From an uncultured Spirochaetota bacterium (GTDB taxonomy: Bacteria > Spirochaetota > Spirochaetia > SZUA-6 > Fen-1364), in the NCBI GenBank assembly GCA_963734545.1, contig CAVTHO010000007.1, positions 896,001 through 960,000 on the forward strand: a stretch of 64,000 nucleotides of DNA, written 5' to 3'. The notes beneath the pieces were generated by a model. That model made no database searches, was not told the DNA's origin, and was given only the letters and a program-made list of their open reading frames with translations. The position numbers and the translations under genes were made by a program. Positions within the stretch are counted from its first letter, which is position 1. Each line of letters opens with the position of its first letter. Positions 1-64,000 of this stretch are shown here, in pieces.

Positions 1-435
1 GATGGAGCCGAATGGACCGATTCCGGGAAGCGTGATGCGCAGGCTCTGCTTGGGCTGAAGCTTGCGCGTGCTCTTGATGCCGAGCTTGTACTTGGGTTGA
101 TCGAACTCGACCCTCTTCCGCAGCTCGAAAAGCTTGCCGAGCAGAAGGTTGTACTCGGGATCCTGTTCCTGGGACCGGGACCTGTACCGGATGATGGTGC
201 CCTTGATGGAACGATCGAGCTGCTTGATGGACCAGAAAAGCGCCGTCGGGTTGTCGAGCTTGGCCTCCACCGCCACGCGGCGCAGCAGGTTGATTTCGCG
301 GAAGACGAAGCCGGACTCCCGGCCCTTCAGGTAGAACTGGAGCCAGGGAAACCTGCCACCTCCCGCCCGGCGCAGGAGAATAATGGCGAGCACCGCAATG
401 AAGGCTATGGCAAGAAGGACAACGACGAACAACAT
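1..435 (-). CDS. Spirochaete PilZ-domain / flagellar-brake-like protein, N-terminal part (runs off the window edge)
   Basis: Manual minus-strand translation from ATG at 435: MLFVVVLLAIAFIAVLAIILLRRAGGGRFPWLQFYLKGRESGFVFREINLLRRVAVEAKLDNPTALFWSIKQLDRSIKG...; open to position 1. Resembles, from recall, the N-terminus of membrane-anchored spirochaete PilZ proteins. The PilZ motifs would lie outside the window. Confidence 0.55.
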   Translation of the reverse strand, partial: MLFVVVLLAIAFIAVLAIILLRRAGGGRFPWLQFYLKGRESGFVFREINLLRRVAVEAKLDNPTALFWSIKQLDRSIKGTIIRYRSRSQEQDPEYNLLLGKLFELRKRVEFDQPKYKLGIKSTRKLQPKQSLRITLPGIGPFGSI

Positions 436-499
436 ATCGCTTCTATAATTATCGTGAAAAAGGACCTATATTTCCATACAATTTGGGGAAATGGTGCAA

Positions 500-1211
500 A
501 TGAAGCATTCCCGCCTTCTCCTGGAGATGTCCCTTTTCTTCCTTGCATTCTTCCTGCCCGGGCTATCTTGCCCAGACACACCCTCCGGCCGCGGGCCCTG
601 CGTCCACCCTGGCGATGCTCCAGGTCATCGTGACGGGATTACCTCAGTTCATGCTCATGGCGTACGTTGCCACGCTTTCCGTTGGAAGAGCTCCTCGCAA
701 CTGGGGGCTCATTGCGCTCGAGCCGCGGGACGGGATTCGGATCCTTGTTCTCCTTGTCGGTTGTTTCGCGGTCGTCGCGCCCTTCGTGGCTCTTGCTCTC
801 GCGCTGCCTCCCCGATTCAGCAAATCACTGACGCTGGGGTATCGCTGGGGACTGCTGAGCGTGACGCAGATTCCGATTGCGCTTCTGTTCGGTCTCACCG
901 CAGGCTATCGTGAAGAGTTCTTCTTCCGCTCATACCTGCTGGGCAGGCTCGGCCAGCTCGGAATTCCCGTACCGATCGCGGCAATCGCATCAACAGCCCT
1001 TTTCAGCCTCGGCCACATATACGAAGGCCCTCTGGGCGTCGCCATTGCGGCAGCGCTGGGGGCACTTTTCGCCGCGGTTTATATCCGCAGGCCGAATCTC
1101 CACGTCATCGCGATTTCCCACGGCCTGTACAACGCCATCGTGCTCTGGCTGAGCCTTCTGATTCCCAGCTCGTTGCCCGCCGCAGCCGGAAACCTTATCT
1201 TCCGTCCATGA
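500..1211 (+). CDS. CPBP (CAAX protease/Abi family) intramembrane metalloprotease; one apparent frameshift near 560
   Basis: Motifs YREEFFFRSY, LFSLGHIY and HGLYN in a hydrophobic protein; the N-terminus MKHSRLLLEMSLFFLAFF is in another frame. Confidence 0.8.
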
Positions 1212-1858
1212 TGCGAAGATTCGCGCTGCTTCTCCTGCCTGCGGCCGCCGTTCTTTTTCTCCTGGCCTGTGCCCCGAAGCAGGCCCCTGCAGCGGCAGTC
1301 GGGACCGGGGCGGAGCGTGCGGCGGTTCCTGCCGTACCTGGCGCTGCCGCAGCGGAACCGGTTTCAAGCAGCACCGCGCCGGGAAGCACGAATGAAATGC
1401 TTTTGAAGGCCGGGTTCGCAGTGCCGAAAGCCGAGATCACCGCGTCGGATTTCACCCTCGCATCTCTGGACGGCAGGAACGTGAGCCTCGCCTCCTACAA
1501 GGGCTCGTTTGTCTTCCTGAGTTTCTGGGCCACGTGGTGCGGACCATGCAAGCAGGAGCTTCCCTCCGTGCAGGCGCTCTACAACAAGCTGAAGGACAAA
1601 GGTCTGGTGATCGTGGCCGTGGACGTCATGGAAGGAAGCAAGACCGTCAGCGCCTTCGTGAAGGCCAATCATATGACTTTCCCCGTGCTGCTCGATGCGG
1701 ACGGCAAGGTGGGAGGGGAATACGATGCGCGGAGCATCCCCACGAACTACCTCGTCGATCGCAATGGGAAGATCCTGGCCCGAGTGGTGGGGTATGACGG
1801 CACTCCCTGGGACAGCCCCGAGCGGCTCGCGCTCTTCGAAAAGCTTCTCGCGATGTAG
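1208..1858 (+). CDS. TlpA/ResA-like thiol-disulfide reductase lipoprotein
   Basis: Lipobox LLAC, FWATWCGPC active site, SIPTNYLVDRNG cis-Pro segment. Confidence 0.9.
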   Translation: MMRRFALLLLPAAAVLFLLACAPKQAPAAAVGTGAERAAVPAVPGAAAAEPVSSSTAPGSTNEMLLKAGFAVPKAEITASDFTLASLDGRNVSLASYKGSFVFLSFWATWCGPCKQELPSVQALYNKLKDKGLVIVAVDVMEGSKTVSAFVKANHMTFPVLLDADGKVGGEYDARSIPTNYLVDRNGKILARVVGYDGTPWDSPERLALFEKLLAM

Positions 1859-1939
1859 GTTTCGGGGCATAGCCAGCCTTTACACGACCGCCCCTCCGTT
1901 GTATCACTGTATCCTACTCTCAACGACCAGGAGGCGGTT

Positions 1940-3142
<1,203 letters not shown>

Positions 3143-3180
3143 CCAGAGGCGAGCCTGCGCGGCGTCGGAGGCGTAGCCGC

Positions 3181-4159
3181 CTAGAAGAAGTCCCTCAGGC
3201 GCTGCAGGAGGCTCTTCCTGCGCGCCTCTTCCTCGTGGAAGACGCCGAGGCTGAGGAACTTCTGATGCCGCTGCGCCAGGAGCGATTCCACGCTCCTGCG
3301 GCGAAAGGACGCGCGAGGGACGCGAGGATGTCCGCCTTCAGGGCCGCGGCCGCGGCCCCGCCGGATCCTTGTGCGCGCCCACCTGGGGTTCCGCGACGAT
3401 CCTGTCCACCACGCGGAATCGCAGCAGGTCATGCGGGGTCAGCTTCAGCAGGGCGGCGGCCTCCCGGGCCTTCGCCGGAATCCCGCAGCAGTATCGACGC
3501 GCATCCTTCGGGAGTGATGACCGAGTAGTATGCGTTCTCCATCATGAGCACGATGTCCGCCACGCCGATGCCGATGGCGCCGCCCGATCCGCCCTCGCCG
3601 AGGATCGTGGCGATGATGGGCACGGGCAGGACGGAGAACTCCTTCATGTTCACCGCGATGGCCTGGCTGATGCCGCGATCCTCGCCGGAGACTCCCGGGT
3701 AGGCGCCCGGGGTGTCGATGAAGGTGAGGATGGGCCTGCCGAACTTTGCCGCCTGCCGCGCAAGGCGCAGCGCCTTCCGGTATCCCTCGGGATGGGCCAT
3801 GCCGAAGTTGCGCTTCAGGTTGTCCTTCATGTTCTGGCCCTTCTGGTGGCCGAAGAACGTGACGGGCAGGCCATTGAGCAGCGCGATTCCGCCGACCATG
3901 GCCGGGTCATCGCCGAAGGTCCTGTCGCCGTGAAGCTCGAGGAAATCGTCGAAGATCATCTCCGCGTACTGCAGGGTCGTCGGCCGCTCGGGATGCCGGG
4001 CCAGCTCGACGCGCCGCCACGCCTCGTTCTCCGGCGGGCGGACGGGCGGAGCTGAAGCTTGAGCTCCAGGTCCGCGAGCTCCCGGCTGATGTCGACATTC
4101 GACCTTTCCGCCAGTCCCTTCAGCTCGGCGAGCTTGTCGCGAAGCGGGTTCTCGCTCAT
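3181..4159 (-). CDS. accA: Acetyl-CoA carboxylase carboxyltransferase alpha subunit (frameshifted in assembly)
   Basis: [61 protein letters not shown]. Confidence 0.92.
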
Positions 4160-5036
4160 GTCCGGCCCCCCTGCGGCGCAGGCGTGCGTCTTCAGCAGGA
4201 AGCGCGAGGCGTCTTCTTCAGCTCCGTGCGCGGGCACCATCATGTCGATGAAACCCCGCTCGAAGTGGTACTGGGAGAGCGGAAAGTTCTCGGGCACCTT
4301 CTCGCGGATCGTCCCGGCCACCACCCGCGCCCCGGCGAAACCGCATCAGGGCGCCCGGCTCGGCGAGGGTGACGTCCCCCAGCATGGCGAAAGACGCGAG
4401 CACGCCCGCGGTGGTCGGATCGGTGAGGACGACGAAGTAGGGGCAGCGGGCTCTTCTCGAGGGCCTGCGTGGCCACGGCCGTCTTTGCCATCTGCATGAG
4501 CGACAGGATGCCTTCCTGCATGCGCGCGCCGCCCGAGGCGGTGAAGACGATCACGGGCAGCTTCTTCTCCGCGCCGACGAGCATGGCGCGCATGATCTTC
4601 TCCCCCACCACCGAGCCCATGCTCCCGCCGATGAACCGGAAATCCATGACGGCCAGGACCACCTCGTGCGCCGTCGACCTTGCACAGGCCCGTGACCACG
4701 GCCTCCTTGATGCCGGTCTTCTGCGCCGCGGCGCCAAGCTTCTGCTCGTAGTCGGGGAACTCCAGCGGGTTGGCCGTCTCGATGTCCGCGGACAGCTCCT
4801 GGAACACCCCTTCGTCGGCGGTGAAGCGGATCCGCTCCCACGCGGTGAGGCGGAAGTGGTGCTGGCAGTGGGGACAGGTGTAGAGCGTGGCCTCCAGCTC
4901 ATGGGCCGTCAGAGCGGCGGTGGCAGGAGGGACAGGAGTTCTTTTCGTCGAGGAACGAGCGCTCGTCGCGCTTCTTCTGCGACCGGGTGCTCGATGAGAT
5001 CCGCGGATCCAGCCCTGGATCCCCTTGGAATTGTCT

Positions 5037-5040
<4 letters not shown>
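4156..5040 (-). CDS. accD: Acetyl-CoA carboxylase carboxyltransferase beta subunit (frameshifted in assembly)
   Basis: Zn-finger segment [49 protein letters not shown]. Confidence 0.9.
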
Positions 5041-6369
<1,329 letters not shown>

Positions 6370-6373
<4 letters not shown>

Positions 6374-6816
6374 ACCCTGCGCACCTCGAAGAGGGGCGCG
6401 CCGAACTCGACCATCTTCCCGTTCTCCGCGAGGATGGCGACGATCTCCAGGTCGAACTCCGCCTGGAACTCGTTCATCAGCTTCATGGCCTCAAGGATGC
6501 AGAGGGGCTTGCCCTTCTTGCACCGTGTCGCCCTTTTCGACGAACGGCGGAGCATCCGGCGCGGCGGCCCGGTAGAAGGTGCCCACCAGGGGGGCGCGGA
6601 TGCACTTCGGTGTCCGATGCCGTGCTTGACGTGCGGCTCGGCGGCCGGGGGCCGCGTTTCGTGCGCGGCATGGGCAGCAAGCGGTGCCGGGGAAAGCTGC
6701 GGCGCGGACAACACTTTTTTCAGCGCTACCTCTTCTCCGTCTTTCTTGAACACGAGCTCAGAAAGTCCGCTTTTTTCGAATCGCTCCATCAGGGCGTACA
6801 ATTCTTTTATGTCCAT
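6370..6816 (-). CDS. accB: Biotin carboxyl carrier protein
   Basis: EAMKLMNE biotinylation motif and VEFGAPLF C-terminus. Confidence 0.92.
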
Positions 6817-6851
6817 GGCCTTCCCCCTATCCGGTTCCCACCCGCACGCCG

Positions 6852-6869
6852 GTCACGGTATACCGTGAC
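6852..6869. promoter_or_regulatory. Perfect 18-bp palindrome GTCACGGTATACCGTGAC; candidate operator in the accB leader
   Basis: Self-complementary; lies between the predicted promoter and the accB start. Confidence 0.5.
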
Positions 6870-6905
6870 ATTTTTCTGGCTTGTATGCATGACAAGAATA
6901 GTCGG

Positions 6906-6934
6906 AAATTAGCATTTGCCCCGTGCTCTGTCAA
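6906..6934 (-). promoter_or_regulatory. sigma70-type promoter for accBCDA
   Basis: Minus strand TTGACA-N17-TAATTT. Confidence 0.6.
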
Positions 6935-7036
6935 TTCGACACGCTCTCTACCCGATCGCCGCCGGGCCGCGACAGGCTTTTCAGGGAGTCGACTTGGTCA
7001 GGCGAAGACTCTCGATAACGAGGCGCACTCCACGGA

Positions 7037-9011
7037 TCATGCAGGCGGGTTCTCGGCGACTCCCCCTGGAGCGGGAACGCCGTCCTGCTCGACCGATTCC
7101 ACCGACTCCGCCTCCGCGATGTTCTCGATGGTGTCCACGATCCCGGCGGCATCCCGCGTCGGCAGGAACTGCTCGCCGCCGGGCGTGGCAGTCCCCGTGG
7201 ACTCCTCCCGCAGCTTGAGCGTCTCTCCGAACCACGAGAACGCGGCAGCCAGCCGGTCCGTCATCTGGCGCATGTCGTGAGACACCTCCAGGATCGAGCG
7301 GATGAGCGTGTCCACGCCCGCCAGGCCGTCCTGGATGTCCGTGTGCGCACGGCTGACGTCCTCCAGGGCGCGGGAGTTGTCCGCAGATCATCGTGCGGAT
7401 CTCTTCGCTCCGTTTCATGATCTCGAAGAACCCCGTGCCCAGCCCCTTGATCCGGTTGACGCCCTTCTCCACGCCGCGGTTCGTGTCCTTGATCACCGCG
7501 CTCACCTGGTCGGACACGGTGCGCGTGAGATCCGCCAGCTTGCGGATCTCCTGCGCCACGACGGAGAACCCTTGCCCGGCCGCGCCCGCCTTCGCGGCCT
7601 CGATGGAGGCGTTGAGGGAGAGCATGTGGGTCTTCTCCGCGATGCCGATGATCTGGCTTACCGCCTTGCGGATGACGATTGACCGCTGGTACAGCGCTTC
7701 CATTTCCCGCAGCGTTTCCTGGATCTGCGCATTGAAGCTCGTGATCAGGCCGTCCACCTGCTCCGTGTACCCGAGGATGTCCTTTTCCTTTGCCACGACC
7801 CGGGATTCGCCGGTGCCGGCCTCCTCGAGGGAAATGATGAGCCCGCCGATCGTAAATGACTGCTTCTGAGCGCTTTCCAGGAGCTTGCCGGAAAGCTTCG
7901 TGATGTCGACGTTACGTTTTTCCAGCAGCTCCTTGCCCTCGCGGATCCGCTCGATCATCTCCCAGTCGCTTTCGATCCTCCCGATGAGCTCCTGGCTGGT
8001 CTGCCGGTACATGGACTGCGTGCGGGAGAGCTCGCTCAGGAGCAGCGTGCCCTCGAAGAGCGGAATAAGCAGGCCGGGGAGGAAGGAGAAGAGCCCGAGC
8101 CGGGGAAGAAAAAGGTCGGCAAAGACCCCGGCGCCGAGGGCAAGGAAAAGCGCGACGCCCAGGGAGAAAGGCAGCAGCGCGCGCCGTAAACCTGCTTTGA
8201 GCCTGCCCACTAGGCACATCAGCGCAAGAACGGCGAACGAGACGGCAAGAACGCCGCGCGTGGCGGTTTCCGCGATCTCCATGACGTCCACACGGGTGGA
8301 CACCACGACCACGCATGCGGCCAGGAAAGGAGGGAGGACGAGAGGAAGGAGAAAGCGCAGCCGTGCGGCCTTCAGCAGCTCGAGCGTTGCCTGCGCGAGA
8401 AAAAGCGCGGTCAGGAAAAACGCGATGACGCCCAGCTTCAGGGCGAGTACCGGAGAGATGAACCCCACGACGTATGAGGGAAGGACTTCTGAGGCGGCAT
8501 TCGCAAAAAGGGCGAAAACAAGGAAAAGGGTTTCCCGCGACCGCTGGCGGGCAAAGAGCGTGAGAAACTGAAATGCCAGCAACAGCGATAGAAGTCCCGC
8601 AAAGACCCGCAGCGGCACCACGGGCAGGTTGAGGAGCGCGAGCCGCGCGCCCAGGCCCTCCAGAGGGACGATCAACAGCACGGGCGGGAAGGAAGTGGCG
8701 GGCGACTGCGCGAGTTGAACGGTGAGAACGTGCGCGCTCACGGAATCCGACTTCGGGAGCGGATAGCCGCGGTACCCCGGCACGCCGCCGGTCACCGGCC
8801 GACCGATGACCTGGCTGTCGAAGGAAATCTCCTGCGCCGCGGCTGTCGGGCCCACCACGAGGGCGTATTGCCCCGACGCGAGGTTCCCCTCGCTTCGCAG
8901 CCCAGCGCCGGAGCCTGCGGCGGCGGGAGTCCACGTGGCGCCGAGATCGGCCGCCCCGAGCGATATGCATGCGGCGAGCAGGAGGAGTGAGATCGGCAGG
9001 AGTTTTCTCAT
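7037..9011 (-). CDS. Methyl-accepting chemotaxis protein with extracytoplasmic domain and about 7 TM helices (7TMR-DISM-like); frameshift near 7385
   Basis: Signal peptide [15 protein letters not shown], seven hydrophobic segments, MCP hairpin [37 protein letters not shown]. Confidence 0.8.
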
Positions 9012-9052
9012 CAAGGGCTCCTGCAGCATAGTATAGAGAGAAACATGGCTCA

Positions 9053-10936
9053 ATGAAAGACGAGCGCAGGCGGCATGCCGCGCCGTCAGCCGACCCGCGC
9101 CCCGCCTGCTCCGATTTGACAGGCGATACCGGCGGTGGTACCGTTAGAGGGGTCGTGACAGAGGTCGTTCTCAAAATCATCGAAGAGTTCTCCGATGGCT
9201 TTCTCATTCTCAACGAGGACGGGCGCATAGTCTTTTTCAACGAGCTGCTTCTGAAGACCCTGGGGCTGCGCGCCGCGGACGTTTTTGCCCATGAAGCGGA
9301 CCTCCTGGCCCGTCTCGGGATCGCCTCCCCCTACGAGCCTTCCGAGCGCGAAGTGCTCGTGGAAGACCGCGGGGGAACGCCCCGGCGCCTGCTCGTATCG
9401 TCGCTTGCCGTGGACGGCAACAGAGGCCAGTACATACTGGCGCGCATCAAGACGGCCCCCTCCCGGGGCAACGGCTCCTCAGGGCTCGCGCGCAGAGAGC
9501 TCGAGCAGCTCTTCCGCAACATCGGGGACCCCCTCATCACGGCCGATCTCGGCGGCGTGATCACCTGCGCAAATCCTTCTTTCTACAAGCTGATCGAGTG
9601 GGAACAGGGCAAGGCCCTTCCCAATATCGCCGAGCTCTATGCCCATTCCGCGGAGCTCGAGGACAAGATCCTGCGGCTTGCCGAGTCGGACATGGTCTTC
9701 AATCTGGACACGCACCTCGTGACCGGGGCGAGACAGCCGAGACGCGTTCTGGACACCTCGTGGGTGCTGCGAGACGATCATGGCGTGGTCACGGGCTACA
9801 CGAGCCACCTCAAGGACCTCACCTACGTCAAGAACCTCGAGACGCGCCTGAAGATTTCCGAGCGCAACTACATCGTGCTCTTCGATACGATTCTTTCCTC
9901 GATCGTCCTCGTCGACCCGTCGGGAAAGATCCTCAACTGCAACTACTACGCGGAAGAAATGTACGGCTACCGCTGGGCCGATCTTGTCGGGAAGCAGTTC
10001 GACGAGGTGTTTCAGGTGCGCGACAAGAATCTCGGCATCCTTCAGCTCATGGCGCTGGTGGACGGGAACAAGGGCAGGTACGTGGAGACGGACGTCCCCC
10101 GCAGGTGCAGGGACGGATCCATCAAGTTCACCTACGCCTCCTACTCCGCGCTCACCAGCACGGCGGGAGAGATAATCGCCTACGCCATCATGGAAAGGGA
10201 CCTGAGCGAGCGCGTCCGGCTGGAAAAAAAGCTGCAGGACTCGTTCCAGCAGATCCGGGACACCCAGTCAGCGGCCATACTCGGGTTTGCGCGGCTCACC
10301 GAGTACAGGGACATGGACACCGGCAAGCACCTCGAGCGCCTGCGCGAGTACACGCGTGTCATCGCTCTCGGCCTGGCAAAACTGCCCACGTACGCCGGGT
10401 ACATCACCGCTGACTACGTGGACGACCTCTGCCTGTCCTCGGTGCTGCATGACGTGGGCAAGGTGGGAATCGAGGATGCGGTCCTGCGCAAGCCGGGGAA
10501 GCTCAGCCCGGCGGAGTTCGAAAAGATCAAGCAGCACGCCCGGCTCGGAGGAGAGGCGCTGAGCGCGGTGGACAGAGAGCTCAAGCAGAAGTCGTTTCTG
10601 ACGATCGGCAAGGAGATCGCATTCTCCCATCATGAGCGCTGGGACGGATCGGGGTATCCGGCGGGAAAGAAGCAGGACCAGATACCGCTCTCGGCCAGGA
10701 TCGTGGCTCTCGCGGACGTCTACGACGCGCTCACGAGCAAGCGCAGCTACAAGGACGCGCTTTCTCATGAAGAGGCCGTCCGGATCATCGTGAAGGAGCG
10801 GGGCACGCATTTCGACCCGGAGATCGTGGATGTCTTCCAGCAGAACCTCGATGCGTTCCGCCGCATCCACATGCTGGAGTCGTTCAAGACGGACCTCAAG
10901 AGCATGGACGACATCCTGAAAGCGGGCCGCCCATAG
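9053..10936 (+). CDS. Multi-PAS HD-GYP cyclic-dinucleotide phosphodiesterase (true start may be slightly downstream)
   Basis: Three PAS-like repeats, then [38 protein letters not shown]. Confidence 0.9.
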
Positions 10937-11009
10937 AACACGCGCAGGGCGGAAATATCACGTCGCTCACTTTCGCCCCCTCCTGCTTCCTGATATACTC
11001 ACGCACCGG

Positions 11010-12499
11010 ATGACCTCCCGAATCGACATCGCCGAGATACAGAAAGCCGCCCTCAGGTCGATTCCCCTCACCTTCCGGCTCACCAGCCTCCCTCATGAAT
11101 CCCACGCTCTCCTGGACAGGATCCTGGAGGTGTACCTGGAGGAACTGGGGCAGGAACAGATACTCGAACCCCTCTCCTACTGCCTGAAAGAGCTCATCAT
11201 CAACGCGCAGAAGGCAAACACCAAGCGCCTGTACTTCGAGGAGAAGGGGCTCGACATCCAGATCGAGGAGCACTACGACCAGGGCATGCGCGACTTCCGG
11301 CGCGAATCAGCCGAGCGCCTGGAACACTGGCTGGGCCTCCTGAAAGAAAGGGGCCTGGTGATCGGGGTTACCTTTCACACAACGGGGGGATGCCTGGCAA
11401 TCTCGGTGCGCAACAGCGCCGAGCTCACGCCCCGGGAGCAGACCCGCATATTCGACAGGATCGCGCGTGCCCGCGCGTTTCATTCCTTCGTGGAGGCACT
11501 CGCGCAGCCGCTGGATTCCTCGGAGGGCGCCGGTCTCGGCATTCTGATCCTCCTGCAGTTCCTGAAGAGAATCGGCCTGGGAGAAGAGGCGTTCGCCATC
11601 GAGACGCGCAACGGTGAGACAGTGGCCTCGCTCGCCATCCCGATGAACAAGGTACAGCTGGAGAAAATCAGCGTCCTGACGCAGGCCATCGCGCGGGACG
11701 TGGATTCCCTGCCCCACTTTCCCGAGACGATCGTGGAGATCATTCACCTGAGCGAGGATCCGCGCGCGACACTTGCCCGCATCGCCGGGAAGATCGCCAC
11801 CGATCCCACGCTCACGGCTGACCTCCTGAAGCTCGTGAACTCCGCCTACTACATGCTGCCCCGCCGGGTCATCAACATCCTCCAGGCGGTGAAGGTCGTC
11901 GGGATGAAGGGCCTGAGGAATCTGCTCTACTCGTACGGCGCCCAGCAGATCATGGGTGAGAAGTACGCGGAGATGAAGACCCTGTGGGATCACTCCTATC
12001 GCACCGCGTTCTATGCCTTCATGCTCGCCCGCAGCTTCAAGCCGAAGAGACGACATACTCGACGACGTGTACGTGGCGGGGATCCTGCATGATCTGGGAC
12101 AGATCATCGTGACGTACCTCCACCCCGATGCCATGGAGCAGATGGCGAAGTTCTGCAAGGAGAAAGACATCCCGCTGCGCATTCTCGAGCATTTTTCTTT
12201 CGGTCTGAACCACGCCGACATCGGCGCCCTCATCGCCATGAAATGGAACTTCCCCGACCAGCTCGTGCAGGGCATCAAGTATCATCACGACCCCTTGATG
12301 GCGCCGGTGCAGTACAAGGATGTCGTGTACTGCGTGTATGTCGCCAACGCGTTTTGCGACCTGGAGCGTGACTACCTCACCTTCGAGCAGATGGAGAAGC
12401 CCGTGCTGGGAGACTTCGGAATACGAAACGAGGAACAGATGCAGGAGGATTCTCGGAAGGCTGCAGAAAGCCTTCGAGCAGCGGAGAAGCACCTTTTGA
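11010..12499 (+). CDS. HDOD-domain protein with N-terminal HATPase-like module; frameshifts near 12045 and 12450
   Basis: ELIINAQKAN and EGAGLG, then DPTLTADLLKLVNSAYY, WDHS, GILHDLGQI, NHADIGALIAMKWNFP, YHH. Confidence 0.8.
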
Positions 12500-12559
12500 T
12501 CCGCGGCGTACCTCCGCATTCCCGTGACATTCGCGGCGCCCGAAAATTCTCATTGTCTC

Positions 12560-12588
12560 TTGACATTCATCCAGAAAACGCATACATA
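12560..12588 (+). promoter_or_regulatory. sigma70-type promoter of the ilv-leu leader
   Basis: TTGACA-N17-TACATA; the same -35/-10 pair precedes the tRNA-Gln/Glu genes. Confidence 0.6.
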
Positions 12589-12597
12589 TACACAATC

Positions 12598-12690
12598 ATG
12601 AGCGGCGGCATGGGCTCTCTTTCAATTCTGAGCGGACTCCTCCTTATTGGCGAACTCCTTGTGAGGAGCAGCAGACGCCCGGAGGGGTAG
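12598..12690 (+). CDS. Putative branched-chain amino acid attenuator leader peptide MSGGMGSLSILSGLLLIGELLVRSSRRPEG
   Basis: 30 codons with 7 Leu, 2 Ile and 1 Val clustered centrally, between the promoter and a terminator upstream of ilvD. Confidence 0.75.
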   Translation: MSGGMGSLSILSGLLLIGELLVRSSRRPEG

Positions 12691-12718
12691 CGCGCAGCCG
12701 TTGGCAGACGCAATGCGC

Positions 12719-12753
12719 GGGCCGTTCTCCTTCCGGGAGAACGGCCCTTTTTT
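12719..12753 (+). terminator. Attenuator intrinsic terminator
   Basis: Perfect 12-bp stem GGGCCGTTCTCC / GGAGAACGGCCC, loop TTCCG, followed by T6. Confidence 0.85.
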
Positions 12754-12830
12754 AGAATCCGCTGGAGTACCGCGGCGCCCGAGACTACCCGGCGCACCAG
12801 GCCGGGAACGCATGAGGAGGCAGCGTCAGG

Positions 12831-14530
12831 ATGGACACAGCAAAGCGTCGCAGCTCGGCGGTTCAAGAGGGCGCCTCGCGCGCCCCGCACAGGAGCCTGC
12901 TCCACGCCCTGGGGTGGGACGGCGCATCGCTGGGCAGGCCGGTCATCGGGATCGCCAACTCGTACAGCGAGCTGGTCCCCGGCCACCGCGATCTGCGAAA
13001 GATCGTGGAAAGCGTCCGCGAAGGCATCTGGTCGGAGGGCGGGGTTGCGTGCGAGTTCGGCACCATCGCGGTGTGCGACGGAATCGCCATGGGGCACGAG
13101 GGGATGAAGTATTCGCTGCCCAGCCGGGACCTGATTGCTGACTCGGTGGAGATCGTCGCCCAGGCCCACGCGCTGGACGGCCTGGTGCTTGTGGGAAGCT
13201 GCGACAAGATCGTCCCGGGCATGCTCATGGCCGCGGCGCGCCTGGACATCCCCTCGGTCATCGTCTCCGGGGGGCCCATGCTCGCGGGCAGCTTCGACGG
13301 CAAAGACGTGGGTCTGGAGGCGGTATTCGAAGCGGTCGGCCGGCACAGCGCGGGCAAAATGACCGATCGCTGACCTGGCGCGTCTGGAATCGCAGCGCCT
13401 GTCCCGGGCTGCGGCTCATGCGCCGGCCTGTTCACGGCGAACACGATGAACTGCCTCTCGGAGGCGCTCGGGCATTGCGCTTCCCGGGCAACGGGACCAT
13501 TCCCGCGGTGTACGCGGACCGATGCATCCTCGCCCGGGAGGCGGGCCGCGCCGCTGTTCGGGCCGTCCGCCAGGGACTTACTCCGCGCAAGGTGCTCACG
13601 CGCGCCGCTTTTCTCAACGCGGTCGCCCTGGACATGGCCCTCGGGGGCTCGACGAACACGGCGCTCCACCTGCCCGCGATTGCCGCCTCTGCAGGCGTTC
13701 CGCTCTCACTCGACGATTTTGACCAGATGAGCGCAAAGGTTCCTCATCTCTGCTCGCTGGCCCCTTCGGGACCGTACTACATGCAGCATCTGCACTCCGC
13801 CGGCGGTGTCATGACGGTGATGAAGACGCTGGCGGGTCTGGGAAGAATCGACGGGAGTGCAGCAACCGTGACAGGTTCTCCGCTCTCCTCATCTTACGCA
13901 TGGCGCACCGGACCCTGACGGAAAATACGTTGCGCGCCCGGAGAAGCCGTATCATGCCGAGGGAGGGCTCGCGGTGCTCAGGGGAAACCTCGCACCGGAG
14001 GGCAGCATCGTAAAAAAGGCGGCCGTGGACCCCTCCATGCTGGTTCACGAAGGACCAGCCCGCGTGTTCGATTCGGAGGAGGAGGCGCAGGAAGCGATCA
14101 TGGGAAAACAGATCAAGCCGGGGGACGTCGTGGTGATCCGCTACGAGGGTCCGAAGGGAGGGCCCGGGATGCGTGAGATGCTCTCCCCCACCGCCACCAT
14201 TGCCGGCATCGGCCTGGACCGGGAAGTGGCGCTCATCACCGACGGCAGGTTTTCCGGTGCCAGCCGCGGCGCGTCAATCGGCCACGTCACGCCCGAGGCC
14301 GCGGCCGGCGGTCCCATCGGAATCGTGCAGCGAGGGGGACCGCATCCGGGTCGATATCCCGGGAAAAAGGCTGGATCTTCTGATCGACGAGAAGGAATGG
14401 AAGGTCCGCGCGAACAGCTTCCGCCCCCGGGAAACCCGGACGGAAAGCTCGTTCCTCGACTCGTACGCCGCGTGCAGTGGGTCCCGCATCGAAGGGCGCC
14501 CTGCGCGAAACAAGAGGAGAGCGATCATGA
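12831..14530 (+). CDS. ilvD: Dihydroxy-acid dehydratase (frameshifted in assembly)
   Basis: [63 protein letters not shown]. Confidence 0.93.
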
Positions 14531-16294
14531 AACGCTCAGGCGCGCAGCTCCTGATCGAGGCTTTGAAAGCGGAGAAGGTCGATATCGTTTTCGGTTTCCC
14601 CGGCGGGGTCGTCATCCCCGTCTTCGACGCACTGTACGGGGAACGGGAGCTCAGGCTCGTCCTGGCCCGTCACGAGCAGGGGGCGGTGCACGCGGCGGAC
14701 GGCTACGCGCGGTCCACGGGGCGGGTCGGCGTCTGCCTCGTCACGAGCGGGCCCGGGGCCACCAACACGGTGACGGGCCTGGCGACCGCCAACTTCGATT
14801 CCGTGCCTCTCGTCGTGCTCACCGGGCAGGTGTCGCGCAACATGATCGGCAATGACGCATTCCAGGAAGCCGACATCGTGGGGATCTCGCGCTCGGTCAC
14901 CAAGCACAACTACCTGGTGACCGACCGCAAGGACCTCGGGCGGATCACTCCGGGAAGCGTTCTACATCGCGCGCAGCGGGAGGCCGGGACCCGTGCTCGT
15001 GGATATCCCCAAGGACGTCCTCATCGAGGCCTCCTCGGAGCCGCTTCCCGACACCGTCTCCATCCGCGGATACAACCCCGTCTACAAGGGACACCCGCTG
15101 CAGATCACGCAAGGCGGCGCAGGCCCTGGCAAAGGCCAAAAAGCCGCTCTTCTACGTGGGGGGCGGTCTGAACATTTCCGGTGCCGCCGAGGTCTTCCGC
15201 AAGGTCGTGCAGGACGGTGAACGTTCCCACGGTCGCCTCCCTCATGGGCATCAGCGTCCTCCCCAGCGACCATCCGCGGTTCCTCGGGCATGCTCGGCAT
15301 GCACGGCACGTACGCCGCGAACACGGCCGTGCAGAACTGCGACCTGCTGTTCGCCGTCGGCACCCGATTCGACGACCGGGCCACGGGCGACCTCGCCAAG
15401 TTCGCCCCCCATGCGACGGTCGTGCACGTCGACATCGACCCCGCCTCGATTTCCCGCAACGTCGCGGTGGAGATTCCCATCGTCGGGGACGCGCGCACGG
15501 TTCTCGAGGACCTGCTGCCCGCACCTCGCAGCCGCCGTCGCAGGACGAATGGGTGCGCGAGACGGACGAGTGGAAGCGCGACACACCCGCTGGTGGAGAT
15601 CGAGCGGCAACGGGCGGCTCTCACCCACCGCGGTCATCCGCGCAATCGCCGCGGCCTTTCCCGGATGCGATCGTCACGACCGAGGTCGGCCAGAACCAGA
15701 TGTGGACCGCGCTGTACTACTCCTTTCAGCGAGCCGCGGTCGTTCCTCACCTCGGGCGGACTGGGCACGATGGGCTACGGCTTTCCCGCCGCCATCGGCG
15801 CGCAGCTCGGCAATCCCGGGCGCCGCGTCATCGACATCGCCGGAGACGGCTCCATCCAGATGAACATCCAGGAGCTGGCCACCGCGGTCAGCGAGGGCCT
15901 CCCCGTGATCGTCGCCATCCTGAACAACGGCTACCTCGGCATGGTCCGCCAGTGGCAGGAGGTCTTCTACAGGCAGGCGCTACTCCGGCGTGTGCCTGGA
16001 GCGGACCGTCGACTGCCCGCCGGACTGCGCGAAGCCCGAACGAGCAATTGCCCGCCCTACGTGCCCGGATTTCGTGCAAGCTCGCGCAGGCGTACGGCGC
16101 GGTGGGGATCCGCGTCAGCCGTCCCGCGGAGATCGAGCCGGCGCTCGGGGAGGCGCGTCAGATCCACCGACCGGCCGATCTTCCTCGATTTCCAGATCGA
16201 GCGGGAAGCCAACGTGTGGCCCATGGTGCCGGCGGGCGCCGGCATCGACGAGATGATGAACACGGACGAACGGGAAGACAGGGGGCTGGCATGA
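14527..16294 (+). CDS. ilvB: Acetolactate synthase large subunit (frameshifted in assembly)
   Basis: [64 protein letters not shown]. Confidence 0.93.
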
Positions 16295-16814
16295 CACACA
16301 TCATCTCCCTGCTCGTGGAGAACCAGCAGGGGGTCCTGGCCCGGATCTCAGGGCTCTTCTCGGGCCGCGGCTACAACCTGGAGAGCATCACCGCGGGAGT
16401 CGACCACCGATCCCACGGTCTCGCGCATCACCCTGGCCTGCACCGGAGACGACGCGGTGGTGGAGCAGATCAAGAAGCAGCTCAACCGGCTGATCGACGT
16501 GATCAAGGTCACCGAGCTCACGGACGTGCCCGCGCTGCACCGGGAGCTGATGCTCGTCAAGGTGAGCGCGCAAGGGCCGGCAGCGGGGGGAGATCTTCCA
16601 GGTGGCGGACGTGTTCAAGGCCCAGGTCATGGACGTCGGCCACGACACGCATGACCGTGGAGCTCGCCGGGCTCACCGGAGAAGATCGACGATTTCGTCT
16701 GCGCTGCTCCAGCCCGTACGGGATCGTGGAGATCGCGCGCAGCGGGGTCGTGTCGATGGAGCGGAGCAGGAAGAAGCGCACGCGGCGGCCGAACGGACGG
16801 AGCCGACAAGATAA
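16291..16814 (+). CDS. ilvN: Acetolactate synthase small regulatory subunit (frameshifted; end approximate)
   Basis: [58 protein letters not shown]. Confidence 0.9.
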
Positions 16815-16824
16815 GGAGGATCTC

Positions 16825-18377
<1,553 letters not shown>

Positions 18378-18407
18378 AGAGGCGCAGGGGAAAGCGCGAG
18401 GTGCGAT

Positions 18408-20010
18408 ATGAGCGGAAAAAGAATCACAATCTACGACACGACACTGCGGGACGGCATGCAGGGCCAGGGCATCAGCTACACGCTGGAAGACAAGGTCCAG
18501 ATCGCGCTGGCCATGGACGAGTTCGGCATCGACTACATCGAGGGCGGCTTTCCACTGTCCAACCGCAAGGAGGCCGAGTTCTTCCAGCGTATGCGGAAGG
18601 AGAACCTGCGCCACGCGAAGGTCGTCGCCTTCGGCTCCACCGGAAACCGCAGGGGAAGGCTGCCTCCGATCCCCAGATCGCCGCCCTGCTGCATGCCGAG
18701 ACCCCCACGGTGATCGTGGTGGGAAAGACCTGGAAGGCTCACGTGCGGCGACGTCCTGCAGACCACGGAGGAGGAGAACCTCGCGCATGATCGCGGACTC
18801 CCTGTCGCGTCCTGAAGAAGGCGGGGCGGGAGGTCTTCTTCGATCTCGAGCATTTCTTCGACGGGTACAAGGACGACCCCGCGTATGCGCGCGCCGTGCT
18901 GAAGACCGGCGCACGAGGCGGGGGCGGACTGCCTGGTGCTGTGCGACACCAACGGCGGGACGCTGCCCGTCCGAGGTGGCGCGCATCATGGGCGAGCTGC
19001 CGCCTTGCCGAGCTGGGGCCGATCGGCGTCCATTTTCACGACGACACGGGCAACGCGGTGGCAAACTGCTCTCGCCGCCTTCGAGCACGGCGCCGTCGCA
19101 CGTGCAGGGGACCATCAATGGCTGGGGTGAGCGCTGCGGGAACCTGAACCTCTGCGTCCTCGTTCCCACCCTCTGCCTGAAGCTCGACCTGGAAGCGACG
19201 GCCTGCGCCAACTTGAAGCACCTCACTTCCCTCTCACGGTTCGTGGCGGAGAAGGCCAACATCATCCCCGACAAGCGTCAGCCCTACGTGGGTGAAGCCG
19301 CGTTCTCCCACAAGGCGGGCCAGCACGCGGACGTCATCAGCAAGGCGCCCGAGCTCATGGAGCACATCGACGGCGCCCTCGTGGGCAACGAGCGCCGCGT
19401 GCTGCTCTCCGAGCTTGCCGGCAAGTCCACCATGGTGAAGAAGCTGATGCGCTACGGGGATTTCGAAAAATCCTCCGAAGTGGTGTCCCGTCTCCTCGCC
19501 GAGCTCAAGGAGCTCGAGGAAAAGGGCTACGAATACGAGGCGGCGGAGGCCTCATTCGACCTCATCATCCGCCGGGCCCTCGGGCTGTACAAGCCGCTTC
19601 TGGAGCTCAGCAACTACCACCTGGAGAACTACAAGTCCGGCGACACTCCGGCCAAGACCGTGGGCAGGATCTTCGTGCGCGTCAACGGCAACGTGCTCAT
19701 GGGCGCCGCGGTGGGCGCGGGCCCCGTGGACACGCTGAACGGCGCGCTGCGCGACGCCCTGCTTCCCCTGCACCCGTTCCTGAAGAAGCTGAAGCTCACC
19801 GACTACCGCGTGCGCGTGCTCAATCCTGAGAAGGCCACCGCGGCGCGGGTGCGGGTCTTCATCACGACGTCGGACGGCGAGCAGACGTGGGACACGGTGG
19901 GGGTGGACGAGAACATCATCGAGGCATCCTGGCAGGCGCTGGTCGACGGCATGGAGTACTACTACAACAACTTCGCCGTGGAGAGCGAAACGCGACAGGC
20001 CGCGGGGTAG
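18408..20010 (+). CDS. cimA: Citramalate synthase (frameshifted in 5' half)
   Basis: YDTTLRDGMQGQG, LCDTNGG, GWGERCGN, AFSHKAGQH, LSELAGKS, GYEYEAAEASF, NIIEASWQALVD. Confidence 0.88.
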
Positions 20011-20016
20011 AGCGAA

Positions 20017-21187
20017 ATGGCGCCTACGATCGTCTACCTTGCCGGATTTCGCCAGCACGCCGGAAAGACGGTGACCGCGCTGGGCATCATCTCGCGGCTG
20101 CGCGCGCGCATGGATCCCGCCCGCATTGCCTACCTCAAGCCGGTGGGACAGGAGCTGGCCACCCTGCCCGACGGGTCGCGCATCGACAAGGATGCACCGC
20201 TGATGAAGGAGTTTGCCGCTATTCCGGATCTGGACCTCAAGTTTGTCTCCCCCGTTCGCCTCGGGACCGGCTTCACCCAGGAGTACCTGGACTCTTCGGA
20301 TCACAGGCAGGGCACCCGGGATCTTCAGGACGAGATCATCCGCTGCCTGGACAGCCTCAGTCACAAAGACGTGATCATCGCCGAAGGCACGGGGCACCCG
20401 GGCGTCGGCGGGATAGTCGGGCTTTCGAATGCAGACGTTGCAAACCTGATGGGAGCAAGCGTGGTTTTCCTTTCCGGCGGCGGAATCGGCAAAGCCCTGG
20501 ACATGCTCGAAGTGGATCTCTCCTATTTTCTGTACAAGAAGTGCAGGGTGCGCGGCATTCTCTTCAACAAGGTGATTCCGGACAAGATCTCCTCGATGGC
20601 GCACTACATTACCGAGGACCTCCTGAACGACAAGTACGGGGCGTTCGGGGGACGCCTCCGCATCCTCGGGTTCCTGCCCGGAGATCGGGGACCTGGGCCG
20701 GCCGTCCATGCGCACCATCCTCGAGCGCTACGACAGGTCGGAGCCTCTCTGGCCGCCGGAAGGTCCCTCCTGGCAGTTTCCCTGCAACCAGACCCGGATC
20801 ATCTCCGCCGATGCGGACTCCTTGAAGGTCGAGGAGTATGTCGTGCCGCGGGACGTCGTGATCCTCGCTGCCAGCTCAAAGAGGCGCGCCCGCAAGGTGG
20901 TCGAGTTTCACCTGCGCGATCCCCAGTCACCCCTCGGAGGGCTGATCCTGACCTGCGGCAAGACCGACAACCTGGACCCCGGCGTGCGGGAAGAGATCGT
21001 GGCGGCGCGACTGCCGGCGCTCCTCGTGAAGGACGACACGGCGATTGCAGAGCAGCGCATCCTCGAAATCTATGAGAACACGAAGCTGCAGACCTATGAC
21101 GCCGGCAAGGTCGCGGAGATCGAGGAGATGTTCGAGCAGCATTTCAATACGGACCTCTTCATGGAGACGTTTCGGATCGGGGCATAA
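20017..21187 (+). CDS. Stand-alone BioD-like/DRTGG protein resembling the phosphotransacetylase N-terminal region; frameshift near 20685
   Basis: P-loop QHAGKT, YLKPVGQ, IAEGTGHPGVGGIVGLSNADVA, GGIGKALD, GILFNKV, GGLILTCG. Confidence 0.75.
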
Positions 21188-21256
21188 GGGAGTCCGCCCC
21201 GGAGCAGATCTGCATCTTTCTCTGCAATCGTGATCGTAAGGGCATTAATTTAGTTC

Positions 21257-21310
21257 TTGCATCCGGGTCGCAAAAGACGTATCATCTGCGAAAGATATAA
21301 GTTTTCGCAG
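21257..21310 (+). promoter_or_regulatory. sigma70-like promoter immediately followed by an inverted repeat (candidate operator)
   Basis: TTGCAT-N17-TATCAT (21257-21285), then CTGCGAAA-N9-TTTCGCAG (21286-21310). Confidence 0.45.
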
Positions 21311-21654
21311 TATGGAAGCCCGGGCTTGCCGGTATGATGCGAACAAAAAGTTTAATTTGCCGTGTTCCTTCCTGCCATTCACGACCCCCGGATCGGACCA
21401 AGACTTCCGCATTCGAACAAGCGGCTGCGCATAAAGCGCTTGCGTTAATCGGTAGTCATGGCGTCAAAAAGGAGAAAGTAAAATGGCCCACAATGATGCA
21501 GCTCATTTTCATATCGATAGTGAATGAACTCATCCGCACCAGGGAATTGAGGCGAATCATCGACTCGCTGCCGGCGTGACGCGATGGACCGCGGGAGACG
21601 GTGGACCGAAACGCAAACGACCCATGGTGTTGTGAGTCGAGGTGAGGAGGCTCC

Positions 21655-21990
21655 ATGGAGAATCTTGCCATCTTCATTCGGGTAGAAACAGAAATACTGA
21701 TCCTCTCGACAGTCGCGATCATCGGCTACAAGATGCTGACTCTCACTATCACGATGCAGGGACTTTTGGACGACAAGCTCACCGGCAGTCCTTTGTGTCC
21801 GGAACGGGTCCAGCTTCTGACCCTTATCGTCGCATCTGGCATCCTGTATCTATCTCAGGTCCTGAAGCAGTCCCCGGCGGAAACTTCCAGGTTCCCGGCC
21901 ATCCCAGACTATTGGGCCTGGATCGCGGCGGCAAGCAATGCCCTGTATCTCGGGGGAAAAGCAATCAGGTTATGGAGTATGCGAAAATGA
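21655..21990 (+). CDS. Small 3-TM hypothetical membrane protein
   Basis: RBS GAGGAGG; ERVQLL...FPAIPDYWAWIAAASNALYLGGK parallels the motif of the next gene. Confidence 0.6.
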   Translation: MENLAIFIRVETEILILSTVAIIGYKMLTLTITMQGLLDDKLTGSPLCPERVQLLTLIVASGILYLSQVLKQSPAETSRFPAIPDYWAWIAAASNALYLGGKAIRLWSMRK

Positions 21991-22028
21991 ATATATTCAG
22001 AGAATTCTAATAGCAAGGGAGGAAAAAA

Positions 22029-22412
22029 ATGGGTATTCAGTACGAGTTGCTGGGTGTGATATTCGGCTGGATCATCGCAGCCGGAATCGGGGGACTGTGG
22101 GCCATTGTCCTGGCGAAAATCATCACAAACCGCATCGACCTGGCAAAGCTGATTGCCGATACCAACGGCGGTGCAAGCATGTCGCGGTTCCAACTCCTCG
22201 TCTTCACGTTCGTCATTGCCACCAGCCTGTTTTTCATCACGTTCAAGAACTCTCCGCCCGCTCTGCCGGATGTCCCCGCAAATATCCTCGCCCTGCTGGG
22301 AATAAGCGCCAGCTCGTATGTCGTATCAAAGGCCATTCAAACTGGCGCCGAGGCCGCTATCGCAAGGGAGAAGATAAGGAAAGGAAAGCCGGCTGACATC
22401 GGGCGCAAGTGA
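22029..22412 (+). CDS. Small 3-TM hypothetical membrane protein, apparent paralog of the upstream gene
   Basis: RBS GGAGG; SMSRFQLLVFTFVI...LPDVPANILALLGISASSYVVSK. Confidence 0.7.
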   Translation: MGIQYELLGVIFGWIIAAGIGGLWAIVLAKIITNRIDLAKLIADTNGGASMSRFQLLVFTFVIATSLFFITFKNSPPALPDVPANILALLGISASSYVVSKAIQTGAEAAIAREKIRKGKPADIGRK

Positions 22413-22478
22413 TAAGGGGATGGAACCCGCTGTCTCTCAGCGAGGGAAAGAAAGACCGGTCCGTGCGGGATCGGTTTG

Positions 22479-22493
22479 GATTGGCCCCTAGGG
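22479..22493 (-). repeat. att-like direct repeat of the tRNA-Glu 3' end
   Basis: GATTGGCCCCTAGGG versus GATTAGCCCCTAGGG at 24702-24716: 14/15 identical, same orientation. Confidence 0.5.
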
Positions 22494-22719
22494 TAGGAAA
22501 GCGCCAAATTCCAGCGCTGCGGATTCATGTTGTGTACATTCTGGGCGGCTATTGCCGCCCGGGCGTGCCCGTGGGGCCCGTGATGTACGCGGCGGCAGTC
22601 GGGGCACGGCATTCATTAGCGCCGAAGTCTGCCTTCGTGTTGCCCGACGCCGGAGCGGCAGGGGGTCATGCTTCCGGCGAGGGTCGATCCAAGAAGCGCG
22701 GTGCGACGGTCTTCAACCA

Positions 22720-22845
22720 ACGGAAGCGTCGTTCCACCTGATGATCCGCCGGGCCCTCGGGCAGTATGTACCAGTCCTGGAGCTCAGCAACAATCACATG
22801 GATAACTACTAGTTCGGCAGCATGCCGGCGAGAATCGTCGGCGGG
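22720..22845 (+). pseudogene. Decayed internal fragment of a citramalate synthase gene
   Basis: Reads EASFHLMIRRALGQYVPVLELSNNHMDNY*FGSMPARIVG versus cimA (about 19543-19668) EASFDLIIRRALGLYKPLLELSNYHLENYKSGDTPAKTVG; in-frame TAG. Confidence 0.8.
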
Positions 22846-22870
22846 CAGCACAGCCGGCGCCTCGAGGGGC

Positions 22871-23410
22871 CTAGCACGCAATGCACGCCCGTTCACCACT
22901 ACGGACCGACTCGTCCTCGGGGACCGAAGTGCTGTCGGGCGCAGGGTGCGCGGCCGACAACGCGAGCGGGACAACGCGGAAACCTTTGGCCCTCAGCAGC
23001 TCCAGGCGCAGGAGGGATGTGGGTCCTCCTGAAAGGTACCACTCACCGGTCTGAGTCCGGACAGCCTCGATCGGGCCGGGCTCAGAGCTATCCGCGCAGA
23101 ACCCGATCTTCCATGCCGCGGCAAGCCTGCGACTCATCAGTGGCAGATGCGACCGAGGCCTTCCCCGTGAATTGATTATCCCAACAATCAGATCAATCGG
23201 CACCTCTCGCGCATTGCCTGCGCCCCCATAGATCGCCTCCCGCTCAGAAGTCCTGTTGTTCCTGGGGGCAACAAGGGCCGTAATCCGACGCATCAGGGCC
23301 TTCAGCCTTGCGCGATGAAACTCCCCATTTGCTTCGAACCTGCAATACTCAGATAGAAATTCGATCTCCTGCCGTTTGGAACGGCGCTGCAATCTGGGAG
23401 GAATTGCCAT
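22871..23410 (-). CDS. Hypothetical protein, possibly a degenerate ParB/Srx-like domain
   Basis: RBS GGAG; pattern EFHRARLKA...VPIDLIVG...W...PGPIEA...GEWYL...LRAKG recalls ParB-like proteins, but the DGxHR motif is absent. Confidence 0.45.
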   Translation of the reverse strand: MAIPPRLQRRSKRQEIEFLSEYCRFEANGEFHRARLKALMRRITALVAPRNNRTSEREAIYGGAGNAREVPIDLIVGIINSRGRPRSHLPLMSRRLAAAWKIGFCADSSEPGPIEAVRTQTGEWYLSGGPTSLLRLELLRAKGFRVVPLALSAAHPAPDSTSVPEDESVRSGERACIAC

Positions 23411-23579
23411 GTGGTCTCCTTTCCGTGAGACCAGAATAGCCGCTATTCAGACCGCCGAATTCCCCCTGCGGACATTCTTTTGGCCTTGGAGGACATTTCG
23501 AGCTGCACATGATGCTGGACTGGCGGGAAAGGAGTGGCGGCGTGGCCCCGTGCGCGTTTTCGCCTCGCGGAGCGCTTCC

Positions 23580-24644
23580 CTAATCCTCGGCGTGCCGCCT
23601 GGTGCTGCGGGGCAGGAATCCGAAGAGCTTCTTATACGCTTCCCCGAAGTGACCAATACTTTGGAAGCCTACCCGTGCGGCAACCTCGCTCACCGAGAAG
23701 TCGCCCTGGATCAGCAGAACGTGAGCCCGACGCAGGCGTTCCGTGCGAGCGTATTCGAAGACAGGAACCCCGAAAACCGTGCGGAATGCGGTCTTGAGCG
23801 CGGTTGTGCTCGTCCCCACAGCTCGGGCAAGCTCCGCAAGTGAAGGCAGGTCGTCGAGCCTGCTGTCCACGATGTCTCGGGCTTCGTGCATCCGGCGAAT
23901 CTCCCGCGGCCTGAGCGACTGTCCGGCGTCGTGTCGCTTGTCTTTGCCGAACATTTGCGCCAACGCCAGGGCAACCGCCTCCAGTGCCTTCCCTTCGACG
24001 TAGAGCCTTTTCAGCGTTCCCTCAAATGCGCATTCTTCAATCGATTCGACACTGCGAATGAGATCAGGGGAGACTCGATGCCACAGGATCCAGGGTTCGC
24101 CGGATGGGGGTGTCGAGCGGGGCATTGGGCCAGCCTCTGGCAATCCAATATCGGTGCCGAGCTGTCTCAGCAGCTCCTGTCCGACAACAAGGCATAGGCT
24201 TCTTGCCGTGCTGCCGGGGGAGACCAGGACAGCGCCTGTGGTCAAGGGATGGAGACAGAACTCCCAGGGGTTTTCGGGCGCGAATGCGCCGCCGCCTGAG
24301 TGCACCACCGGTCCCTGGTTCGAATTGAGACAGATCACGTAGGGGTAGCCGTTCGCGCGCATGGCGACCATACATTCGTCTTTTCCGGCTCTGCATTCGT
24401 CGCTCTGGTAAAAGAGCTCGGGGGTAATACCTATGGCATGCCAATCATGGTCCCCTGCTCCATAAAGGGCCGGAGCCCTCACGCGGCGCTCGTATGAGTT
24501 CTCCTTCGATCGCGGGAAGACTACCTCCCCCGCAATTGCTCTGGCCCGTTGGTTGAGACTGGAATACTCGCGGCTCATGATCGCTCTGCCTTTCCCATCA
24601 CGGCAGCCACAGACGAAAACCAGATGCGTCATGAATATAAACAT
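23580..24644 (-). CDS. AraC-family transcriptional regulator, PchR/YbtA-like (start may be at MSREY near 24578)
   Basis: LYVEGKALE, PSLAELARAVG, LKTAFRTVFGVPVFEY, SVSEVAARVGFQSIGHFGEAYKKLFG. Confidence 0.9.
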   Translation of the reverse strand: MFIFMTHLVFVCGCRDGKGRAIMSREYSSLNQRARAIAGEVVFPRSKENSYERRVRAPALYGAGDHDWHAIGITPELFYQSDECRAGKDECMVAMRANGYPYVICLNSNQGPVVHSGGGAFAPENPWEFCLHPLTTGAVLVSPGSTARSLCLVVGQELLRQLGTDIGLPEAGPMPRSTPPSGEPWILWHRVSPDLIRSVESIEECAFEGTLKRLYVEGKALEAVALALAQMFGKDKRHDAGQSLRPREIRRMHEARDIVDSRLDDLPSLAELARAVGTSTTALKTAFRTVFGVPVFEYARTERLRRAHVLLIQGDFSVSEVAARVGFQSIGHFGEAYKKLFGFLPRSTRRHAED

Positions 24645-24676
24645 GGGAAGGGGGGGAGCGGAGATTATTTGACAGG

Positions 24677-24701
24677 AAAAAAAGGCGGCATCCCTGCCGC
24701 C
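24677..24701 (-). terminator. Intrinsic terminator after tRNA-Glu
   Basis: Minus strand GGCGGCA-GGGA-TGCCGCC followed by T7. Confidence 0.8.
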
Positions 24702-24704
24702 GAT

Positions 24705-24776
24705 TAGCCCCTAGGGGAATCGAACCCCTCTTTTAAGATTGAGAATCTCATGTCCTAACCGATAGACGAAGGGGCC
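24705..24776 (-). tRNA. tRNA-Glu (CTC)
   Basis: GGCCCCTTCGTCTATCGGTTAGGAC..TGAGA-TTCTCAA-TCTTA..GGTTCGATTCC..AGGGGCTA cloverleaf; CCA not encoded. Confidence 0.95.
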
Positions 24777-24795
24777 ACTTTCTCCGCTCTGCCTC

Positions 24796-24866
24796 TTTCC
24801 CGGGGAGGATTCGAACCCCCACAAAAAGATCCAGAGTCTTTTGTGCTACCGTTACACTACCGGGAA
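24796..24866 (-). tRNA. tRNA-Gln (CTG)
   Basis: TTCCCGGTAGTGTAACGGTAGCAC..AAAGA-CTCTGGA-TCTTT..GGTTCGAATCC..CCGGGAAA. Confidence 0.95.
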
Positions 24867-24880
24867 TCGTGTACGGCTGA

Positions 24881-24909
24881 TATGTAATGGAGCAGGGCCA
24901 ATTTGTCAA
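24881..24909 (-). promoter_or_regulatory. sigma70-type promoter for tRNA-Gln/tRNA-Glu
   Basis: Minus strand TTGACA-N17-TACATA, 14 nt upstream of tRNA-Gln. Confidence 0.65.
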
Positions 24910-24993
24910 GTAGCGCGGCATGACCGGCCGCCCTGCACGCTGCTGCGCGCCTCTGCGCGCCGCTCGGAGCGGCGCTGGTGACGAGTTGCAGGC

Positions 24994-26163
24994 TCAACCC
25001 GGGAGCGGAATGGCGATCCGAAACCTCGTTCCCTGGTCTTTCAGGCTCGAAAAAGTGAGGGACCCTTCATGGGCTTCCACGATGCTCTTGACGATGGACA
25101 TTCCCAGCCCTGTTCCTCCCTCCCGGGAAGAAGAATAGAATGGCTCGAAGATCCGGTTCTGGACTTCCTCGTCCATCCCCTCCCCCGTGTCGGAGACCTC
25201 GAACACGAGACTTGCGTCCTCGCGCTTGACCGAAAGCGTGAATGAGCCTCCGCGGGGCATCGCCTTTCTCGAATTGTCCGTGAGGTTGAGCAGCGCCCGG
25301 AGCATGCGGTCGAAATCGAGGATCACGGGCCCGCGGAACGCGATGTCGACCTTTGTCTCTATCTTCCGCGAGGCGAACCGCTCGGCTTCGATCTCCATCA
25401 CACGGCCCACGAGATCTCCGAGGTCCACGATGGACATGTTCAGGCTGATCTCGCCGCGGGAGAAATCCAGCAGCTCGCCGCTGATCCTGTTGAGTCTGTC
25501 CGCCTCGGCGAGGATCCGCCGCACATTGCGCGTCACCACCTCCGCGTCACCTGCGTGCTGGAGGATCATTTCCGCAAACCCCCGCAGGATCGAGATGGGA
25601 TTGCGGATGTCATGGAGGATCAGCGTGGAGAACCTGCCGAGGACGGACAGCCGCTCCGCGCGAAGCAGGCGGCTCTGCGTGTTCTTCAATTGCCGATTGG
25701 TCTTCACGAGCTCGCGGTTTCTCTTCCGGAGGCTCTCGACGAACTTGTCATTGGAGACGCGCACCATGGAGGAGACGGAGCGCATGACGGAGAGGGCCAC
25801 GGATGCGTTCTCCGTGATGATGCGGTGAAAATCCTGGCGGCCGATGGACAACACGCGCACGGCATTGCGCGCGATCACCGTCGCGCTGCGGGGCAGCTCG
25901 TCGATCAGCGCCATCTCCCCGAACAGGTGCCCCGGACCGTGCACCGCAAGGAGGTCCGCCTCCGGATCGCCCCAGTCTTTCCAGACCTCCACGGTGCCGT
26001 CGAGGATGATGAAGAAGCGATCCGCCGGCGAGCCCTCGCTGCAGATCATGTCCCGCGCGGAAAAGTGCTCCTCCCGGCAGACAGCGGCAACCTTCGCCAG
26101 CTCATCTTCCGAGAGACTGCGGAAAAAGTAGAGGTCGCGCAGCAGCCCGAGGGTGTCTTCCAT
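24994..26163 (-). CDS. Cyclic-nucleotide-binding-domain sensor histidine kinase
   Basis: FGEMALIDELPRSATV; H-box LHDIRNPI; N-box NLTDNS; DTGEGM; GGTGLGMSIV. Confidence 0.92.
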   Translation of the reverse strand: MEDTLGLLRDLYFFRSLSEDELAKVAAVCREEHFSARDMICSEGSPADRFFIILDGTVEVWKDWGDPEADLLAVHGPGHLFGEMALIDELPRSATVIARNAVRVLSIGRQDFHRIITENASVALSVMRSVSSMVRVSNDKFVESLRKRNRELVKTNRQLKNTQSRLLRAERLSVLGRFSTLILHDIRNPISILRGFAEMILQHAGDAEVVTRNVRRILAEADRLNRISGELLDFSRGEISLNMSIVDLGDLVGRVMEIEAERFASRKIETKVDIAFRGPVILDFDRMLRALLNLTDNSRKAMPRGGSFTLSVKREDASLVFEVSDTGEGMDEEVQNRIFEPFYSSSREGGTGLGMSIVKSIVEAHEGSLTFSSLKDQGTRFRIAIPLPG

Positions 26164-26166
26164 GCC

Positions 26167-26586
26167 CTATTTCCTGCCGTACAAGCCGTGGATGTATTCG
26201 GTGGTGTTGTCGAGCTGCACGTGGCTGATGGTGCAGCGTCCTTCGAGGATGACGCCGTCCTGGATGATCAGCTCGGGTGTCTTGATGTCACCGAGCACGC
26301 GTGCGGTGGAAAGCAGGAGGATGCGGCGGGACGCGGCTATGTTGCCGATGATGACGCCCTCCACCACCACGCTGGTCGCGATGATATTCGTCTTCACCCG
26401 TCCCTTGGGCCCGATCTGGAGCTGGTCCACGAGGAGGGACTGGCCCTCGAATCTGCCGTCGATGCGCAGGCTCCCGCGGATGGCGAACTTTCCCTCGAAG
26501 AAGGATTCTTCGCCTATGGAGGAGTTGGCTTCAATGTCGATCTGCACTCTCGTTCTCCTGGCGCGGACCCGGGGCCGGTTATCCAT
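26167..26586 (-). CDS. Bactofilin (polymer-forming cytoskeletal protein)
   Basis: Beta-helix pattern SIGEESFFEGKF..LRIDGRFEG..VVVEGVIIGNI..VLGDIKTPELIIQDGVILEGRC. Confidence 0.9.
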   Translation of the reverse strand: MDNRPRVRARRTRVQIDIEANSSIGEESFFEGKFAIRGSLRIDGRFEGQSLLVDQLQIGPKGRVKTNIIATSVVVEGVIIGNIAASRRILLLSTARVLGDIKTPELIIQDGVILEGRCTISHVQLDNTTEYIHGLYGRK

Positions 26587-27376
26587 CGATCTCTGGGATG
26601 TTGAGATAGCCTACCGCCTCGGCGGCGACATCCTTCAGCTGGGCAAGTGCGTCGATGACCTTCCTCCCCTGCAGCATCCTGCTTCCCTCTATCCTGTCAA
26701 AAGAGACCTCTCCGTCGCTGTTGCGGCACTTCACGCCGCCGGCGCGGGCATCCTCCACCAGCTCGCCGCAGAAGCGCTCGACCGCGCGGAAGAACTTCGC
26801 GGCCTCCACCTCGACGAGTCGGGTAAGCTTGAGCGCACGCTTGCGCACCTCGATTTCCAGCTCCCGGCTGACGATTCCTTCCGTGATGCTCTGGTGCGCC
26901 TCACGATATTCGGCGATCTTCCGCTGCAGGGACTCGAAGCCGTTGTAGAAGGCGTCCCTGTCCATGGAGAACTTCAGGTCCAGCTTCAGCTGCTTTTCCG
27001 TGAGGAAGGGCAGGAATTCCCGCTCGAAATATGCCGTGTACAACGTGAGATGGAACATCTCGCTCTGCAGGGAGGTCGGCGCAGTGTCCTTTGCCGCGAA
27101 TGACGCGATCCGCTTGCCGGGAGACAGGCCCGAGTTCTCCTTCACGAGGACGGCAAGAACAGGGTACAGATCCAGGGGTTCCTCTTCCGCGGGGCTCTCC
27201 TCCAGGTGTCGCTCGTCAATGACGTTCACCGCGAGGATCTTTTCACGAAAGCCCTGGAATTCCTTGAGCTGGCGCTGCACCCTCTCGCGCTGGTCCGCGT
27301 CATGAGCCGTGCGGTATACCGCCTCGTATTGACGGATGAGCTTGTTGAGACGCTTCAGCTCCTCCTCGGGAGTCAT
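26579..27376 (-). CDS. Hypothetical helical protein
   Basis: Intact ORF MTPEEELKRL..., overlapping the bactofilin start; no recognised motif. Confidence 0.6.
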   Translation of the reverse strand: MTPEEELKRLNKLIRQYEAVYRTAHDADQRERVQRQLKEFQGFREKILAVNVIDERHLEESPAEEEPLDLYPVLAVLVKENSGLSPGKRIASFAAKDTAPTSLQSEMFHLTLYTAYFEREFLPFLTEKQLKLDLKFSMDRDAFYNGFESLQRKIAEYREAHQSITEGIVSRELEIEVRKRALKLTRLVEVEAAKFFRAVERFCGELVEDARAGGVKCRNSDGEVSFDRIEGSRMLQGRKVIDALAQLKDVAAEAVGYLNIPEIDG

Positions 27377-27495
27377 GAAAAAGAGTTTAGCATTCCGACT
27401 GCCGAAAGAAAAGCCCATGCGGATCGCCGGAGGCGCGCCGCATGGGCTGATTGCGCAGCAAAAGAGATCACGATGCTCCGTGACCGCGATAAATC

Positions 27496-28213
27496 CTACC
27501 AGCCGTCGGACATGTCGTCCACATCTCTCCGGGACTCGCCGAAGAGGTCAGTGACTGCCCTCAGGTCGTCCAGGTACAGGTAGTACACTCCGTAGGAATC
27601 CAGCGGGTCCGTGTCCACCTCGAAGCCCGTAATCCGAATTCCACTCTTGTAGCCGTAGTGATATTCTGATTGCAGGATGCTCGGGGGGATGGCCACCGTC
27701 AGCTTCTTCCACCCGACGAAATTGAGGGTGCCGATCGTGAGCTGTTTGGTCTGCCCGGCGTAGTCCTCGAAAATGACCTTCAGCGTGTGATTGAAATTCC
27801 TTCCCACCACCCACACGGAAATCGTCTTCACGATGCCTTCGACGGCGAGGGGCGTTTGCCGGATGGATGGCGAAGAAGGAATCACCCCTGTGGAAGAAGC
27901 TCACCTTCACGCCCAGGACGTACTTGTCCTCCTCCTTGATTCCCAAGGAGGTTTCCTCCGGGATCGGCTGCTTCCCTGCGGGTGACCCGTCGAGTCTCTT
28001 GCCCACTACCACACCCATGTCGAGCGGCATTGCCGTTTGCCAGAATGCGGCGTCCTCGAACTTGGCGATGGAGACTTCCTTCAAAAGCTGCTGGGCCTGG
28101 TCCTTGCCGATTTCTGCCGGATTCGGAGCGCCTGCCACGACGTTCTGGGCAAACGCGGGGCCGCTCAGCAGGGCGGCAAAAGCGAGCAGGGCGATGGTCA
28201 GTCGTGACTTCAT
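27496..28213 (-). CDS. flaA: Flagellar filament outer-layer (sheath) protein FlaA paralog; frameshift near 27860
   Basis: Signal peptide; YVLGVKVSF, KTISVWVVGRNFNH, LNFVGWKKL, YYLYLDDLRAVTDLF. Confidence 0.85.
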
Positions 28214-28224
28214 CTTGGCGTCTC

Positions 28225-28965
28225 CTATTTGGTTCCCTGCTGCCAGAGAGTATTGAGTGTATCCGCGTCCGCCAGGTCCTCGCCGTCGAACCGCTGCACG
28301 GAGAGGTCGGTCAGGACGTTCAGCTCGTCGATGAAGAAGAAGAAATCGTCCACCTTCTCATCCGGCGCGGTCGTGATCACCAGCTTCGTCAGCTCGAGAC
28401 CGGCGAAGCGGGGGATGTAGATGCGCGATTGGGGGATGGCGCCGGAGATCGGGGCGTTGAGATGCTTCCAGCCGGCAAACAGCAGCGAGCCCATATGCAG
28501 CACATGATCGATGCCCTGGTAGTCCCGGATGTAGACATCGAGCGTGTAGTTATAGTTCGAGCCCCACACCCAGCAGTCAATGCTCTGCGCGTGCCCGGGA
28601 AGCGGGAGCGCTGCTGGCTGGAACTTGCCGGAGCTGTCCTTCATGGCGGGAATAATCTCGATGGTGTTGTACGACTTCCTGTCGAATTTGCCGTGGATGC
28701 CGAGAGAGGCGAGGCTCTTCCCTTCCGTCTTTCTGCCGTACAAGGCCTCGGGCCACGCTTTCACTATCTGCATCTGCGGGAAGCCCTGCGTGGCGTACCT
28801 GCTTCCCTGCACGATCCAGTTCCCGGCGGTTGCCGGATCATCCCACGTGGCGATATTCTTCGAGGTTATCGTTTGAGTGATTTCTTCGCCCATGACAACT
28901 GCGGCGGCTAAAAATAACGCTAATGCAAGCACCGTGCCGAGGAACGCTCTCAATCCTGGCCTCAT
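28225..28965 (-). CDS. flaA: Flagellar filament outer-layer (sheath) protein FlaA paralog
   Basis: Signal peptide; LGIHGKFDRKSYN, DCWVWGSNYNYTL, GSLLFAGWKHL, DDFFFFIDEL. Confidence 0.85.
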   Translation of the reverse strand: MRPGLRAFLGTVLALALFLAAAVVMGEEITQTITSKNIATWDDPATAGNWIVQGSRYATQGFPQMQIVKAWPEALYGRKTEGKSLASLGIHGKFDRKSYNTIEIIPAMKDSSGKFQPAALPLPGHAQSIDCWVWGSNYNYTLDVYIRDYQGIDHVLHMGSLLFAGWKHLNAPISGAIPQSRIYIPRFAGLELTKLVITTAPDEKVDDFFFFIDELNVLTDLSVQRFDGEDLADADTLNTLWQQGTK

Positions 28966-29015
28966 GCGCGTCTCCTTCTGCTCAATCCATTCACTAGGTA
29001 TCCGTCTCATCAGAA

Positions 29016-29044
29016 ATTATATTTCCCGTGGTATCCCTTGTCAA
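29016..29044 (-). promoter_or_regulatory. Consensus sigma70 promoter for the flaA pair
   Basis: Minus strand TTGACA-N17-TATAAT. Confidence 0.8.
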
Positions 29045-29070
29045 ATCTTTTTCCCGTCATCTGCCCTGCC

Positions 29071-29970
29071 TCACCGCTCGCGTCGGGGTTCACGCGCGGC
29101 GCGACATGACCCCGCGCCGGGCCGATACAGCTCCTCCGCGAGATAGGAGCTGCGCACGTAGGGTCCCGCATGGACTACGGGAATGCCCCGGTCCCGCGCC
29201 GCCTGTTCAAGTGCCTCAAACTCTTCCGGGCGAAGGTATCTGACCACGGGGACATTTTCCCGCGTCGGCTGCAGGTACTGTCCGATCGTGAGAATGTCCA
29301 CCCCGGCGGCTGCAAGATCGTCGAAAAGACGGGCCAATTCGTCGTAAGTCTCGCCAAGACCCGCCATTATGCCGCTCTTGATCATGACGTGATCTGTCGC
29401 GTGAGCCCGGCGCAGAACCTCGAGGGACCGGTGGTAGTCCCCTCCACGACGAACGAGAGGGTAAAGGGATTGCACGGTTTCGAGATTGTGCCCGAAAACT
29501 TGAATCGGGAGCCCTGCGACAGATTCAACTGCCTCCTGCCTCCCCCCGAAATCAGGCACGAGCAGCTCGATGCCCATGCCGGGCAGGACCGCGCGGATTT
29601 CCCGCACAACACCGGCAAAGTGGGAAGCGCCTCCATCGGGAAGGTCGTCTCGGGTCACCGAAGTGATCACGGCGTAGCGTATCGACATTTCAGCCAGGGT
29701 GCGCGCGATTGCCCTGCCCTCTCCTGGATCGAGCGCGGCGCCCTTCCCGTGCTGAACCGCGCAGAATCCGCAGTGGCGCGTGCAGATTGCCCCCATGATG
29801 AGGAATGTCGCATTCCCCGCGCGGAAACACTCGGACAGGTTGGGGCAGCGGCCTGATTCGCAGATCGTGTGCAGGCCCTGCCCCGCGATCCTCGCCTTTC
29901 TTGCTGCGGTCTCGCCCGTCAGCGACGTCTTTTTTCGAAGCCACGCGGGCCTTCTCTGCTGCTCCGTCAT
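29071..29970 (-). CDS. lipA: Lipoyl synthase
   Basis: CESGRCPNLSEC, CTRHCGFC radical-SAM motif, ITSVTRDDL, VRSSY. Confidence 0.95.
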   Translation of the reverse strand: MTEQQRRPAWLRKKTSLTGETAARKARIAGQGLHTICESGRCPNLSECFRAGNATFLIMGAICTRHCGFCAVQHGKGAALDPGEGRAIARTLAEMSIRYAVITSVTRDDLPDGGASHFAGVVREIRAVLPGMGIELLVPDFGGRQEAVESVAGLPIQVFGHNLETVQSLYPLVRRGGDYHRSLEVLRRAHATDHVMIKSGIMAGLGETYDELARLFDDLAAAGVDILTIGQYLQPTRENVPVVRYLRPEEFEALEQAARDRGIPVVHAGPYVRSSYLAEELYRPGAGSCRAAREPRRER

Positions 29971-30894
29971 CAGCCCCCCAGGCGCGATCTGGCAGCGGCC
30001 GGCACCGGCCGCGCTTTTCCCGGCACGACGCGCACGGGGCCGTCCACCGCGCGAATGCCCGGCGCCGTGCGCCCGAGCGCGCGTGCGATGCCTGCGGGAA
30101 TATCCTCTTCAACGGATACGAACACCTGGGCGGGAAAAGCGCCCGAAAAGGCCCAGTCCGCAACGACGGCGCAGCCGCCCGCATCTCTCATCACTTCCAG
30201 GCACCACGGGTCGAGGCTCCCCATTCCCAGGAGGAATATCTCCACGCCTTGCCCGCGCATCTGCTCGATCGCGGTCTTGACGCCGGACCGGTCAGTACCG
30301 TCCGCGAGCACCCTGACCGTCGGTCGCGCTCCCTGCAGAGCCTCCGCCACACCCGCGACGAATCCCTCCGTCTCGGCCGCCGTGAGCGGCGAGGTCGAGT
30401 TGAGCAGGATTCCGACGCGCGAGCCCAGCGCGAGCGACACTTCACCCCGGGCACGTTCGCGCACGGACTCTCCCGCTGCGAAAGCCGGCCGCGGTGAACG
30501 CTCGTGTCCTGTCGAACACGAGCGCCACCGCGTTCTGCGGCAGATCATCCACGGCGCCGCCCTTGATAAGAATGAAACGTGTGCGGGGAGACTGCGGGAC
30601 ATATCCCTTCCATTCATAGGAGAGGAGCGGTCCCACGACGACCGTGCGGAACGGGCCGGCTGACACGTCCTGCGCCAGGCGCGCGGCGGGATTTTCCTGC
30701 GGGCCACGCACGAAGATGCGCGGCAGGTATCCGTTCTGGACCGCTGCCCGCGCAATGGAGAGACGCACCTGCGCGTCGTCGCCGAGGGACATCCAGAACG
30801 GCTGCTCGAATGAGAACATGACTGACCCGTTCCAGCATCCGGACGCGAAGAGCAGGCACAGCGCGGGAATTGTCAGGGTAATGGCCTTCTTCAC
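29970..30894 (-). CDS. Hypothetical lipoprotein, periplasmic-binding/BMP-like fold suspected; frameshift near 30490
   Basis: Lipobox FASGC; alpha/beta pattern VVVGPLLS, VFDRTRAF, FVAGV. Confidence 0.5.
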
Positions 30895-30974
30895 GGGGGA
30901 TGGGCGACCTCGAGCCCTTGACAGTCTATGCGCATCAAAGGATATTAGTCCATACCTTTTCCGGAGGAGAAAGA

Positions 30975-31949
30975 ATGGTCAGCTACAAACAGCTCGGCCT
31001 CGTGAACACGCGTGAGATGTTCCGCAAGGCCATGGCGGGCAAGTACGCCATCCCGGCCTACAACTTCAACAACATGGAGCAGCTCCAGGCCATCATCCAG
31101 GGCTGCATCAACAGCAGGTCCCCGGTCATCCTGCAGGTGTCCAAGGGAGCGCGCAAGTACGCCAACCAGATCCTCCTCCAGTACATGGCGCAGGGCGCCA
31201 TGGAGATGATCAAGGCCTCCGGCGTGCCGGTTCCCGTCGCCCTCCACCTCGATCACGGCGACACCTACGAGCTGTGCGTGTCCTGCATCGAGAGCGGGTT
31301 CTCCTCCGTCATGATCGACGGCTCCGCGCACCCGTACGAGAAGAACGTGGAGCTCACGAAGAAGGTCGTGGATTTCGCCCACACGCACGACGTCACGGTG
31401 GAAGGCGAGCTGGGCGTGCTGGCGGGCATCGAGGACGAGGTGCACGCGGAAACCTCGCACTACACCGACCCGAACGACGTGGAGGACTTCGTGAAGAAGA
31501 CCGGCGTGGACAGCCTCGCCATCTCCATCGGCACATCCCACGGCGCGTTCAAGTTCAAGGTGAAGCCGGGCGAGCCCCTGCCCACCCTGCGGTTCGACAT
31601 CCTGGAGGAAGTGGAGCGACGGATCCCCGGATTCCCCATCGTCCTGCACGGCGCCTCCTCCGTGCTCAAGGAGTACGTGGACATGATCAACAGGTACGGC
31701 GGGAAAGATGGAAGGCGCGGTCGGGCATCCCGGAAGACCAGCTGCGCACGTGCCGCGTGCTCCAGCGTGTGCAAGATCAACATCGATTCGGACGGCAGGC
31801 TCGTCATCACCGCCATGATCCGCAAGGTATTCGCGGAGGACCCGAAGGGCTTCGATCCCCGCAACTACCTCGGTCCCGCGCGTGACGAGCTCACGAAGCT
31901 CATCGAAAGGAAGAACAAGGAAGTCCTCGGGAGCGCGGGCAGGGTGTAG
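30975..31949 (+). CDS. fba: Class II fructose-1,6-bisphosphate aldolase
   Basis: LHLDHG, SSVMIDGS, VEGELG, AISIGTSHG, VLHGASS, KINIDSD. Confidence 0.95.
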   Translation: MVSYKQLGLVNTREMFRKAMAGKYAIPAYNFNNMEQLQAIIQGCINSRSPVILQVSKGARKYANQILLQYMAQGAMEMIKASGVPVPVALHLDHGDTYELCVSCIESGFSSVMIDGSAHPYEKNVELTKKVVDFAHTHDVTVEGELGVLAGIEDEVHAETSHYTDPNDVEDFVKKTGVDSLAISIGTSHGAFKFKVKPGEPLPTLRFDILEEVERRIPGFPIVLHGASSVLKEYVDMINRYGGKDGRRGRASRKTSCARAACSSVCKINIDSDGRLVITAMIRKVFAEDPKGFDPRNYLGPARDELTKLIERKNKEVLGSAGRV

Positions 31950-31985
31950 CAGCCCACGGGCCGGCGGATATCGGCAGGGTTCAAA

Positions 31986-32583
31986 ATGGAAGAGAAAAAA
32001 GAAAAGACCGTCGAGAAAGCGCGGGAGTATTTTCACACCTACGGGTACCGCGGCGCCTCGCTCTCCGCTCTGATCGCCGAGATCGGGATCTCCAAGCCCA
32101 CCTTCTACAACTACTTCAAGAACAAGGAAGAGCTGTTCAACACGGTCATGCTGGAGACGTACAACGAGTTCCACTACCAGTACAACCAGCGCGCGAAGTC
32201 GGCGCCGAACGCCATGGAGAAGCTGGACATTTTCATCACGACTTTCGCGTGGTTCCTGGACTCATACCCCATTTTCCGGGACCTTTTCAAACCAGGGAAC
32301 GACCTGCTTGCCCGCTGGGCGGAATCGCGCTACTCGAAGGACTTTTTTGCCGAAGGAGTGGAGATGGTGCGCTCGATCCTCGCAGCAGGGCATCGAGCAG
32401 GGCATCTTCGGCGCAGAGATCGACGTGGACGAATGCGCGCTGCTTCTCTATTACCTCGTGCACTCCACCCTGTCGAATGACCCGAACCTTTTCCGCAGGC
32501 AGGGACAGGCGGAAGTCAGGATCGACGCGCGGACCCTCGTGAGGGTGCTCGGCCGGGGAATCCTCGCGCGCGACTCCCGCTGA
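31986..32583 (+). CDS. TetR/AcrR-family regulator; frameshift near 32383
   Basis: GYRGASLSALIAEIGISKPTFYNYFKNKEEL helix-turn-helix. Confidence 0.85.
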
Positions 32584-32596
32584 AGCTCTCTCCTTT

Positions 32597-33250
32597 TCAG
32601 TTCCTGAGGGCGCGTGGAAAACGCATTCCAAAAAAGGACAATGCCGTCAGCAGGGGAACGACCGCGAGCAGGATCGCCAATCCCGCCCGGTTGATGCGAG
32701 AGAAGAAGCTGGATAAACTGAGGAGAAGCGCGAGCCCCGCGGCCGCCCCGCAGAAGAGCGCCCCTTCGGTTCCTTCCCAGCGATAGTACCTCTGCGCAAG
32801 CAGGGACACGAGCAGAACAGCCGCCAGCCTGAGCGTAGGCAGGACAAAGAGCGCGTATGCGTCCCAACTGCCCGAGGCGGAGAAGGCATCCGTGAGACTC
32901 AGCATTCCGAAGAAACCGGACAGGTAGGCAAAGACCGTCAGGAAAATGGTCTCCTCATCCCGGGAGATGCTCAGCCGCTTCTGGAGAAGAAGAAACCCGC
33001 CCAGCGCCGCAAGCAACGGCACGAGGTGGTCATGCTGCAGCAGCGAAAGGTAGAGAAGGAGACCCTCGTAGGAGAAGCCGAATATGCCGCGCACGAGCAG
33101 GATCACGAGGTACGCCGGCAGGAAAACGAGCGCGCCCTTGAGAAGGGTCGCCATGAGTGCAAGCGTGCGCGGCGCCCGGGCCTGGTTCCACGGAAGGAAT
33201 GCCACGAGGGCAAAGAACAGGGGGAACGCGGCGATCAGGTAGAGGACCAT
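32597..33250 (-). CDS. Hypothetical polytopic membrane protein
   Basis: Intact ORF with about 6-7 hydrophobic segments. Confidence 0.6.
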   Translation of the reverse strand: MVLYLIAAFPLFFALVAFLPWNQARAPRTLALMATLLKGALVFLPAYLVILLVRGIFGFSYEGLLLYLSLLQHDHLVPLLAALGGFLLLQKRLSISRDEETIFLTVFAYLSGFFGMLSLTDAFSASGSWDAYALFVLPTLRLAAVLLVSLLAQRYYRWEGTEGALFCGAAAGLALLLSLSSFFSRINRAGLAILLAVVPLLTALSFFGMRFPRALRN

Positions 33251-33321
33251 GGTGGCGGCGATCTTAGCAGAGGGTATGCAGTGTGACAAGCCGGCGCCTC
33301 ATCATCCAATTCCCTTTCATT

Positions 33322-33339
33322 TCGTGCCTGTATTCACGA
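33322..33339. promoter_or_regulatory. Candidate Rex-type operator TCGTG-N8-CACGA next to the TTGACA (33344-33349) of the hydrogenase promoter
   Basis: TCGTGCCTGTATTCACGA matches 10 of 14 specified positions of TTGTGAAnnnnTTCACAA. Confidence 0.45.
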
Positions 33340-33435
33340 TTTCTTGACAAAATTGGTCTACAATGATTAGATAATGACCACACAGTTGCCGCGTTCATGT
33401 TGTTGCGACGTCCGACAAACGGAGGAAGCCCTGAT

Positions 33436-34426
33436 ATGCAGCAGGCCATCCCTGTAGAGAAGATCCCGGATGCTGTCTCGATCCTCGGCAAGAAACGCCG
33501 CGTCGTTGCCCCTGTGTCCAAGGGCAAGAGCTTCGTCTTCTCCGTGATCGACAACCCGGCGGCCGTCATCATCGACTATCCCACCACAATCCTTCCGCTG
33601 AAGAAGTTCTTCCTCCCTCCCACCGAGGTCCTTCTCCGCTACAATCGGAGCAGCCAGGCAGTCTCGGCGCCCGCGTTCGAAGCCGAGAGCACGGTCTACT
33701 TCGGCATCCACAACTACGAGCTGCAGGGTCTGCTGCGGCTCGACCACGCGTTTCGCACCGGGGTGCACGACGACACGTGGCAGGCCCGGCGGCAGGGTTC
33801 CCTTTTCGTCGGGGTCGAGTTATGTCCCCGACGAGCATCACTTCGCGGAGTCAGTCGGCATACCGACCACCTTGAAGGAAGGTTTCGACCTGTTCCTCAC
33901 GAGGTTCGACGCGCACTACAGGGTGGAATCCCTCACCGAGGAAGGCGCGGCCATGATGAAGGACCTGGCGCCCGTGCTCGTCCCCTGCGACTGCGCCGGG
34001 GATCCCGTCGTCCATTTCAAGAACAAGCTCAGGCAATCGGTGGCAGGCATCAGGGAGATTTTCCACGGGGCTTACAGTCACCCCGTGTGGAAGAAGACCG
34101 CGCGGGAGTGCCATTCGTGCGGGACGTGCAACATCTGCTGCCCCACCTGCTACTGCTTCGATGTCGATGACCAGACCACCCTGGGCACGGACGAGGGAGA
34201 ACGGCTGCGCAAGTGGGATTCGTGCCAGTTCCTCTCTTTCACCGCGGTTGCAGGAGGCGAAGCGTTTCGCGAGAAAAGGCACGACCGGGTGCGCCACCGC
34301 ATGTCGCGCAAGTTCGCCTACATCACCGATGAGAAAGGTCAGCCCTTCTGCGTGGGGTGCGGCAGATGCGTGCGGCAATGCACCGCATCGATCAACATCG
34401 TCGACGTGATGAACGCCCTTCTGTAG
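33436..34426 (+). CDS. Group 3b-type hydrogenase Fe-S (beta) subunit, HydB/AsrA-like; frameshifted near 33820-33870
   Basis: CHSCGTCNICCPTCYCF, WDSC, CVGCGRCVRQC. Confidence 0.85.
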
Positions 34427-34437
34427 GAGGGAACGAA

Positions 34438-35272
34438 GTGGAAACAAAGAACATTTACGTTCCGGAAATCGCCGAAATCGTCCGCGTGGAGAAGATGACG
34501 GCCATCGAGACTTTCTACGAGGTGAGACTCCCGGGAGGAAGAGACCTCGGGCACCAGCCGGGACAGTTCGTCCAGGTCTCTCTCTTCGGCATCGGCGAGG
34601 CGCCCATCTCGATCTGCTCCTCTCCGCTCAAGAAGGGCTCCTTCGAGATGGTGGTGCGCAGGGTGGGAAACGTGACCGAAGCCATCCACAAGCTCTCCGC
34701 CGGCGACAAGGTGGGCATCCGCGGGCCGTTCGGAAAGGGATTCTGCACGGAAGAGCTGCAGGGGAAGGACGTGTTGTTCGTCTGCGCGCGGGCTCGGGCT
34801 TCCGCCGCTCAAGTCCCTGATCGATACGCTCATGCACGAAAAAGAGAGAAAGAAGTTTGGACGGGTCATCATCCTGTACGGGGCGAAGTCTCCGGCAGAA
34901 TTCCTCTTCAATGCGGAACGCGCGTCCTGGGAGAAACGGAAAGATATCGATTACCGGGTCACGGTGGATCGGGCCCTGGAGGGCTGGAAGGGGCATGTCG
35001 GGGTCATCACCACGCTCATCCCCGACCTCACTCTCGACCTGGGAAAGACGGTGGCGGCCATCTGCGGCCCTCCGGTGGTGTACAAGTACGCCATTCTCGC
35101 CCTGCGCTCGAAAGGGCTGCGTGACGAGCAGATCTACGTTTCCCTGGAAAGACGGATGAAATGCGGCGTCGGCAAATGCGGCCACTGCCAGATCAACAGC
35201 ATCTATGTATGCCAGGAGGGCCCCGTGTTCAATTATGGAAAAATCCGGGACCTGAAGGAGGCCATCCGATGA
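34438..35272 (+). CDS. Group 3b-type hydrogenase FAD/NAD(P)-binding (gamma) subunit; frameshift near 34790
   Basis: PGQFVQVSLFGIGEAPISI, IRGPFGKG, ICGPPV, SLERRMKCGVGKCGHC, VCQEGPVF. Confidence 0.87.
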
Positions 35273-36024
35273 GCAGGCCGAAGGTCGCGTTCTTCGATTT
35301 CACCTCCTGCGAGGGCTGCCAGCTTTCCAAGCTCAACCTCGAAGACGACCTGCTCGGCATCCTCGAGCTCGTGGAGATCGTCAACTTCCGGGAGGCAATC
35401 TCGGACCGACGGGAAGACTACGAGATCGCGTTCGTCGAGGGCTCAATCAGCACCCCCCACTGCGTGGAGCGCATCCACAAGATCAGGCGCCAGGCAAAGA
35501 TCCTCGTGGCGCTGGGCGCGTGCGCGCACATCGCGGGGGTGAACGCCATACGGAACCGGATGAACATCGACCAGGTCAAGGAAGAGGTGTACGGCAAAGA
35601 CAAGTACCTCTTCCCGTCCATCAAGGCCCAGGCCATAGCGGACGTGGTCAAGGTGGACTACTTCGTGCCGGGCTGCCCGATGGACAACCAGGAGCTCAAG
35701 AGGGTCCTTTCCGCCATCCTCACCGGCAAGCAGCCGTTCATCCCCGACTACGCGGTGTGCGTGGAGTGCAAGGCGCGGGAGAACGAGTGCCTGTACGATT
35801 ACGGAACCGTCTGCATGGGGCCCGTCACCCGGGCCGGATGCGGCGCTGCCTGCCCGTCCAACGGGCACTACTGCTTCGGGTGCAGGGGCGTGGTCCCTGA
35901 CCTGAACAAGAACGCTGCCCGGGACGTGATGGAGAAGTACAAGCTCTCCATGCACCAGATCAGAAACCGATTCGCAATGTTCAACTCCAACTACGTGGAG
36001 CTGGAGGAGAAGCGGGATGAGTAA
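35269..36024 (+). CDS. [NiFe] hydrogenase small (delta) subunit
   Basis: FTSCEGC, FVEGS, LGACA, PGCP, CVECK, CMGPVTRAGCGAACP, CFGCRG. Confidence 0.9.
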   Translation: MSRPKVAFFDFTSCEGCQLSKLNLEDDLLGILELVEIVNFREAISDRREDYEIAFVEGSISTPHCVERIHKIRRQAKILVALGACAHIAGVNAIRNRMNIDQVKEEVYGKDKYLFPSIKAQAIADVVKVDYFVPGCPMDNQELKRVLSAILTGKQPFIPDYAVCVECKARENECLYDYGTVCMGPVTRAGCGAACPSNGHYCFGCRGVVPDLNKNAARDVMEKYKLSMHQIRNRFAMFNSNYVELEEKRDE

Positions 36025-37350
36025 AACCGGGATGAGTGACATGAGCCTGCGCATCGAGGTCCCCTACGTCACCCGGGTGGAGGGGCACGGAAACATCGTC
36101 ATCGACATGAAGGAAGGAAAGCTGCTCACCTCCCATCTCGAGGTGGTGGAGCCTCCCCGATATTTCGAGGCCATGCTCAAGGGCTACCCGTATACGGACA
36201 TCGCGTTGATCACGTCACGCATCTGCGGCATCTGCTCCGTCGGGCCACCAGATGACGTCGCTGAAGGCCACCGAAAAGGCGCTCGGCATCGGCGTGAGCG
36301 AGCAGACCGTTCTTCTGCGCAAGCTTCTCGTCTACGCCGCCACGATGCAGAGCCACGTTCTGCACATCTATTTCCTTGCGGCCCCTGATCTCCTCGGAGT
36401 GCCTTCAGTCGTCCCGCTGGCCGCAACGCATCCGGACGTGGTCAAGATGGCGCTGCGCATGAAGAAGCTTGCCAACGACATCTGCGACAAGCTCGGGGGA
36501 AGAACCATCCACCCGAACAGGCTCGTACCGGGAGGATTCACCAGGCTCCCTTCCCTGGCCGATCTCACCTGGATCCGCACCAGGCTGGAGCAGCAGATGG
36601 TGCCGGATGCCAAGGCGTCCCTCGCACTCCTCAAGGGCCTGCTTCCGAAGTTTCCGACATTCCAGCGGGAGACGGAATACATCGGGCTGTCTCACGAGAA
36701 GGAATACGCCTTCTACGACGGTGACGTGGCCTCGACGGATGCGGGGCATTTCCCCGTGGACGACTATCTCTCCGTGACGAATGAGTTCGTCGTGCCGCAT
36801 TCCACCTCCAAGCATTGCCGGCATGCGCGGTCCTCGTACTTCGTCGGCGCGCTCGGCAGGTTCAACAACAACTATCAGCGTTTGAACCCGCTGGCAAAGA
36901 CCGTGGCGGCGGAGCTGGGGCTGGCCCCGGTGGTGAAAAACCCCTTCCTCAACACCGCGGTGCAGCTCGTGGAGACGGTGCACGTGGTGGAGGAATCACT
37001 GAAGCTCCTGGATGACCTCCTGGTCAGGGGCATCAAGGAGGAGAAGCCCGTGGTGCCGGAGAGGCTGCGGGAAGGCCGCGCCGCCGAGGCAACCGAAGTA
37101 CCCCGCGGCATCCTCTTTCACGACTACACGTACGACAACCGCGGCCAGGTGGTGAAGGCCAACTGCATCATTCCCACTACGCAGAACACCCAGTGCATCG
37201 ACGATGACATGACGGAGCTGGTGCCCTGGATGCTCGAGCAAGGGCATGACGAAAGACCAGATGACCCTGACCCTGGAGATGCTTGTGCGCGCGTACGACC
37301 CGTGCATCTCCTGCTCGGTGCATTTCCTTGACGTGGAGTTCAGGGAATGA
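36017..37350 (+). CDS. [NiFe] hydrogenase large (alpha) subunit, group 3b-like; frameshifts near 36245 and 37245
   Basis: TRVEGHG, L1 motif RICGIC, EVPRG, L2 motif DPCISCSVH followed by a short cleavable tail. Confidence 0.9.
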
Positions 37351-37802
37351 CGGTCATCGGTCTCGGCAACTCCGCAATGGGGGACGACGGCATCGGCGTG
37401 GAGATTGCCGAGGTTCTCGGCCGTCTGCCGCGGAGCCCCGGAGAGGGCCTGGAAGTCATCAACGCGGCAGAAGACGCTGTTCTGGCCGGCGCATGTGTCG
37501 CCGAGGGAAAGGACGTCCTGCTGGTGGATGCGGTGGACATGAAGAGTGAACCCGGCGCGTGGCAGGTCTTTTCCGCTCACGATCTTCCACAAGGTCTGGA
37601 GACACTTGAGTGTTCCACGCATTCCCTGTCACTGACGACGGTCATAGAGCTTGCGCGCGCGCTCGGGTGCGCGGATCGGCTGCGTATTCTCGGGGTTCAG
37701 GTCGGGGACGTGCGCCCGGGCCGGTTTCTCTCCCCGCGGGTAAGAGAATGCGTTCCGAAGGTAATCGCAAGGATCAGGGAGGAGGTTGAGGCGCTGTCAT
37801 GA
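37347..37802 (+). CDS. Hydrogenase maturation protease
   Basis: IGLGNSAMGDDGIG, LLVDAV, STH. Confidence 0.9.
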   Translation: MTVIGLGNSAMGDDGIGVEIAEVLGRLPRSPGEGLEVINAAEDAVLAGACVAEGKDVLLVDAVDMKSEPGAWQVFSAHDLPQGLETLECSTHSLSLTTVIELARALGCADRLRILGVQVGDVRPGRFLSPRVRECVPKVIARIREEVEALS

Positions 37803-38182
37803 AATACATACTGATTGTCGACGACGACAGAGACGTATTCGAATCCATGAAGATCGTCCTGGAGGCAGAAGGCTACCGCGTGGAGTGGGCCACGAACGGG
37901 CCCGAGGCAATTCAGAAGGCGAAAGCGTCGAAACCCGACCTGATGATCCTGGATGTGATGATGAACAGCGACGACGAGGGTTTCCAGGTCACCTACAAGA
38001 TGAAGCAGGACAGCGATCTCTCCGGCATCCCGATCGTCATGGTGACGAGCGTCGGCTCCCGTACCGGCTTCTCATTCGACCGCGGGCGCGACGAGGACTT
38101 CCTGCCCGTGAACGAGTTCCTGGAAAAACCGGTGGATCCGCGGGTGCTCGTGGACAAGGTGCGCGAGAACCTGGGACATTAG
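37799..38182 (+). CDS. Single-domain response regulator
   Basis: ILIVDDD, LMILDVMM, IVMVTS, FLEKPVD. Confidence 0.92.
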   Translation: MKYILIVDDDRDVFESMKIVLEAEGYRVEWATNGPEAIQKAKASKPDLMILDVMMNSDDEGFQVTYKMKQDSDLSGIPIVMVTSVGSRTGFSFDRGRDEDFLPVNEFLEKPVDPRVLVDKVRENLGH

Positions 38183-38194
38183 GCTGCGGCCGGC

Positions 38195-39263
38195 TCAGCC
38201 CCCCAGGACCGTCTGCTCGATCCTGCGCACCTGCTCCCGGTACAGCGAGACGATCTGCGTGCCGTAGTCGGCGATGAGCTGGATGATGTTGCGCGGCTTC
38301 TCCCCGTCGTCGCGGCCGTTGATCCTGTCCCCGGCATCACCGAGACCGGGAAGGATGTAGGCCTTGGTGTTCAGCACGGGATCCATCCACAGCGTGTAGA
38401 TCTCCGCCCTCTCCAGCGCGCGCACGATCCGAAGCGCTCCCTTCAGCACCGAGATGACGTTGAAGAACTTGATCGAGCGGGGCCGCACGCCCGCGGTCCA
38501 GCAGGTACTTCACGACCGTGACGAGGCTGCCGCCCGTGGCGTTCATGGGGTCCGCGAAGAACAGGTCCTTTCCGTCCAGGGCGGCGGGGTCGAAGTACGA
38601 GAGGTCGAGGTTCAGCACGTACTCCATGTTCGCCTTCTTCCTTCGTGTCGTCGCGGGAGATCTTGAACAGGGCGAAAGGCGTGACGTACCCGTGGGAGGA
38701 GTACTCCTGGATCTCCTTGGACATGATCATGGCCGGCAGGAGCGCCCCGCGCAGCATGACGCACATGACCGCGTTCTCGATGCGCTCGTCCACGTCGGGG
38801 ATCTTGTGCACGGCGAAGTTCTGCACGGGCAGGGTCACCGGCGTGCGCACGACGATGTGGTTCTTCTTGTCTCGCGTGGACGAGCCGAAGGCGAAGTTGA
38901 ACAGCAGCTCGTAGGCGCGCTGCGTGTAGTAGACGAACTCGGGATGCTCGGTGCGGGCGTCGCGGAGCTTCGCGATCAGGCGCGAGACCTCGCCGTGCAC
39001 CTCCCGCGGCGTCTCGAAGGAGTACACGTGGACGCGCGGTTCGCGGGCCACGATCTCCTGCATCTCGTGGCCCATCTCGTTGGACAGCGCGATGAGGTCC
39101 TCGGTGGCCTTCGTCGTGCTCGCGCCGCGCGGGTCGTCGTCCGCGAGCACCGTGAAGAGCTCGAGGGCTCGCCGAACTGGCGTTCATGTCCTCGATGGTT
39201 TTCTTGTCCCCGGCGGTGAGGTAGCCGTCGAGGTCCTGCGCCTTCAGATATTACCTTTGCCAT
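38195..39263 (-). CDS. Uracil phosphoribosyltransferase-like protein with N-terminal extension (frameshifted in assembly)
   Basis: [22 protein letters not shown] loop, [16 protein letters not shown]. Confidence 0.75.
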
Positions 39264-39330
39264 GACATCCACGGTACAACGGCCCGCCGGGGAGTGGTCA
39301 ATCGAATGCGCCCGGTGTACTTTGCTCACG

Positions 39331-41648
39331 GTGATCAGAAAGCGCTTCCTCTTCCGCGGCACCATCCAGGGGGTCGGATTCCGGCCGGCGATCTACCGCC
39401 TGGCCGTCTCCCTCGGGCTTCCGGGCTTCGTGCAGAACCGCCGATCGGAGGTCGTCGCCGAGGTGCAGGGTGATGAGGAGGCGCCTGGGGCGTTTCGCGT
39501 CCCTGCTCGCCGCCTCCCTTCCTCCTGCCGCGCGCATCGAATGCCGTCACGTCGACGCGTGATCGAGCCGCGGACGGACGAGAACGGGTTTCAGATCGTC
39601 GAGAGCGCCGCGGACGTCTACGCCTTTCCGCCCATCCCGCCCGACCTCCCTGTCTGCGCGGACTGCGCGCGGGAGCTCCTGGATCCCGCGCAACCGCCGG
39701 TACCTCTACCCCTTCATCACCTGCACCCAGTGCGGCCCGCGGTACTCGATCGTGCCAGCGCACGCCCTTCGACCGGGAGAACACCTCGATGCAGCCTTTC
39801 ACGCAGTGCCCGGCGTGCGCGGCCGAGTACACGGACCCGGCGGACCGGCGGTTCCACTCCCAGACGAACTCGTGCGCCGCGTGCGGCCCCACGGCTTGCC
39901 TGCATCGACGCAGGCGGCAGGCCGCCGGGACGGCGATCCGCTCGCCGCGGCCGTCAGCCGCACTCGCGGAGGGAATGATCGTTGCAGTCGAAGGTATCGG
40001 CGGCTTTCACCTTGCCGCCGACCCGAGGCACCCAGGGGCCATGGCAAAGCTCCGACGGGACAAGGAGCGTGAGCGAAAACCGTTCGCGCTCATGGTCCGC
40101 GACATCGAGGAGGCCCGCGCGCTGTGCCATCTCTCGCCGATGGACGAACGGCTGCTCGTGTCTCCCGAAGCGCCCATCGTGATCGCTCCGCGAAGACCGG
40201 GCTCTCCCGCCGTGGCTCCGCGATGTCTCGGACACCGACACGCTCGGCATCATGCTCCCCTACACCCCCCTGCACCTGCTGCTCTTCCGTCACCCGGGCG
40301 TCGACGATCCCCTATGGCGCACCTGGTCATGACCTCGGGCAATCGCGCGAACGAGCCGATCATCACCGATCCCGACGAGGCGCGCGAGAAGCTCGGCGGC
40401 GTGGCGGATGTCTTCCTCTGCCACGATCGTCGGATCGTGTTCCGCACGGATGATTCCATCGTCCGCGCCGGGCGCATCCTCCGCGCCGTTTCTCCTTCGC
40501 AGATCGCGCGGGTACGTGCCGCGCCTGCTCTCGCTGGCCTCCGGATGTGCGCGGCGTCGTGCTGGGGGTCGGAGGCGATCTGAAGAACGCCCCGGCACTG
40601 GCACGCGGGCGCGACGCTCCACCTCTGCCCCTTCAACGGGGACCTGGAGGATCCCGTCACCCTCTCGCAGTTCGATGACACGATCCGGCAGGTCCTGGAG
40701 CTCTACGGCGTCACGCCGGATCTTGTCGTGCGCGACATGCACCCCCTCTACCACTCGTCCCGGTGGGCGCAAAACCTCCCCTGGCACGGGATTGCCATTC
40801 AGCATCATTTCGCCCATGCGCTTTCGGTGATGGCGGAGCACGGGCTGGAAGAAGTCATTGCGCTCACGTTCGACGGCACCGGCTACGGGACCGACGGCAC
40901 GGTCTGGGGCGGAGAGTTCCTCCATGCCACCAGGCAGAGCTTCACGCGCCTGGGGAGCTTCGCGCCCTTTGCGCTCCCGGGAGGGGAGGCAGCGGTCCTG
41001 AACCCGGCACGCATCGCATTCGCCCTGCTGGCGGAGAGCAGGGCGCCCGAATCGATGAAAGGGGCAGGAATTCCAGGGATAGACGCCCGCCAGGGGGAGT
41101 TGCTGCGTGCCATGCTCGACCGCGGCGTGAACTGCCCTGTCACCACCTCACTCGGGCGGGTATTCGACGCCGCTGCCGCCATCCTCGGCCTCGTCGAGCA
41201 GGTGACCTATGAAGGAGAGGGACCGATCAGGCTCGAGGGTTTCGGCCTGAGCGCATTCACTCCGGGGAATTCGGGGCTCGCTGAAAAGCAAGCCGCCGCG
41301 CTCCTTCCTTTTCTACCGTCTACGGGAGACGAGCGGCTCTTTCTCATCGACCCTCGCCCTCTCCTCTCTCATCTGCTGACGGAGCGGAAAGCGCGCGCTG
41401 TCCCGGCGCTTTCCCTGGTTTTTCACGAGGCCATCGCTCGCGCGTCCCTGCAGGGCGCGAGGAAGCTGCGAAGCGCCACGGGGATTTCCCGGATCGCCCT
41501 CTCGGGAGGAGTCTTCCAGAATCTCCTCCTGCGCGAGCTTCTGGTGCCCCTCTTGATCAAAGAAGGATTTGAGGTTTTCCTCAATGTGCAGGTGCCTCCG
41601 GGAGACGGCGGGCTCTCCGTCGGGCAGGCGTGGTTCCAGGAAAGCTGA
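39331..41648 (+). CDS. hypF: Hydrogenase maturation carbamoyltransferase (frameshifted in assembly)
   Basis: [14 protein letters not shown] and CPAC Zn fingers, [41 protein letters not shown]. Confidence 0.92.
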
Positions 41649-41657
41649 GGTGTGCCA

Positions 41658-41897
41658 ATGTGCCTTGCGACTCCGATGCGGATCGAGAAACTGCTCGAGG
41701 GAGGGCGCGCAATCGTCTCCCAGGGAAACGTGCATGTGGAGGTGAACGTGTCGCTTCTCCAGAATCCGAAGCCGGGGGACCACGTCATCATCCACGCGGG
41801 GTTCGCGATAGAGACGCTGTCACTCGTCGAGGCGGAGGAACGGCTCGCCCTGTTCCGCAAGCTCGCCGAGCTTTCAGGAGAGACGGGCGGCGCATGA
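41658..41897 (+). CDS. hypC: Hydrogenase maturation chaperone
   Basis: MCLATP, GDHVIIHAGFAI. Confidence 0.95.
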   Translation: MCLATPMRIEKLLEGGRAIVSQGNVHVEVNVSLLQNPKPGDHVIIHAGFAIETLSLVEAEERLALFRKLAELSGETGGA

Positions 41898-42974
41898 GCG
41901 GGGAGCGGGAGCTGGCCTCCGCGCTGGTCGCCGAGATCGAAAGGACCGCTGCCGGCGATCGGTCGTCCCGTTCGAATCATGGAGGTCTGCGGCACCCATA
42001 CCGTGGAGCTTCGGCGGCAGGGGATCCATTCACTTCTCCCGCGCGGCATCGCACTCGTGTCGGGGCCCGGCTGCCCGGTGTGCGTGACACCGGCGGGCTA
42101 CGTGGACAACGCCCTCTCGCTCGCCGAGTCGGGGCGCGCCGTCATTGCGAGCTTCGGAGACATGCTGAAGGTCCCCGGCTCGTCCGGTCGCTCGCTCGCT
42201 TCGCTTTCCGCCGGCGGGCAGGCGAAGCTCGTGTACTCTCCCGCTGAGCTCGTCGGGATTGCCCGCACGTCCGGCGCGCCCGTGGTCTTCCTTGCCGTGG
42301 GATTCGAGACGACGATCCCCACCGTCATGTCAGCGCTTCTGGAGGCTCGGGACAAGGGAATCGACAACCTCTATCTCTACACGGCTTTCAAGACCGTGCC
42401 TCCTGCGCTCCGCTTCCTCCTTGCCAACCCGGAGCATGGCATCGACGGGTTTCTCCTCCCCGGGCACGTGTCCGTTGTCATCGGAGCAGACGCCTATGGG
42501 TTCCTCGAAGGTCCGGAAGGAAGACCGGGGGTCATCACCGGCTTCGAGCCCCTCGATATGCTCCTTGGCATACTCCTGGTTCTGCGCCAGGTCCGCAAGG
42601 GCACACGCCGCGTGGAAAACGCCTACCCGCGCGCCGTGCGGCCCGGCGGTAATCCGCGGGCACGCGGCATGATGGAGCGCACGCTCGAGCCCCGGGACGA
42701 AACGTGGCGCGGGCTGGGTGTGATTCCCGGCGCGGCGCTCGGTCTGAAGCCCGCGCTTGCAGAGAGTGATGCGGCAAAGGTCTTCTCGCTTCCCGCGGCG
42801 GCGGATGCCGAAGCGCCGGGCTGCATCTGCGCGCGGGTCGTGGCAGGCATGGCGACGCCGCCCCAGTGCCCGCTTTTCGGCGCCCGGTGCACTCCCGATG
42901 ACCCCGTGGGACCCTGCATGGTTTCTTCCGAGGGAACATGTGCCGCGTATTTCCGCTACGGAGACGGGATGTGA
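41894..42974 (+). CDS. hypD: Hydrogenase maturation protein
   Basis: MEVCGTHT, GPGCPVC, GFETT, PGHVS, GPCMVSSEGTCAA. Confidence 0.95.
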
Positions 42975-43980
42975 AGGAAGAAGGCCTCATCCGGCTCGAG
43001 CACGGCAGCGGCGGCGCGCTCTCGCGCGACCTTGTCGAATCCGTGATCCATCCCTTCTTCCGCTCCGCGTCCTACCCCGAGCTTTCCGACTCGAGTCCCG
43101 TGGAGGCCGGTTCCGAATTCCTGATGACGACAGACGGCTACGTGGTCGATCCGCCTTTCTTTCCCGGCGGAGACATCGGCGGCCTTTCCGTCTGGGGCAC
43201 CTGCAACGATCTGGCAGTTTGCGGCGCAAAGCCGATCTGTGTGTCCCTGGCGCTCGTTCTCGAAGAGGGATTTGCCGTCGCTGACCTGAAACGTGTCCTC
43301 GGGTCCGCGGCCGCGGCGGCGAGGGAGGCGGACACGCGGATCGTGACAGGAGACACCAAGGTGGTTCCCCGGGGAAAGGGGGAGGAATCTTCGTCACAAC
43401 GGCTGGCCTGGGAAGACGCACATTCCCGGGGGTGCTGTCCCCCTCACGCATCCGGGAAGGTGACAGCGTGATCATTTCCGGTCCCATTGGCTCGCACGGA
43501 TTGACCGTGCTCGCTGCGCGTGAGTCGCTTCCGGTCGCCGGCGCGCTGCGCTCCGACATGGCCTTTCTCTACCCTCTGGCGAGCCTGCTCTTCCCCCTGG
43601 GGGATTCACTGCGTTTTCTCCGCGATGCGACCCGGGGCGGCATCGCCGCTGTGCTGAACGAGGCGGTGCACGGTGCGGCCTGGGGAATCAGGATGGGGGA
43701 AGCGGAGATCCCGGTCACGGAGGAAGTACGCACGGTGGCGGACCTTCTCGGCCTGAATCCGCTCGAGATCGCAAATGAGGGAGTATTCGTCGCGGTTGTG
43801 GCTGCTCCGGCGGAAGCGGCCGCGCTGCAGGCCTTGCACGCACACCCCCTGGGCAGGGCCGCGCGCCGTGTCGGACATGTCTCCATCGAGAATCCAGGTA
43901 CTGTTCTCATGACCACGAGGATCGGCGGGACAAGGAGAGTTGATTTTCCGAGGGGGCTTCTGCTGCCCCGGATCTGCTGA
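42971..43980 (+). CDS. hypE: Hydrogenase maturation dehydratase; frameshift near 43380
   Basis: HGSGG, GDIG, NDLA, TGDTKVV, RDATRGG, ANEG, C-terminal LPRIC. Confidence 0.95.
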
Positions 43981-43990
43981 GCGGCAGACC

Positions 43991-44530
43991 CTACGTACAA
44001 TCCCCTTCGTACTGCACCAGCGTGTTGACGGAAAAAGCAGAGAGGACCTTCTGGTAGTGGAGGAAGGGAAGCCCCACGACGCCGAATATTCCGATGACCT
44101 TTGCTCCCCCCAGCGCGAGGAGCTGGGCCGCGGCGTTCAGCGTGCCCCCCGTCGCGATCAGGTCATCCACCAGGAGGAGGCGCTGACCGGGGCGCACGTC
44201 GCTTCTGTGCATCTCCAGAACGTCTTCGCCGTATTCAAGGGTGAACCCAATGCGATAGGTTTCCCCGGGGAGCTTTCCCTTCTTTCTCAGCAGTATCAGG
44301 GGGAGCCCGCGCCGAACGGCATACGGCGCGGCAAAAATGAAGCCGCGGGACTCAATGGCAGCGACCCCGTCCACCTTCTCCTTCTCATAGAGCTCTTCCA
44401 TTCTGTCAATGCAGTACGAAAAGGCCTTCGGGTTCACGAGTATTCCGGTAATGTCATAGAACAGCACGCCGGGCTTGGGAAAGTCGGGGACCTTGCGGAT
44501 CGCCTGGTCGATGATCTCATGCGTGGGCAT
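43991..44530 (-). CDS. apt: Adenine phosphoribosyltransferase
   Basis: PDFPKPGVLFYDIT, IESRGF, RKKGKLPG, LEYG, VDDLIATGGT. Confidence 0.95.
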   Translation of the reverse strand: MPTHEIIDQAIRKVPDFPKPGVLFYDITGILVNPKAFSYCIDRMEELYEKEKVDGVAAIESRGFIFAAPYAVRRGLPLILLRKKGKLPGETYRIGFTLEYGEDVLEMHRSDVRPGQRLLLVDDLIATGGTLNAAAQLLALGGAKVIGIFGVVGLPFLHYQKVLSAFSVNTLVQYEGDCT

Positions 44531-44960
44531 TCTTCGACTCCTGGTGGAAAGCAACGAGCTTCTTCACCCACGCGGCAATCTCGGAGGGAGCGCCGGACTT
44601 GGGGTCCGAAAAGAGAGAATCTTCCTCCCACGTCGATATCTCGGTGTCCTTCAGCGCCTTGCGCAGCCGTCCCGTGGCCTTCTCCGAGCCCATTGAAAAA
44701 AGGCCCGCCGTTCTTCCCGCCAGGGTGACACCCTTGAAAACACGGAGGCATTCCGCGTACTCCGAAGGGACGTCGGAGGAGTTCGTTTTCTGCGTGCCCA
44801 ATACGACGATTTCCGCAGCGGTGATGTCCGCGATGCTGGCTTCGGTGACCATTTTGGCAAGGGGAGCGAGCATTGCGGCATCGAACGCCCCTGCGACGGC
44901 CTCGACGACCCTGCGATTTTCGGCGGAATCCGGGGCCCAGAGTATCAGCACGCTGTGCAT
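44517..44960 (-). CDS. Flavodoxin-fold-like protein with degenerate FMN loop
   Basis: VLILW-APDSAEN-RRVVEAVA, IVVLGT, LAGRTAGLFS topology. Confidence 0.55.
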   Translation of the reverse strand: MHSVLILWAPDSAENRRVVEAVAGAFDAAMLAPLAKMVTEASIADITAAEIVVLGTQKTNSSDVPSEYAECLRVFKGVTLAGRTAGLFSMGSEKATGRLRKALKDTEISTWEEDSLFSDPKSGAPSEIAAWVKKLVAFHQESKNAHA

Positions 44961-44978
44961 TCGCCTCTCCTGCACTGA

Positions 44979-45007
44979 AGTCTAACAATCGAAATATGCC
45001 TTGTCAA
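44979..45007 (-). promoter_or_regulatory. sigma70 promoter for the flavodoxin-like gene and apt
   Basis: Minus strand TTGACA-N17-TAGACT. Confidence 0.65.
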
Positions 45008-45096
45008 ATTGAAAAATCGGCATAACGGCAGGCTTTTGGGGGTTGGAGTTTCTTTACATATGGAATATCCTTGTACTGGCGAAGCCATAGAGCGTT

Positions 45097-47406
45097 TTGG
45101 CGGAGGAGGCAGGGGAAATTCCAGCCCATATGCGGGAGTTGGTTCTCTTCACGCTCGAGGACACTCACTACGGCATCTGGAGGGATCAGATCCTCTCGAT
45201 GGAGGCTGTACAGTCGCTGCATCGACTGCCGTTCGCCAGATCGAGCCTGACCGTGCTGTCGGTATATGGCGGGCAGACCCAGACACTGGCCGACCTGCCG
45301 CTGTGCCTGGGGCATCCGGCAACCAGGGACGCGAAAGGGGCGAACGCCTGGCTGTTGTCCGAACGGGAGTCGATCCGCGGATTCCTCGTGAGCGGAGAAA
45401 GCGCGTCAGTCCAGGTATCTCCGGAGACTCTTGTTCGCGTACCCGACTTTCTGCGCGGCCTTCCAATAGAAGCTTTTTTCGACCACGACTCTCTCCCGGT
45501 GCCCGTGCTCAACGTCTCCGCCATTCATGAGCGAGTACGCAAAGCCGAGCGGGAGAAGCCCGCGCCCCCCCTGGCCCTGCATGCGCTGCCGGCCCGGCAA
45601 TCGAGTCCTGCAGCCAGGTTCAGGGTTTTTACTTCATCAGGGAGCCTCTTCGCCGCTCCCGGCGCCGACGTTGCAGAGGTGACCTTGAGCGGCCGCCGGG
45701 TTGCGCGCCTGCCGCTCCTCCCGCCGAACATCGAGGGAGTGGCGCTTTCGCACAACAGCGTCATTCCTGTCGTCGATCTTGCCCATCGCGTAAGCGGAAA
45801 AAACAGCCAGGAGAACTCCCGGATCCTCGAAGCGAAACTGGACGGTGCCGCCCTCGGCTTTCTCATCGACGAGGATGAGGGGGAATGGACTTCGGCAGAT
45901 GTCATGGTCAAAGAGCTCCCGCCGGTCCTGCGCGCGCCGTGGATGGGCGCGGCGGTGCTCCGAGGTGCACACGTCGCCCCCCTCATCGACCTCGGCGCTC
46001 TGCTGTCCAGCCCTGCCAGGAGCGCAAGCGGCAGCCCGCATCCACGTCCCTATTCGCCTGATTCACGGTTTCCCGCTGTGTTCGGGCACCAGCCGGTCGA
46101 GGTCATCGAGTTTTCCGCTCTCGGCACGATCTTTGCGGTTCCACAGAGTGAAGCGGCGGATGTCCTGCCTTGTCAGCCGTTCCAGGAGTTCCCCCTGGCC
46201 ACCGGGCTCGTGGCAGGCCTGGCGGATTTCGGCGGCGAGCTTGTCCCCGTCATCGACCTGGCCCGGATTGGCGGAGAATCTCCGCAGAGAACCGCAGATT
46301 GGCGGATGATCGTGCTCAAGAACGGAGATTTCAGAGCGCTCGTCGTGTGCGCAAGCACGCGCGCCGCGCGCACGCTCGAGCGCGAGGTGCAGCGTGACGT
46401 GCCTGTTGTGCTCCCCTTCCCGGTTGTCTACGGGTGCTATACCGACGGGGAGGCCGTCCGGCTCGTCCTGAATATCGAAGAGCTCACGGTACATTACCAC
46501 CAGTCCGACGCCGCGCTTCTTCTGCCTGTTCTTGCGAAGGCCGCGGGAGAAGGCCCGATAGGCGCCCCGGTCACCCACCATGCGCAGGAGCCGGTGCTGC
46601 CTGCAATGGTTCCCACGGAGCCTGCCGTTCCTGCCCACGCTGTCGAGAGACCTGTTTCTCCCGGCCAGGATCTGGCGGAACCTGTTGTTCCGGCGCAGGA
46701 CATGCCGCAGCCTCCCCTCTCCGCCCCTGCCGCAGAGGAAGGATCTCTGACAGAGCTCCCGATGCCTTCCGAACCCCCGCTCCCGGCTGAGCTCGAGCTG
46801 AGCTCTCTGGAGCCAAGTCCCGAAGAGCCTGCTCCCGCGGAATCCGTTCCGCTGGAGCCCAGCCCGGTGGCCGAACGGCAGGCGCCGACCGAATCGGCTC
46901 CTTCCCTTGGGGATGAATTTGGATTCGAGCCGGTTCAGCCGGCTGAAACAGCCGCCCCGCGGACGCCCACCCCTGCCGGGCCCGAACCTGCGCGACAGGA
47001 TGAAAGGCCGATCTCTCGATCAAAGAAGCCCGCGCCCGCTCGCGGGAGAGTAGTGAGGCGAGTGCTGTTTGCGGCGGCAATCGCCATACTCGTGGCCGCG
47101 GGCGTCGTTGCGGGTCTCCGTCTTGGAATATTCCTGCCCCGGCCGGCCGTGCCGGCTGCACCGACCGCACCTGCTGTGCCGGTCGCACCGGCCGCACCGA
47201 CCGACCTGAAGTCGGACGCCACGACAAGTACGGAGTCCTCGCCTCCCGCGGATACGCTCTATGTCGTGAAACAGGGCGATACGCTGTGGGACATCGCTGC
47301 CCGGTTCACGGGGGACCCGCACAACTTCCGCGGCCTCGCCGCACACAATGGAATAGCGGATCCTGATGTGATTTCTCCCGGGCAGGTGATCAAGGTGCCG
47401 CGCTAG
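45097..47406 (+). CDS. Triple CheW-like domains, Pro/Glu-rich linker, TM helix and C-terminal LysM domain
   Basis: Three repeats ending QTLADL / VIPVVDL / LVPVIDL; RGRVVRR followed by VLFAAAIAILVAAGVVAGL; YVVKQGDTLWDIAARF...NGIADPDVISPGQVIKVP. Confidence 0.8.
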   Translation: MAEEAGEIPAHMRELVLFTLEDTHYGIWRDQILSMEAVQSLHRLPFARSSLTVLSVYGGQTQTLADLPLCLGHPATRDAKGANAWLLSERESIRGFLVSGESASVQVSPETLVRVPDFLRGLPIEAFFDHDSLPVPVLNVSAIHERVRKAEREKPAPPLALHALPARQSSPAARFRVFTSSGSLFAAPGADVAEVTLSGRRVARLPLLPPNIEGVALSHNSVIPVVDLAHRVSGKNSQENSRILEAKLDGAALGFLIDEDEGEWTSADVMVKELPPVLRAPWMGAAVLRGAHVAPLIDLGALLSSPARSASGSPHPRPYSPDSRFPAVFGHQPVEVIEFSALGTIFAVPQSEAADVLPCQPFQEFPLATGLVAGLADFGGELVPVIDLARIGGESPQRTADWRMIVLKNGDFRALVVCASTRAARTLEREVQRDVPVVLPFPVVYGCYTDGEAVRLVLNIEELTVHYHQSDAALLLPVLAKAAGEGPIGAPVTHHAQEPVLPAMVPTEPAVPAHAVERPVSPGQDLAEPVVPAQDMPQPPLSAPAAEEGSLTELPMPSEPPLPAELELSSLEPSPEEPAPAESVPLEPSPVAERQAPTESAPSLGDEFGFEPVQPAETAAPRTPTPAGPEPARQDERPISRSKKPAPARGRVVRRVLFAAAIAILVAAGVVAGLRLGIFLPRPAVPAAPTAPAVPVAPAAPTDLKSDATTSTESSPPADTLYVVKQGDTLWDIAARFTGDPHNFRGLAAHNGIADPDVISPGQVIKVPR

Positions 47407-47481
47407 GCTCGGCCTTTTGGCCCTGGACTGGGCGCCAACGGCGGACGAAGTCCGCTCCACGCGACCAGAGCGGTACTCCGC

Positions 47482-47608
47482 ACTCGCTCGCCCCTCGCCA
47501 TCCAACTCCGCGGAGTACCGCGGAAGGTCTACGGGCTCGCTTCCGTCCATCCCTGGACTCGCTCGCCCTCGGCATCCAACTCCGCGGAGTACCGCGGAAG
47601 GCCTACGG
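47482..47608 (-). repeat. Two tandem copies of a GTAG-type REP-like palindromic element
   Basis: Copies at 47482-47534 and 47557-47608; minus strand GTAG(A/G)CCTTCCGCGGTACTCCGCGGAGTTGGATG...GCGAGCGAGT. Confidence 0.75.
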
Positions 47609-48616
47609 ATACGCTCTCTTGAACATCGGCACGCGCGCTTCGGCGTTCAGGGCAAAGCTCGAGAGCTTCCCCGCGACAAGCGCATGATAGCCGATCCCGG
47701 CGACCATTGCGGCGTTGTCCGTGCAAAGCTTCAGAGACGGAAAGATCACCTCGAGGCCCTTCTCCGCTGCCATTCGTTCTCGAAGGTAGCTGTTCGCCGC
47801 GACGCCGCCTCCGGCAACGATCCTGCGCAGGCCCGTGTCCTCCGCGGCGGCCAGGGCACGGTCCACCAGAATGTCGATGGCGGCCTTCTGGAATGAGGCG
47901 GCGATATTGGCCAGGCTCTTTTCCGACTTTCCGTTCCAGAACTGCGCGCTCTGATGAATGACCGCGGTCTTCAGCCCCGAATACGAAACATCGTAGAATG
48001 CTTCCCCCTTGTGCAGCGAGGGCTTCGGGAACTGGAACGCGCGGGGATCTCCCGTCCGTGCGAGCCGGTCAATGGCCACGCCGCCCGGGAAGCCCATCTG
48101 GTAGTATTTGGCCACCTTGTCGAAAGCCTCCCCGCATGCGTCGTCGATCGTCGTGCCGAGGACCTCGATCGAGTCGCTGCGCTCCACGCGGGCGATGATC
48201 GTATGGCCTCCCGAGACCAGTACGCCCAGGTAGGGGTAGGAGATATCCTGCTCGAGATGAGGCGCGTACAGGTGCGCGAGGATATGGTCCACACCGACCA
48301 GCGGCTTTCCCAGGGCCCAGGCAAGACCCTTGGCAAATGAGAGGCCGACCAGGAGCGAGCCGATGAGCCCGGGCCGGAATGTCACGGCAACGGCGTCGAG
48401 CGCCTCCGCGTTCACGCCGGCCTCCGCGAGCGCATCCTGCACGACTGGTTTGATCCATTCGATGTGCTTCCGGGAGGCGATCTCCGGGACCACGCCATAG
48501 TAGGGCTTGTGAAAATCCACCTGGCTCAGGACGATGTTGCTGAGGATGCGTCGACCGTCCTCGACCACCGCCGCCGCGCACTCGTCACAGGAGCTTTCGA
48601 TTCCGAGAATCCTCAC
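47603..48616 (-). CDS. tsaD: tRNA N6-threonylcarbamoyltransferase
   Basis: LGIESSCDE, GVVPEIASRKH, HILAH, VSGGHT, DDACGEAFDK, SYSGLKT, CTDNAAM. Confidence 0.96.
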   Translation of the reverse strand: MRILGIESSCDECAAAVVEDGRRILSNIVLSQVDFHKPYYGVVPEIASRKHIEWIKPVVQDALAEAGVNAEALDAVAVTFRPGLIGSLLVGLSFAKGLAWALGKPLVGVDHILAHLYAPHLEQDISYPYLGVLVSGGHTIIARVERSDSIEVLGTTIDDACGEAFDKVAKYYQMGFPGGVAIDRLARTGDPRAFQFPKPSLHKGEAFYDVSYSGLKTAVIHQSAQFWNGKSEKSLANIAASFQKAAIDILVDRALAAAEDTGLRRIVAGGGVAANSYLRERMAAEKGLEVIFPSLKLCTDNAAMVAGIGYHALVAGKLSSFALNAEARVPMFKRAYP

Positions 48617-49506
48617 TGTCCAGTTTCCCCTTCCCTTTCACCAAGGACTTCCGTCAGCCGGGCAAGCCGGACACCCTCGGCGGAGAGGTTCCTCTCCTCG
48701 GCGCGCAGTATATCGATGACCCCCTTGTTCTGTACATGCCCGATCAGGACCGAAAAGCCGCGCATCTTCGCTTCCGAGACTCCCTTGACGAACGCGGAGG
48801 CAATATCCGCCTCCGCAGTGCTCTTGTCGACGAAGACGTCACGCTGAAGAAAAGGAACATCGAGCTCACGCGCCACCCGGGGACCGACCGTATCCCCCGT
48901 GGTCCTGCTGTCCACGAAGAATTTTCCCTCCCGCTTCAGAAAGCGCATGACAGTGCTCATCAAAGCCTCGTCGGCCGTTGCCCGGGAGCCCATGTGATTG
49001 TTCATACCCTGCGCGCCCGGAACCGATTCAAACGCGGCAGCCAGCAGCGATTCGATCTCGCCCGGGCTCTGGTCAACGCGCAGCGCCCCGGGCCCCGGGT
49101 CCTCACCCCCGGTGGCTTCCATGGGACAGTGCAGGATCAGGTCTTTGCCCGCCGCGAGCACGCGCCGCGCCGCCTCCCGACTGTGCGGAAGGTTGGGAAG
49201 GACCGCGATGGTCATGGGTCCGGGGAGGTCGAGGAAGGCCTGCAGCTCGCCGAGGTTGTAGCCGGCGTCGTCTATGATGACCGCAAGCAGTCCCTGCTTC
49301 TCGGGGCGAGGATGACCGGGAGGGCTGGTTCTCGACGTGTCAGCCTGCGGAGCAACAACCGCGGGAGGCCGGTGCGTCGCTGTGGGGGGTACAGTGCCCC
49401 TGCCCGGCTCAGGAGGGCAGGCGACGAGAAGGGCGACAATGCCGGCAACAAGGAGTATGAGGAGGATGGCGGCGAACCGAGCTTTCGGGAGGGGGCGGGA
49501 ACGCAT
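48613..49506 (-). CDS. Divergent polysaccharide deacetylase (YibQ-like)
   Basis: AVIIDDAG, LHCPME, NNHMGS, FVDSRT, RDVFVD, LIGH. Confidence 0.9.
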   Translation of the reverse strand: MRSRPLPKARFAAILLILLVAGIVALLVACPPEPGRGTVPPTATHRPPAVVAPQADTSRTSPPGHPRPEKQGLLAVIIDDAGYNLGELQAFLDLPGPMTIAVLPNLPHSREAARRVLAAGKDLILHCPMEATGGEDPGPGALRVDQSPGEIESLLAAAFESVPGAQGMNNHMGSRATADEALMSTVMRFLKREGKFFVDSRTTGDTVGPRVARELDVPFLQRDVFVDKSTAEADIASAFVKGVSEAKMRGFSVLIGHVQNKGVIDILRAEERNLSAEGVRLARLTEVLGEREGETGQ

Positions 49507-49522
49507 GGTCAACTCCGGAGCC

Positions 49523-50368
49523 TCAGCTGTAGACGTACTCCTTCAGCTCATCGGAGAAGCTCCTGAGTTTCTTGAGCGCGCGGATTTCGATCTGCCGCAC
49601 CGTTTCGGGCGAGATCCCGAGCTCGTCTCCGATCTTCTTCAGCGTGTAGCGCTTGCCGCTGGCAAAAGAGAATCGGTACAACAGAATCTGCCGTTCTTTC
49701 TCCTGCAGGCCGTCGAGAAACTTGAGCGTGTCCTCTCTCAATGTCTTCTGCATGAGCTCCAGCTCGGGGTTGAAGGACATATCTTCAACGACATCGTGAA
49801 GGCTGCCGGAATCTCCCGCGAGGGTGGAATCCAGGGAGGCAACGCTGATGGAAGAGTTGATGATTGACGCGACCTCGTCTTCCTGCAGCCCGATTTCCTC
49901 CGCGATCTCCAGGAGTGTAGGCTCGCGCATGAGCACCTGCGAAAGATTGTTGTACACCTTGCTGATCTTTCGCAGCTTTTCCTCCTGACGGTGAGGAAGC
50001 CTGATCACTCTCTTCTTGTTGGACAACGAGCGAACGATCGACTGCTTGATCCACCAGGACGCATACGTGCTGAAACGCACCTGCTTCCTGAAATCGTACT
50101 TTGATGCCGCTCTCATGAGGCCGAGGTTGCCCTCCTGAATGAGATCGAGAATCGACACTTCCGGCGTAAGGTAGCTCTTCGCAATCCGCACCACCAGGCG
50201 GAGGTTGGACTCTATCAGGAGCGTTCGTGCCTGCTCGTCTCCGGCCTGTATCCGGCGGGAAAGCTCTAATTCTTGTTCGAACGTCAGGAGCTTTGCCTTT
50301 TTGATCTGGCTGAAGTAGGCTTTGAGGTTATCTTCGAAGGAAGTCGAAATCTCCCTCTTCCTGCTCAT
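49523..50368 (-). CDS. Alternative sigma70-family factor lacking region 1.1 (RpoS-like)
   Basis: SNLRLVVRIAK, DLIQEGNLGL, RFSTYASWWIKQ, IRLP, TLKKIGDELGISPETVRQIE; about 281 aa. Confidence 0.88.
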   Translation of the reverse strand: MSRKREISTSFEDNLKAYFSQIKKAKLLTFEQELELSRRIQAGDEQARTLLIESNLRLVVRIAKSYLTPEVSILDLIQEGNLGLMRAASKYDFRKQVRFSTYASWWIKQSIVRSLSNKKRVIRLPHRQEEKLRKISKVYNNLSQVLMREPTLLEIAEEIGLQEDEVASIINSSISVASLDSTLAGDSGSLHDVVEDMSFNPELELMQKTLREDTLKFLDGLQEKERQILLYRFSFASGKRYTLKKIGDELGISPETVRQIEIRALKKLRSFSDELKEYVYS

Positions 50369-50391
50369 CAAACACTCCTGGAAAGAACAAA

Positions 50392-50407
50392 AGCAAAATC
50401 CATGCCA
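50392..50407 (-). promoter_or_regulatory. sigma54 (-24/-12) promoter for the RpoS-like gene
   Basis: Minus strand TGGCATGGATTTTGCT (GG-N10-GC; consensus TGGCAC-N5-TTGCW), just upstream of RBS AGGAG. Confidence 0.75.
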
Positions 50408-50525
50408 CTAGGGAGATGTACAACAATCAAAGTATTTCTTTATCTGGCAAATAGATACTTAACATCCTTTCCGGGCGACAATACATCCAGCTCAATTGTA
50501 CTTTTTTTGATACAATCTTCAAGTA

Positions 50526-50828
50526 TTATTTTGATGATACTTGCCTGTATATCATGTCGGAAAGGCCGAACTGGGCGGTTTCTGCCATCTTCTTCGCGTA
50601 CTCGTCGTAGAGCATTCCCTCGAAAATGTCCTGGCTCATCCCCCCGTTGAGCAGATCATCTCCTTTGTGGACGGTTTTCCGCATAACGTCAAGCATCTGT
50701 TTGATGAACAGCGCCTCGAAATCCTGGCACGCCTTGTACAGCTCGCTGTTCCGGTCTATTGCCGGCTTCTTCGGCTGCGAGCTGTTCATCGGGTATGCAT
50801 ATACGTTGTTCAGGCTTGTGACCTGCAT
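50526..50828 (-). CDS. flgJ: Short FlgJ (rod-binding domain only)
   Basis: LYKACQDFEALFIKQMLDVMRKT, IFEGMLYDEYA. Confidence 0.88.
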   Translation of the reverse strand: MQVTSLNNVYAYPMNSSQPKKPAIDRNSELYKACQDFEALFIKQMLDVMRKTVHKGDDLLNGGMSQDIFEGMLYDEYAKKMAETAQFGLSDMIYRQVSSK

Positions 50829-50839
50829 GTCCCGCCCTT

Positions 50840-51853
50840 TCACATGACAATGAGGCTGCCGAACAGGGCCCCCGCCCTTTCGACGGCCTGGAGCACGCCG
50901 ATTATCACGTCAGCTTTCAAACCCACGGCCTTGAGAGCAGAAACGAAGTCATCCACCGTCGTGGTATCCCCTATCACGAACACATCCGGCGGTCCGGAGG
51001 CGGCTTGCGATGCCGCACCCACGGTGACCCGCGCCGTGCGGTAGGAGACCGCCACCTTTCCGATCCGGACTTTTTCTCCCATGACAATGACGCCCCCGGC
51101 GGCGTTGATGACCACCCTGCCGTCTGAGTCCGGAGTGACGGTGAGCGCTTCAAGCTGGGCGAGAAACCCGACCGGGTTCGCCCTGCTCGCCTGGGGGAGC
51201 TGCACTTCGATGAGTGACGCGTCACGGCTCGTGACGGAGATGCCGGAGAAGGCCGCCTCGATCGCCTTCTGCACGGCGCTGGCCGTCACGAAGTCCGGGT
51301 TGCGCAGGAGGATGGAGACGACATTGTTGTCCAGGTACTGGGACACGACTTCCTTTTCCACGATGGCGCCCGCGGCAATGGCCCCCACGGTCTTCGCGCC
51401 GTTCTGCTCCTGCGTCGTCATCACGCGCCCCTGCGCAACAGCGTAGGTCTGGCCGTTGGCTGCCTGGAGATTCGCCTGCAGGAGGATGCCGCCGTCCAGG
51501 TCCCGCGCGTCACCGATACTGGAGACCGTGACATCGATTCGGTCCCCGGCCCTTGCAAATGGGGGCAGCTCCGCATTCACCATGACTACGGCTGCATTCT
51601 TGCTCCGGATGTCCTGGGGAGCCACGGATACCCCGAAACTCGCCACGAGAGAGGAAAGGGAGGAGCGCAGAAGAGACGAGGTGGACGAATCCCCTTTGCC
51701 ATTGAGCCCGGTGACGAGTCCGAGCCCGAGGATCTGGTTTCCCCTTACGCCCCGCAGGGTGGCGATATCCTTGATCCGAACGGTGGGAACCGCCATGGCG
51801 GAGACACCTGCCGCCGCGATGAACAGAAGAGCCAGGAATCTACGGGAGCTCAA
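50840..51853 (-). CDS. flgI: Flagellar P-ring protein
   Basis: RIKDIA, NQILGLGLVTGLNGKGD, KNAAVVMV, SSIGDA, YAVAQG, PDFVTA. Confidence 0.92.
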   Translation of the reverse strand: MSSRRFLALLFIAAAGVSAMAVPTVRIKDIATLRGVRGNQILGLGLVTGLNGKGDSSTSSLLRSSLSSLVASFGVSVAPQDIRSKNAAVVMVNAELPPFARAGDRIDVTVSSIGDARDLDGGILLQANLQAANGQTYAVAQGRVMTTQEQNGAKTVGAIAAGAIVEKEVVSQYLDNNVVSILLRNPDFVTASAVQKAIEAAFSGISVTSRDASLIEVQLPQASRANPVGFLAQLEALTVTPDSDGRVVINAAGGVIVMGEKVRIGKVAVSYRTARVTVGAASQAASGPPDVFVIGDTTTVDDFVSALKAVGLKADVIIGVLQAVERAGALFGSLIVM

Positions 51854-52698
51854 CTTCCACCACCTTCGCGTCGACAACCCGGCCGATGAAGCTTCTCTGG
51901 CTGTCCGCCACAAACACCGCTACCTTGCCGCCCATCGCGCGCCGTTGCCATGGCTTTCCCTGGCATCTCGATTGTGATGGGTCCTTTGCGGAAGATCACG
52001 TCCACCGGAGCTCCCGATCTCACGCCGTCCGTCGAACCGGATGCACCCGCGGGCGCCGAGAATGAAACCCTGCCCGAAACCGAGCTGCCGCTCGACCCTG
52101 TCAGCGAATAGGAAACCTCGACGGATCCATTGGCGGCCTTCACAACCTGGAAGAGGGGATTCCCATCGATGGGAAGGCTCCCTTTGAGCTGGCTTTGCAC
52201 GAGCGAGAGCTCCGTGCACGCGGCCCCCACCAGGCCCTGGGAGGACAGGAAATCCACGAGACGCGTGAGCAGGTATGTCTCCTCCTCGGGCAGCGCACCG
52301 CGGGGAACCACAATGGTGCGCGAGCCGACGATGATCGAATCCCTTCCGAACACGGCTTCGAGCTGCTCCCGATAGAGAGCCGCGGGGATGAGCAGAACCT
52401 TGTCTCCTGCGACGGCGATGCTACGGGCGAGCGTCTCGCGCGCCGCGGCGGGGATGTCCCCTGCGGCACGCACCAGGTCGCCGAGGCTGACGTCACCGGG
52501 ATCTGCCGTAACAAGCCGATTGACGTAGAGTGTCGTTCCCTGCGCCTCGACGACACCTGCAAGAGAGAGCGCGAGCACGAGAACTGGCAGGAAAAGAATC
52601 CGCGGGGTACCGCGATGCAAGAGAATCCGCGGGGTGCCGCGATGCAAGAGAATCCGCGGGGTGCCGCGATGCTCACATCGGCGCGGAGCACGCCTCAT
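51840..52698 (-). CDS. Probable P-ring chaperone FlgA-like protein; frameshift near 51935
   Basis: Lies between flgG and flgI; C-terminal VRSGAPVDVIFRKGPITIEMPGKAM resembles the FlgA C-domain; signal-peptide h-region present. Confidence 0.6.
52594..52672. repeat. Three tandem 27-bp palindromic units AAGAGAATCCGCGGGGT(A/G)CCGCGATGC within the flgA-like 5' end
   Basis: Directly visible; encodes (HRGTPRILL)x3, last unit ending ILF, on the minus strand. Confidence 0.9.
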
Positions 52699-52708
52699 CG
52701 CGCCGACC

Positions 52709-53503
52709 TTACCTCTTGAGCGAGGTTGCCGTGGCGAGCATGGAGTCAGAGGTCTGGATGGCCCTCGAGTTCAGCTCGTAGGCTCTCTGGGCCACTATCA
52801 TGTTCACCATTTCCTTGACCACGGACACGTTGGACATTTCCAGGAACTTCTGCTGCACCTTGCCCATGCCGTCGAAACCCGGGCGGCCGGGGATTGCGTC
52901 ACCGGATGCATTCGTGGTCTTCATCAGGTTCTCGCCGATCGATTCGAGACCCGCCGGATTCACGAAGCGGTAGATCTCAAGCTGGCCGACCTCGATCGGA
53001 TCGTCGCTTCCGGCAACCTTGACCGTGATCCTTCCATCCTGCGAGATGCTCAGGCTCTCGTTCACGAATCCTTCGGGCAGGATGACCTCGGGGGAGAGCT
53101 TGTAGCCGCCCGATGTCACCAGCTGGCCGTTCGAATCGATCTTGAACGACCCGTCGCGGGTATAGCCGTACGTGCCGTCAAACTGCGTCACGCGGAAAAA
53201 CCCCTCGCCCTCGATGGCCATGTCAGCGGGGTTCCCCGTGGCCTGGAGCGCACCCTGCGTGAATATCTTCTGGGTGGCGGCAGGCTTGACGCCGTGGCCT
53301 ACCTGCACGCCGGTGGGAACCACGGTGGCTTCCGTGGCGGGAGTGCCCGCGAGCCTCTCGGTCTGGTAGAGCAGGTCTTCGAAATCGGCCCGCATCTGCT
53401 TGAAGCCCGTCGTGTTCACGTTCGCCAGGTTATTGGAGATCGTGTCGATGTTGAATTGCTGCCCCGTCATTCCCGACGCGGCCGTCCACAGTGATCTCAT
53501 CAT
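52709..53503 (-). CDS. flgG: Flagellar distal rod protein
   Basis: MMRSLWTAASGM, ISNNLANVNTTGFK, FEDLLYQ, YTRDGSF, LEMSNV, AQRAYELNSR. Confidence 0.95.
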   Translation of the reverse strand: MMRSLWTAASGMTGQQFNIDTISNNLANVNTTGFKQMRADFEDLLYQTERLAGTPATEATVVPTGVQVGHGVKPAATQKIFTQGALQATGNPADMAIEGEGFFRVTQFDGTYGYTRDGSFKIDSNGQLVTSGGYKLSPEVILPEGFVNESLSISQDGRITVKVAGSDDPIEVGQLEIYRFVNPAGLESIGENLMKTTNASGDAIPGRPGFDGMGKVQQKFLEMSNVSVVKEMVNMIVAQRAYELNSRAIQTSDSMLATATSLKR

Positions 53504-54348
53504 ACTTTCACCACCTCATTCCACAGCTTGCCGATCAGAGCATCCTCGGTCTGGATCGTCTTCTGATTCGCGTCGTAGGCCCGGTTCACTTCGATCATCT
53601 CGACCATTTCCTGGACCGCGTTGACGTTGGCCCCTTCGAGAAATCCCTGCCGCACCTTGGGCCGCGTGTCGGGACCCATGATCTCCGCGGGACCTGATTC
53701 ATCGGTGGCGCGCCAGTAGGAGTTGCCCTGCTTTTCCAGGTAGCGCCTCCGCGAGACGTCCACGATCTTCAGCCTGTCCACCTTCTCGATGTTCTCCCAC
53801 TGGTTTTCCGCCTGGCTCACGAGGCGCTTGTCATCCGTAGCGAACGTCGAGTTCTGCCAGACGGTTCCATCCTGATCGATCACGAAGTTGTTTTTCTTCA
53901 GCTTGATGGGGCCGTTCTCGCCGAGCACGAAGTCGCCGGTCTTGGAGACCAGGTAGCCGTCGCTGTTGACCAGGAACGCCCCGTTGCGCGTGAGCCGCTC
54001 CCCCTGGGGTGTCTGCACGGTCATGAAGCCGCTTCCCTCGATGGCAAGGTCGAAGTCGTTCTCCGTCTGCTTCAGCGTACCCTGGGTGAAATTGGTATAG
54101 ACCTCGTTGGTCTCCACGCCAGTTCCCAGGGTCCCCACGATAGGCGCCGTGTCCACGGAGCCGAACGGGAATTTGTACATCCCATCGTCGTTCATGCGGC
54201 GCATGAGCATCTCGGGAAACGCCTTCTGGATGGCGGTGTCCTTCTTGTAGCCGTTGAGGTCGACATTCGCCAGGTTGTTGGCGATCTCGTCCAGGCGGTT
54301 CTGCTGAACGTTCATGCCGCTGGCGGCGGTAAATAGCCCTCGAACCAC
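53500..54348 (-). CDS. flgF: Flagellar basal-body rod protein FlgF/FlhO
   Basis: GLFTAASGM, ANNLANV, TRNGAF, QGFLEGANVN, NRAYDANQK. Confidence 0.85.
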   Translation of the reverse strand: MVRGLFTAASGMNVQQNRLDEIANNLANVDLNGYKKDTAIQKAFPEMLMRRMNDDGMYKFPFGSVDTAPIVGTLGTGVETNEVYTNFTQGTLKQTENDFDLAIEGSGFMTVQTPQGERLTRNGAFLVNSDGYLVSKTGDFVLGENGPIKLKKNNFVIDQDGTVWQNSTFATDDKRLVSQAENQWENIEKVDRLKIVDVSRRRYLEKQGNSYWRATDESGPAEIMGPDTRPKVRQGFLEGANVNAVQEMVEMIEVNRAYDANQKTIQTEDALIGKLWNEVVKV

Positions 54349-54384
54349 GGGTGCCTCCGTTCTGCTGATGCTCTGCTTCTTTCA

Positions 54385-54411
54385 TTATCGGAAGGGATCT
54401 ACCATCCTTGA
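54385..54411 (-). promoter_or_regulatory. sigma28-type promoter for the rod/P-ring operon
   Basis: Minus strand TCAA-N15-TCCGATAA. Confidence 0.6.
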
Positions 54412-54446
54412 CCACGGATCAAAACCTCCGAGCCCGCCAATTCCGC

Positions 54447-54498
54447 CCTTCCGCGGTAGAGGAGTACCCGTTCGGCGGGTACGCCGTGCCCCGCGGAG
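54447..54498. repeat. Extended hairpin related to the REP-like family
   Basis: CCTTCCGCGGTA...GTACCCG-TTCGG-CGGGTAC...CCGCGGAG; outer arms match the 47.5 kb element. Confidence 0.5.
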
Positions 54499-54539
54499 CA
54501 GAGCGGCCGGGAGCGGAAACTCCGCCAGGAGCGGAAGGG

Positions 54540-54568
54540 TTGCCATTTTGCCCGCTTTTATGTATCCT
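54540..54568 (+). promoter_or_regulatory. sigma70 promoter for tRNA-Thr
   Basis: TTGCCA-N17-TATCCT, 9 nt before the tRNA. Confidence 0.6.
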
Positions 54569-54577
54569 CACCCGCAC

Positions 54578-54650
54578 GCCAAGATAGCTCAGCTGGTAGA
54601 GCAGCGCATTCGTAATGCGCAGGTCCTGGGTTCGAGTCCCAGTCTTGGCT
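54578..54650 (+). tRNA. tRNA-Thr (CGT)
   Basis: GCCAAGATAGCTCAGCTGGTAGAGC..GCGCA-TTCGTAA-TGCGC..GGTTCGAGTCC..TCTTGGCT. Confidence 0.95.
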
Positions 54651-54728
54651 GTTACTCCCCGTCAGACACCGTTCGCCCCGATAAAAAAAACTCTCGACAC
54701 TGAAACCCCCTCCATGTTAGTGTACGGC

Positions 54729-55127
54729 ATGCTCCGAAAGATCCTCAGCACGCGGGGAGTCATCCCCGTCATCATGTGCTTCCAGGTCGTACCCCTGCTC
54801 GTATTTCCGCTCTCGTCGTACACGGTCAAGTCGCAGGAATGGTGGTTGCCGGTTCTTCTCACCCTGCTCGTCCTCATCTCACTCGTCCAGATTCTGATTC
54901 GCAAATCGCAGGCTCTGTGGCCGTGGTATCTCGTCTCCTTCGCGCAGGGGGTCAACATCATCAGCAGGCTGATGATGCTGCTGCCGCATGCGACGAAGAA
55001 CAACGAAGGCGTCCAGGATTTCAACCCGGAATACGTGATCATCGCCATAGCGGCGATGATCCTTTCCGCATTCGAGATCTGGTACAACGATCTGCCGGAA
55101 GTGCGCAGAAACCTGCTGTCCGCATAG
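54729..55127 (+). CDS. Hypothetical 4-TM membrane protein
   Basis: Intact hydrophobic ORF; no recognised motif. Confidence 0.6.
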   Translation: MLRKILSTRGVIPVIMCFQVVPLLVFPLSSYTVKSQEWWLPVLLTLLVLISLVQILIRKSQALWPWYLVSFAQGVNIISRLMMLLPHATKNNEGVQDFNPEYVIIAIAAMILSAFEIWYNDLPEVRRNLLSA

Positions 55128-55157
55128 GGGAATTGCCCGAATGACGGCAGGCGTGTA

Positions 55158-55185
55158 TTGACAATTATTCGGCCGGGTGTATAGT
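55158..55185 (+). promoter_or_regulatory. sigma70 promoter for the liv operon
   Basis: TTGACA-N16-TATAGT. Confidence 0.55.
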
Positions 55186-55365
55186 TTTGCATCGTTTCCC
55201 CGGGCCGGAAAGCTGACCTCACGAATCCCCGGGCGGAGTGTCCGACAAGGAGGTGCCGCTGTCATCGAAGGACGGGTGATGTTCAAGAGGGGCCCGACAA
55301 GCCATCCGTTTGGTTTGAGCTGGATATAAGAACGCTCTCAGAACAACTTGATGAAGGAGGTTAGA

Positions 55366-56520
55366 ATGAAGCGTTTTCTGTCACTTACTGCGCTCGTGCT
55401 GGTGCTGATGATCGCTGTCATCGGCTGCCAGCAGGCACCCAAGGAACTGAAGGTCGCCGTACTGGCGCCCCTGTCGGGCCCGGTGCCGACGTTCGGTGTT
55501 TCGACGCGCGACGGCGCGCTGCTCGCCATAGATGAATGGAACGCCAAGGGCGGCGTTCTCGGCATGAAGATCACGACGATCGTCGAGGACAGCCAGTGCA
55601 CCCCGGACCCCGCGGTCAATGCGGCCAACAAGGTCATCAACCAGGACAAGGTGCACTACATCATCGGTGAGGTGTGCTCGAAGGCGTCCATCCCCATCTC
55701 CGAGATCGCCAATGCGGCCAAGGTGATCCAGATGAGCCCGACCTCCACCAACACCTCGGTGACGGTGGACAAGAATGGCGCCACGAAGGCGTACATCTTC
55801 AGGGCCTGCTTCATCGATCCGTTCCAGGGCAAGGTCGGTGCGACCTTCGCCTTCAACAACCTGAAGGCCAAGAAGGCATTCGTCATGTCTGACCAGAGCA
55901 ACGACTACGTGAAGGGCCTCGCCGAAGCCTTCGAAGCCACCTTCACCGAGCTCGGCGGCACAGATCGTGGGCAAGGAGAACTACACGGGAACGGACACCG
56001 ACTTCTCCGCCATCCTCGCCAAGGTGAAGAACGCCAAGCCCGACATCGTGTACCTGCCTGACTACTACAACGTCGTCAACCTCGCCACCAAGCAGGCCAA
56101 GGAAAAGGGCATCATCGCCCCGTTCATGGGCGGTGATGGTTGGGATTCCGCGGACCTCGACACCAAGGCCAGCGACGGCGGGTACTACACCAACCACTAT
56201 TCCGCTGACGATCAGCGCCCCGAGGTTCAGAATTTCCTCAAGGCCTACGGCGCCAAGTACAAGGACGACTTCGGGCAAGGCCATGGTTCCCGACGCCCTG
56301 GCGGCCCTCGCGTACGACGCCACGAACCTGCTCCTGACCGCGGTGAAGAACGCCGGCGGCGACAACACCGACAAGGTGAAGGCCGCCCTCGAGGGCATCT
56401 CCTTCAACGCGGTGTCCGGCAAGATCACCTATCGACGCCCAGCACAACCCTGTGAAGGGCGCGGTCATCCTGCACGTCAAGGGCGGAAAGGTCATATTCG
56501 ACTCGTTCGTCTCGCCCTGA
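55366..56520 (+). CDS. Branched-chain amino acid ABC transporter substrate-binding lipoprotein, LivJ/LivK family (frameshifted)
   Basis: Lipobox VIGC, APLSG, IGEVCS, SPTSTN, FRACFIDPFQG, GGDGWDS, LAYDA. Confidence 0.9.
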
Positions 56521-56545
56521 CCTTACTGATTGATGCACATGTGAT

Positions 56546-56578
56546 GAGAGGGCAGCCTTCGGGTTGCCCTCTCTCTTT
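56546..56578 (+). terminator. Intergenic hairpin after the binding-protein gene (partial terminator or mRNA stabiliser)
   Basis: GAGAGGGCAGCC-TTCG-GGTTGCCCTCTC followed by TCTTT. Confidence 0.65.
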
Positions 56579-56607
56579 CAACCGAATCATGCAAGACCGG
56601 AGCGCAC

Positions 56608-57741
56608 ATGCCCGATAAGAGCAACATCACTGCGGCCGCAGTCGCTGCCCCGCGCAAGAATCGGTACCCCCTCGCCTGGGTGGGCAACGGGTTCCTCATC
56701 ATCCTGTCGGTTCTGGCCGCCTATATCCTCGTCAGCAACCTGATCAGGAACCCGATCGTATTTCTCCAGAACATCCTGGATGGGCTGAAGCTCGGGTTCG
56801 TCTACGCTCTCATCGCCCTCGGCTACACGATGGTCTACGGGATCGTCAAGCTGATCAACTTCGCCCACGGCGACATCTTCATGGTGGGCGCGTTCACCAG
56901 CTTCTTCGCGGTCAGCCAGTTCAACCTGCACAAGTGGCCGCAGATGCTGATCCCCGCGCTTCCCGGCCGGCCTTTCCATCGTCATCGGGTCTCTCACCGT
57001 CATCCTTCTCTCGATGGTCGTCTGCATCCTGCTGGCGGTCACGATCGAGCGGGTCGCCTACAAGCCGCTGCGCGACGCTCCCCGAATCGCCGCCTTGATC
57101 ACCGCCATCGGCGTGTCATTTTTCCTCGAGTTCTTCGGGGCGCTGCAATTCGTCTTCTCTCCCCGTTTCATCCCCTACAAGAGCCCCTTCGACACGACGG
57201 CATGGTACATCCAGTCCGGTATCCACCCCATCGTGTCGGGACAGGCATCTCCGGACAACACCATTTCCTTCTCCAATATCTTCCTCATCATCCTCGTGGC
57301 CTCGGTGCTCGTGCAGATCTTCCTCCAGTTCCTCGTCCGCCGGACCAAGATCGGCATCGCCATGCGGGCAACCTCGTTCGACAAGCCCACCGCCCGGCTC
57401 ATGGGCATCAACGTGGACCGGGTGATTTCGTTCACGTTCGCCATCGGCTCGCGGATTTCGCCGGTCTTGGCGGGGTGCTGTACGCCATCGCCTATGCGTC
57501 GATCTGGACCCAGCTCGGCATCCTCCCCGGCCTGAAAGCGTTCGTGGCCGCGGTCCTTGGCGGGATTGGCAGTCTCCCGGGCGCGTTCGTCGGCGCCCTG
57601 ATCATGGGACAGGCGGAATCCCTGACCATGAGCTACATCTCCACCCCGATGCGTGACGCGGTCGCATTCACCATCCTCATCATCGTGCTGCTGGTAAAGC
57701 CCACGGGCATCTTCGGCGAGCCCGCCGGCGAGAAGGCGTAG
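56608..57741 (+). CDS. livH: BCAA ABC transporter permease (frameshifted)
   Basis: YALIALGYTMVYGIVKLINFAHGD, GIAMRA, LKAFVAAVLGGIGS. Confidence 0.9.
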   Translation: MPDKSNITAAAVAAPRKNRYPLAWVGNGFLIILSVLAAYILVSNLIRNPIVFLQNILDGLKLGFVYALIALGYTMVYGIVKLINFAHGDIFMVGAFTSFFAVSQFNLHKWPQMLIPALPGRPFHRHRVSHRHPSLDGRLHPAGGHDRAGRLQAAARRSPNRRLDHRHRRVIFPRVLRGAAIRLLSPFHPLQEPLRHDGMVHPVRYPPHRVGTGISGQHHFLLQYLPHHPRGLGARADLPPVPRPPDQDRHRHAGNLVRQAHRPAHGHQRGPGDFVHVRHRLADFAGLGGVLYAIAYASIWTQLGILPGLKAFVAAVLGGIGSLPGAFVGALIMGQAESLTMSYISTPMRDAVAFTILIIVLLVKPTGIFGEPAGEKA

Positions 57742-57750
57742 GGGGCGATC

Positions 57751-59121
57751 ATGGAGCTCGGTTACCTGTTTTCGACGATCCTGAAGATGGCCGCCCTGAT
57801 CGCCTGGATCTACGGCTTGATGTGGGGCTTGAAGCACAAGCTTCTCTGGCAGAAGGCGCTCACCGTCATCCTCGCCTTCGGGGTCATCCAGGCGGCATTT
57901 CTCATCCATTTCGGGGAGTTCGCAGCTTTTCTCGGCTTTCGACCAGGGGCTGCTCTTCCAGGCCGTCACCATGGCCATGGTGGCACTCGGTCTGAACCTC
58001 ATCTACGGATTCAACGGCCAGTTCAGCCTCGCGCAGTGGGGCTTCTACGGCATCGGAGCCTATTGCGCCGCTGACATCACCTACCGGTGGGCGAACGGTG
58101 ACCCCAGCGGGCTGCTTGTCGTGGGCATCGGTGTGATTCTTGCCGCAATTGCCCTGGTCGGCGTCGGCCGCCTTCTGCGGCTCAAGCGCGGCATTCCCGT
58201 GCTCTCGGCATTCACGTTCTACCTTGTGGCAATCAGTGGCGGCAGGGCTTGTTGCAGTGCTCGCCGGCAGGGCGCTTGCCCCCGCGCTCCTTCCCCTGTT
58301 CGGCACAACCGGAGCCCCCGGCGTCCTCGCCTCACCCTTCGTCCAGCAGATCGTGTTCTTCCTCTCGGTATTGATCGCGGGCGCTTTCGCGGCGGAGGTG
58401 AGCTTCCTCTTCGGCCTGCCCGTGCTCACACTGGGAAGCGACTACTTCGGCATCGCCACCCTGGGCTTTGCCATCGTGGTGCAGACCCTTATGGTGAACT
58501 CCGACACGATCCTGCCCTTCCCCGAGATGAAGGGCGGGCGCGGCATGATCGGGATCCCGAAGATGACCTCGTGGATCGCGGCTTTCGCCTTCCTGATGCT
58601 CGTCATCGTCATCGTGCGCAACTTCGTCCGCTCCAGCACGGGCCGTGCCACCATGTCCGTGCGGGAGGACGAAACGGCCGCCAAGGCCATGGGCATCGAC
58701 GTCGCGGGGTCAAAGCTGCTCGTCTTCGTGGTGGGGAGCTTCGTCGCGGGCATCGGCGGCGGCGTGTACGCCCACTACATCGGGTTCCTCAGCCCGGCCA
58801 CCTTCAGCTTCATCGCCGGTTTCAACCCGCTCATCATCGTGGTCTTCGGCGGGCTGGGAAGCATGACCGGATCGATTGCCGCCTCCTTCGTCTGGATCTT
58901 CTTCCTGGAGGGGTTCCTGCGTGTCCTCTTGAGCCAGATGGGAACGGATGCGCCGACGTGGCGATTCGTCCTCTATCCCATCACCCTCCTGCTCCTCATG
59001 CTGATCCGGCCCCAGGGGCTGCTGGGCTCCGTCGAGTGGGGATTTCTCAAGCCCGACGCGATCATCCGCCGGCTGAAGGGCAACGGCGGCGGCGGCCGTG
59101 GAACAGAAGGAGCAGGCCTGA
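57751..59121 (+). CDS. livM: BCAA ABC transporter permease (frameshifted)
   Basis: GLNLIYGFNGQFSL, DYFGIATLGF, VREDETAAKAMG, VFGGLGS, RPQGLLG. Confidence 0.88.
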
Positions 59122-59122
59122 C

Positions 59123-59912
59123 ATGGCAGAACGTCAACACAACGCGTCCCCTGCTCGACATCCACGATCTGACCAAGTTCTTCGGCGGCCTGTGCGCGGT
59201 CAAGAACTTCAGCCTCGCGCTGCCCCAGGGCGTCCTGTGGGGCCTCATCGGGCCCAACGGAGCGGGCAAGACCACGGTGTTCAACCTGTCACGGCCTGAT
59301 CCAGCTGTCCTCCGGGGAGATCACGTTCGGGGAAGAGCGGATCGACGGCCTGGAGCCGTACGAGATCACGCGGCTCGGCATCGCCCGCACGTTCCAGAAC
59401 ATCCGGTTGTTCTCCAACCTCTCGGTGCTGGACAACGTGCGCATCGCCTACCACCCCCACGCGGGCTACGGGCTCTCGGACAGCCTCCTGCGCACGAAGA
59501 ACTTCGTCACAAAGGAGAACGAGCTCACCGAGCAGGCCCTGGAGTTCCTGTCCATCTTCAAGCTGGAAGGCATTGCCGGGGAGATCGCAAAGAACCTCCC
59601 CTACGGGGAACAGCGACGCGTGGAGATTGCCCGCGCGCTGGCGTGCAAGCCGCAGTCTCCTTCTCCTCGACGAGCCTGCCGCGGGAATGAACCCGCGGGA
59701 AATCATGGAGCTCATGGACCTGATCCATTTCATCCGGGACAGGTTCAAGCTCACGATCCTCCTCATCGAGCACCAGATGCGCGTGGTCATGAGCATCTGC
59801 GAATGGATCACCGTGATGGACTTCGGCGAGGTGATCGCCCGCGGGACGCCGAAGGAGATCCAGGGCAACCAGACGGTCATCGAGGCGTACCTCGGCAAAG
59901 GAGTGGCAAGCA

Positions 59913-59926
<14 letters not shown>
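59123..59926 (+). CDS. livG: BCAA ABC transporter ATPase (frameshifted)
   Basis: GPNGAGKTT, LPYGEQRRVEIARALA, LLLDEPAAGMN, IEHQM, EAYLG. Confidence 0.9.
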
Positions 59927-60618
<692 letters not shown>

Positions 60619-60640
60619 GGACTCGGAAGCGCGGCTGTTC

Positions 60641-61301
60641 CTATTTTTCCTGGTGCTTGCGCCGCGAGTTCACGAACCGGGCGAAATCGTTGATGTTCTT
60701 CACGACGATCCGGTCCGGATGCAGCTCGATGCGGCGCTGGGCGACGAAGTGGTTGAGCACTTCCCGGCACTGCCCGGGCGGGATGCCGGCCCAATGCGAC
60801 ATGTCGTCCACGGTGGTCTTGAAATCGATGGAATCGCCCGCTGAGGTGATCCATGGACTGGTTTTCCGCGAGCATGAGGAACACGTCGGCGACCTTGGCC
60901 TCCACGTCGTCCAGGGTGAGGATCAGGAATCGTCCGCTTCTGGTCGTAGATCCTCTTGATGAACAGCTTCAGGAGCTTCAGCGCGATCTGCGGGTTGCCC
61001 ATCATGAGCACCTCGAAGTTCTCGCGGTTGAACTCCAGCGCCTTCACGTCGTCCAGCGCGATGGTCGTGGCGGAGCGCGGCGCCTCTTCCAGGATGGCCA
61101 TCTCGCCGAAGACCTCCCCGGGGTAGAGGATGTCGATGTTCTTTTCCAGGTCCCCGATGATGCGCACGATCTGCACCCTTCCGGCCTGGATGAGGTAGAA
61201 GGTGTCCCCCGGCTCGTACTCGCAGAAGATGATGTCGCCCTTGCGGAAGGTGACTTGGAGAAACGGTTGAACATGGAGAGATCAGGGCCGGCCGGGCTCA
61301 C
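60641..61301 (-). CDS. Crp/Fnr-like cyclic-nucleotide-binding protein (frameshifted)
   Basis: FGEMAILEEAPRSAT, then a helical C-terminal segment. Confidence 0.78.
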
Positions 61302-62346
61302 GCCTTCTCTCCCTCCAGGGCCCGCAGCGCTTTCTTCACCTTGCGGACAACCGGGTCGTCTTCCGTTCCCATGCTGATGATCTTCTTGAACAGGCCGCCG
61401 CGCCTTGGCCTTGTCCCCCTTCTCCTCGTAGGAGCGGCCGACGAAGAAGAGCGCATCCTTCATCTCGGGATGCTTGGGGAACTTCTGCACGATTGCCGAG
61501 AACGACTCTGATGCAGTTGTCGTACTGCTTGAGGTAGAACAGGCACTTGGCCATCTCGAACTCCGCCTTGGAGGAGTACTCGGGATCCGCCCCGCCGTCC
61601 AGGATCTTCTTGAACGCCTTGTATGCCTCCATGTACTTCTCCTGGCTCACGAGACTGACCGCGTTGTAGTACGCCTGGGCAAGGTCGGGCAGCTCTCCCG
61701 CGGCGGAAGGAGCCTGCGCGGCCGCCGCGGGCTGGGCAGCGGCTGCCGGCCGGCGGCGGCGCCGAGGCGTGGGACGCCGCCGGGCCGGCGCGCCCGAGCC
61801 GTACCGGGACACGAACTCCTCTGCCTGCATGATCTTGTTGGTGACATCCGCCGCGTAGGCACCCGACGGGATAGTACACGAGGTAGCGCTTGTAGGCGTG
61901 CAGCGCCTGGCCGATAGCGCTTGTTCTTCAGGTAGTACTCGCCGATCTTGTACAGACCCGGTCTCGGGGTTGACCTGCTCGTCGCTCACCATGAGGTTCT
62001 GGACCTGCCGGTGGATGCGGCGGAGCTGGTTGGAGAACACCTTGAGCATTTTCGTGATGATGCGCGTGTTCTTGGAGGCGACCTGCTCGAACTCGGGGAC
62101 GGAGAAGACCATGACGGCGGCATCCTGCAGGACGATCGCCGTCTCCTCCCGCATGTAGCGGCCCAGCGCGGATTTCACGCCGAAGAACTCGCCCATCTTG
62201 ATCAGGTCCCGCACTTCCTGGCCCGTCTCGATGTCGACGTAGCTCAGGCTCACCTTGCCGGAGTTGAGCAGGAAGATCCTGTCGCTCTGGTCGCCCTTGA
62301 AGTAGATGATCGAGTTGGCCCTGTACTGTACAGCCTTGGGAGACAC
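61298..62346 (-). CDS. cNMP-binding domain plus TPR-repeat protein (frameshifted)
   Basis: IYFKGD, GEFFGVKSALG, REETA; TPR-like YYNAVSL..YMEAYKAF, AEFEMAKCLF, ALFFVGRSY. Confidence 0.75.
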
Positions 62347-62370
62347 TTCCCGTTCGCTCCTGCGTGAAAG

Positions 62371-63610
62371 CTAGGTGTCCAGGGGAATGAAGTCAAGGAC
62401 CTTGCGAAACCCGACGGCCTTTCGCACCCGCTCCATGAGCGCCGCGGGGTCGCCCTTGACCAGCATCTTCCTGCCACGCACGGTCACCTTCGAGTACTGG
62501 GCGCCGCGCCCCGCGAACAGCTCCTCATGCGCTCGCACCGCCGAAGATGGGAGTCCCCTCCTGCACCAGGAGCTCGATGTCCTCCACCCCCGCGGCGACG
62601 AGCGATTCCCAGGGATCGTCCTGCCGCTGGCGCACCACCAGTATGTCGGCGAGCCTGCCCTCCGCCAGGCGTGCCGGTTTCCTTCTGGATGCGGAAGGCC
62701 CGGGCCGGATTGACGGTGACCATGTTCACGATCGTCTTGGCGGCAAGATCCTCGCCGTACATCGTGCGGTAGATGTCCCGGGCAAACCGCATCTCCTCCA
62801 GGAGGTTCACGGATCCGGTGGCGGTGGAATCGGTGCCGATGGCCACGTTGATTCCCGCCTCCAGCATCTTCTTCACCTTGCAGGTGACGTTGAACATGAA
62901 GACGTTGGAGGCGGGGCACCACGCCACGTGCGCGCCCGGCGCGCGGACCTTCTGGATGTCCTCGTCCGAGAATCCGATGCAGTGGATCAGCACCGTATGG
63001 TCGTCGAGGCAGCCCAGCTCCTCCAGGATCTCGATGCCCCTCTGGGTCTCCTCGTCGAATCCCTCCTCCAGGTGCGTGATGAAGGGAAAGTTGTTCTTGA
63101 TCGCGCGCGCGTGCTCTATCTCGAATCCCGTCCCCCCACTTCAGATCGAAGGAGGAGCATTCGTGCGCGAGGGTGTAGTTGCTGATGACGCCGCATGGGC
63201 AGCCGGGGGATGAAAGGCTCGTTCCATTCGTGCGGGAAATGATCGTTGGCCGTGACGACGCCGGAGAAGAGGTTCTTGTACGCGCTGAGGAAGTACCGCT
63301 CCTCCACGCTCGTCTTGGCGCGCTCCACCTTGACGACGTCGGAGTTCTTCAGGTCCTTGTCCCAGTAGGACCAGTTGATGTAGTACTCTCCCGGCGGGGG
63401 CCCCACCTTGGGGAGGTAGTTGCCATTGAAATGGTCATGGACGTTGATGAGCGCAGGGAATGCAGCGAAACCCGTCGCCGAATCTCAGGTCGAATTTGCT
63501 TCTCCCCCCAGGCGGCCCAGTTTCTTCTGGTCGACCTGGATGCTGCTGCCGGGCGTGGCGGAGTCCGGCGTGACGACGGTGAGACCGCTCAGCGAGTAGG
63601 TGGTGAGCAT
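62371..63610 (-). CDS. Amidohydrolase-family metalloenzyme (frameshifted)
   Basis: PALINVHDH, THLEEG, LIHC, WCPASN, AIGTDS, TVNPA. Confidence 0.8.
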
Positions 63611-63637
63611 GCATCTTCCTTCGTCAAACCCTCTGCT

Positions 63638-63666
63638 ATTGTAGATTTGGCATACCCTCATGTCAA
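63638..63666 (-). promoter_or_regulatory. sigma70 promoter for the amidohydrolase-cNMP operon
   Basis: Minus strand TTGACA-N17-TACAAT. Confidence 0.7.
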
Positions 63667-63695
63667 GTTGTCGCGGGACGCCGTTCGACGACGCA

Positions 63696-64000
63696 TCATC
63701 CCTGGATGAAGGCCTCGAGCTCGCTCGACACGCGCAGCTGCTTCAGCTTCACCAGCGCGCGCTCCTGGATCTGGCGGACGCGCTCCCGGGTGATGCCGAG
63801 GATCTTCCCCGTCTCCTCCAGCGTGAACGGTCCTTCGCCGTCGAGCCCGAAGCGCAGCTTGATGATGCGCATCTCCCTCTCGCTGAGCTTGTCCAGGACC
63901 ATGGCGAGCGTGTCCTGGAGGGCCAGGGCGAACGCCGATTCGAAGGGTTTCTCGGATGCGTCGTCCCGGATGAGGTCCGCCAGCCGGGTCGGGTTTTCTC
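63696..64000 (-). CDS. sigma70-family factor, C-terminal region 4 (starts beyond the window)
   Basis: LSEREMRIIKLRFGL, TLEETGKILGITRERVRQIQ. Confidence 0.85.
   Translation of the reverse strand, partial: ENPTRLADLIRDDASEKPFESAFALALQDTLAMVLDKLSEREMRIIKLRFGLDGEGPFTLEETGKILGITRERVRQIQERALVKLKQLRVSSELEAFIQG

Follow-up and report, generated by a model that had tools for sequence, protein, structure and literature searches.

To our knowledge, the means by which cells position and retain their chemoreceptor arrays have been worked out for few proteobacteria only, which use HubP/FimV, ParC and ParP. Spirochaete arrays sit near motors, in very thin cells. As far as the available parts of the literature describe it, the FimV/HubP-ParC-ParP system of Vibrio and Pseudomonas comprises a LysM wall anchor, a transmembrane (TM) segment, a long acidic cytoplasmic region and a CheW/P5-like domain. 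According to the accessible part of PMC5706961, the last of these, the AIF domain of ParP, enters arrays through the MCP tips and CheA. CheW domains are also found in tandem or fused to an array-riding module in the soluble proteins 2xCheW, 3xCheW and CheWS (available parts of PMC10653840 and PMC7666581); CheWS of T. denticola, a CheW-CheR-like protein, is held on arrays by its CheW domain, and 30 further CheW architectures are reported as unstudied (accessible part of PMC10653840). Wall-binding tails are known from the LysM protein TsaP and from OmpA/MotB/Pal-type proteins, but what these fix to the wall is a secretin, a stator or the outer membrane and not a CheW-fold module.

Here we describe a gene from a 64,000-nt stretch of DNA (the window) of a spirochaete-like bacterium, a host unlike Vibrio and Pseudomonas. 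Its product, an inner-membrane member of a conserved family, holds in one polypeptide the parts that are distributed over FimV/HubP, ParC and ParP, and implies no ParC ATPase. Unlike in HubP and FimV, where LysM is N-terminal, LysM is C-terminal here and Pfam finds no FimV C-terminal domain, so that likeness to HubP/FimV is limited to the acidic cytoplasmic region when the feature lists are compared. ParP has one CheW-like domain where this protein has three, and since the first strand of the first domain begins at residue 2, there is no N-terminal ParC-binding region. The soluble multi-CheW proteins and CheWS are, in the available parts of their descriptions, cytoplasmic and without a TM or wall-binding domain. 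Literature searches found no paper describing a CheW x3-TM-LysM protein, in agreement with an earlier note on this DNA, which knew of no characterised protein of this architecture; Fig. S10 of PMC10653840, a source available in part, may list it. The design is conserved but unstudied, and its role may be to fasten the chemosensory array to the cell wall. The features of the gene are as follows:

45130..47406, + strand: gene for the 758-aa triple-CheW/TM/LysM protein, at its most likely start (database gene call, MRELVLF start of relatives)
45130..45549, + strand: CheW-like domain W1, residues 1-140 of 758 (profile against E. coli CheW, Pfam, pLDDT mostly >90)
45595..46038, + strand: CheW-like domain W2, residues 156-303 (VIA-align to solved CheW, profile against E. 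coli CheW)
46087..46506, + strand: CheW-like domain W3, residues 320-459 (structure match, conserved columns)
46561..47040, + strand: cytoplasmic, disordered, acidic Pro/Glu/Ala-rich linker, residues 478-637, with a basic patch at its end (pLDDT, composition)
47050..47124, + strand: single TM helix, residues 641-665 (helix in the model, Kyte-Doolittle maximum)
47125..47253, + strand: Pro/Ala-rich spacer, predicted periplasmic, residues 666-708 (composition, model)
47254..47403, + strand: C-terminal LysM domain, residues 709-758 (Pfam LysM, structure match)

The earlier note had read an intact ORF of 769 aa at 45097..47406; it lies on the + strand and begins with TTG 45097. The open frame stands, whereas the start is most likely ATG 45130, which gives 758 aa. 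This start is preferred because the database gene call has 758 aa with the N-terminus MRELVLF, because the same residues are common to all six relatives of 742-830 aa and 61-67% identity (P0004-P0008, and P0003, where they follow an upstream extension of its own), and because 1-base indels in independent contigs occur only upstream of 45130. A more distant relative, P0009, starts with MVLF. No sigma-70-like promoter was found on the + strand upstream of the gene, and by eye no convincing sigma-28-like one; Rfam families and tRNAs were likewise absent around it.

The order of domains described earlier (three CheW, linker, basic patch, TM, spacer, LysM) was borne out by Pfam, hydrophobicity and the structural model. 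Pfam CheW (PF01584) matched in three stretches (E 5.3e-29, 101 bits, cut-off 23.5), and beyond CheW and LysM no Pfam family was found at E<=1; no NCBIfam family exceeded its cut-off. Family profiles matched E. coli CheW with E 6.4e-19 for W1 (end to end), 2.8e-17 for W2 and 4e-11 for W3. The model of W2 (residues 156-303) aligned to solved CheW with Z 16.9 (9a72_B) and 15.3 (2ch4_W), and that of W3 with Z 15.1-15.8 to CheW of E. coli and T. tengcongensis. The repeats thus fold as CheW, which is seen for W2 and W3 by structure (Z 15-17) and for W1 by its profile match to E. coli CheW. CheA P5 structures were also matched by the modelled CheW-like domains (Z 11.8-13.8). In an AlphaFold2 model of residues 1-475 (pTM 0.83, mean pLDDT 87.5) the three domains form one packed body, and it is well supported that they make up a single compact cytoplasmic module. 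The fold is that of canonical CheW (E. coli, T. maritima), with profiles aligning end to end; unlike canonical CheW, the domains are present as three fused, membrane-anchored copies. W3 is the most conserved of them, with a signature that canonical CheW lacks (NGDF..A and VVYGCY) in invariant or near-invariant columns.

Between W3 and the membrane the protein is predicted to be disordered, with pLDDT mostly <50 (block means 36-53) and no predicted secondary structure. Residues 481-655 of the 769-aa ORF contain 39 P, 26 A and 23 E among 175 residues and carry a net charge of -14. Linker length ranged from 136 to 397 aa across 111 relatives (median 257), and the linker was net negative in 106 of the 111; among all matched proteins, total length reaches 1627 aa. 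As it is never shorter than 136 aa, it fits the need to span a distance, as had been suggested. The baseplate lies about 25 nm from the membrane, and by our own chain estimate the shortest linkers would need strong stretching to reach it, which counts against an array tether.

The sole strongly hydrophobic 19-residue window covers residues 656-674 of the 769-aa ORF (Kyte-Doolittle 2.73) and is preceded by the basic patch RSKKPAPARGRVVRR; no N-terminal hydrophobic segment was found in the protein. When K and R were counted in the 15 residues on either side of the TM helix, they were more frequent before it in 81 of 111 relatives (equal in 14, lower in 16). The proposed topology, with CheW inside and LysM outside, fits both observations. 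The spacer between TM and LysM has a median length of 52 aa in the family and a minimum of 21.

The tail matched Pfam LysM (PF01476) at residues 722-768 of the 769-aa ORF (E 1.9e-11, 44.1 bits, cut-off 20.9), and its model has the beta-alpha-alpha-beta order (strand 709-712, helices 719-727 and 730-739, strand 753-756). Superposed on the LysM of a Kbp construct it gave Z 8.8 and an rmsd of 1.2 A over 52 residues. This closest solved LysM is E. coli Kbp, which we take to be a cytoplasmic protein, a point that counts against a wall-facing LysM. The tail profile also matched the LysM of TsaP (3jc8, E 6.7e-12) and of other LysM proteins. In two relatives an OmpA-family domain stands in place of LysM (L107, E 8.4e-15; P0141, E 2.9e-17), and because of this replacement the tail is a candidate wall binder, as had been supposed. 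The exchange suggests that selection has kept the tail for its binding to peptidoglycan; from it and the TM topology we infer that LysM is probably periplasmic and binds peptidoglycan.

A periplasmic ligand-binding domain joined to cytoplasmic chemotaxis domains would also be expected of a TM sensor, in which LysM detects the state of peptidoglycan or muropeptides and the resulting change of conformation is handed on, first to the CheW module and then to CheA. We consider such a sensor very improbable, as its signal would have to pass through a segment between W3 and TM that is predicted disordered and varies in length as given above, and through one TM helix for which Pfam finds no HAMP-like module; moreover, its LysM is interchangeable with OmpA-like domains. 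Together these properties favour tethering over conformational signalling. A linker that is disordered and of variable length is likewise an unlikely route for passing wall tension on to CheA, the second idea of the earlier note.

At E<=1e-30, 196 clusters (50% identity) matched the protein. Among 159 relatives retrieved, 141 have TM followed by a C-terminal LysM, which in all but one of these 141 lies no more than 20 aa from the C-terminus; 16 of the 159 have neither TM nor LysM and may be fragments or soluble forms. These numbers bear on the concern that the gene might be two genes joined through misassembly or a frameshift, given an assembly prone to errors in which several other genes of the window do seem broken up (hypF, hypE and, at its tail, the MCP at 6981-9053). 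Such an artefact is extremely improbable, since the same architecture recurs in relatives from many sources and relatives of 61-74% identity align across 99% of the length. Independent metagenome contigs of relatives cross the W3/linker junction (46028-46748), the linker, TM and spacer (46785-47189) and the spacer/LysM junction (47155-47404), with no indels listed inside the ORF. Among sequencing runs, the best DNA runs share at most 0.28 of the words, and no RNA run is listed. The gene is therefore real, as originally read.

Of 400 other genomes in a sample of the phylum, 4 had a match to the CheW region; within the order it was 11 of 91. Among the best 80 loci listed by a profile search of genome contigs, a search dominated by the LysM motif, two (L013 and L014) cover the CheW region. 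L014 belongs to a MAG labelled 'Pseudomonadota'; no FlaA match was found in this genome, and the triple-CheW protein was absent from all 60 other genomes of its order. In three genomes of the same genus as the source (91-96% complete) the syntenic site is empty, with the flanking genes 65-160 bp apart. The gene is therefore an accessory, lineage-variable add-on and not a core part of the array, and it is dispensable in close relatives.

The residues by which CheW couples to its partners were compared with groove and ring residue lists taken from the accessible parts of PMC13098124 and PMC5706961. Arg62 of E. coli CheW, listed in the former among residues important for binding CheA and receptor, is not conserved in W1, W2 or W3, where D, G, E or N stand instead; the commonest residues in this column, at an alignment identity of about 17% that may shift it by a residue or two, are D 52, G 15 and E 15% in W1, D 25, N 16, E 13 and R 12% in W2, and D 21, E 17, N 17 and G 15% in W3. 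The four groove positions L20, I33, V36 and I39 are hydrophobic at three (L20, V36, I39) in W1 and W3, which have K, R or E at I33, and at V36 only in W2. I33, V105 and V108 are lost from W1 and W2, while W3 retains V105 (64% V), V87, V88, G57, P67 and R117. Positions equivalent to G57, P67 and G133 are retained in W2 and W3. With Arg62 lost three times and the receptor groove kept in part, insertion of the CheW domains into the baseplate, as proposed in the earlier note, is not supported. A predicted complex of the module (residues 1-475) with two MCP tips from the same genome (residues 480-605 of the L110 protein), run without controls, gave a score of 0.00 and a mark of 0.32 and was counted neither for nor against binding.

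We tentatively propose that the protein does in one polypeptide what FimV/HubP, ParC and ParP do together, holding a chemosensory complex at the wall, a reading that we hold to be quite possible. LysM, or the OmpA-like domain of some relatives, would pin the protein to peptidoglycan, the triple-CheW module would dock on chemoreceptor tips and/or CheA-P5/CheW ring positions, and the linker would cover the gap between baseplate and membrane, so that a single polypeptide could hold a chemosensory array, or start its assembly, at a fixed wall site. Docking would most plausibly occur via W3 and W1, because most groove hydrophobics are retained there. Association with arrays, which we infer, would make this family of about 200 clusters, in which CheW-fold domains are fused to a wall anchor, a direct link between baseplate and wall. 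It offers a simple testable handle, being a single gene with modular domains in which LysM and OmpA have been exchanged naturally, and an example of CheW-fold domains without the canonical Arg62 kept under selection in a new context. In a stricter version, which we regard as unlikely, the module would be a prefabricated piece of the baseplate, which might supply three of the six places in a CheW ring or cover the three dimers of a receptor trimer-of-dimers, stapling the array to peptidoglycan via linker, TM and LysM/OmpA tail. If true, spirochaetes, with their thin and strongly curved cells, would have a hitherto unknown means of fixing their arrays, and perhaps of shaping them, that does not depend on ParC.

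The host is chemotactic: its genome contains 23 MCP-signal matches and three matches to the CheA dimerisation domain. CheA/CheW matches lie on C6 (~147-153 kb), C7 (~209-212 kb and ~713 kb) and C10 (~27-31 kb), and the triple-CheW gene lies at ~941 kb of C7, away from all of them. This map bears out its position outside any che operon, and no che genes were found as neighbours in the window or at the other loci examined. Three CheA loci and several CheW genes would also suit a decoy or sequestering scaffold, in which the wall-tethered module draws CheA, CheW or certain receptors out of the main array, or else seeds a small complex of its own with one of the three CheA paralogues, and so tunes or diverts signalling instead of holding the main array in place. 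The divergent CheW domains without R62 and the accessory distribution are what one might expect of such a modulator; however, at none of the loci examined does the gene lie with CheA or any other che gene, and no sequence-level feature separates this role from anchoring. We regard it as rather doubtful.

On the other strand, 3-7 kb downstream of the gene, there are genes of the flagellar rod and P-ring; both here and in two close relatives the gene sits 2-7 kb from those for a sigma factor, a rod-binding protein, FlgI and FlgG. Wall anchoring by OmpA-like domains is typical of MotB-type stator proteins. Both facts would suit a flagellar-motor or pole-associated wall anchor in which CheW-like folds have been taken over for general protein contacts that have nothing to do with receptor arrays. 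This flagellar neighbourhood is, however, confined to the three closest genomes, and divergent same-genus copies and distant relatives lie in unrelated contexts, which makes a motor anchor decidedly unlikely. An all-against-all ORF comparison around 12 relatives found shared neighbours in one genus only, where the divergent copy is followed by a peptidase M16 gene.

Outside the protein, the variable locus is flanked by a dispersed repeat:

47440..47600, no strand assigned: REP-like dispersed repeat, present twice in tandem between the gene and tsaD (49 matches in its own genome)

This repeat shows very high contig depth in metagenomes.

The open reading frame spans 45097..47406 on the forward strand, with 769 codons counted from TTG. 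It is open throughout, as described before, but the length of 769 aa had to be revised. The database gene call is 758 aa long with the N-terminus MRELVLF, this N-terminus is common to all six relatives of 742–830 aa and 61–67% identity (in the relative P0003 after an upstream extension of its own), and single-base indels in independent contigs lie at 45086–45128, with none listed within the ORF, which together point to the ATG at 45130 as the most likely start of a 758-aa product. A more distant relative, P0009, begins with MVLF.

In the 769-aa numbering, PF01584 (CheW) matched the ORF in three stretches (Pfam, E 5.3e-29, 101 bits against a cut-off of 23.5) and PF01476 (LysM) matched residues 722–768 (E 1.9e-11, 44.1 bits against 20.9). 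No further family was detected in the Pfam scan at E ≤ 1, and the sole NCBIfam matches were LysM-type and below threshold. Residues 481–655 contain 39 P, 26 A and 23 E among 175 (net charge −14), and the single strongly hydrophobic window, residues 656–674 (Kyte-Doolittle 2.73), comes after RSKKPAPARGRVVRR and before a Pro/Ala stretch. Pfam, composition and hydropathy thus recovered every part that the earlier note had proposed: three CheW repeats, a Pro/Glu/Ala linker, a basic patch, a TM helix, a Pro/Ala spacer and a C-terminal LysM.

A fusion of two genes by assembly error was a fair concern, given the split appearance of other genes in the window.

Split-looking or degenerate genes in the window and, for FlaA, elsewhere in the genome
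39789–40583 and 40728–41648: hypF, two ORFs
42938–43471 and 43432–43980: hypE, two overlapping ORFs
36252–37331: NiFe-hydrogenase large subunit, match limited to the first 54 residues
6981–9053: MCP, frame degenerates after about residue 555
C7:717611–718355 (outside the window): FlaA, in two frames

These genes suggest long-read assembly indel errors or pseudogenes, and ORF calls across the window are to be treated with care. For the CheW-LysM gene itself, a word-indexed search returned 12 relatives, all with CheW plus LysM, and six of them aligned over 99% of the query at 61–74% identity. The architecture forms a family: when 1.84 billion representatives were searched exhaustively with HMMER, 4195 matched at E ≤ 1e-3, of which 465 reached E ≤ 1e-10 and 196 reached E ≤ 1e-30, and lengths in the family go up to 1627 aa. 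In 141 of 159 distinct retrieved relatives LysM comes after a hydrophobic segment, and in 140 of these 141 it lies ≤20 residues from the C-terminus. Among the other 18, P0141 combines a TM with an OmpA-family domain, P0159 has a TM and a tail without family assignment, and 16 (393–753 aa), which may be fragments or soluble forms, have neither TM nor LysM. In addition, independently assembled wetland-metagenome contigs from four runs, derived from relatives (85–99% likeness) and not from the source reads, tile the junctions.

Junctions covered by metagenome contigs of relatives
46028–46748 and 46253–46671: W3 (third CheW-like domain)/linker
46785–47189: linker/TM/spacer
47155–47404: spacer/LysM

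Set against this shared architecture, the near full-length alignments and the bridging contigs, an assembly artefact is very improbable.

A full-length AlphaFold2 model of the 758-aa protein, built from an alignment of 123 relatives, had a mean pLDDT of 77.8 and a pTM of 0.66. It contains three beta-rich domains (W1 to W3, pLDDT mostly >90), a stretch at residues 478–637 with pLDDT mostly <50 and no secondary structure, a helix at 641–665 and a beta-alpha-alpha-beta LysM at 709–756. As residues 1–475 modelled separately reached a mean pLDDT of 87.5 and a pTM of 0.83, W1, W2 and W3 are predicted to pack together in a single defined way and not to be strung out like beads.

Structure-search matches of the modelled domains
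W2 (156–303): CheW 9a72_B, Z 16.9
W2 (156–303): CheW 2ch4_W, Z 15.3
W3 (320–459): E. coli CheW 6s1k_C, Z 15.1
W3 (320–459): CheW 2qdl_B, Z 15.8
W2 region: CheA P5, Z 11.8–13.8
LysM (707–758): LysM of Kbp constructs, Z 8.8, rmsd 1.2 A

W1 was matched in the structure-search lists at small-barrel level only; its profile matched E. coli CheW over the full length (E 6.4e-19), and those of W2 and W3 gave E 2.8e-17 and 4e-11. From the models of W2 and W3 (Z 15.1–16.9) and the profile of W1, the CheW fold proposed for the repeats is regarded as certain.

E. coli interface residues from part of a 2026 review (PMC13098124) and T. maritima groove residues from part of the ParP paper (PMC5706961) were mapped onto the W1–W3 profiles, at about 17% identity, so that alignments may be locally off.

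CheW function positions (E. coli numbering) in the three domains
R62: W1 D/G/E; W2 D/N/E/R; W3 D/E/N/G
L20 (groove): W1 hydrophobic; W2 R in 79%; W3 hydrophobic
I33 (groove): W1 K/R/E; W2 A/G; W3 K/R
V36 (groove): W1 hydrophobic; W2 hydrophobic; W3 V in 82%
I39 (groove): W1 hydrophobic; W2 A/P/S; W3 hydrophobic

By this low-identity mapping, Arg62 is conserved in none of the three domains, and hydrophobic groove residues are kept at three of four positions in W1 and W3 and at V36 alone in W2. W3, the most conserved domain of the family, has V in 64% at V105, M in 85% at V87, I/L at V88, F in 80% at F75, and R (78%) or K (14%) at the ring-interface position R117. G57 is conserved to 99–100% in W2 and W3, and P67 to 82% and 98%, respectively. 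A receptor groove is therefore plausible in W3 and W1, while canonical CheW coupling by W1–W3 is doubtful. W3 also carries two family-specific motifs.

Motifs of W3
46321–46338, forward strand: NGDFxA, residues 398–403, near-invariant N398, G399, F401 and A403
46429–46440, forward strand: YGCY, residues 434–437, near-invariant Y434, G435, C436 and Y437, with Cys436 invariant

Unlike W3, E. coli CheW has no counterpart to them save a Gly aligned with G133, and they could form a partner-specific site. A scaffold that sequesters or modulates chemosensory components is an unlikely reading of the protein.

The tail is informative. In L107:9227–11806 (reverse strand), a locus of another genome, and in the relative P0141, the same CheW region and TM are followed by an OmpA-family domain in the place of LysM (E 8.4e-15 and 2.9e-17, respectively). 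As two unrelated peptidoglycan-binding folds interchange, we infer that periplasmic wall binding is the selected property of the tail, and the exchange is the best evidence for it here. The orientation suggested previously, CheW inside and LysM outside, fits the sequences: the hydropathy scan found no N-terminal hydrophobic segment, and the 15 residues on the N-terminal side of the TM hold more K+R than the C-terminal side in 81 relatives out of 111 (as many in 14, fewer in 16).

These 111 are the aligned proteins left after omitting 12 of 123 without TM or LysM. Their cytoplasmic linker measures 136–397 aa (median 257), consists of 17.5% E, 13.8% A and 9.2% P and is net negative in 106, and the periplasmic spacer measures 21–205 aa (median 52). 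A predicted-disordered linker of such variable length cannot carry a conformational signal, which speaks against the relay of wall tension to CheA once offered as an option and makes a transmembrane sensor highly unlikely. Such a linker can keep two things within a distance, i.e., act as a tether. The array baseplate lies about 25 nm below the membrane; the shortest linker, 136 aa, whose contour length is about 49 nm, is compatible with reaching it, which is no proof. There is good support for the anatomy, topology and conservation; for the function, which we infer, the tentative reading, given a little under an even chance, is a scaffold tethered to peptidoglycan that would hold or nucleate a chemosensory complex. 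What probability the named readings leave falls to something else.

CheW-fold scaffolds and LysM/OmpA wall anchors are known separately; their combination here is uncharacterised. A full-text literature search, partly swamped by unrelated word uses, found no description of a CheW-LysM or CheW-OmpA protein, in line with the first impression that no such architecture had been characterised. PMC10653840, in the parts available, names CheV, CheA, 2xCheW, 3xCheW, CheW-CZB and CheWS as the CheW architectures described so far and counts 30 further Pfam architectures as unstudied, among which CheW-LysM may be; no mention of LysM or OmpA was found in the searchable text of two of its supplements. The combination has been catalogued, without interpretation, by JGI, whose automatic annotation calls relatives 'chemotaxis signal transduction protein/LysM repeat protein'. 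In function, the nearest parallel is offered by the HubP/FimV-ParC-ParP system: the AIF domain of ParP (CheW/P5-like) enters the core unit via MCP tip and CheA (PMC5706961, in part), and in P. putida FimV, ParC and ParP act jointly (bioRxiv 10.1101/2025.10.27.684771, in part). Spirochaete arrays have peculiarities that include a CheW-CheR-like protein and strong curvature (PMC7666581, in part).

Upstream, the gene has as neighbours the hyp genes for hydrogenase maturation, apt and a gene of flavodoxin type; tsaD and a polysaccharide deacetylase gene, both on the opposite strand, lie downstream and precede a flagellar block.

Flagellar block
49523–54348, reverse strand: 282-aa sigma-70-family factor, FlgJ-like rod-binding protein, FlgI, unassigned 282-aa ORF, FlgG

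A motor- or pole-associated anchor is nonetheless improbable: among the loci examined this neighbourhood was not kept outside the closest relatives. No che gene adjoined a family member at any locus examined, which bears out the placement outside any che operon.

FlaA is the sheath protein of spirochaete periplasmic flagella, and the genome (5.14 Mb, 10 contigs, 89% complete) has five FlaA matches (0 of 14 control genomes), besides 23 MCP-signal and three CheA dimerisation-domain matches. The best named relative among the matches listed comes from a MAG titled uncultured Spirochaetota (43% identity). The CheW region was matched in 4 of 400 other genomes of the phylum sample, with the tail alone in three more, and in 11 of 91 other genomes of the order, seven of them among 20 same-genus genomes; 13 further genomes of the order had tail-only matches, in proteins of about 300–370 aa. 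Within the genus, a copy of 71–74% identity occupies the same site, flanked by the flavodoxin-like gene and tsaD, in L116 and L121, where the flanking genes are 80–98% identical, and in five genomes (L115, L117–L120) a copy of 39–44% identity lies at a different site, with a peptidase M16 gene after it. In three others (L112, L113 and L114; 91–96% complete) the site is empty, with flanking genes kept around a gap of 65–160 bp and no CheW-region match genome-wide in the order-level search. Two of these, G464 and G456, also retain the apt and hyp genes; in the third, G465, the contig ends within the flavodoxin-like gene. The two lineages and the empty sites indicate, by genome comparison, an accessory gene with fast turnover within one genus.

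Repeat beside the gene
47440–47600, gap between the gene and tsaD: REP-like dispersed repeat, two tandem units with palindrome CCGCGGAGTACCGCGG

The genome holds 49 matches to this repeat, which flanks the locus empty in the three genomes, and contigs from wetland metagenomes cover it at very high depth; it overlaps neither an Rfam family nor a tRNA.

A family member also occurs in a MAG labelled Pseudomonadota (L014:6847–13454), between a response-regulator-GGDEF and a PAS-GGDEF-EAL gene. That genome has no FlaA match, and the protein occurs in 0 of 60 others from its order; a mis-binned contig and horizontal transfer are both possible. Finally, L101:1498–2397 (reverse strand), corresponding to the region C8:675702–676127 of our genome, encodes a paralogue of 300 aa that is related to the tail alone and whose N-terminus resembles an Hsp70 substrate-binding domain (PF00012 positions 414–507, E 1.8e-11) and is followed by an acidic stretch, a TM, a Pro/Ala spacer and LysM.

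Follow-up and report, generated by a model that had tools for sequence, protein, structure and literature searches.

Is the arrangement in which a sigma-54 promoter drives the gene of a second sigma factor behind flagellar genes, as known from Borrelia burgdorferi, confined to tick-borne spirochaetes? The locus described here, in a stretch of 64,000 bases (the whole stretch is called the window below), raises this question. Two Borrelia papers place flgI and flgJ immediately 5′ of rpoS and a sigma-54 promoter between flgJ and rpoS (PMC1976401, PMC6117026), which bears out what the original prediction had stated about flgI-flgJ and the promoter in that species. We confirmed that the observation in the window is real: a sigma factor gene, a -24/-12 box, and an order of neighboring genes that fit the known Borrelia-type layout (Table 1).

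Table 1. Features of the sigma factor locus, in window coordinates.
Feature	Position	Strand	Evidence or remark
flgF/flhO-like flagellar rod protein	53500..54348	(-)	Pfam Flg_bb_rod, LlgE_F_G_D1, Flg_bbr_C; first gene of the syntenic block
flgG, distal rod protein	52709..53503	(-)	Pfam Flg_bb_rod, LlgE_F_G_D1, Flg_bbr_C
ORF without Pfam match, at flgA's position in relatives	51850..52698	(-)	
flgI, P-ring protein	50840..51913	(-)	Pfam FlgI, 287 bits
FlgJ-like rod-binding protein, 105 aa, without muramidase domain	50526..50843	(-)	Pfam Rod-binding, 63 bits
Sigma-70-like promoter match TTGAAG-16 nt-TACAAT	50495..50522	(-)	Overlaps the degenerate dyad; consensus scan 9/12
Degenerate dyad TTGTATCAAAAAAAGTACAA	50496..50515	(-)	Aligns with relatives' TGTATAC-N4-GTATACA; centre ~100 nt upstream of GG
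Second AT-rich dyad AAGTATCTATTT-7 nt-AAAGAAATACTT	50430..50460	(-)	10/12 complementary; centre ~40 nt upstream of GG (near -64)
-24/-12 (sigma-54 type) promoter box TGGCATGGATTTTGCT	50392..50407	(-)	GG 50405-50406, GC 50393-50394
Predicted transcription start and Shine-Dalgarno AGGAG	Start 50379-50381; AGGAG 50375-50379	(-)	Start placed by its distance from the GC doublet
Alternative sigma-70-family factor, 281 aa	49523..50368	(-)	ATG at 50368; Pfam, NCBIfam, homologues, trees, signature
Divergent polysaccharide deacetylase (Polysacc_deac_2)	48613..49512	(-)	Pfam, 230.6 bits; ~10-16 nt 3′ of the sigma stop codon
tsaD (tRNA t6A synthesis)	47603..48616	(-)	Pfam TsaD, 310 bits; start overlaps the deacetylase stop codon

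Material for comparison came from a scan of a genome collection, whose best 80 loci comprised 9 spirochaete loci and 71 non-spirochaete loci (RpoD genes of other phyla); none of these 80 was from Borrelia. The nine spirochaete loci come from environmental Spirochaetia and Treponema MAGs, with protein identities of 52-85% and GC contents of 37-68%. The original prediction had read the window as flhO, flgG, a flgA-like gene, flgI, flgJ, the sigma gene, a deacetylase and tsaD, and Pfam matches on the minus strand supported each of these apart from the flgA-like label, which was not confirmed: besides its position, the ORF shows a sub-threshold model match (NCBIfam flgA_cterm, E 9e-4; 19 bits, with the cut-off at 54.65). 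ChapFlgA ORFs hold this slot in L002 to L005, and tblastn with the FlgA proteins of L003 and L004 gave no match in the window, the ORF at flgA's position included. The FlgJ-like protein scored below the cut-offs of the NCBIfam FlgJ models and is 51% identical to its L003 counterpart. The order flgF-flgG-flgA-flgI-flgJ-sigma-deacetylase recurs in L002 to L005 and is followed by tsaD in L003 to L005 (the L002 contig ends earlier), while the sigma-deacetylase pair is also found in L006 and L007. Taken gene by gene, a flgG counterpart of 264 aa is present in L002 to L006, Polysacc_deac_2 stands beside the sigma gene in L002 to L007 (42% identity between the window and L003 proteins), and L001 and L003 to L006 encode TsaD on the 3′ side of the sigma gene. 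No terminator-like site was found between flgJ and the sigma gene, and the deacetylase is probably co-transcribed with the latter. In Borrelia, a deacetylase gene and tsaD would likewise lie downstream of rpoS. The genes bb0770 and bb0769 are given without functions in the available excerpts of the Borrelia rpoS papers.

Sigma-54 promoters follow the consensus TGGCAC-N5-TTGCW, in which ten bases separate a GG from a GC doublet. The box TGGCATGGATTTTGCT, 23 nt 5′ of the sigma ATG, has both doublets at this distance and a TGGCAC-N5-TTGCW-like pattern. When both strands of the window were searched with TGGCAYNNNNNTTGCW (TGGCAY-N5-TTGCW), this box was the single match, compared with a mean of 0.06 matches in dinucleotide-preserving shuffles (at least one match in 6 of 100), and the -24/-12 box that had been predicted upstream of the sigma gene is thus upheld. 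Relaxed sigma-54 boxes with at most two mismatches occur at six other places in the window, none of them with the upstream palindrome described below. A start near 50381, as expected in the original prediction, would be 12 nt away from the C (50393) in the GC doublet, and the start range in Table 1 would leave a leader of only 11-13 nt; the predicted leader in L005 is almost zero.

The box is conserved with the gene. Each of the nine spirochaete loci has a single TGGCA-N6-[TC]TGC (TTGC in eight, CTGC in L007), which precedes the ATG of the sigma gene by 28-55 nt, and no second match, so that conservation across Spirochaetia, proposed at the outset as a check, was found in all nine orthologous loci. 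Among the 71 loci from outside the spirochaetes, which total 555,101 bp, there were 10 matches, none of them in front of the sigma homologue. In the upstream alignment of the ten loci, the TGGCA and TGC columns were invariant and the flanks variable, and the box was retained in L007, L008, and L011 even though flagellar genes are absent upstream there. The proposal that the arrangement exists outside tick-borne spirochaetes was supported: the box accompanies the gene in nine of nine environmental or Treponema MAG loci, and the flagellar-sigma-deacetylase order is kept in L002 to L005.

Further upstream, at about 100 nt from the -24 GG, the relatives have in common a palindrome, TGTATAC-N4-GTATACA; in seven loci, 94-106 nt separate its centre from the GG. 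At a threshold of at least 11 of 14 positions, we counted 9 matches upstream of the nine sigma genes (2,250 bp searched), 2 elsewhere in the same nine loci (64,235 bp), and 18 in the remaining loci (555,101 bp); with at least 12 of 14 positions required, the corresponding counts were 5, 0, and 0. L003 and L005 have a second copy, 33-34 nt upstream of the first, and the window copy scores below 10/14. We regard this palindrome, with its degenerate counterpart in the window, as a candidate activator-binding site (enhancer). The second, AT-rich dyad came from a dyad search in all ten loci and coincides with conserved columns of the upstream alignment; it may be an architectural site or the site of a second regulator. 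The glnAp2 promoter is an NtrC-type, enhancer-dependent sigma-54 promoter, and in promoters of this type an IHF site often lies between enhancer and box. The region resembles such promoters in that a site of dyad symmetry precedes the -24/-12 box by about 100 nt, that some relatives have a second copy about three helical turns farther upstream, and that an AT-rich element lies between, at the usual IHF place, whereas the half-site of the predicted binding site, TGTATAC, differs from the NtrC site. A scan of the region with the sigma-70-like consensus gave 3 sites against 0.5 expected. An intergenic RNA element was considered and rejected: the consensus fold (-2.9 kcal/mol) contained nothing beyond the palindrome, the single-sequence z-score was -1.9, and there was no Rfam match in 49000-51000 at E up to 1.

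What kind of sigma factor is encoded? Pfam Sigma70_r1_2, r2, r3, and r4 all scored above cut-off and region 1.1 is absent, with 13 residues preceding region 1.2; together with a separate RpoD-type end in the window, this fits a group 2-like sigma-70 factor. The RpoD-type end, a C-terminus of 100 aa at 63696-63998 that is cut by the window edge (best model RpoD NF004208, 93.7 bits, profile positions 534-630), shows that the window encodes another sigma of this type beside the 281-aa protein. No FliA or WhiG model was among its 25 best NCBIfam matches, and the family profile gave E. coli FliA 82 bits versus 232 for E. coli RpoS and 226 for RpoD. Judged by homologues, trees, and sequence signature, the protein belongs to a spirochaete-wide family of ∼280-aa sigmas that lack region 1.1 and carry RLPxRK, the RK standing at +42/+43 after EGNxGL; the window protein has R127 and Q128 where the family has K at the second position, and in RpoD and E. 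coli RpoS the RK is replaced by H-M or H-I.

The description of this protein as RpoS-like did not hold in the proteobacterial sense. Although it resembles proteobacterial RpoS as a sigma-70 relative of similar size with regions 1.2 to 4 and no region 1.1, it missed the cut-offs of the rpoS models (TIGR02394, 232.9 versus 378.7 bits; NF004207, 228.1 versus 394 bits). At the position of E. coli RpoS K173 in region 3.1, a residue whose role is described in the available part of PMC6719511, the window sigma has E130, and all ten spirochaete sequences have E. In trees, E. coli RpoS fell inside the RpoD-type clade and the window sigma in the other clade, across a branch with support of 98/98, while a joint clade of the family and E. 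coli RpoS remained acceptable in the AU test (p = 0.082). We conclude from the missed cut-offs and the E in place of K173 that the window sigma is not a proteobacterial RpoS.

With the Borrelia Rrp2-RpoN-RpoS system, in contrast, the likenesses concern place, promoter, and protein. The sigma gene directly follows flgI-flgJ in the window and in L002 to L005, and the -24/-12 promoter, here known by its sequence, is intergenic between flgJ and the sigma gene, at 28-55 nt in these loci and 62 bp before the start codon in Borrelia, where the mapped transcription start lies 14 bp beyond the GC doublet (PMC1976401, in part). Both proteins are short sigmas without region 1.1 and without a lysine at the K173 position. 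In the family consensus, an RK pair stands two to three residues before that position, where the window protein itself has R127 and Q128. Borrelia RpoS is described with residues I79, R121, and K122 (PMC6719511, in the sections available), and their offsets, known from the paper's numbering alone, equal those of the family's RK at +42/+43 after EGNxGL. Synteny, promoter, and the RLPxRK signature thus point to orthology with Borrelia RpoS (BB0771), and the family of the window sigma is most likely the one that holds it. There are also differences. The relatives have a strong palindrome about 100 nt upstream, whereas Rrp2 is reported to act without an enhancer, with no Rrp2 binding within the 238 bp upstream of rpoS (PMC1976401, as far as its accessible text goes). 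The literature on Borrelia further gives a BosR-type repeat, TAAATTAAAT (PMC3037356, in excerpt). The leader would be shorter in the window, and the host, unlike Borrelia, is an environmental spirochaete with 63% GC, so that the regulon is presumably not the tick and mammal lipoprotein set.

We consider it likely, on the evidence above, that the gene encodes an alternative sigma factor of the BB0771-type family whose main regulated promoter is the -24/-12 box, opened by an activator for sigma-54 transcription. RNA polymerase with sigma-54 (RpoN) would bind the box as a closed complex, and its opening would fall to an ATP-dependent enhancer-binding protein of the Rrp2/NtrC type, probably bound at the dyad some 100 nt upstream; the AT-rich dyad between enhancer and box would aid DNA looping. 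Transcription from the predicted start would then yield a very short leader, the sigma gene, and probably the deacetylase gene and tsaD, and the new sigma would redirect RNA polymerase to a regulon of its own. No rpoN, no Sigma54_activat protein, and no Rrp2/Hk2-like pair was found within the 64-kb window, and no activator gene in the flanks of the nine spirochaete loci. In L008, rpoN lies 2.2 kb from the sigma orthologue (370.5 bits, cut-off 277.35); the 120 relatives listed in a search with this RpoN were all from Treponema-like lineages. The tsaD product is needed at all times. Because its gene apparently shares the operon, other promoters or flagellar read-through would also have to feed this stretch, as in Borrelia (PMC6117026, in part).

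That last point leads to the reading in which transcription of the sigma gene is mainly housekeeping, from the sigma-70-like promoter or by read-through from flgI-flgJ, with the palindrome as an operator or promoter element and the -24/-12 box as a minor or condition-specific promoter. The TTGAAG-16-TACAAT match overlaps the dyad, and in 8 of 10 aligned sequences the right half of the palindrome, as we read it, fits TACnnT, position 2 being A and position 6 being T; the lack of a flgJ-sigma terminator and the presence of tsaD downstream would suit this reading too, as would Borrelia rpoS, for which the consulted part of PMC6117026 describes read-through as well as an RpoD-dependent promoter within flgJ. 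However, it leaves unexplained why the GG and GC doublets and their spacing are invariant in ten loci that differ widely in base composition, and conservation covers the left half of the palindrome as well as the right, although a promoter here would have the left half as its spacer. We therefore consider it unlikely as an account of the main promoter, while housekeeping and sigma-54 routes can coexist, as in Borrelia. Far less probable, to the point where we give it hardly any weight, is that the window sigma is itself the housekeeping sigma. Database names suggest this ("primary sigma factor"), since close homologues and the nearest Atlas clusters are named RpoD/SigA, and the best match among solved structures is SigA (193.8 bits). 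All RpoD models nevertheless remained far under cut-off (222 versus 572 bits, for example), region 1.1 is missing, the end of a separate RpoD-type gene is present in the window, and an activator-dependent sigma-54 promoter is not expected for a housekeeping sigma gene.

The remaining alternative accepts the cascade and disputes the kinship: different short sigmas may have been placed separately under sigma-54 control beside flagellar genes, or the Borrelia gene may have been replaced, so that the window protein is not a BB0771 orthologue. The origin of BB0771 is in dispute, as far as the available parts of the papers show: in the SEED tree of Caimano et al. it groups loosely with beta-, delta-, and zeta-proteobacterial homologues (PMC6719511), Schellhorn stated in 2020 that Borrelia RpoS arose independently of proteobacterial RpoS (PMC7527412), and its standing as a true RpoS was doubted by Chiang and Schellhorn and by Hengge (cited in PMC6719511). 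The first of these placements favors non-orthology. So does the outcome of our searches, in which no recognizable Borrelia protein was among the best matches listed: among the best 150 representatives in a profile search (1.84 billion entries), a screen for length, composition, and the offsets of motifs showed nothing like an AT-rich protein of 268 aa with I79, and a search with the AT-rich representative P0125 listed only Spirochaetes MAG proteins. Under non-orthology, however, the position after flgI-flgJ, the intergenic sigma-54 promoter, and the RK offsets would all be coincidence, and we judge it improbable to about the same degree as mainly housekeeping transcription. We thus retain the reading of a BB0771-type sigma factor behind an activator-opened sigma-54 promoter.

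We found no report of such a cascade outside Borrelia in full-text searches of a literature collection from which subscription journals are largely missing. The layout shared by environmental relatives makes the sigma-to-sigma cascade look older than the tick-borne lifestyle. We put forward a wider proposal only tentatively, as a serious possibility that we do not favor over its negation: the sigma-54-to-sigma cascade may be ancestral in the class Spirochaetia, tied to the flagellar rod/P-ring operon and enhancer-dependent at the palindrome through an Rrp2-like activator, the AT-rich dyad serving as a bending or second-regulator site, with the enhancer lost secondarily in Borrelia. Such a loss, if true, would explain an old puzzle, why Rrp2 has a DNA-binding domain without the need of a site at rpoS, and the dispute over the origin of BB0771 would be settled in favor of a member of the RLPxRK family and not an RpoS of proteobacterial type. 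The conserved palindrome is a concrete candidate for the ancestral activator site, which has been sought in Borrelia without success. The RpoN-RpoS pathway is the central switch in the life cycle of the Lyme disease agent; if free-living Spirochaetia and Treponema relatives share the gene, its place, and the kind of promoter, then the circuit would have been inherited and later re-used for host adaptation, and non-pathogenic relatives could be used to study it.

We found a -24/-12 promoter box upstream of the sigma gene, as the original prediction had proposed, with 23 nt from the box to the ATG. The box (TGGCATGGATTTTGCT) is the sole match to TGGCAY-N5-TTGCW in the window (0.06 expected by shuffling, with at least one match in 6 of 100 shuffles) and lies in a flgJ–sigma intergenic region of about 40% GC, against 62.8% for the window. 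The encoded protein has the same length as most close homologues and carries Sigma70 regions 1.2, 2, 3 and 4 (Pfam), and an AGGAG stands 6 nt ahead of its ATG. The predicted neighbours were likewise recovered with Pfam, in the order two rod proteins, an ORF, FlgI, a FlgJ-like Rod-binding protein of 105 aa, the sigma, Polysacc_deac_2 and TsaD; the label "flgA-like" was not confirmed, being backed by position and a sub-threshold match for an ORF of unknown family. The deacetylase starts about 10–16 nt past the sigma gene, and the tsaD start overlaps by 4 nt. Convergent with the tsaD end of this operon is a 769-aa protein that combines three CheW-like stretches with a C-terminal LysM domain, an unusual arrangement. 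Elsewhere in the window, CGGCACGGTGCTTGCA departs at one position from the sigma-54 consensus applied here. It sits about 70 nt inside a FlaA ORF, counted from that ORF's called 5' end, and could be a chance match; were the true FlaA start codon further downstream, it could instead be a promoter.

Coordinates of features in the window and, where a locus is named, in related spirochaete loci
Feature	Position	Strand	Detail
-24/-12 box	50392-50407		TGGCATGGATTTTGCT
Sigma ORF	49523-50368	-	281 aa; ATG at 50368; alternative TTG one codon earlier at 50371 (ORF listing)
FlgJ-like gene, stop codon	50526-50528		
Aligned palindrome copy	50496-50515		TTGTATCAAAAAAAGTACAA
Sigma-70-like promoter match	50495-50522		TTGAAG-16-TACAAT
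One-mismatch sigma-54 match	28924-28939	-	CGGCACGGTGCTTGCA
FlaA ORF	28225-29010		
RpoD-type C-terminus (probable housekeeping rpoD)	63696-63998	-	100 aa, cut by window end
Histidine kinase	24994-26163	-	
CheW-like/LysM protein	45097-47406	+	769 aa
[NiFe]-hydrogenase-like cluster	33872-43980		
Acetyl-CoA carboxylase set	3429-6242		split
TPP enzyme	14173-16294		split
hypF	39789-41648		split
hypE	42938-43980		split
LivK-like periplasmic binding protein	55348-56455		split
L005, box to start codon	3946-3976		
L006, flgG and sigma region	1734-4840		
L008, rpoN and hpf-like gene	5749-7467		

The best 80 loci listed from a scan of a genome collection comprised nine spirochaete loci with orthologues of the sigma (37 to 68% GC), apparently MAGs from fen, aquifer and sediment plus an uncultured Treponema, and 71 others. 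Identity to the window's sigma was 85% for L001, 66% for L002, 67% for L003, 62% for L004, 61% for L005, 59% for L006, 56% for L007, 52% for L008 and 58% for L011. Conservation of the box, raised as a check by the original prediction, was found in all nine: TGGCA-N6-[TC]TGC occurs exactly once per locus, on the coding strand and 28–55 nt before the sigma start codon, while across the 555,101 bp of the remaining 71 loci its 10 matches include none before a sigma homologue. When the ten upstream regions, the window's included, were aligned, the TGGCA and TGC columns were invariant and the adjoining columns variable. The order flgF-flgG-flgA-flgI-flgJ-sigma-deacetylase-tsaD is present in L003–L005 and, up to a contig end short of tsaD, in L002; L006 has flgF-flgG-sigma-deacetylase-tsaD, L007 has cell-wall genes followed by sigma-deacetylase, and the neighbours differ in L008 and L011. 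Because the box is kept where synteny is lost, it travels with the sigma gene, also without the flagellar genes. We detected no flgA, flgI or flgJ between flgG and the sigma gene of L006, where the P-ring genes appear to have been lost or moved, and both box and upstream palindrome are still there. In L005, just 12 nt separate the box end from a start codon common to L005 and L004, which would leave the predicted transcript almost without a leader.

Common to the relatives is a palindrome some 100 nt upstream of the box, TGTATAC-N4-GTATACA, perfect in L008 (TGTATACAAAAGTATACA) and centred 94–106 nt from the GG doublet of the box in seven loci; in L003 and L005 a second copy lies 33–34 nt further upstream. 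At 11/14 or better, 2,250 bp of sequence upstream of the sigma genes in the nine loci hold 9 matches, the remaining 64,235 bp of these loci hold 2, and the other loci (555,101 bp) hold 18; at 12/14 or better the counts are 5, 0 and 0. The window's aligned copy is degenerate (below 10/14), and its exact form is uncertain because it includes seven consecutive A, and the assembly has many broken reading frames. Several genes of the window are divided among two or more neighbouring ORFs that match consecutive stretches of a single Pfam profile, which suggests frameshift errors in the assembly or decaying genes. Two of these, hypF and hypE, belong with hypD to the maturation genes that follow a [NiFe]-hydrogenase-like cluster (Fer4_22, FAD-binding, pieces of the small and large subunits, HycI protease) and a lone response-regulator receiver. 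A second, AT-rich dyad is centred 34–47 nt upstream of GG in all ten loci, with complementarity of 10/12 in the window and 11/12 in L006 and L008, although AT-rich DNA readily yields such matches. The consensus RNA fold of the region (-2.9 kcal/mol) is supported by nothing but the palindrome, and Rfam gave no match there; conservation in sequence, not in compensating pairs, favours protein-binding DNA sites.

No NCBIfam model reaches its cut-off for the window's sigma (cyanobacterial-type RpoD subfamily 236.5 bits against 384.5; rpoS_proteo 232.9 against 378.7; RpoD 222.1 against 572). Its best solved-structure match is a SigA (193.8 bits), with E. coli RpoS (178.1–178.2) and RpoD (177.6) about equal. 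A profile of the nine orthologues, searched against 1.84 billion representatives, placed about 60 proteins, mostly of 270–290 aa, at the top of the listed matches (280–398 bits), followed by long RpoD-type proteins (about 265–275 bits); E. coli RpoS, RpoD, RpoH and FliA scored 232, 226, 118 and 82 bits. The 434-aa representative P0124, near-identical to E. coli RpoS in its aligned part, ranks fourth because two stretches match, and the prediction is probably fused or chimeric. In trees (quick, 79 rows; careful, 41 rows), a 98/98 branch sets 22 short sigmas, among them each of the eight spirochaete sequences present, apart from the rest, and E. coli RpoD and RpoS both fall outside this group in a 17-row clade (96/81). 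Uniting the short family and E. coli RpoS in one clade is disfavoured, not rejected, by the AU test (p = 0.082). At +42/+43 after EGNxGL, 30 of the 37 short representatives having this motif carry R-K, within RLPxRK (two carry K-K and one A-K), whereas RpoD-type-clade representatives carry H-M, H-V or similar (E. coli RpoD, H-M; RpoS, H-I). E. coli K173 corresponds to E130 in the window's sigma. Model scores, signature and E130 speak against a proteobacterial RpoS. A separate primary-type sigma exists, as the RpoD-type C-terminus about 13 kb away indicates, so we also reject the window's sigma as the housekeeping factor, a reading we consider highly improbable. Taking these lines with the tree split, we conclude that the 281-aa protein is an alternative sigma of a distinct short family.

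Does this family include BB0771, the RpoS of Borrelia burgdorferi? Caimano et al. 2019 (PMC6719511) summarise doubts on BB0771 by Chiang and Schellhorn and by Hengge, and give I79 (E. coli I128) as well as R121 and K122, close to where K173 aligns. By that numbering, the Borrelia residues fall exactly at the RK offsets, indirect evidence that BB0771 may belong to the RLPxRK family, and Schellhorn 2020 (PMC7527412) states that Borrelia RpoS arose independently of proteobacterial RpoS, in agreement with our placement. We regard it as unlikely that the window's sigma is not orthologous to BB0771. A similarly small chance attaches to a sigma gene driven mainly by sigma-70, with the palindrome serving that route: the TTGAAG-16-TACAAT match overlaps the window's dyad, and in 8 of 10 aligned sequences the palindrome's right half has the form TACnnT (alignment read by eye), making a housekeeping promoter or operator a real alternative for the conserved block.

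We consider it likely that the gene encodes an alternative sigma belonging to the Borrelia-RpoS family and is expressed from a sigma-54 promoter that depends on an activator; its transcription would probably run on into the deacetylase and tsaD genes. Since tsaD is needed constantly and no terminator lies between flgJ and the sigma gene, read-through or a housekeeping promoter must also contribute, as in Borrelia, and further transcriptional input is likely. For Borrelia rpoS, Arnold et al. 2018 (PMC6117026) describe flgI-flgJ read-through and an RpoD-dependent promoter inside flgJ. Within the 64-kb window we found neither a Sigma54 domain nor a Sigma54_activat protein. In L008 a full rpoN (370.5 bits; cut-off 277.35) stands 2.2 kb downstream of the sigma orthologue, and among the at least 120 matches listed for this RpoN are named relatives from many genomes of Treponema and Spirochaetaceae. 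An hpf-like gene follows this rpoN, a SpoIID/TPR gene on the other strand separates it from the sigma gene, and on the upstream side of the sigma gene there is a Sua5/TsaC-like gene. The window also encodes a histidine kinase that begins with a cyclic-nucleotide-binding domain; its core is most like AtoS/ZraS, which in other bacteria pair with sigma-54 activators, though every match is below cut-off, and no activator gene lies beside it.

According to Burtnick et al. 2007 (PMC1976401), B. burgdorferi has the order flgI-flgJ-rpoS, a sigma-54 promoter 62 bp ahead of the rpoS start codon and a transcription start, lost in an rpoN mutant, 14 bp past the GC doublet. Rrp2 is reported there to activate rpoS without an enhancer and not to bind within 238 bp upstream, whereas the palindrome of the spirochaete relatives is a candidate enhancer. 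This kind of sigma-54-to-sigma circuit is already known from Borrelia, and the full-text literature passages retrieved contained no description of the cascade outside that genus. What is new is the family assignment of the sigma, a candidate enhancer absent from Borrelia, and the same promoter and likely circuit in ten loci from spirochaetes that are free-living or related to Treponema.
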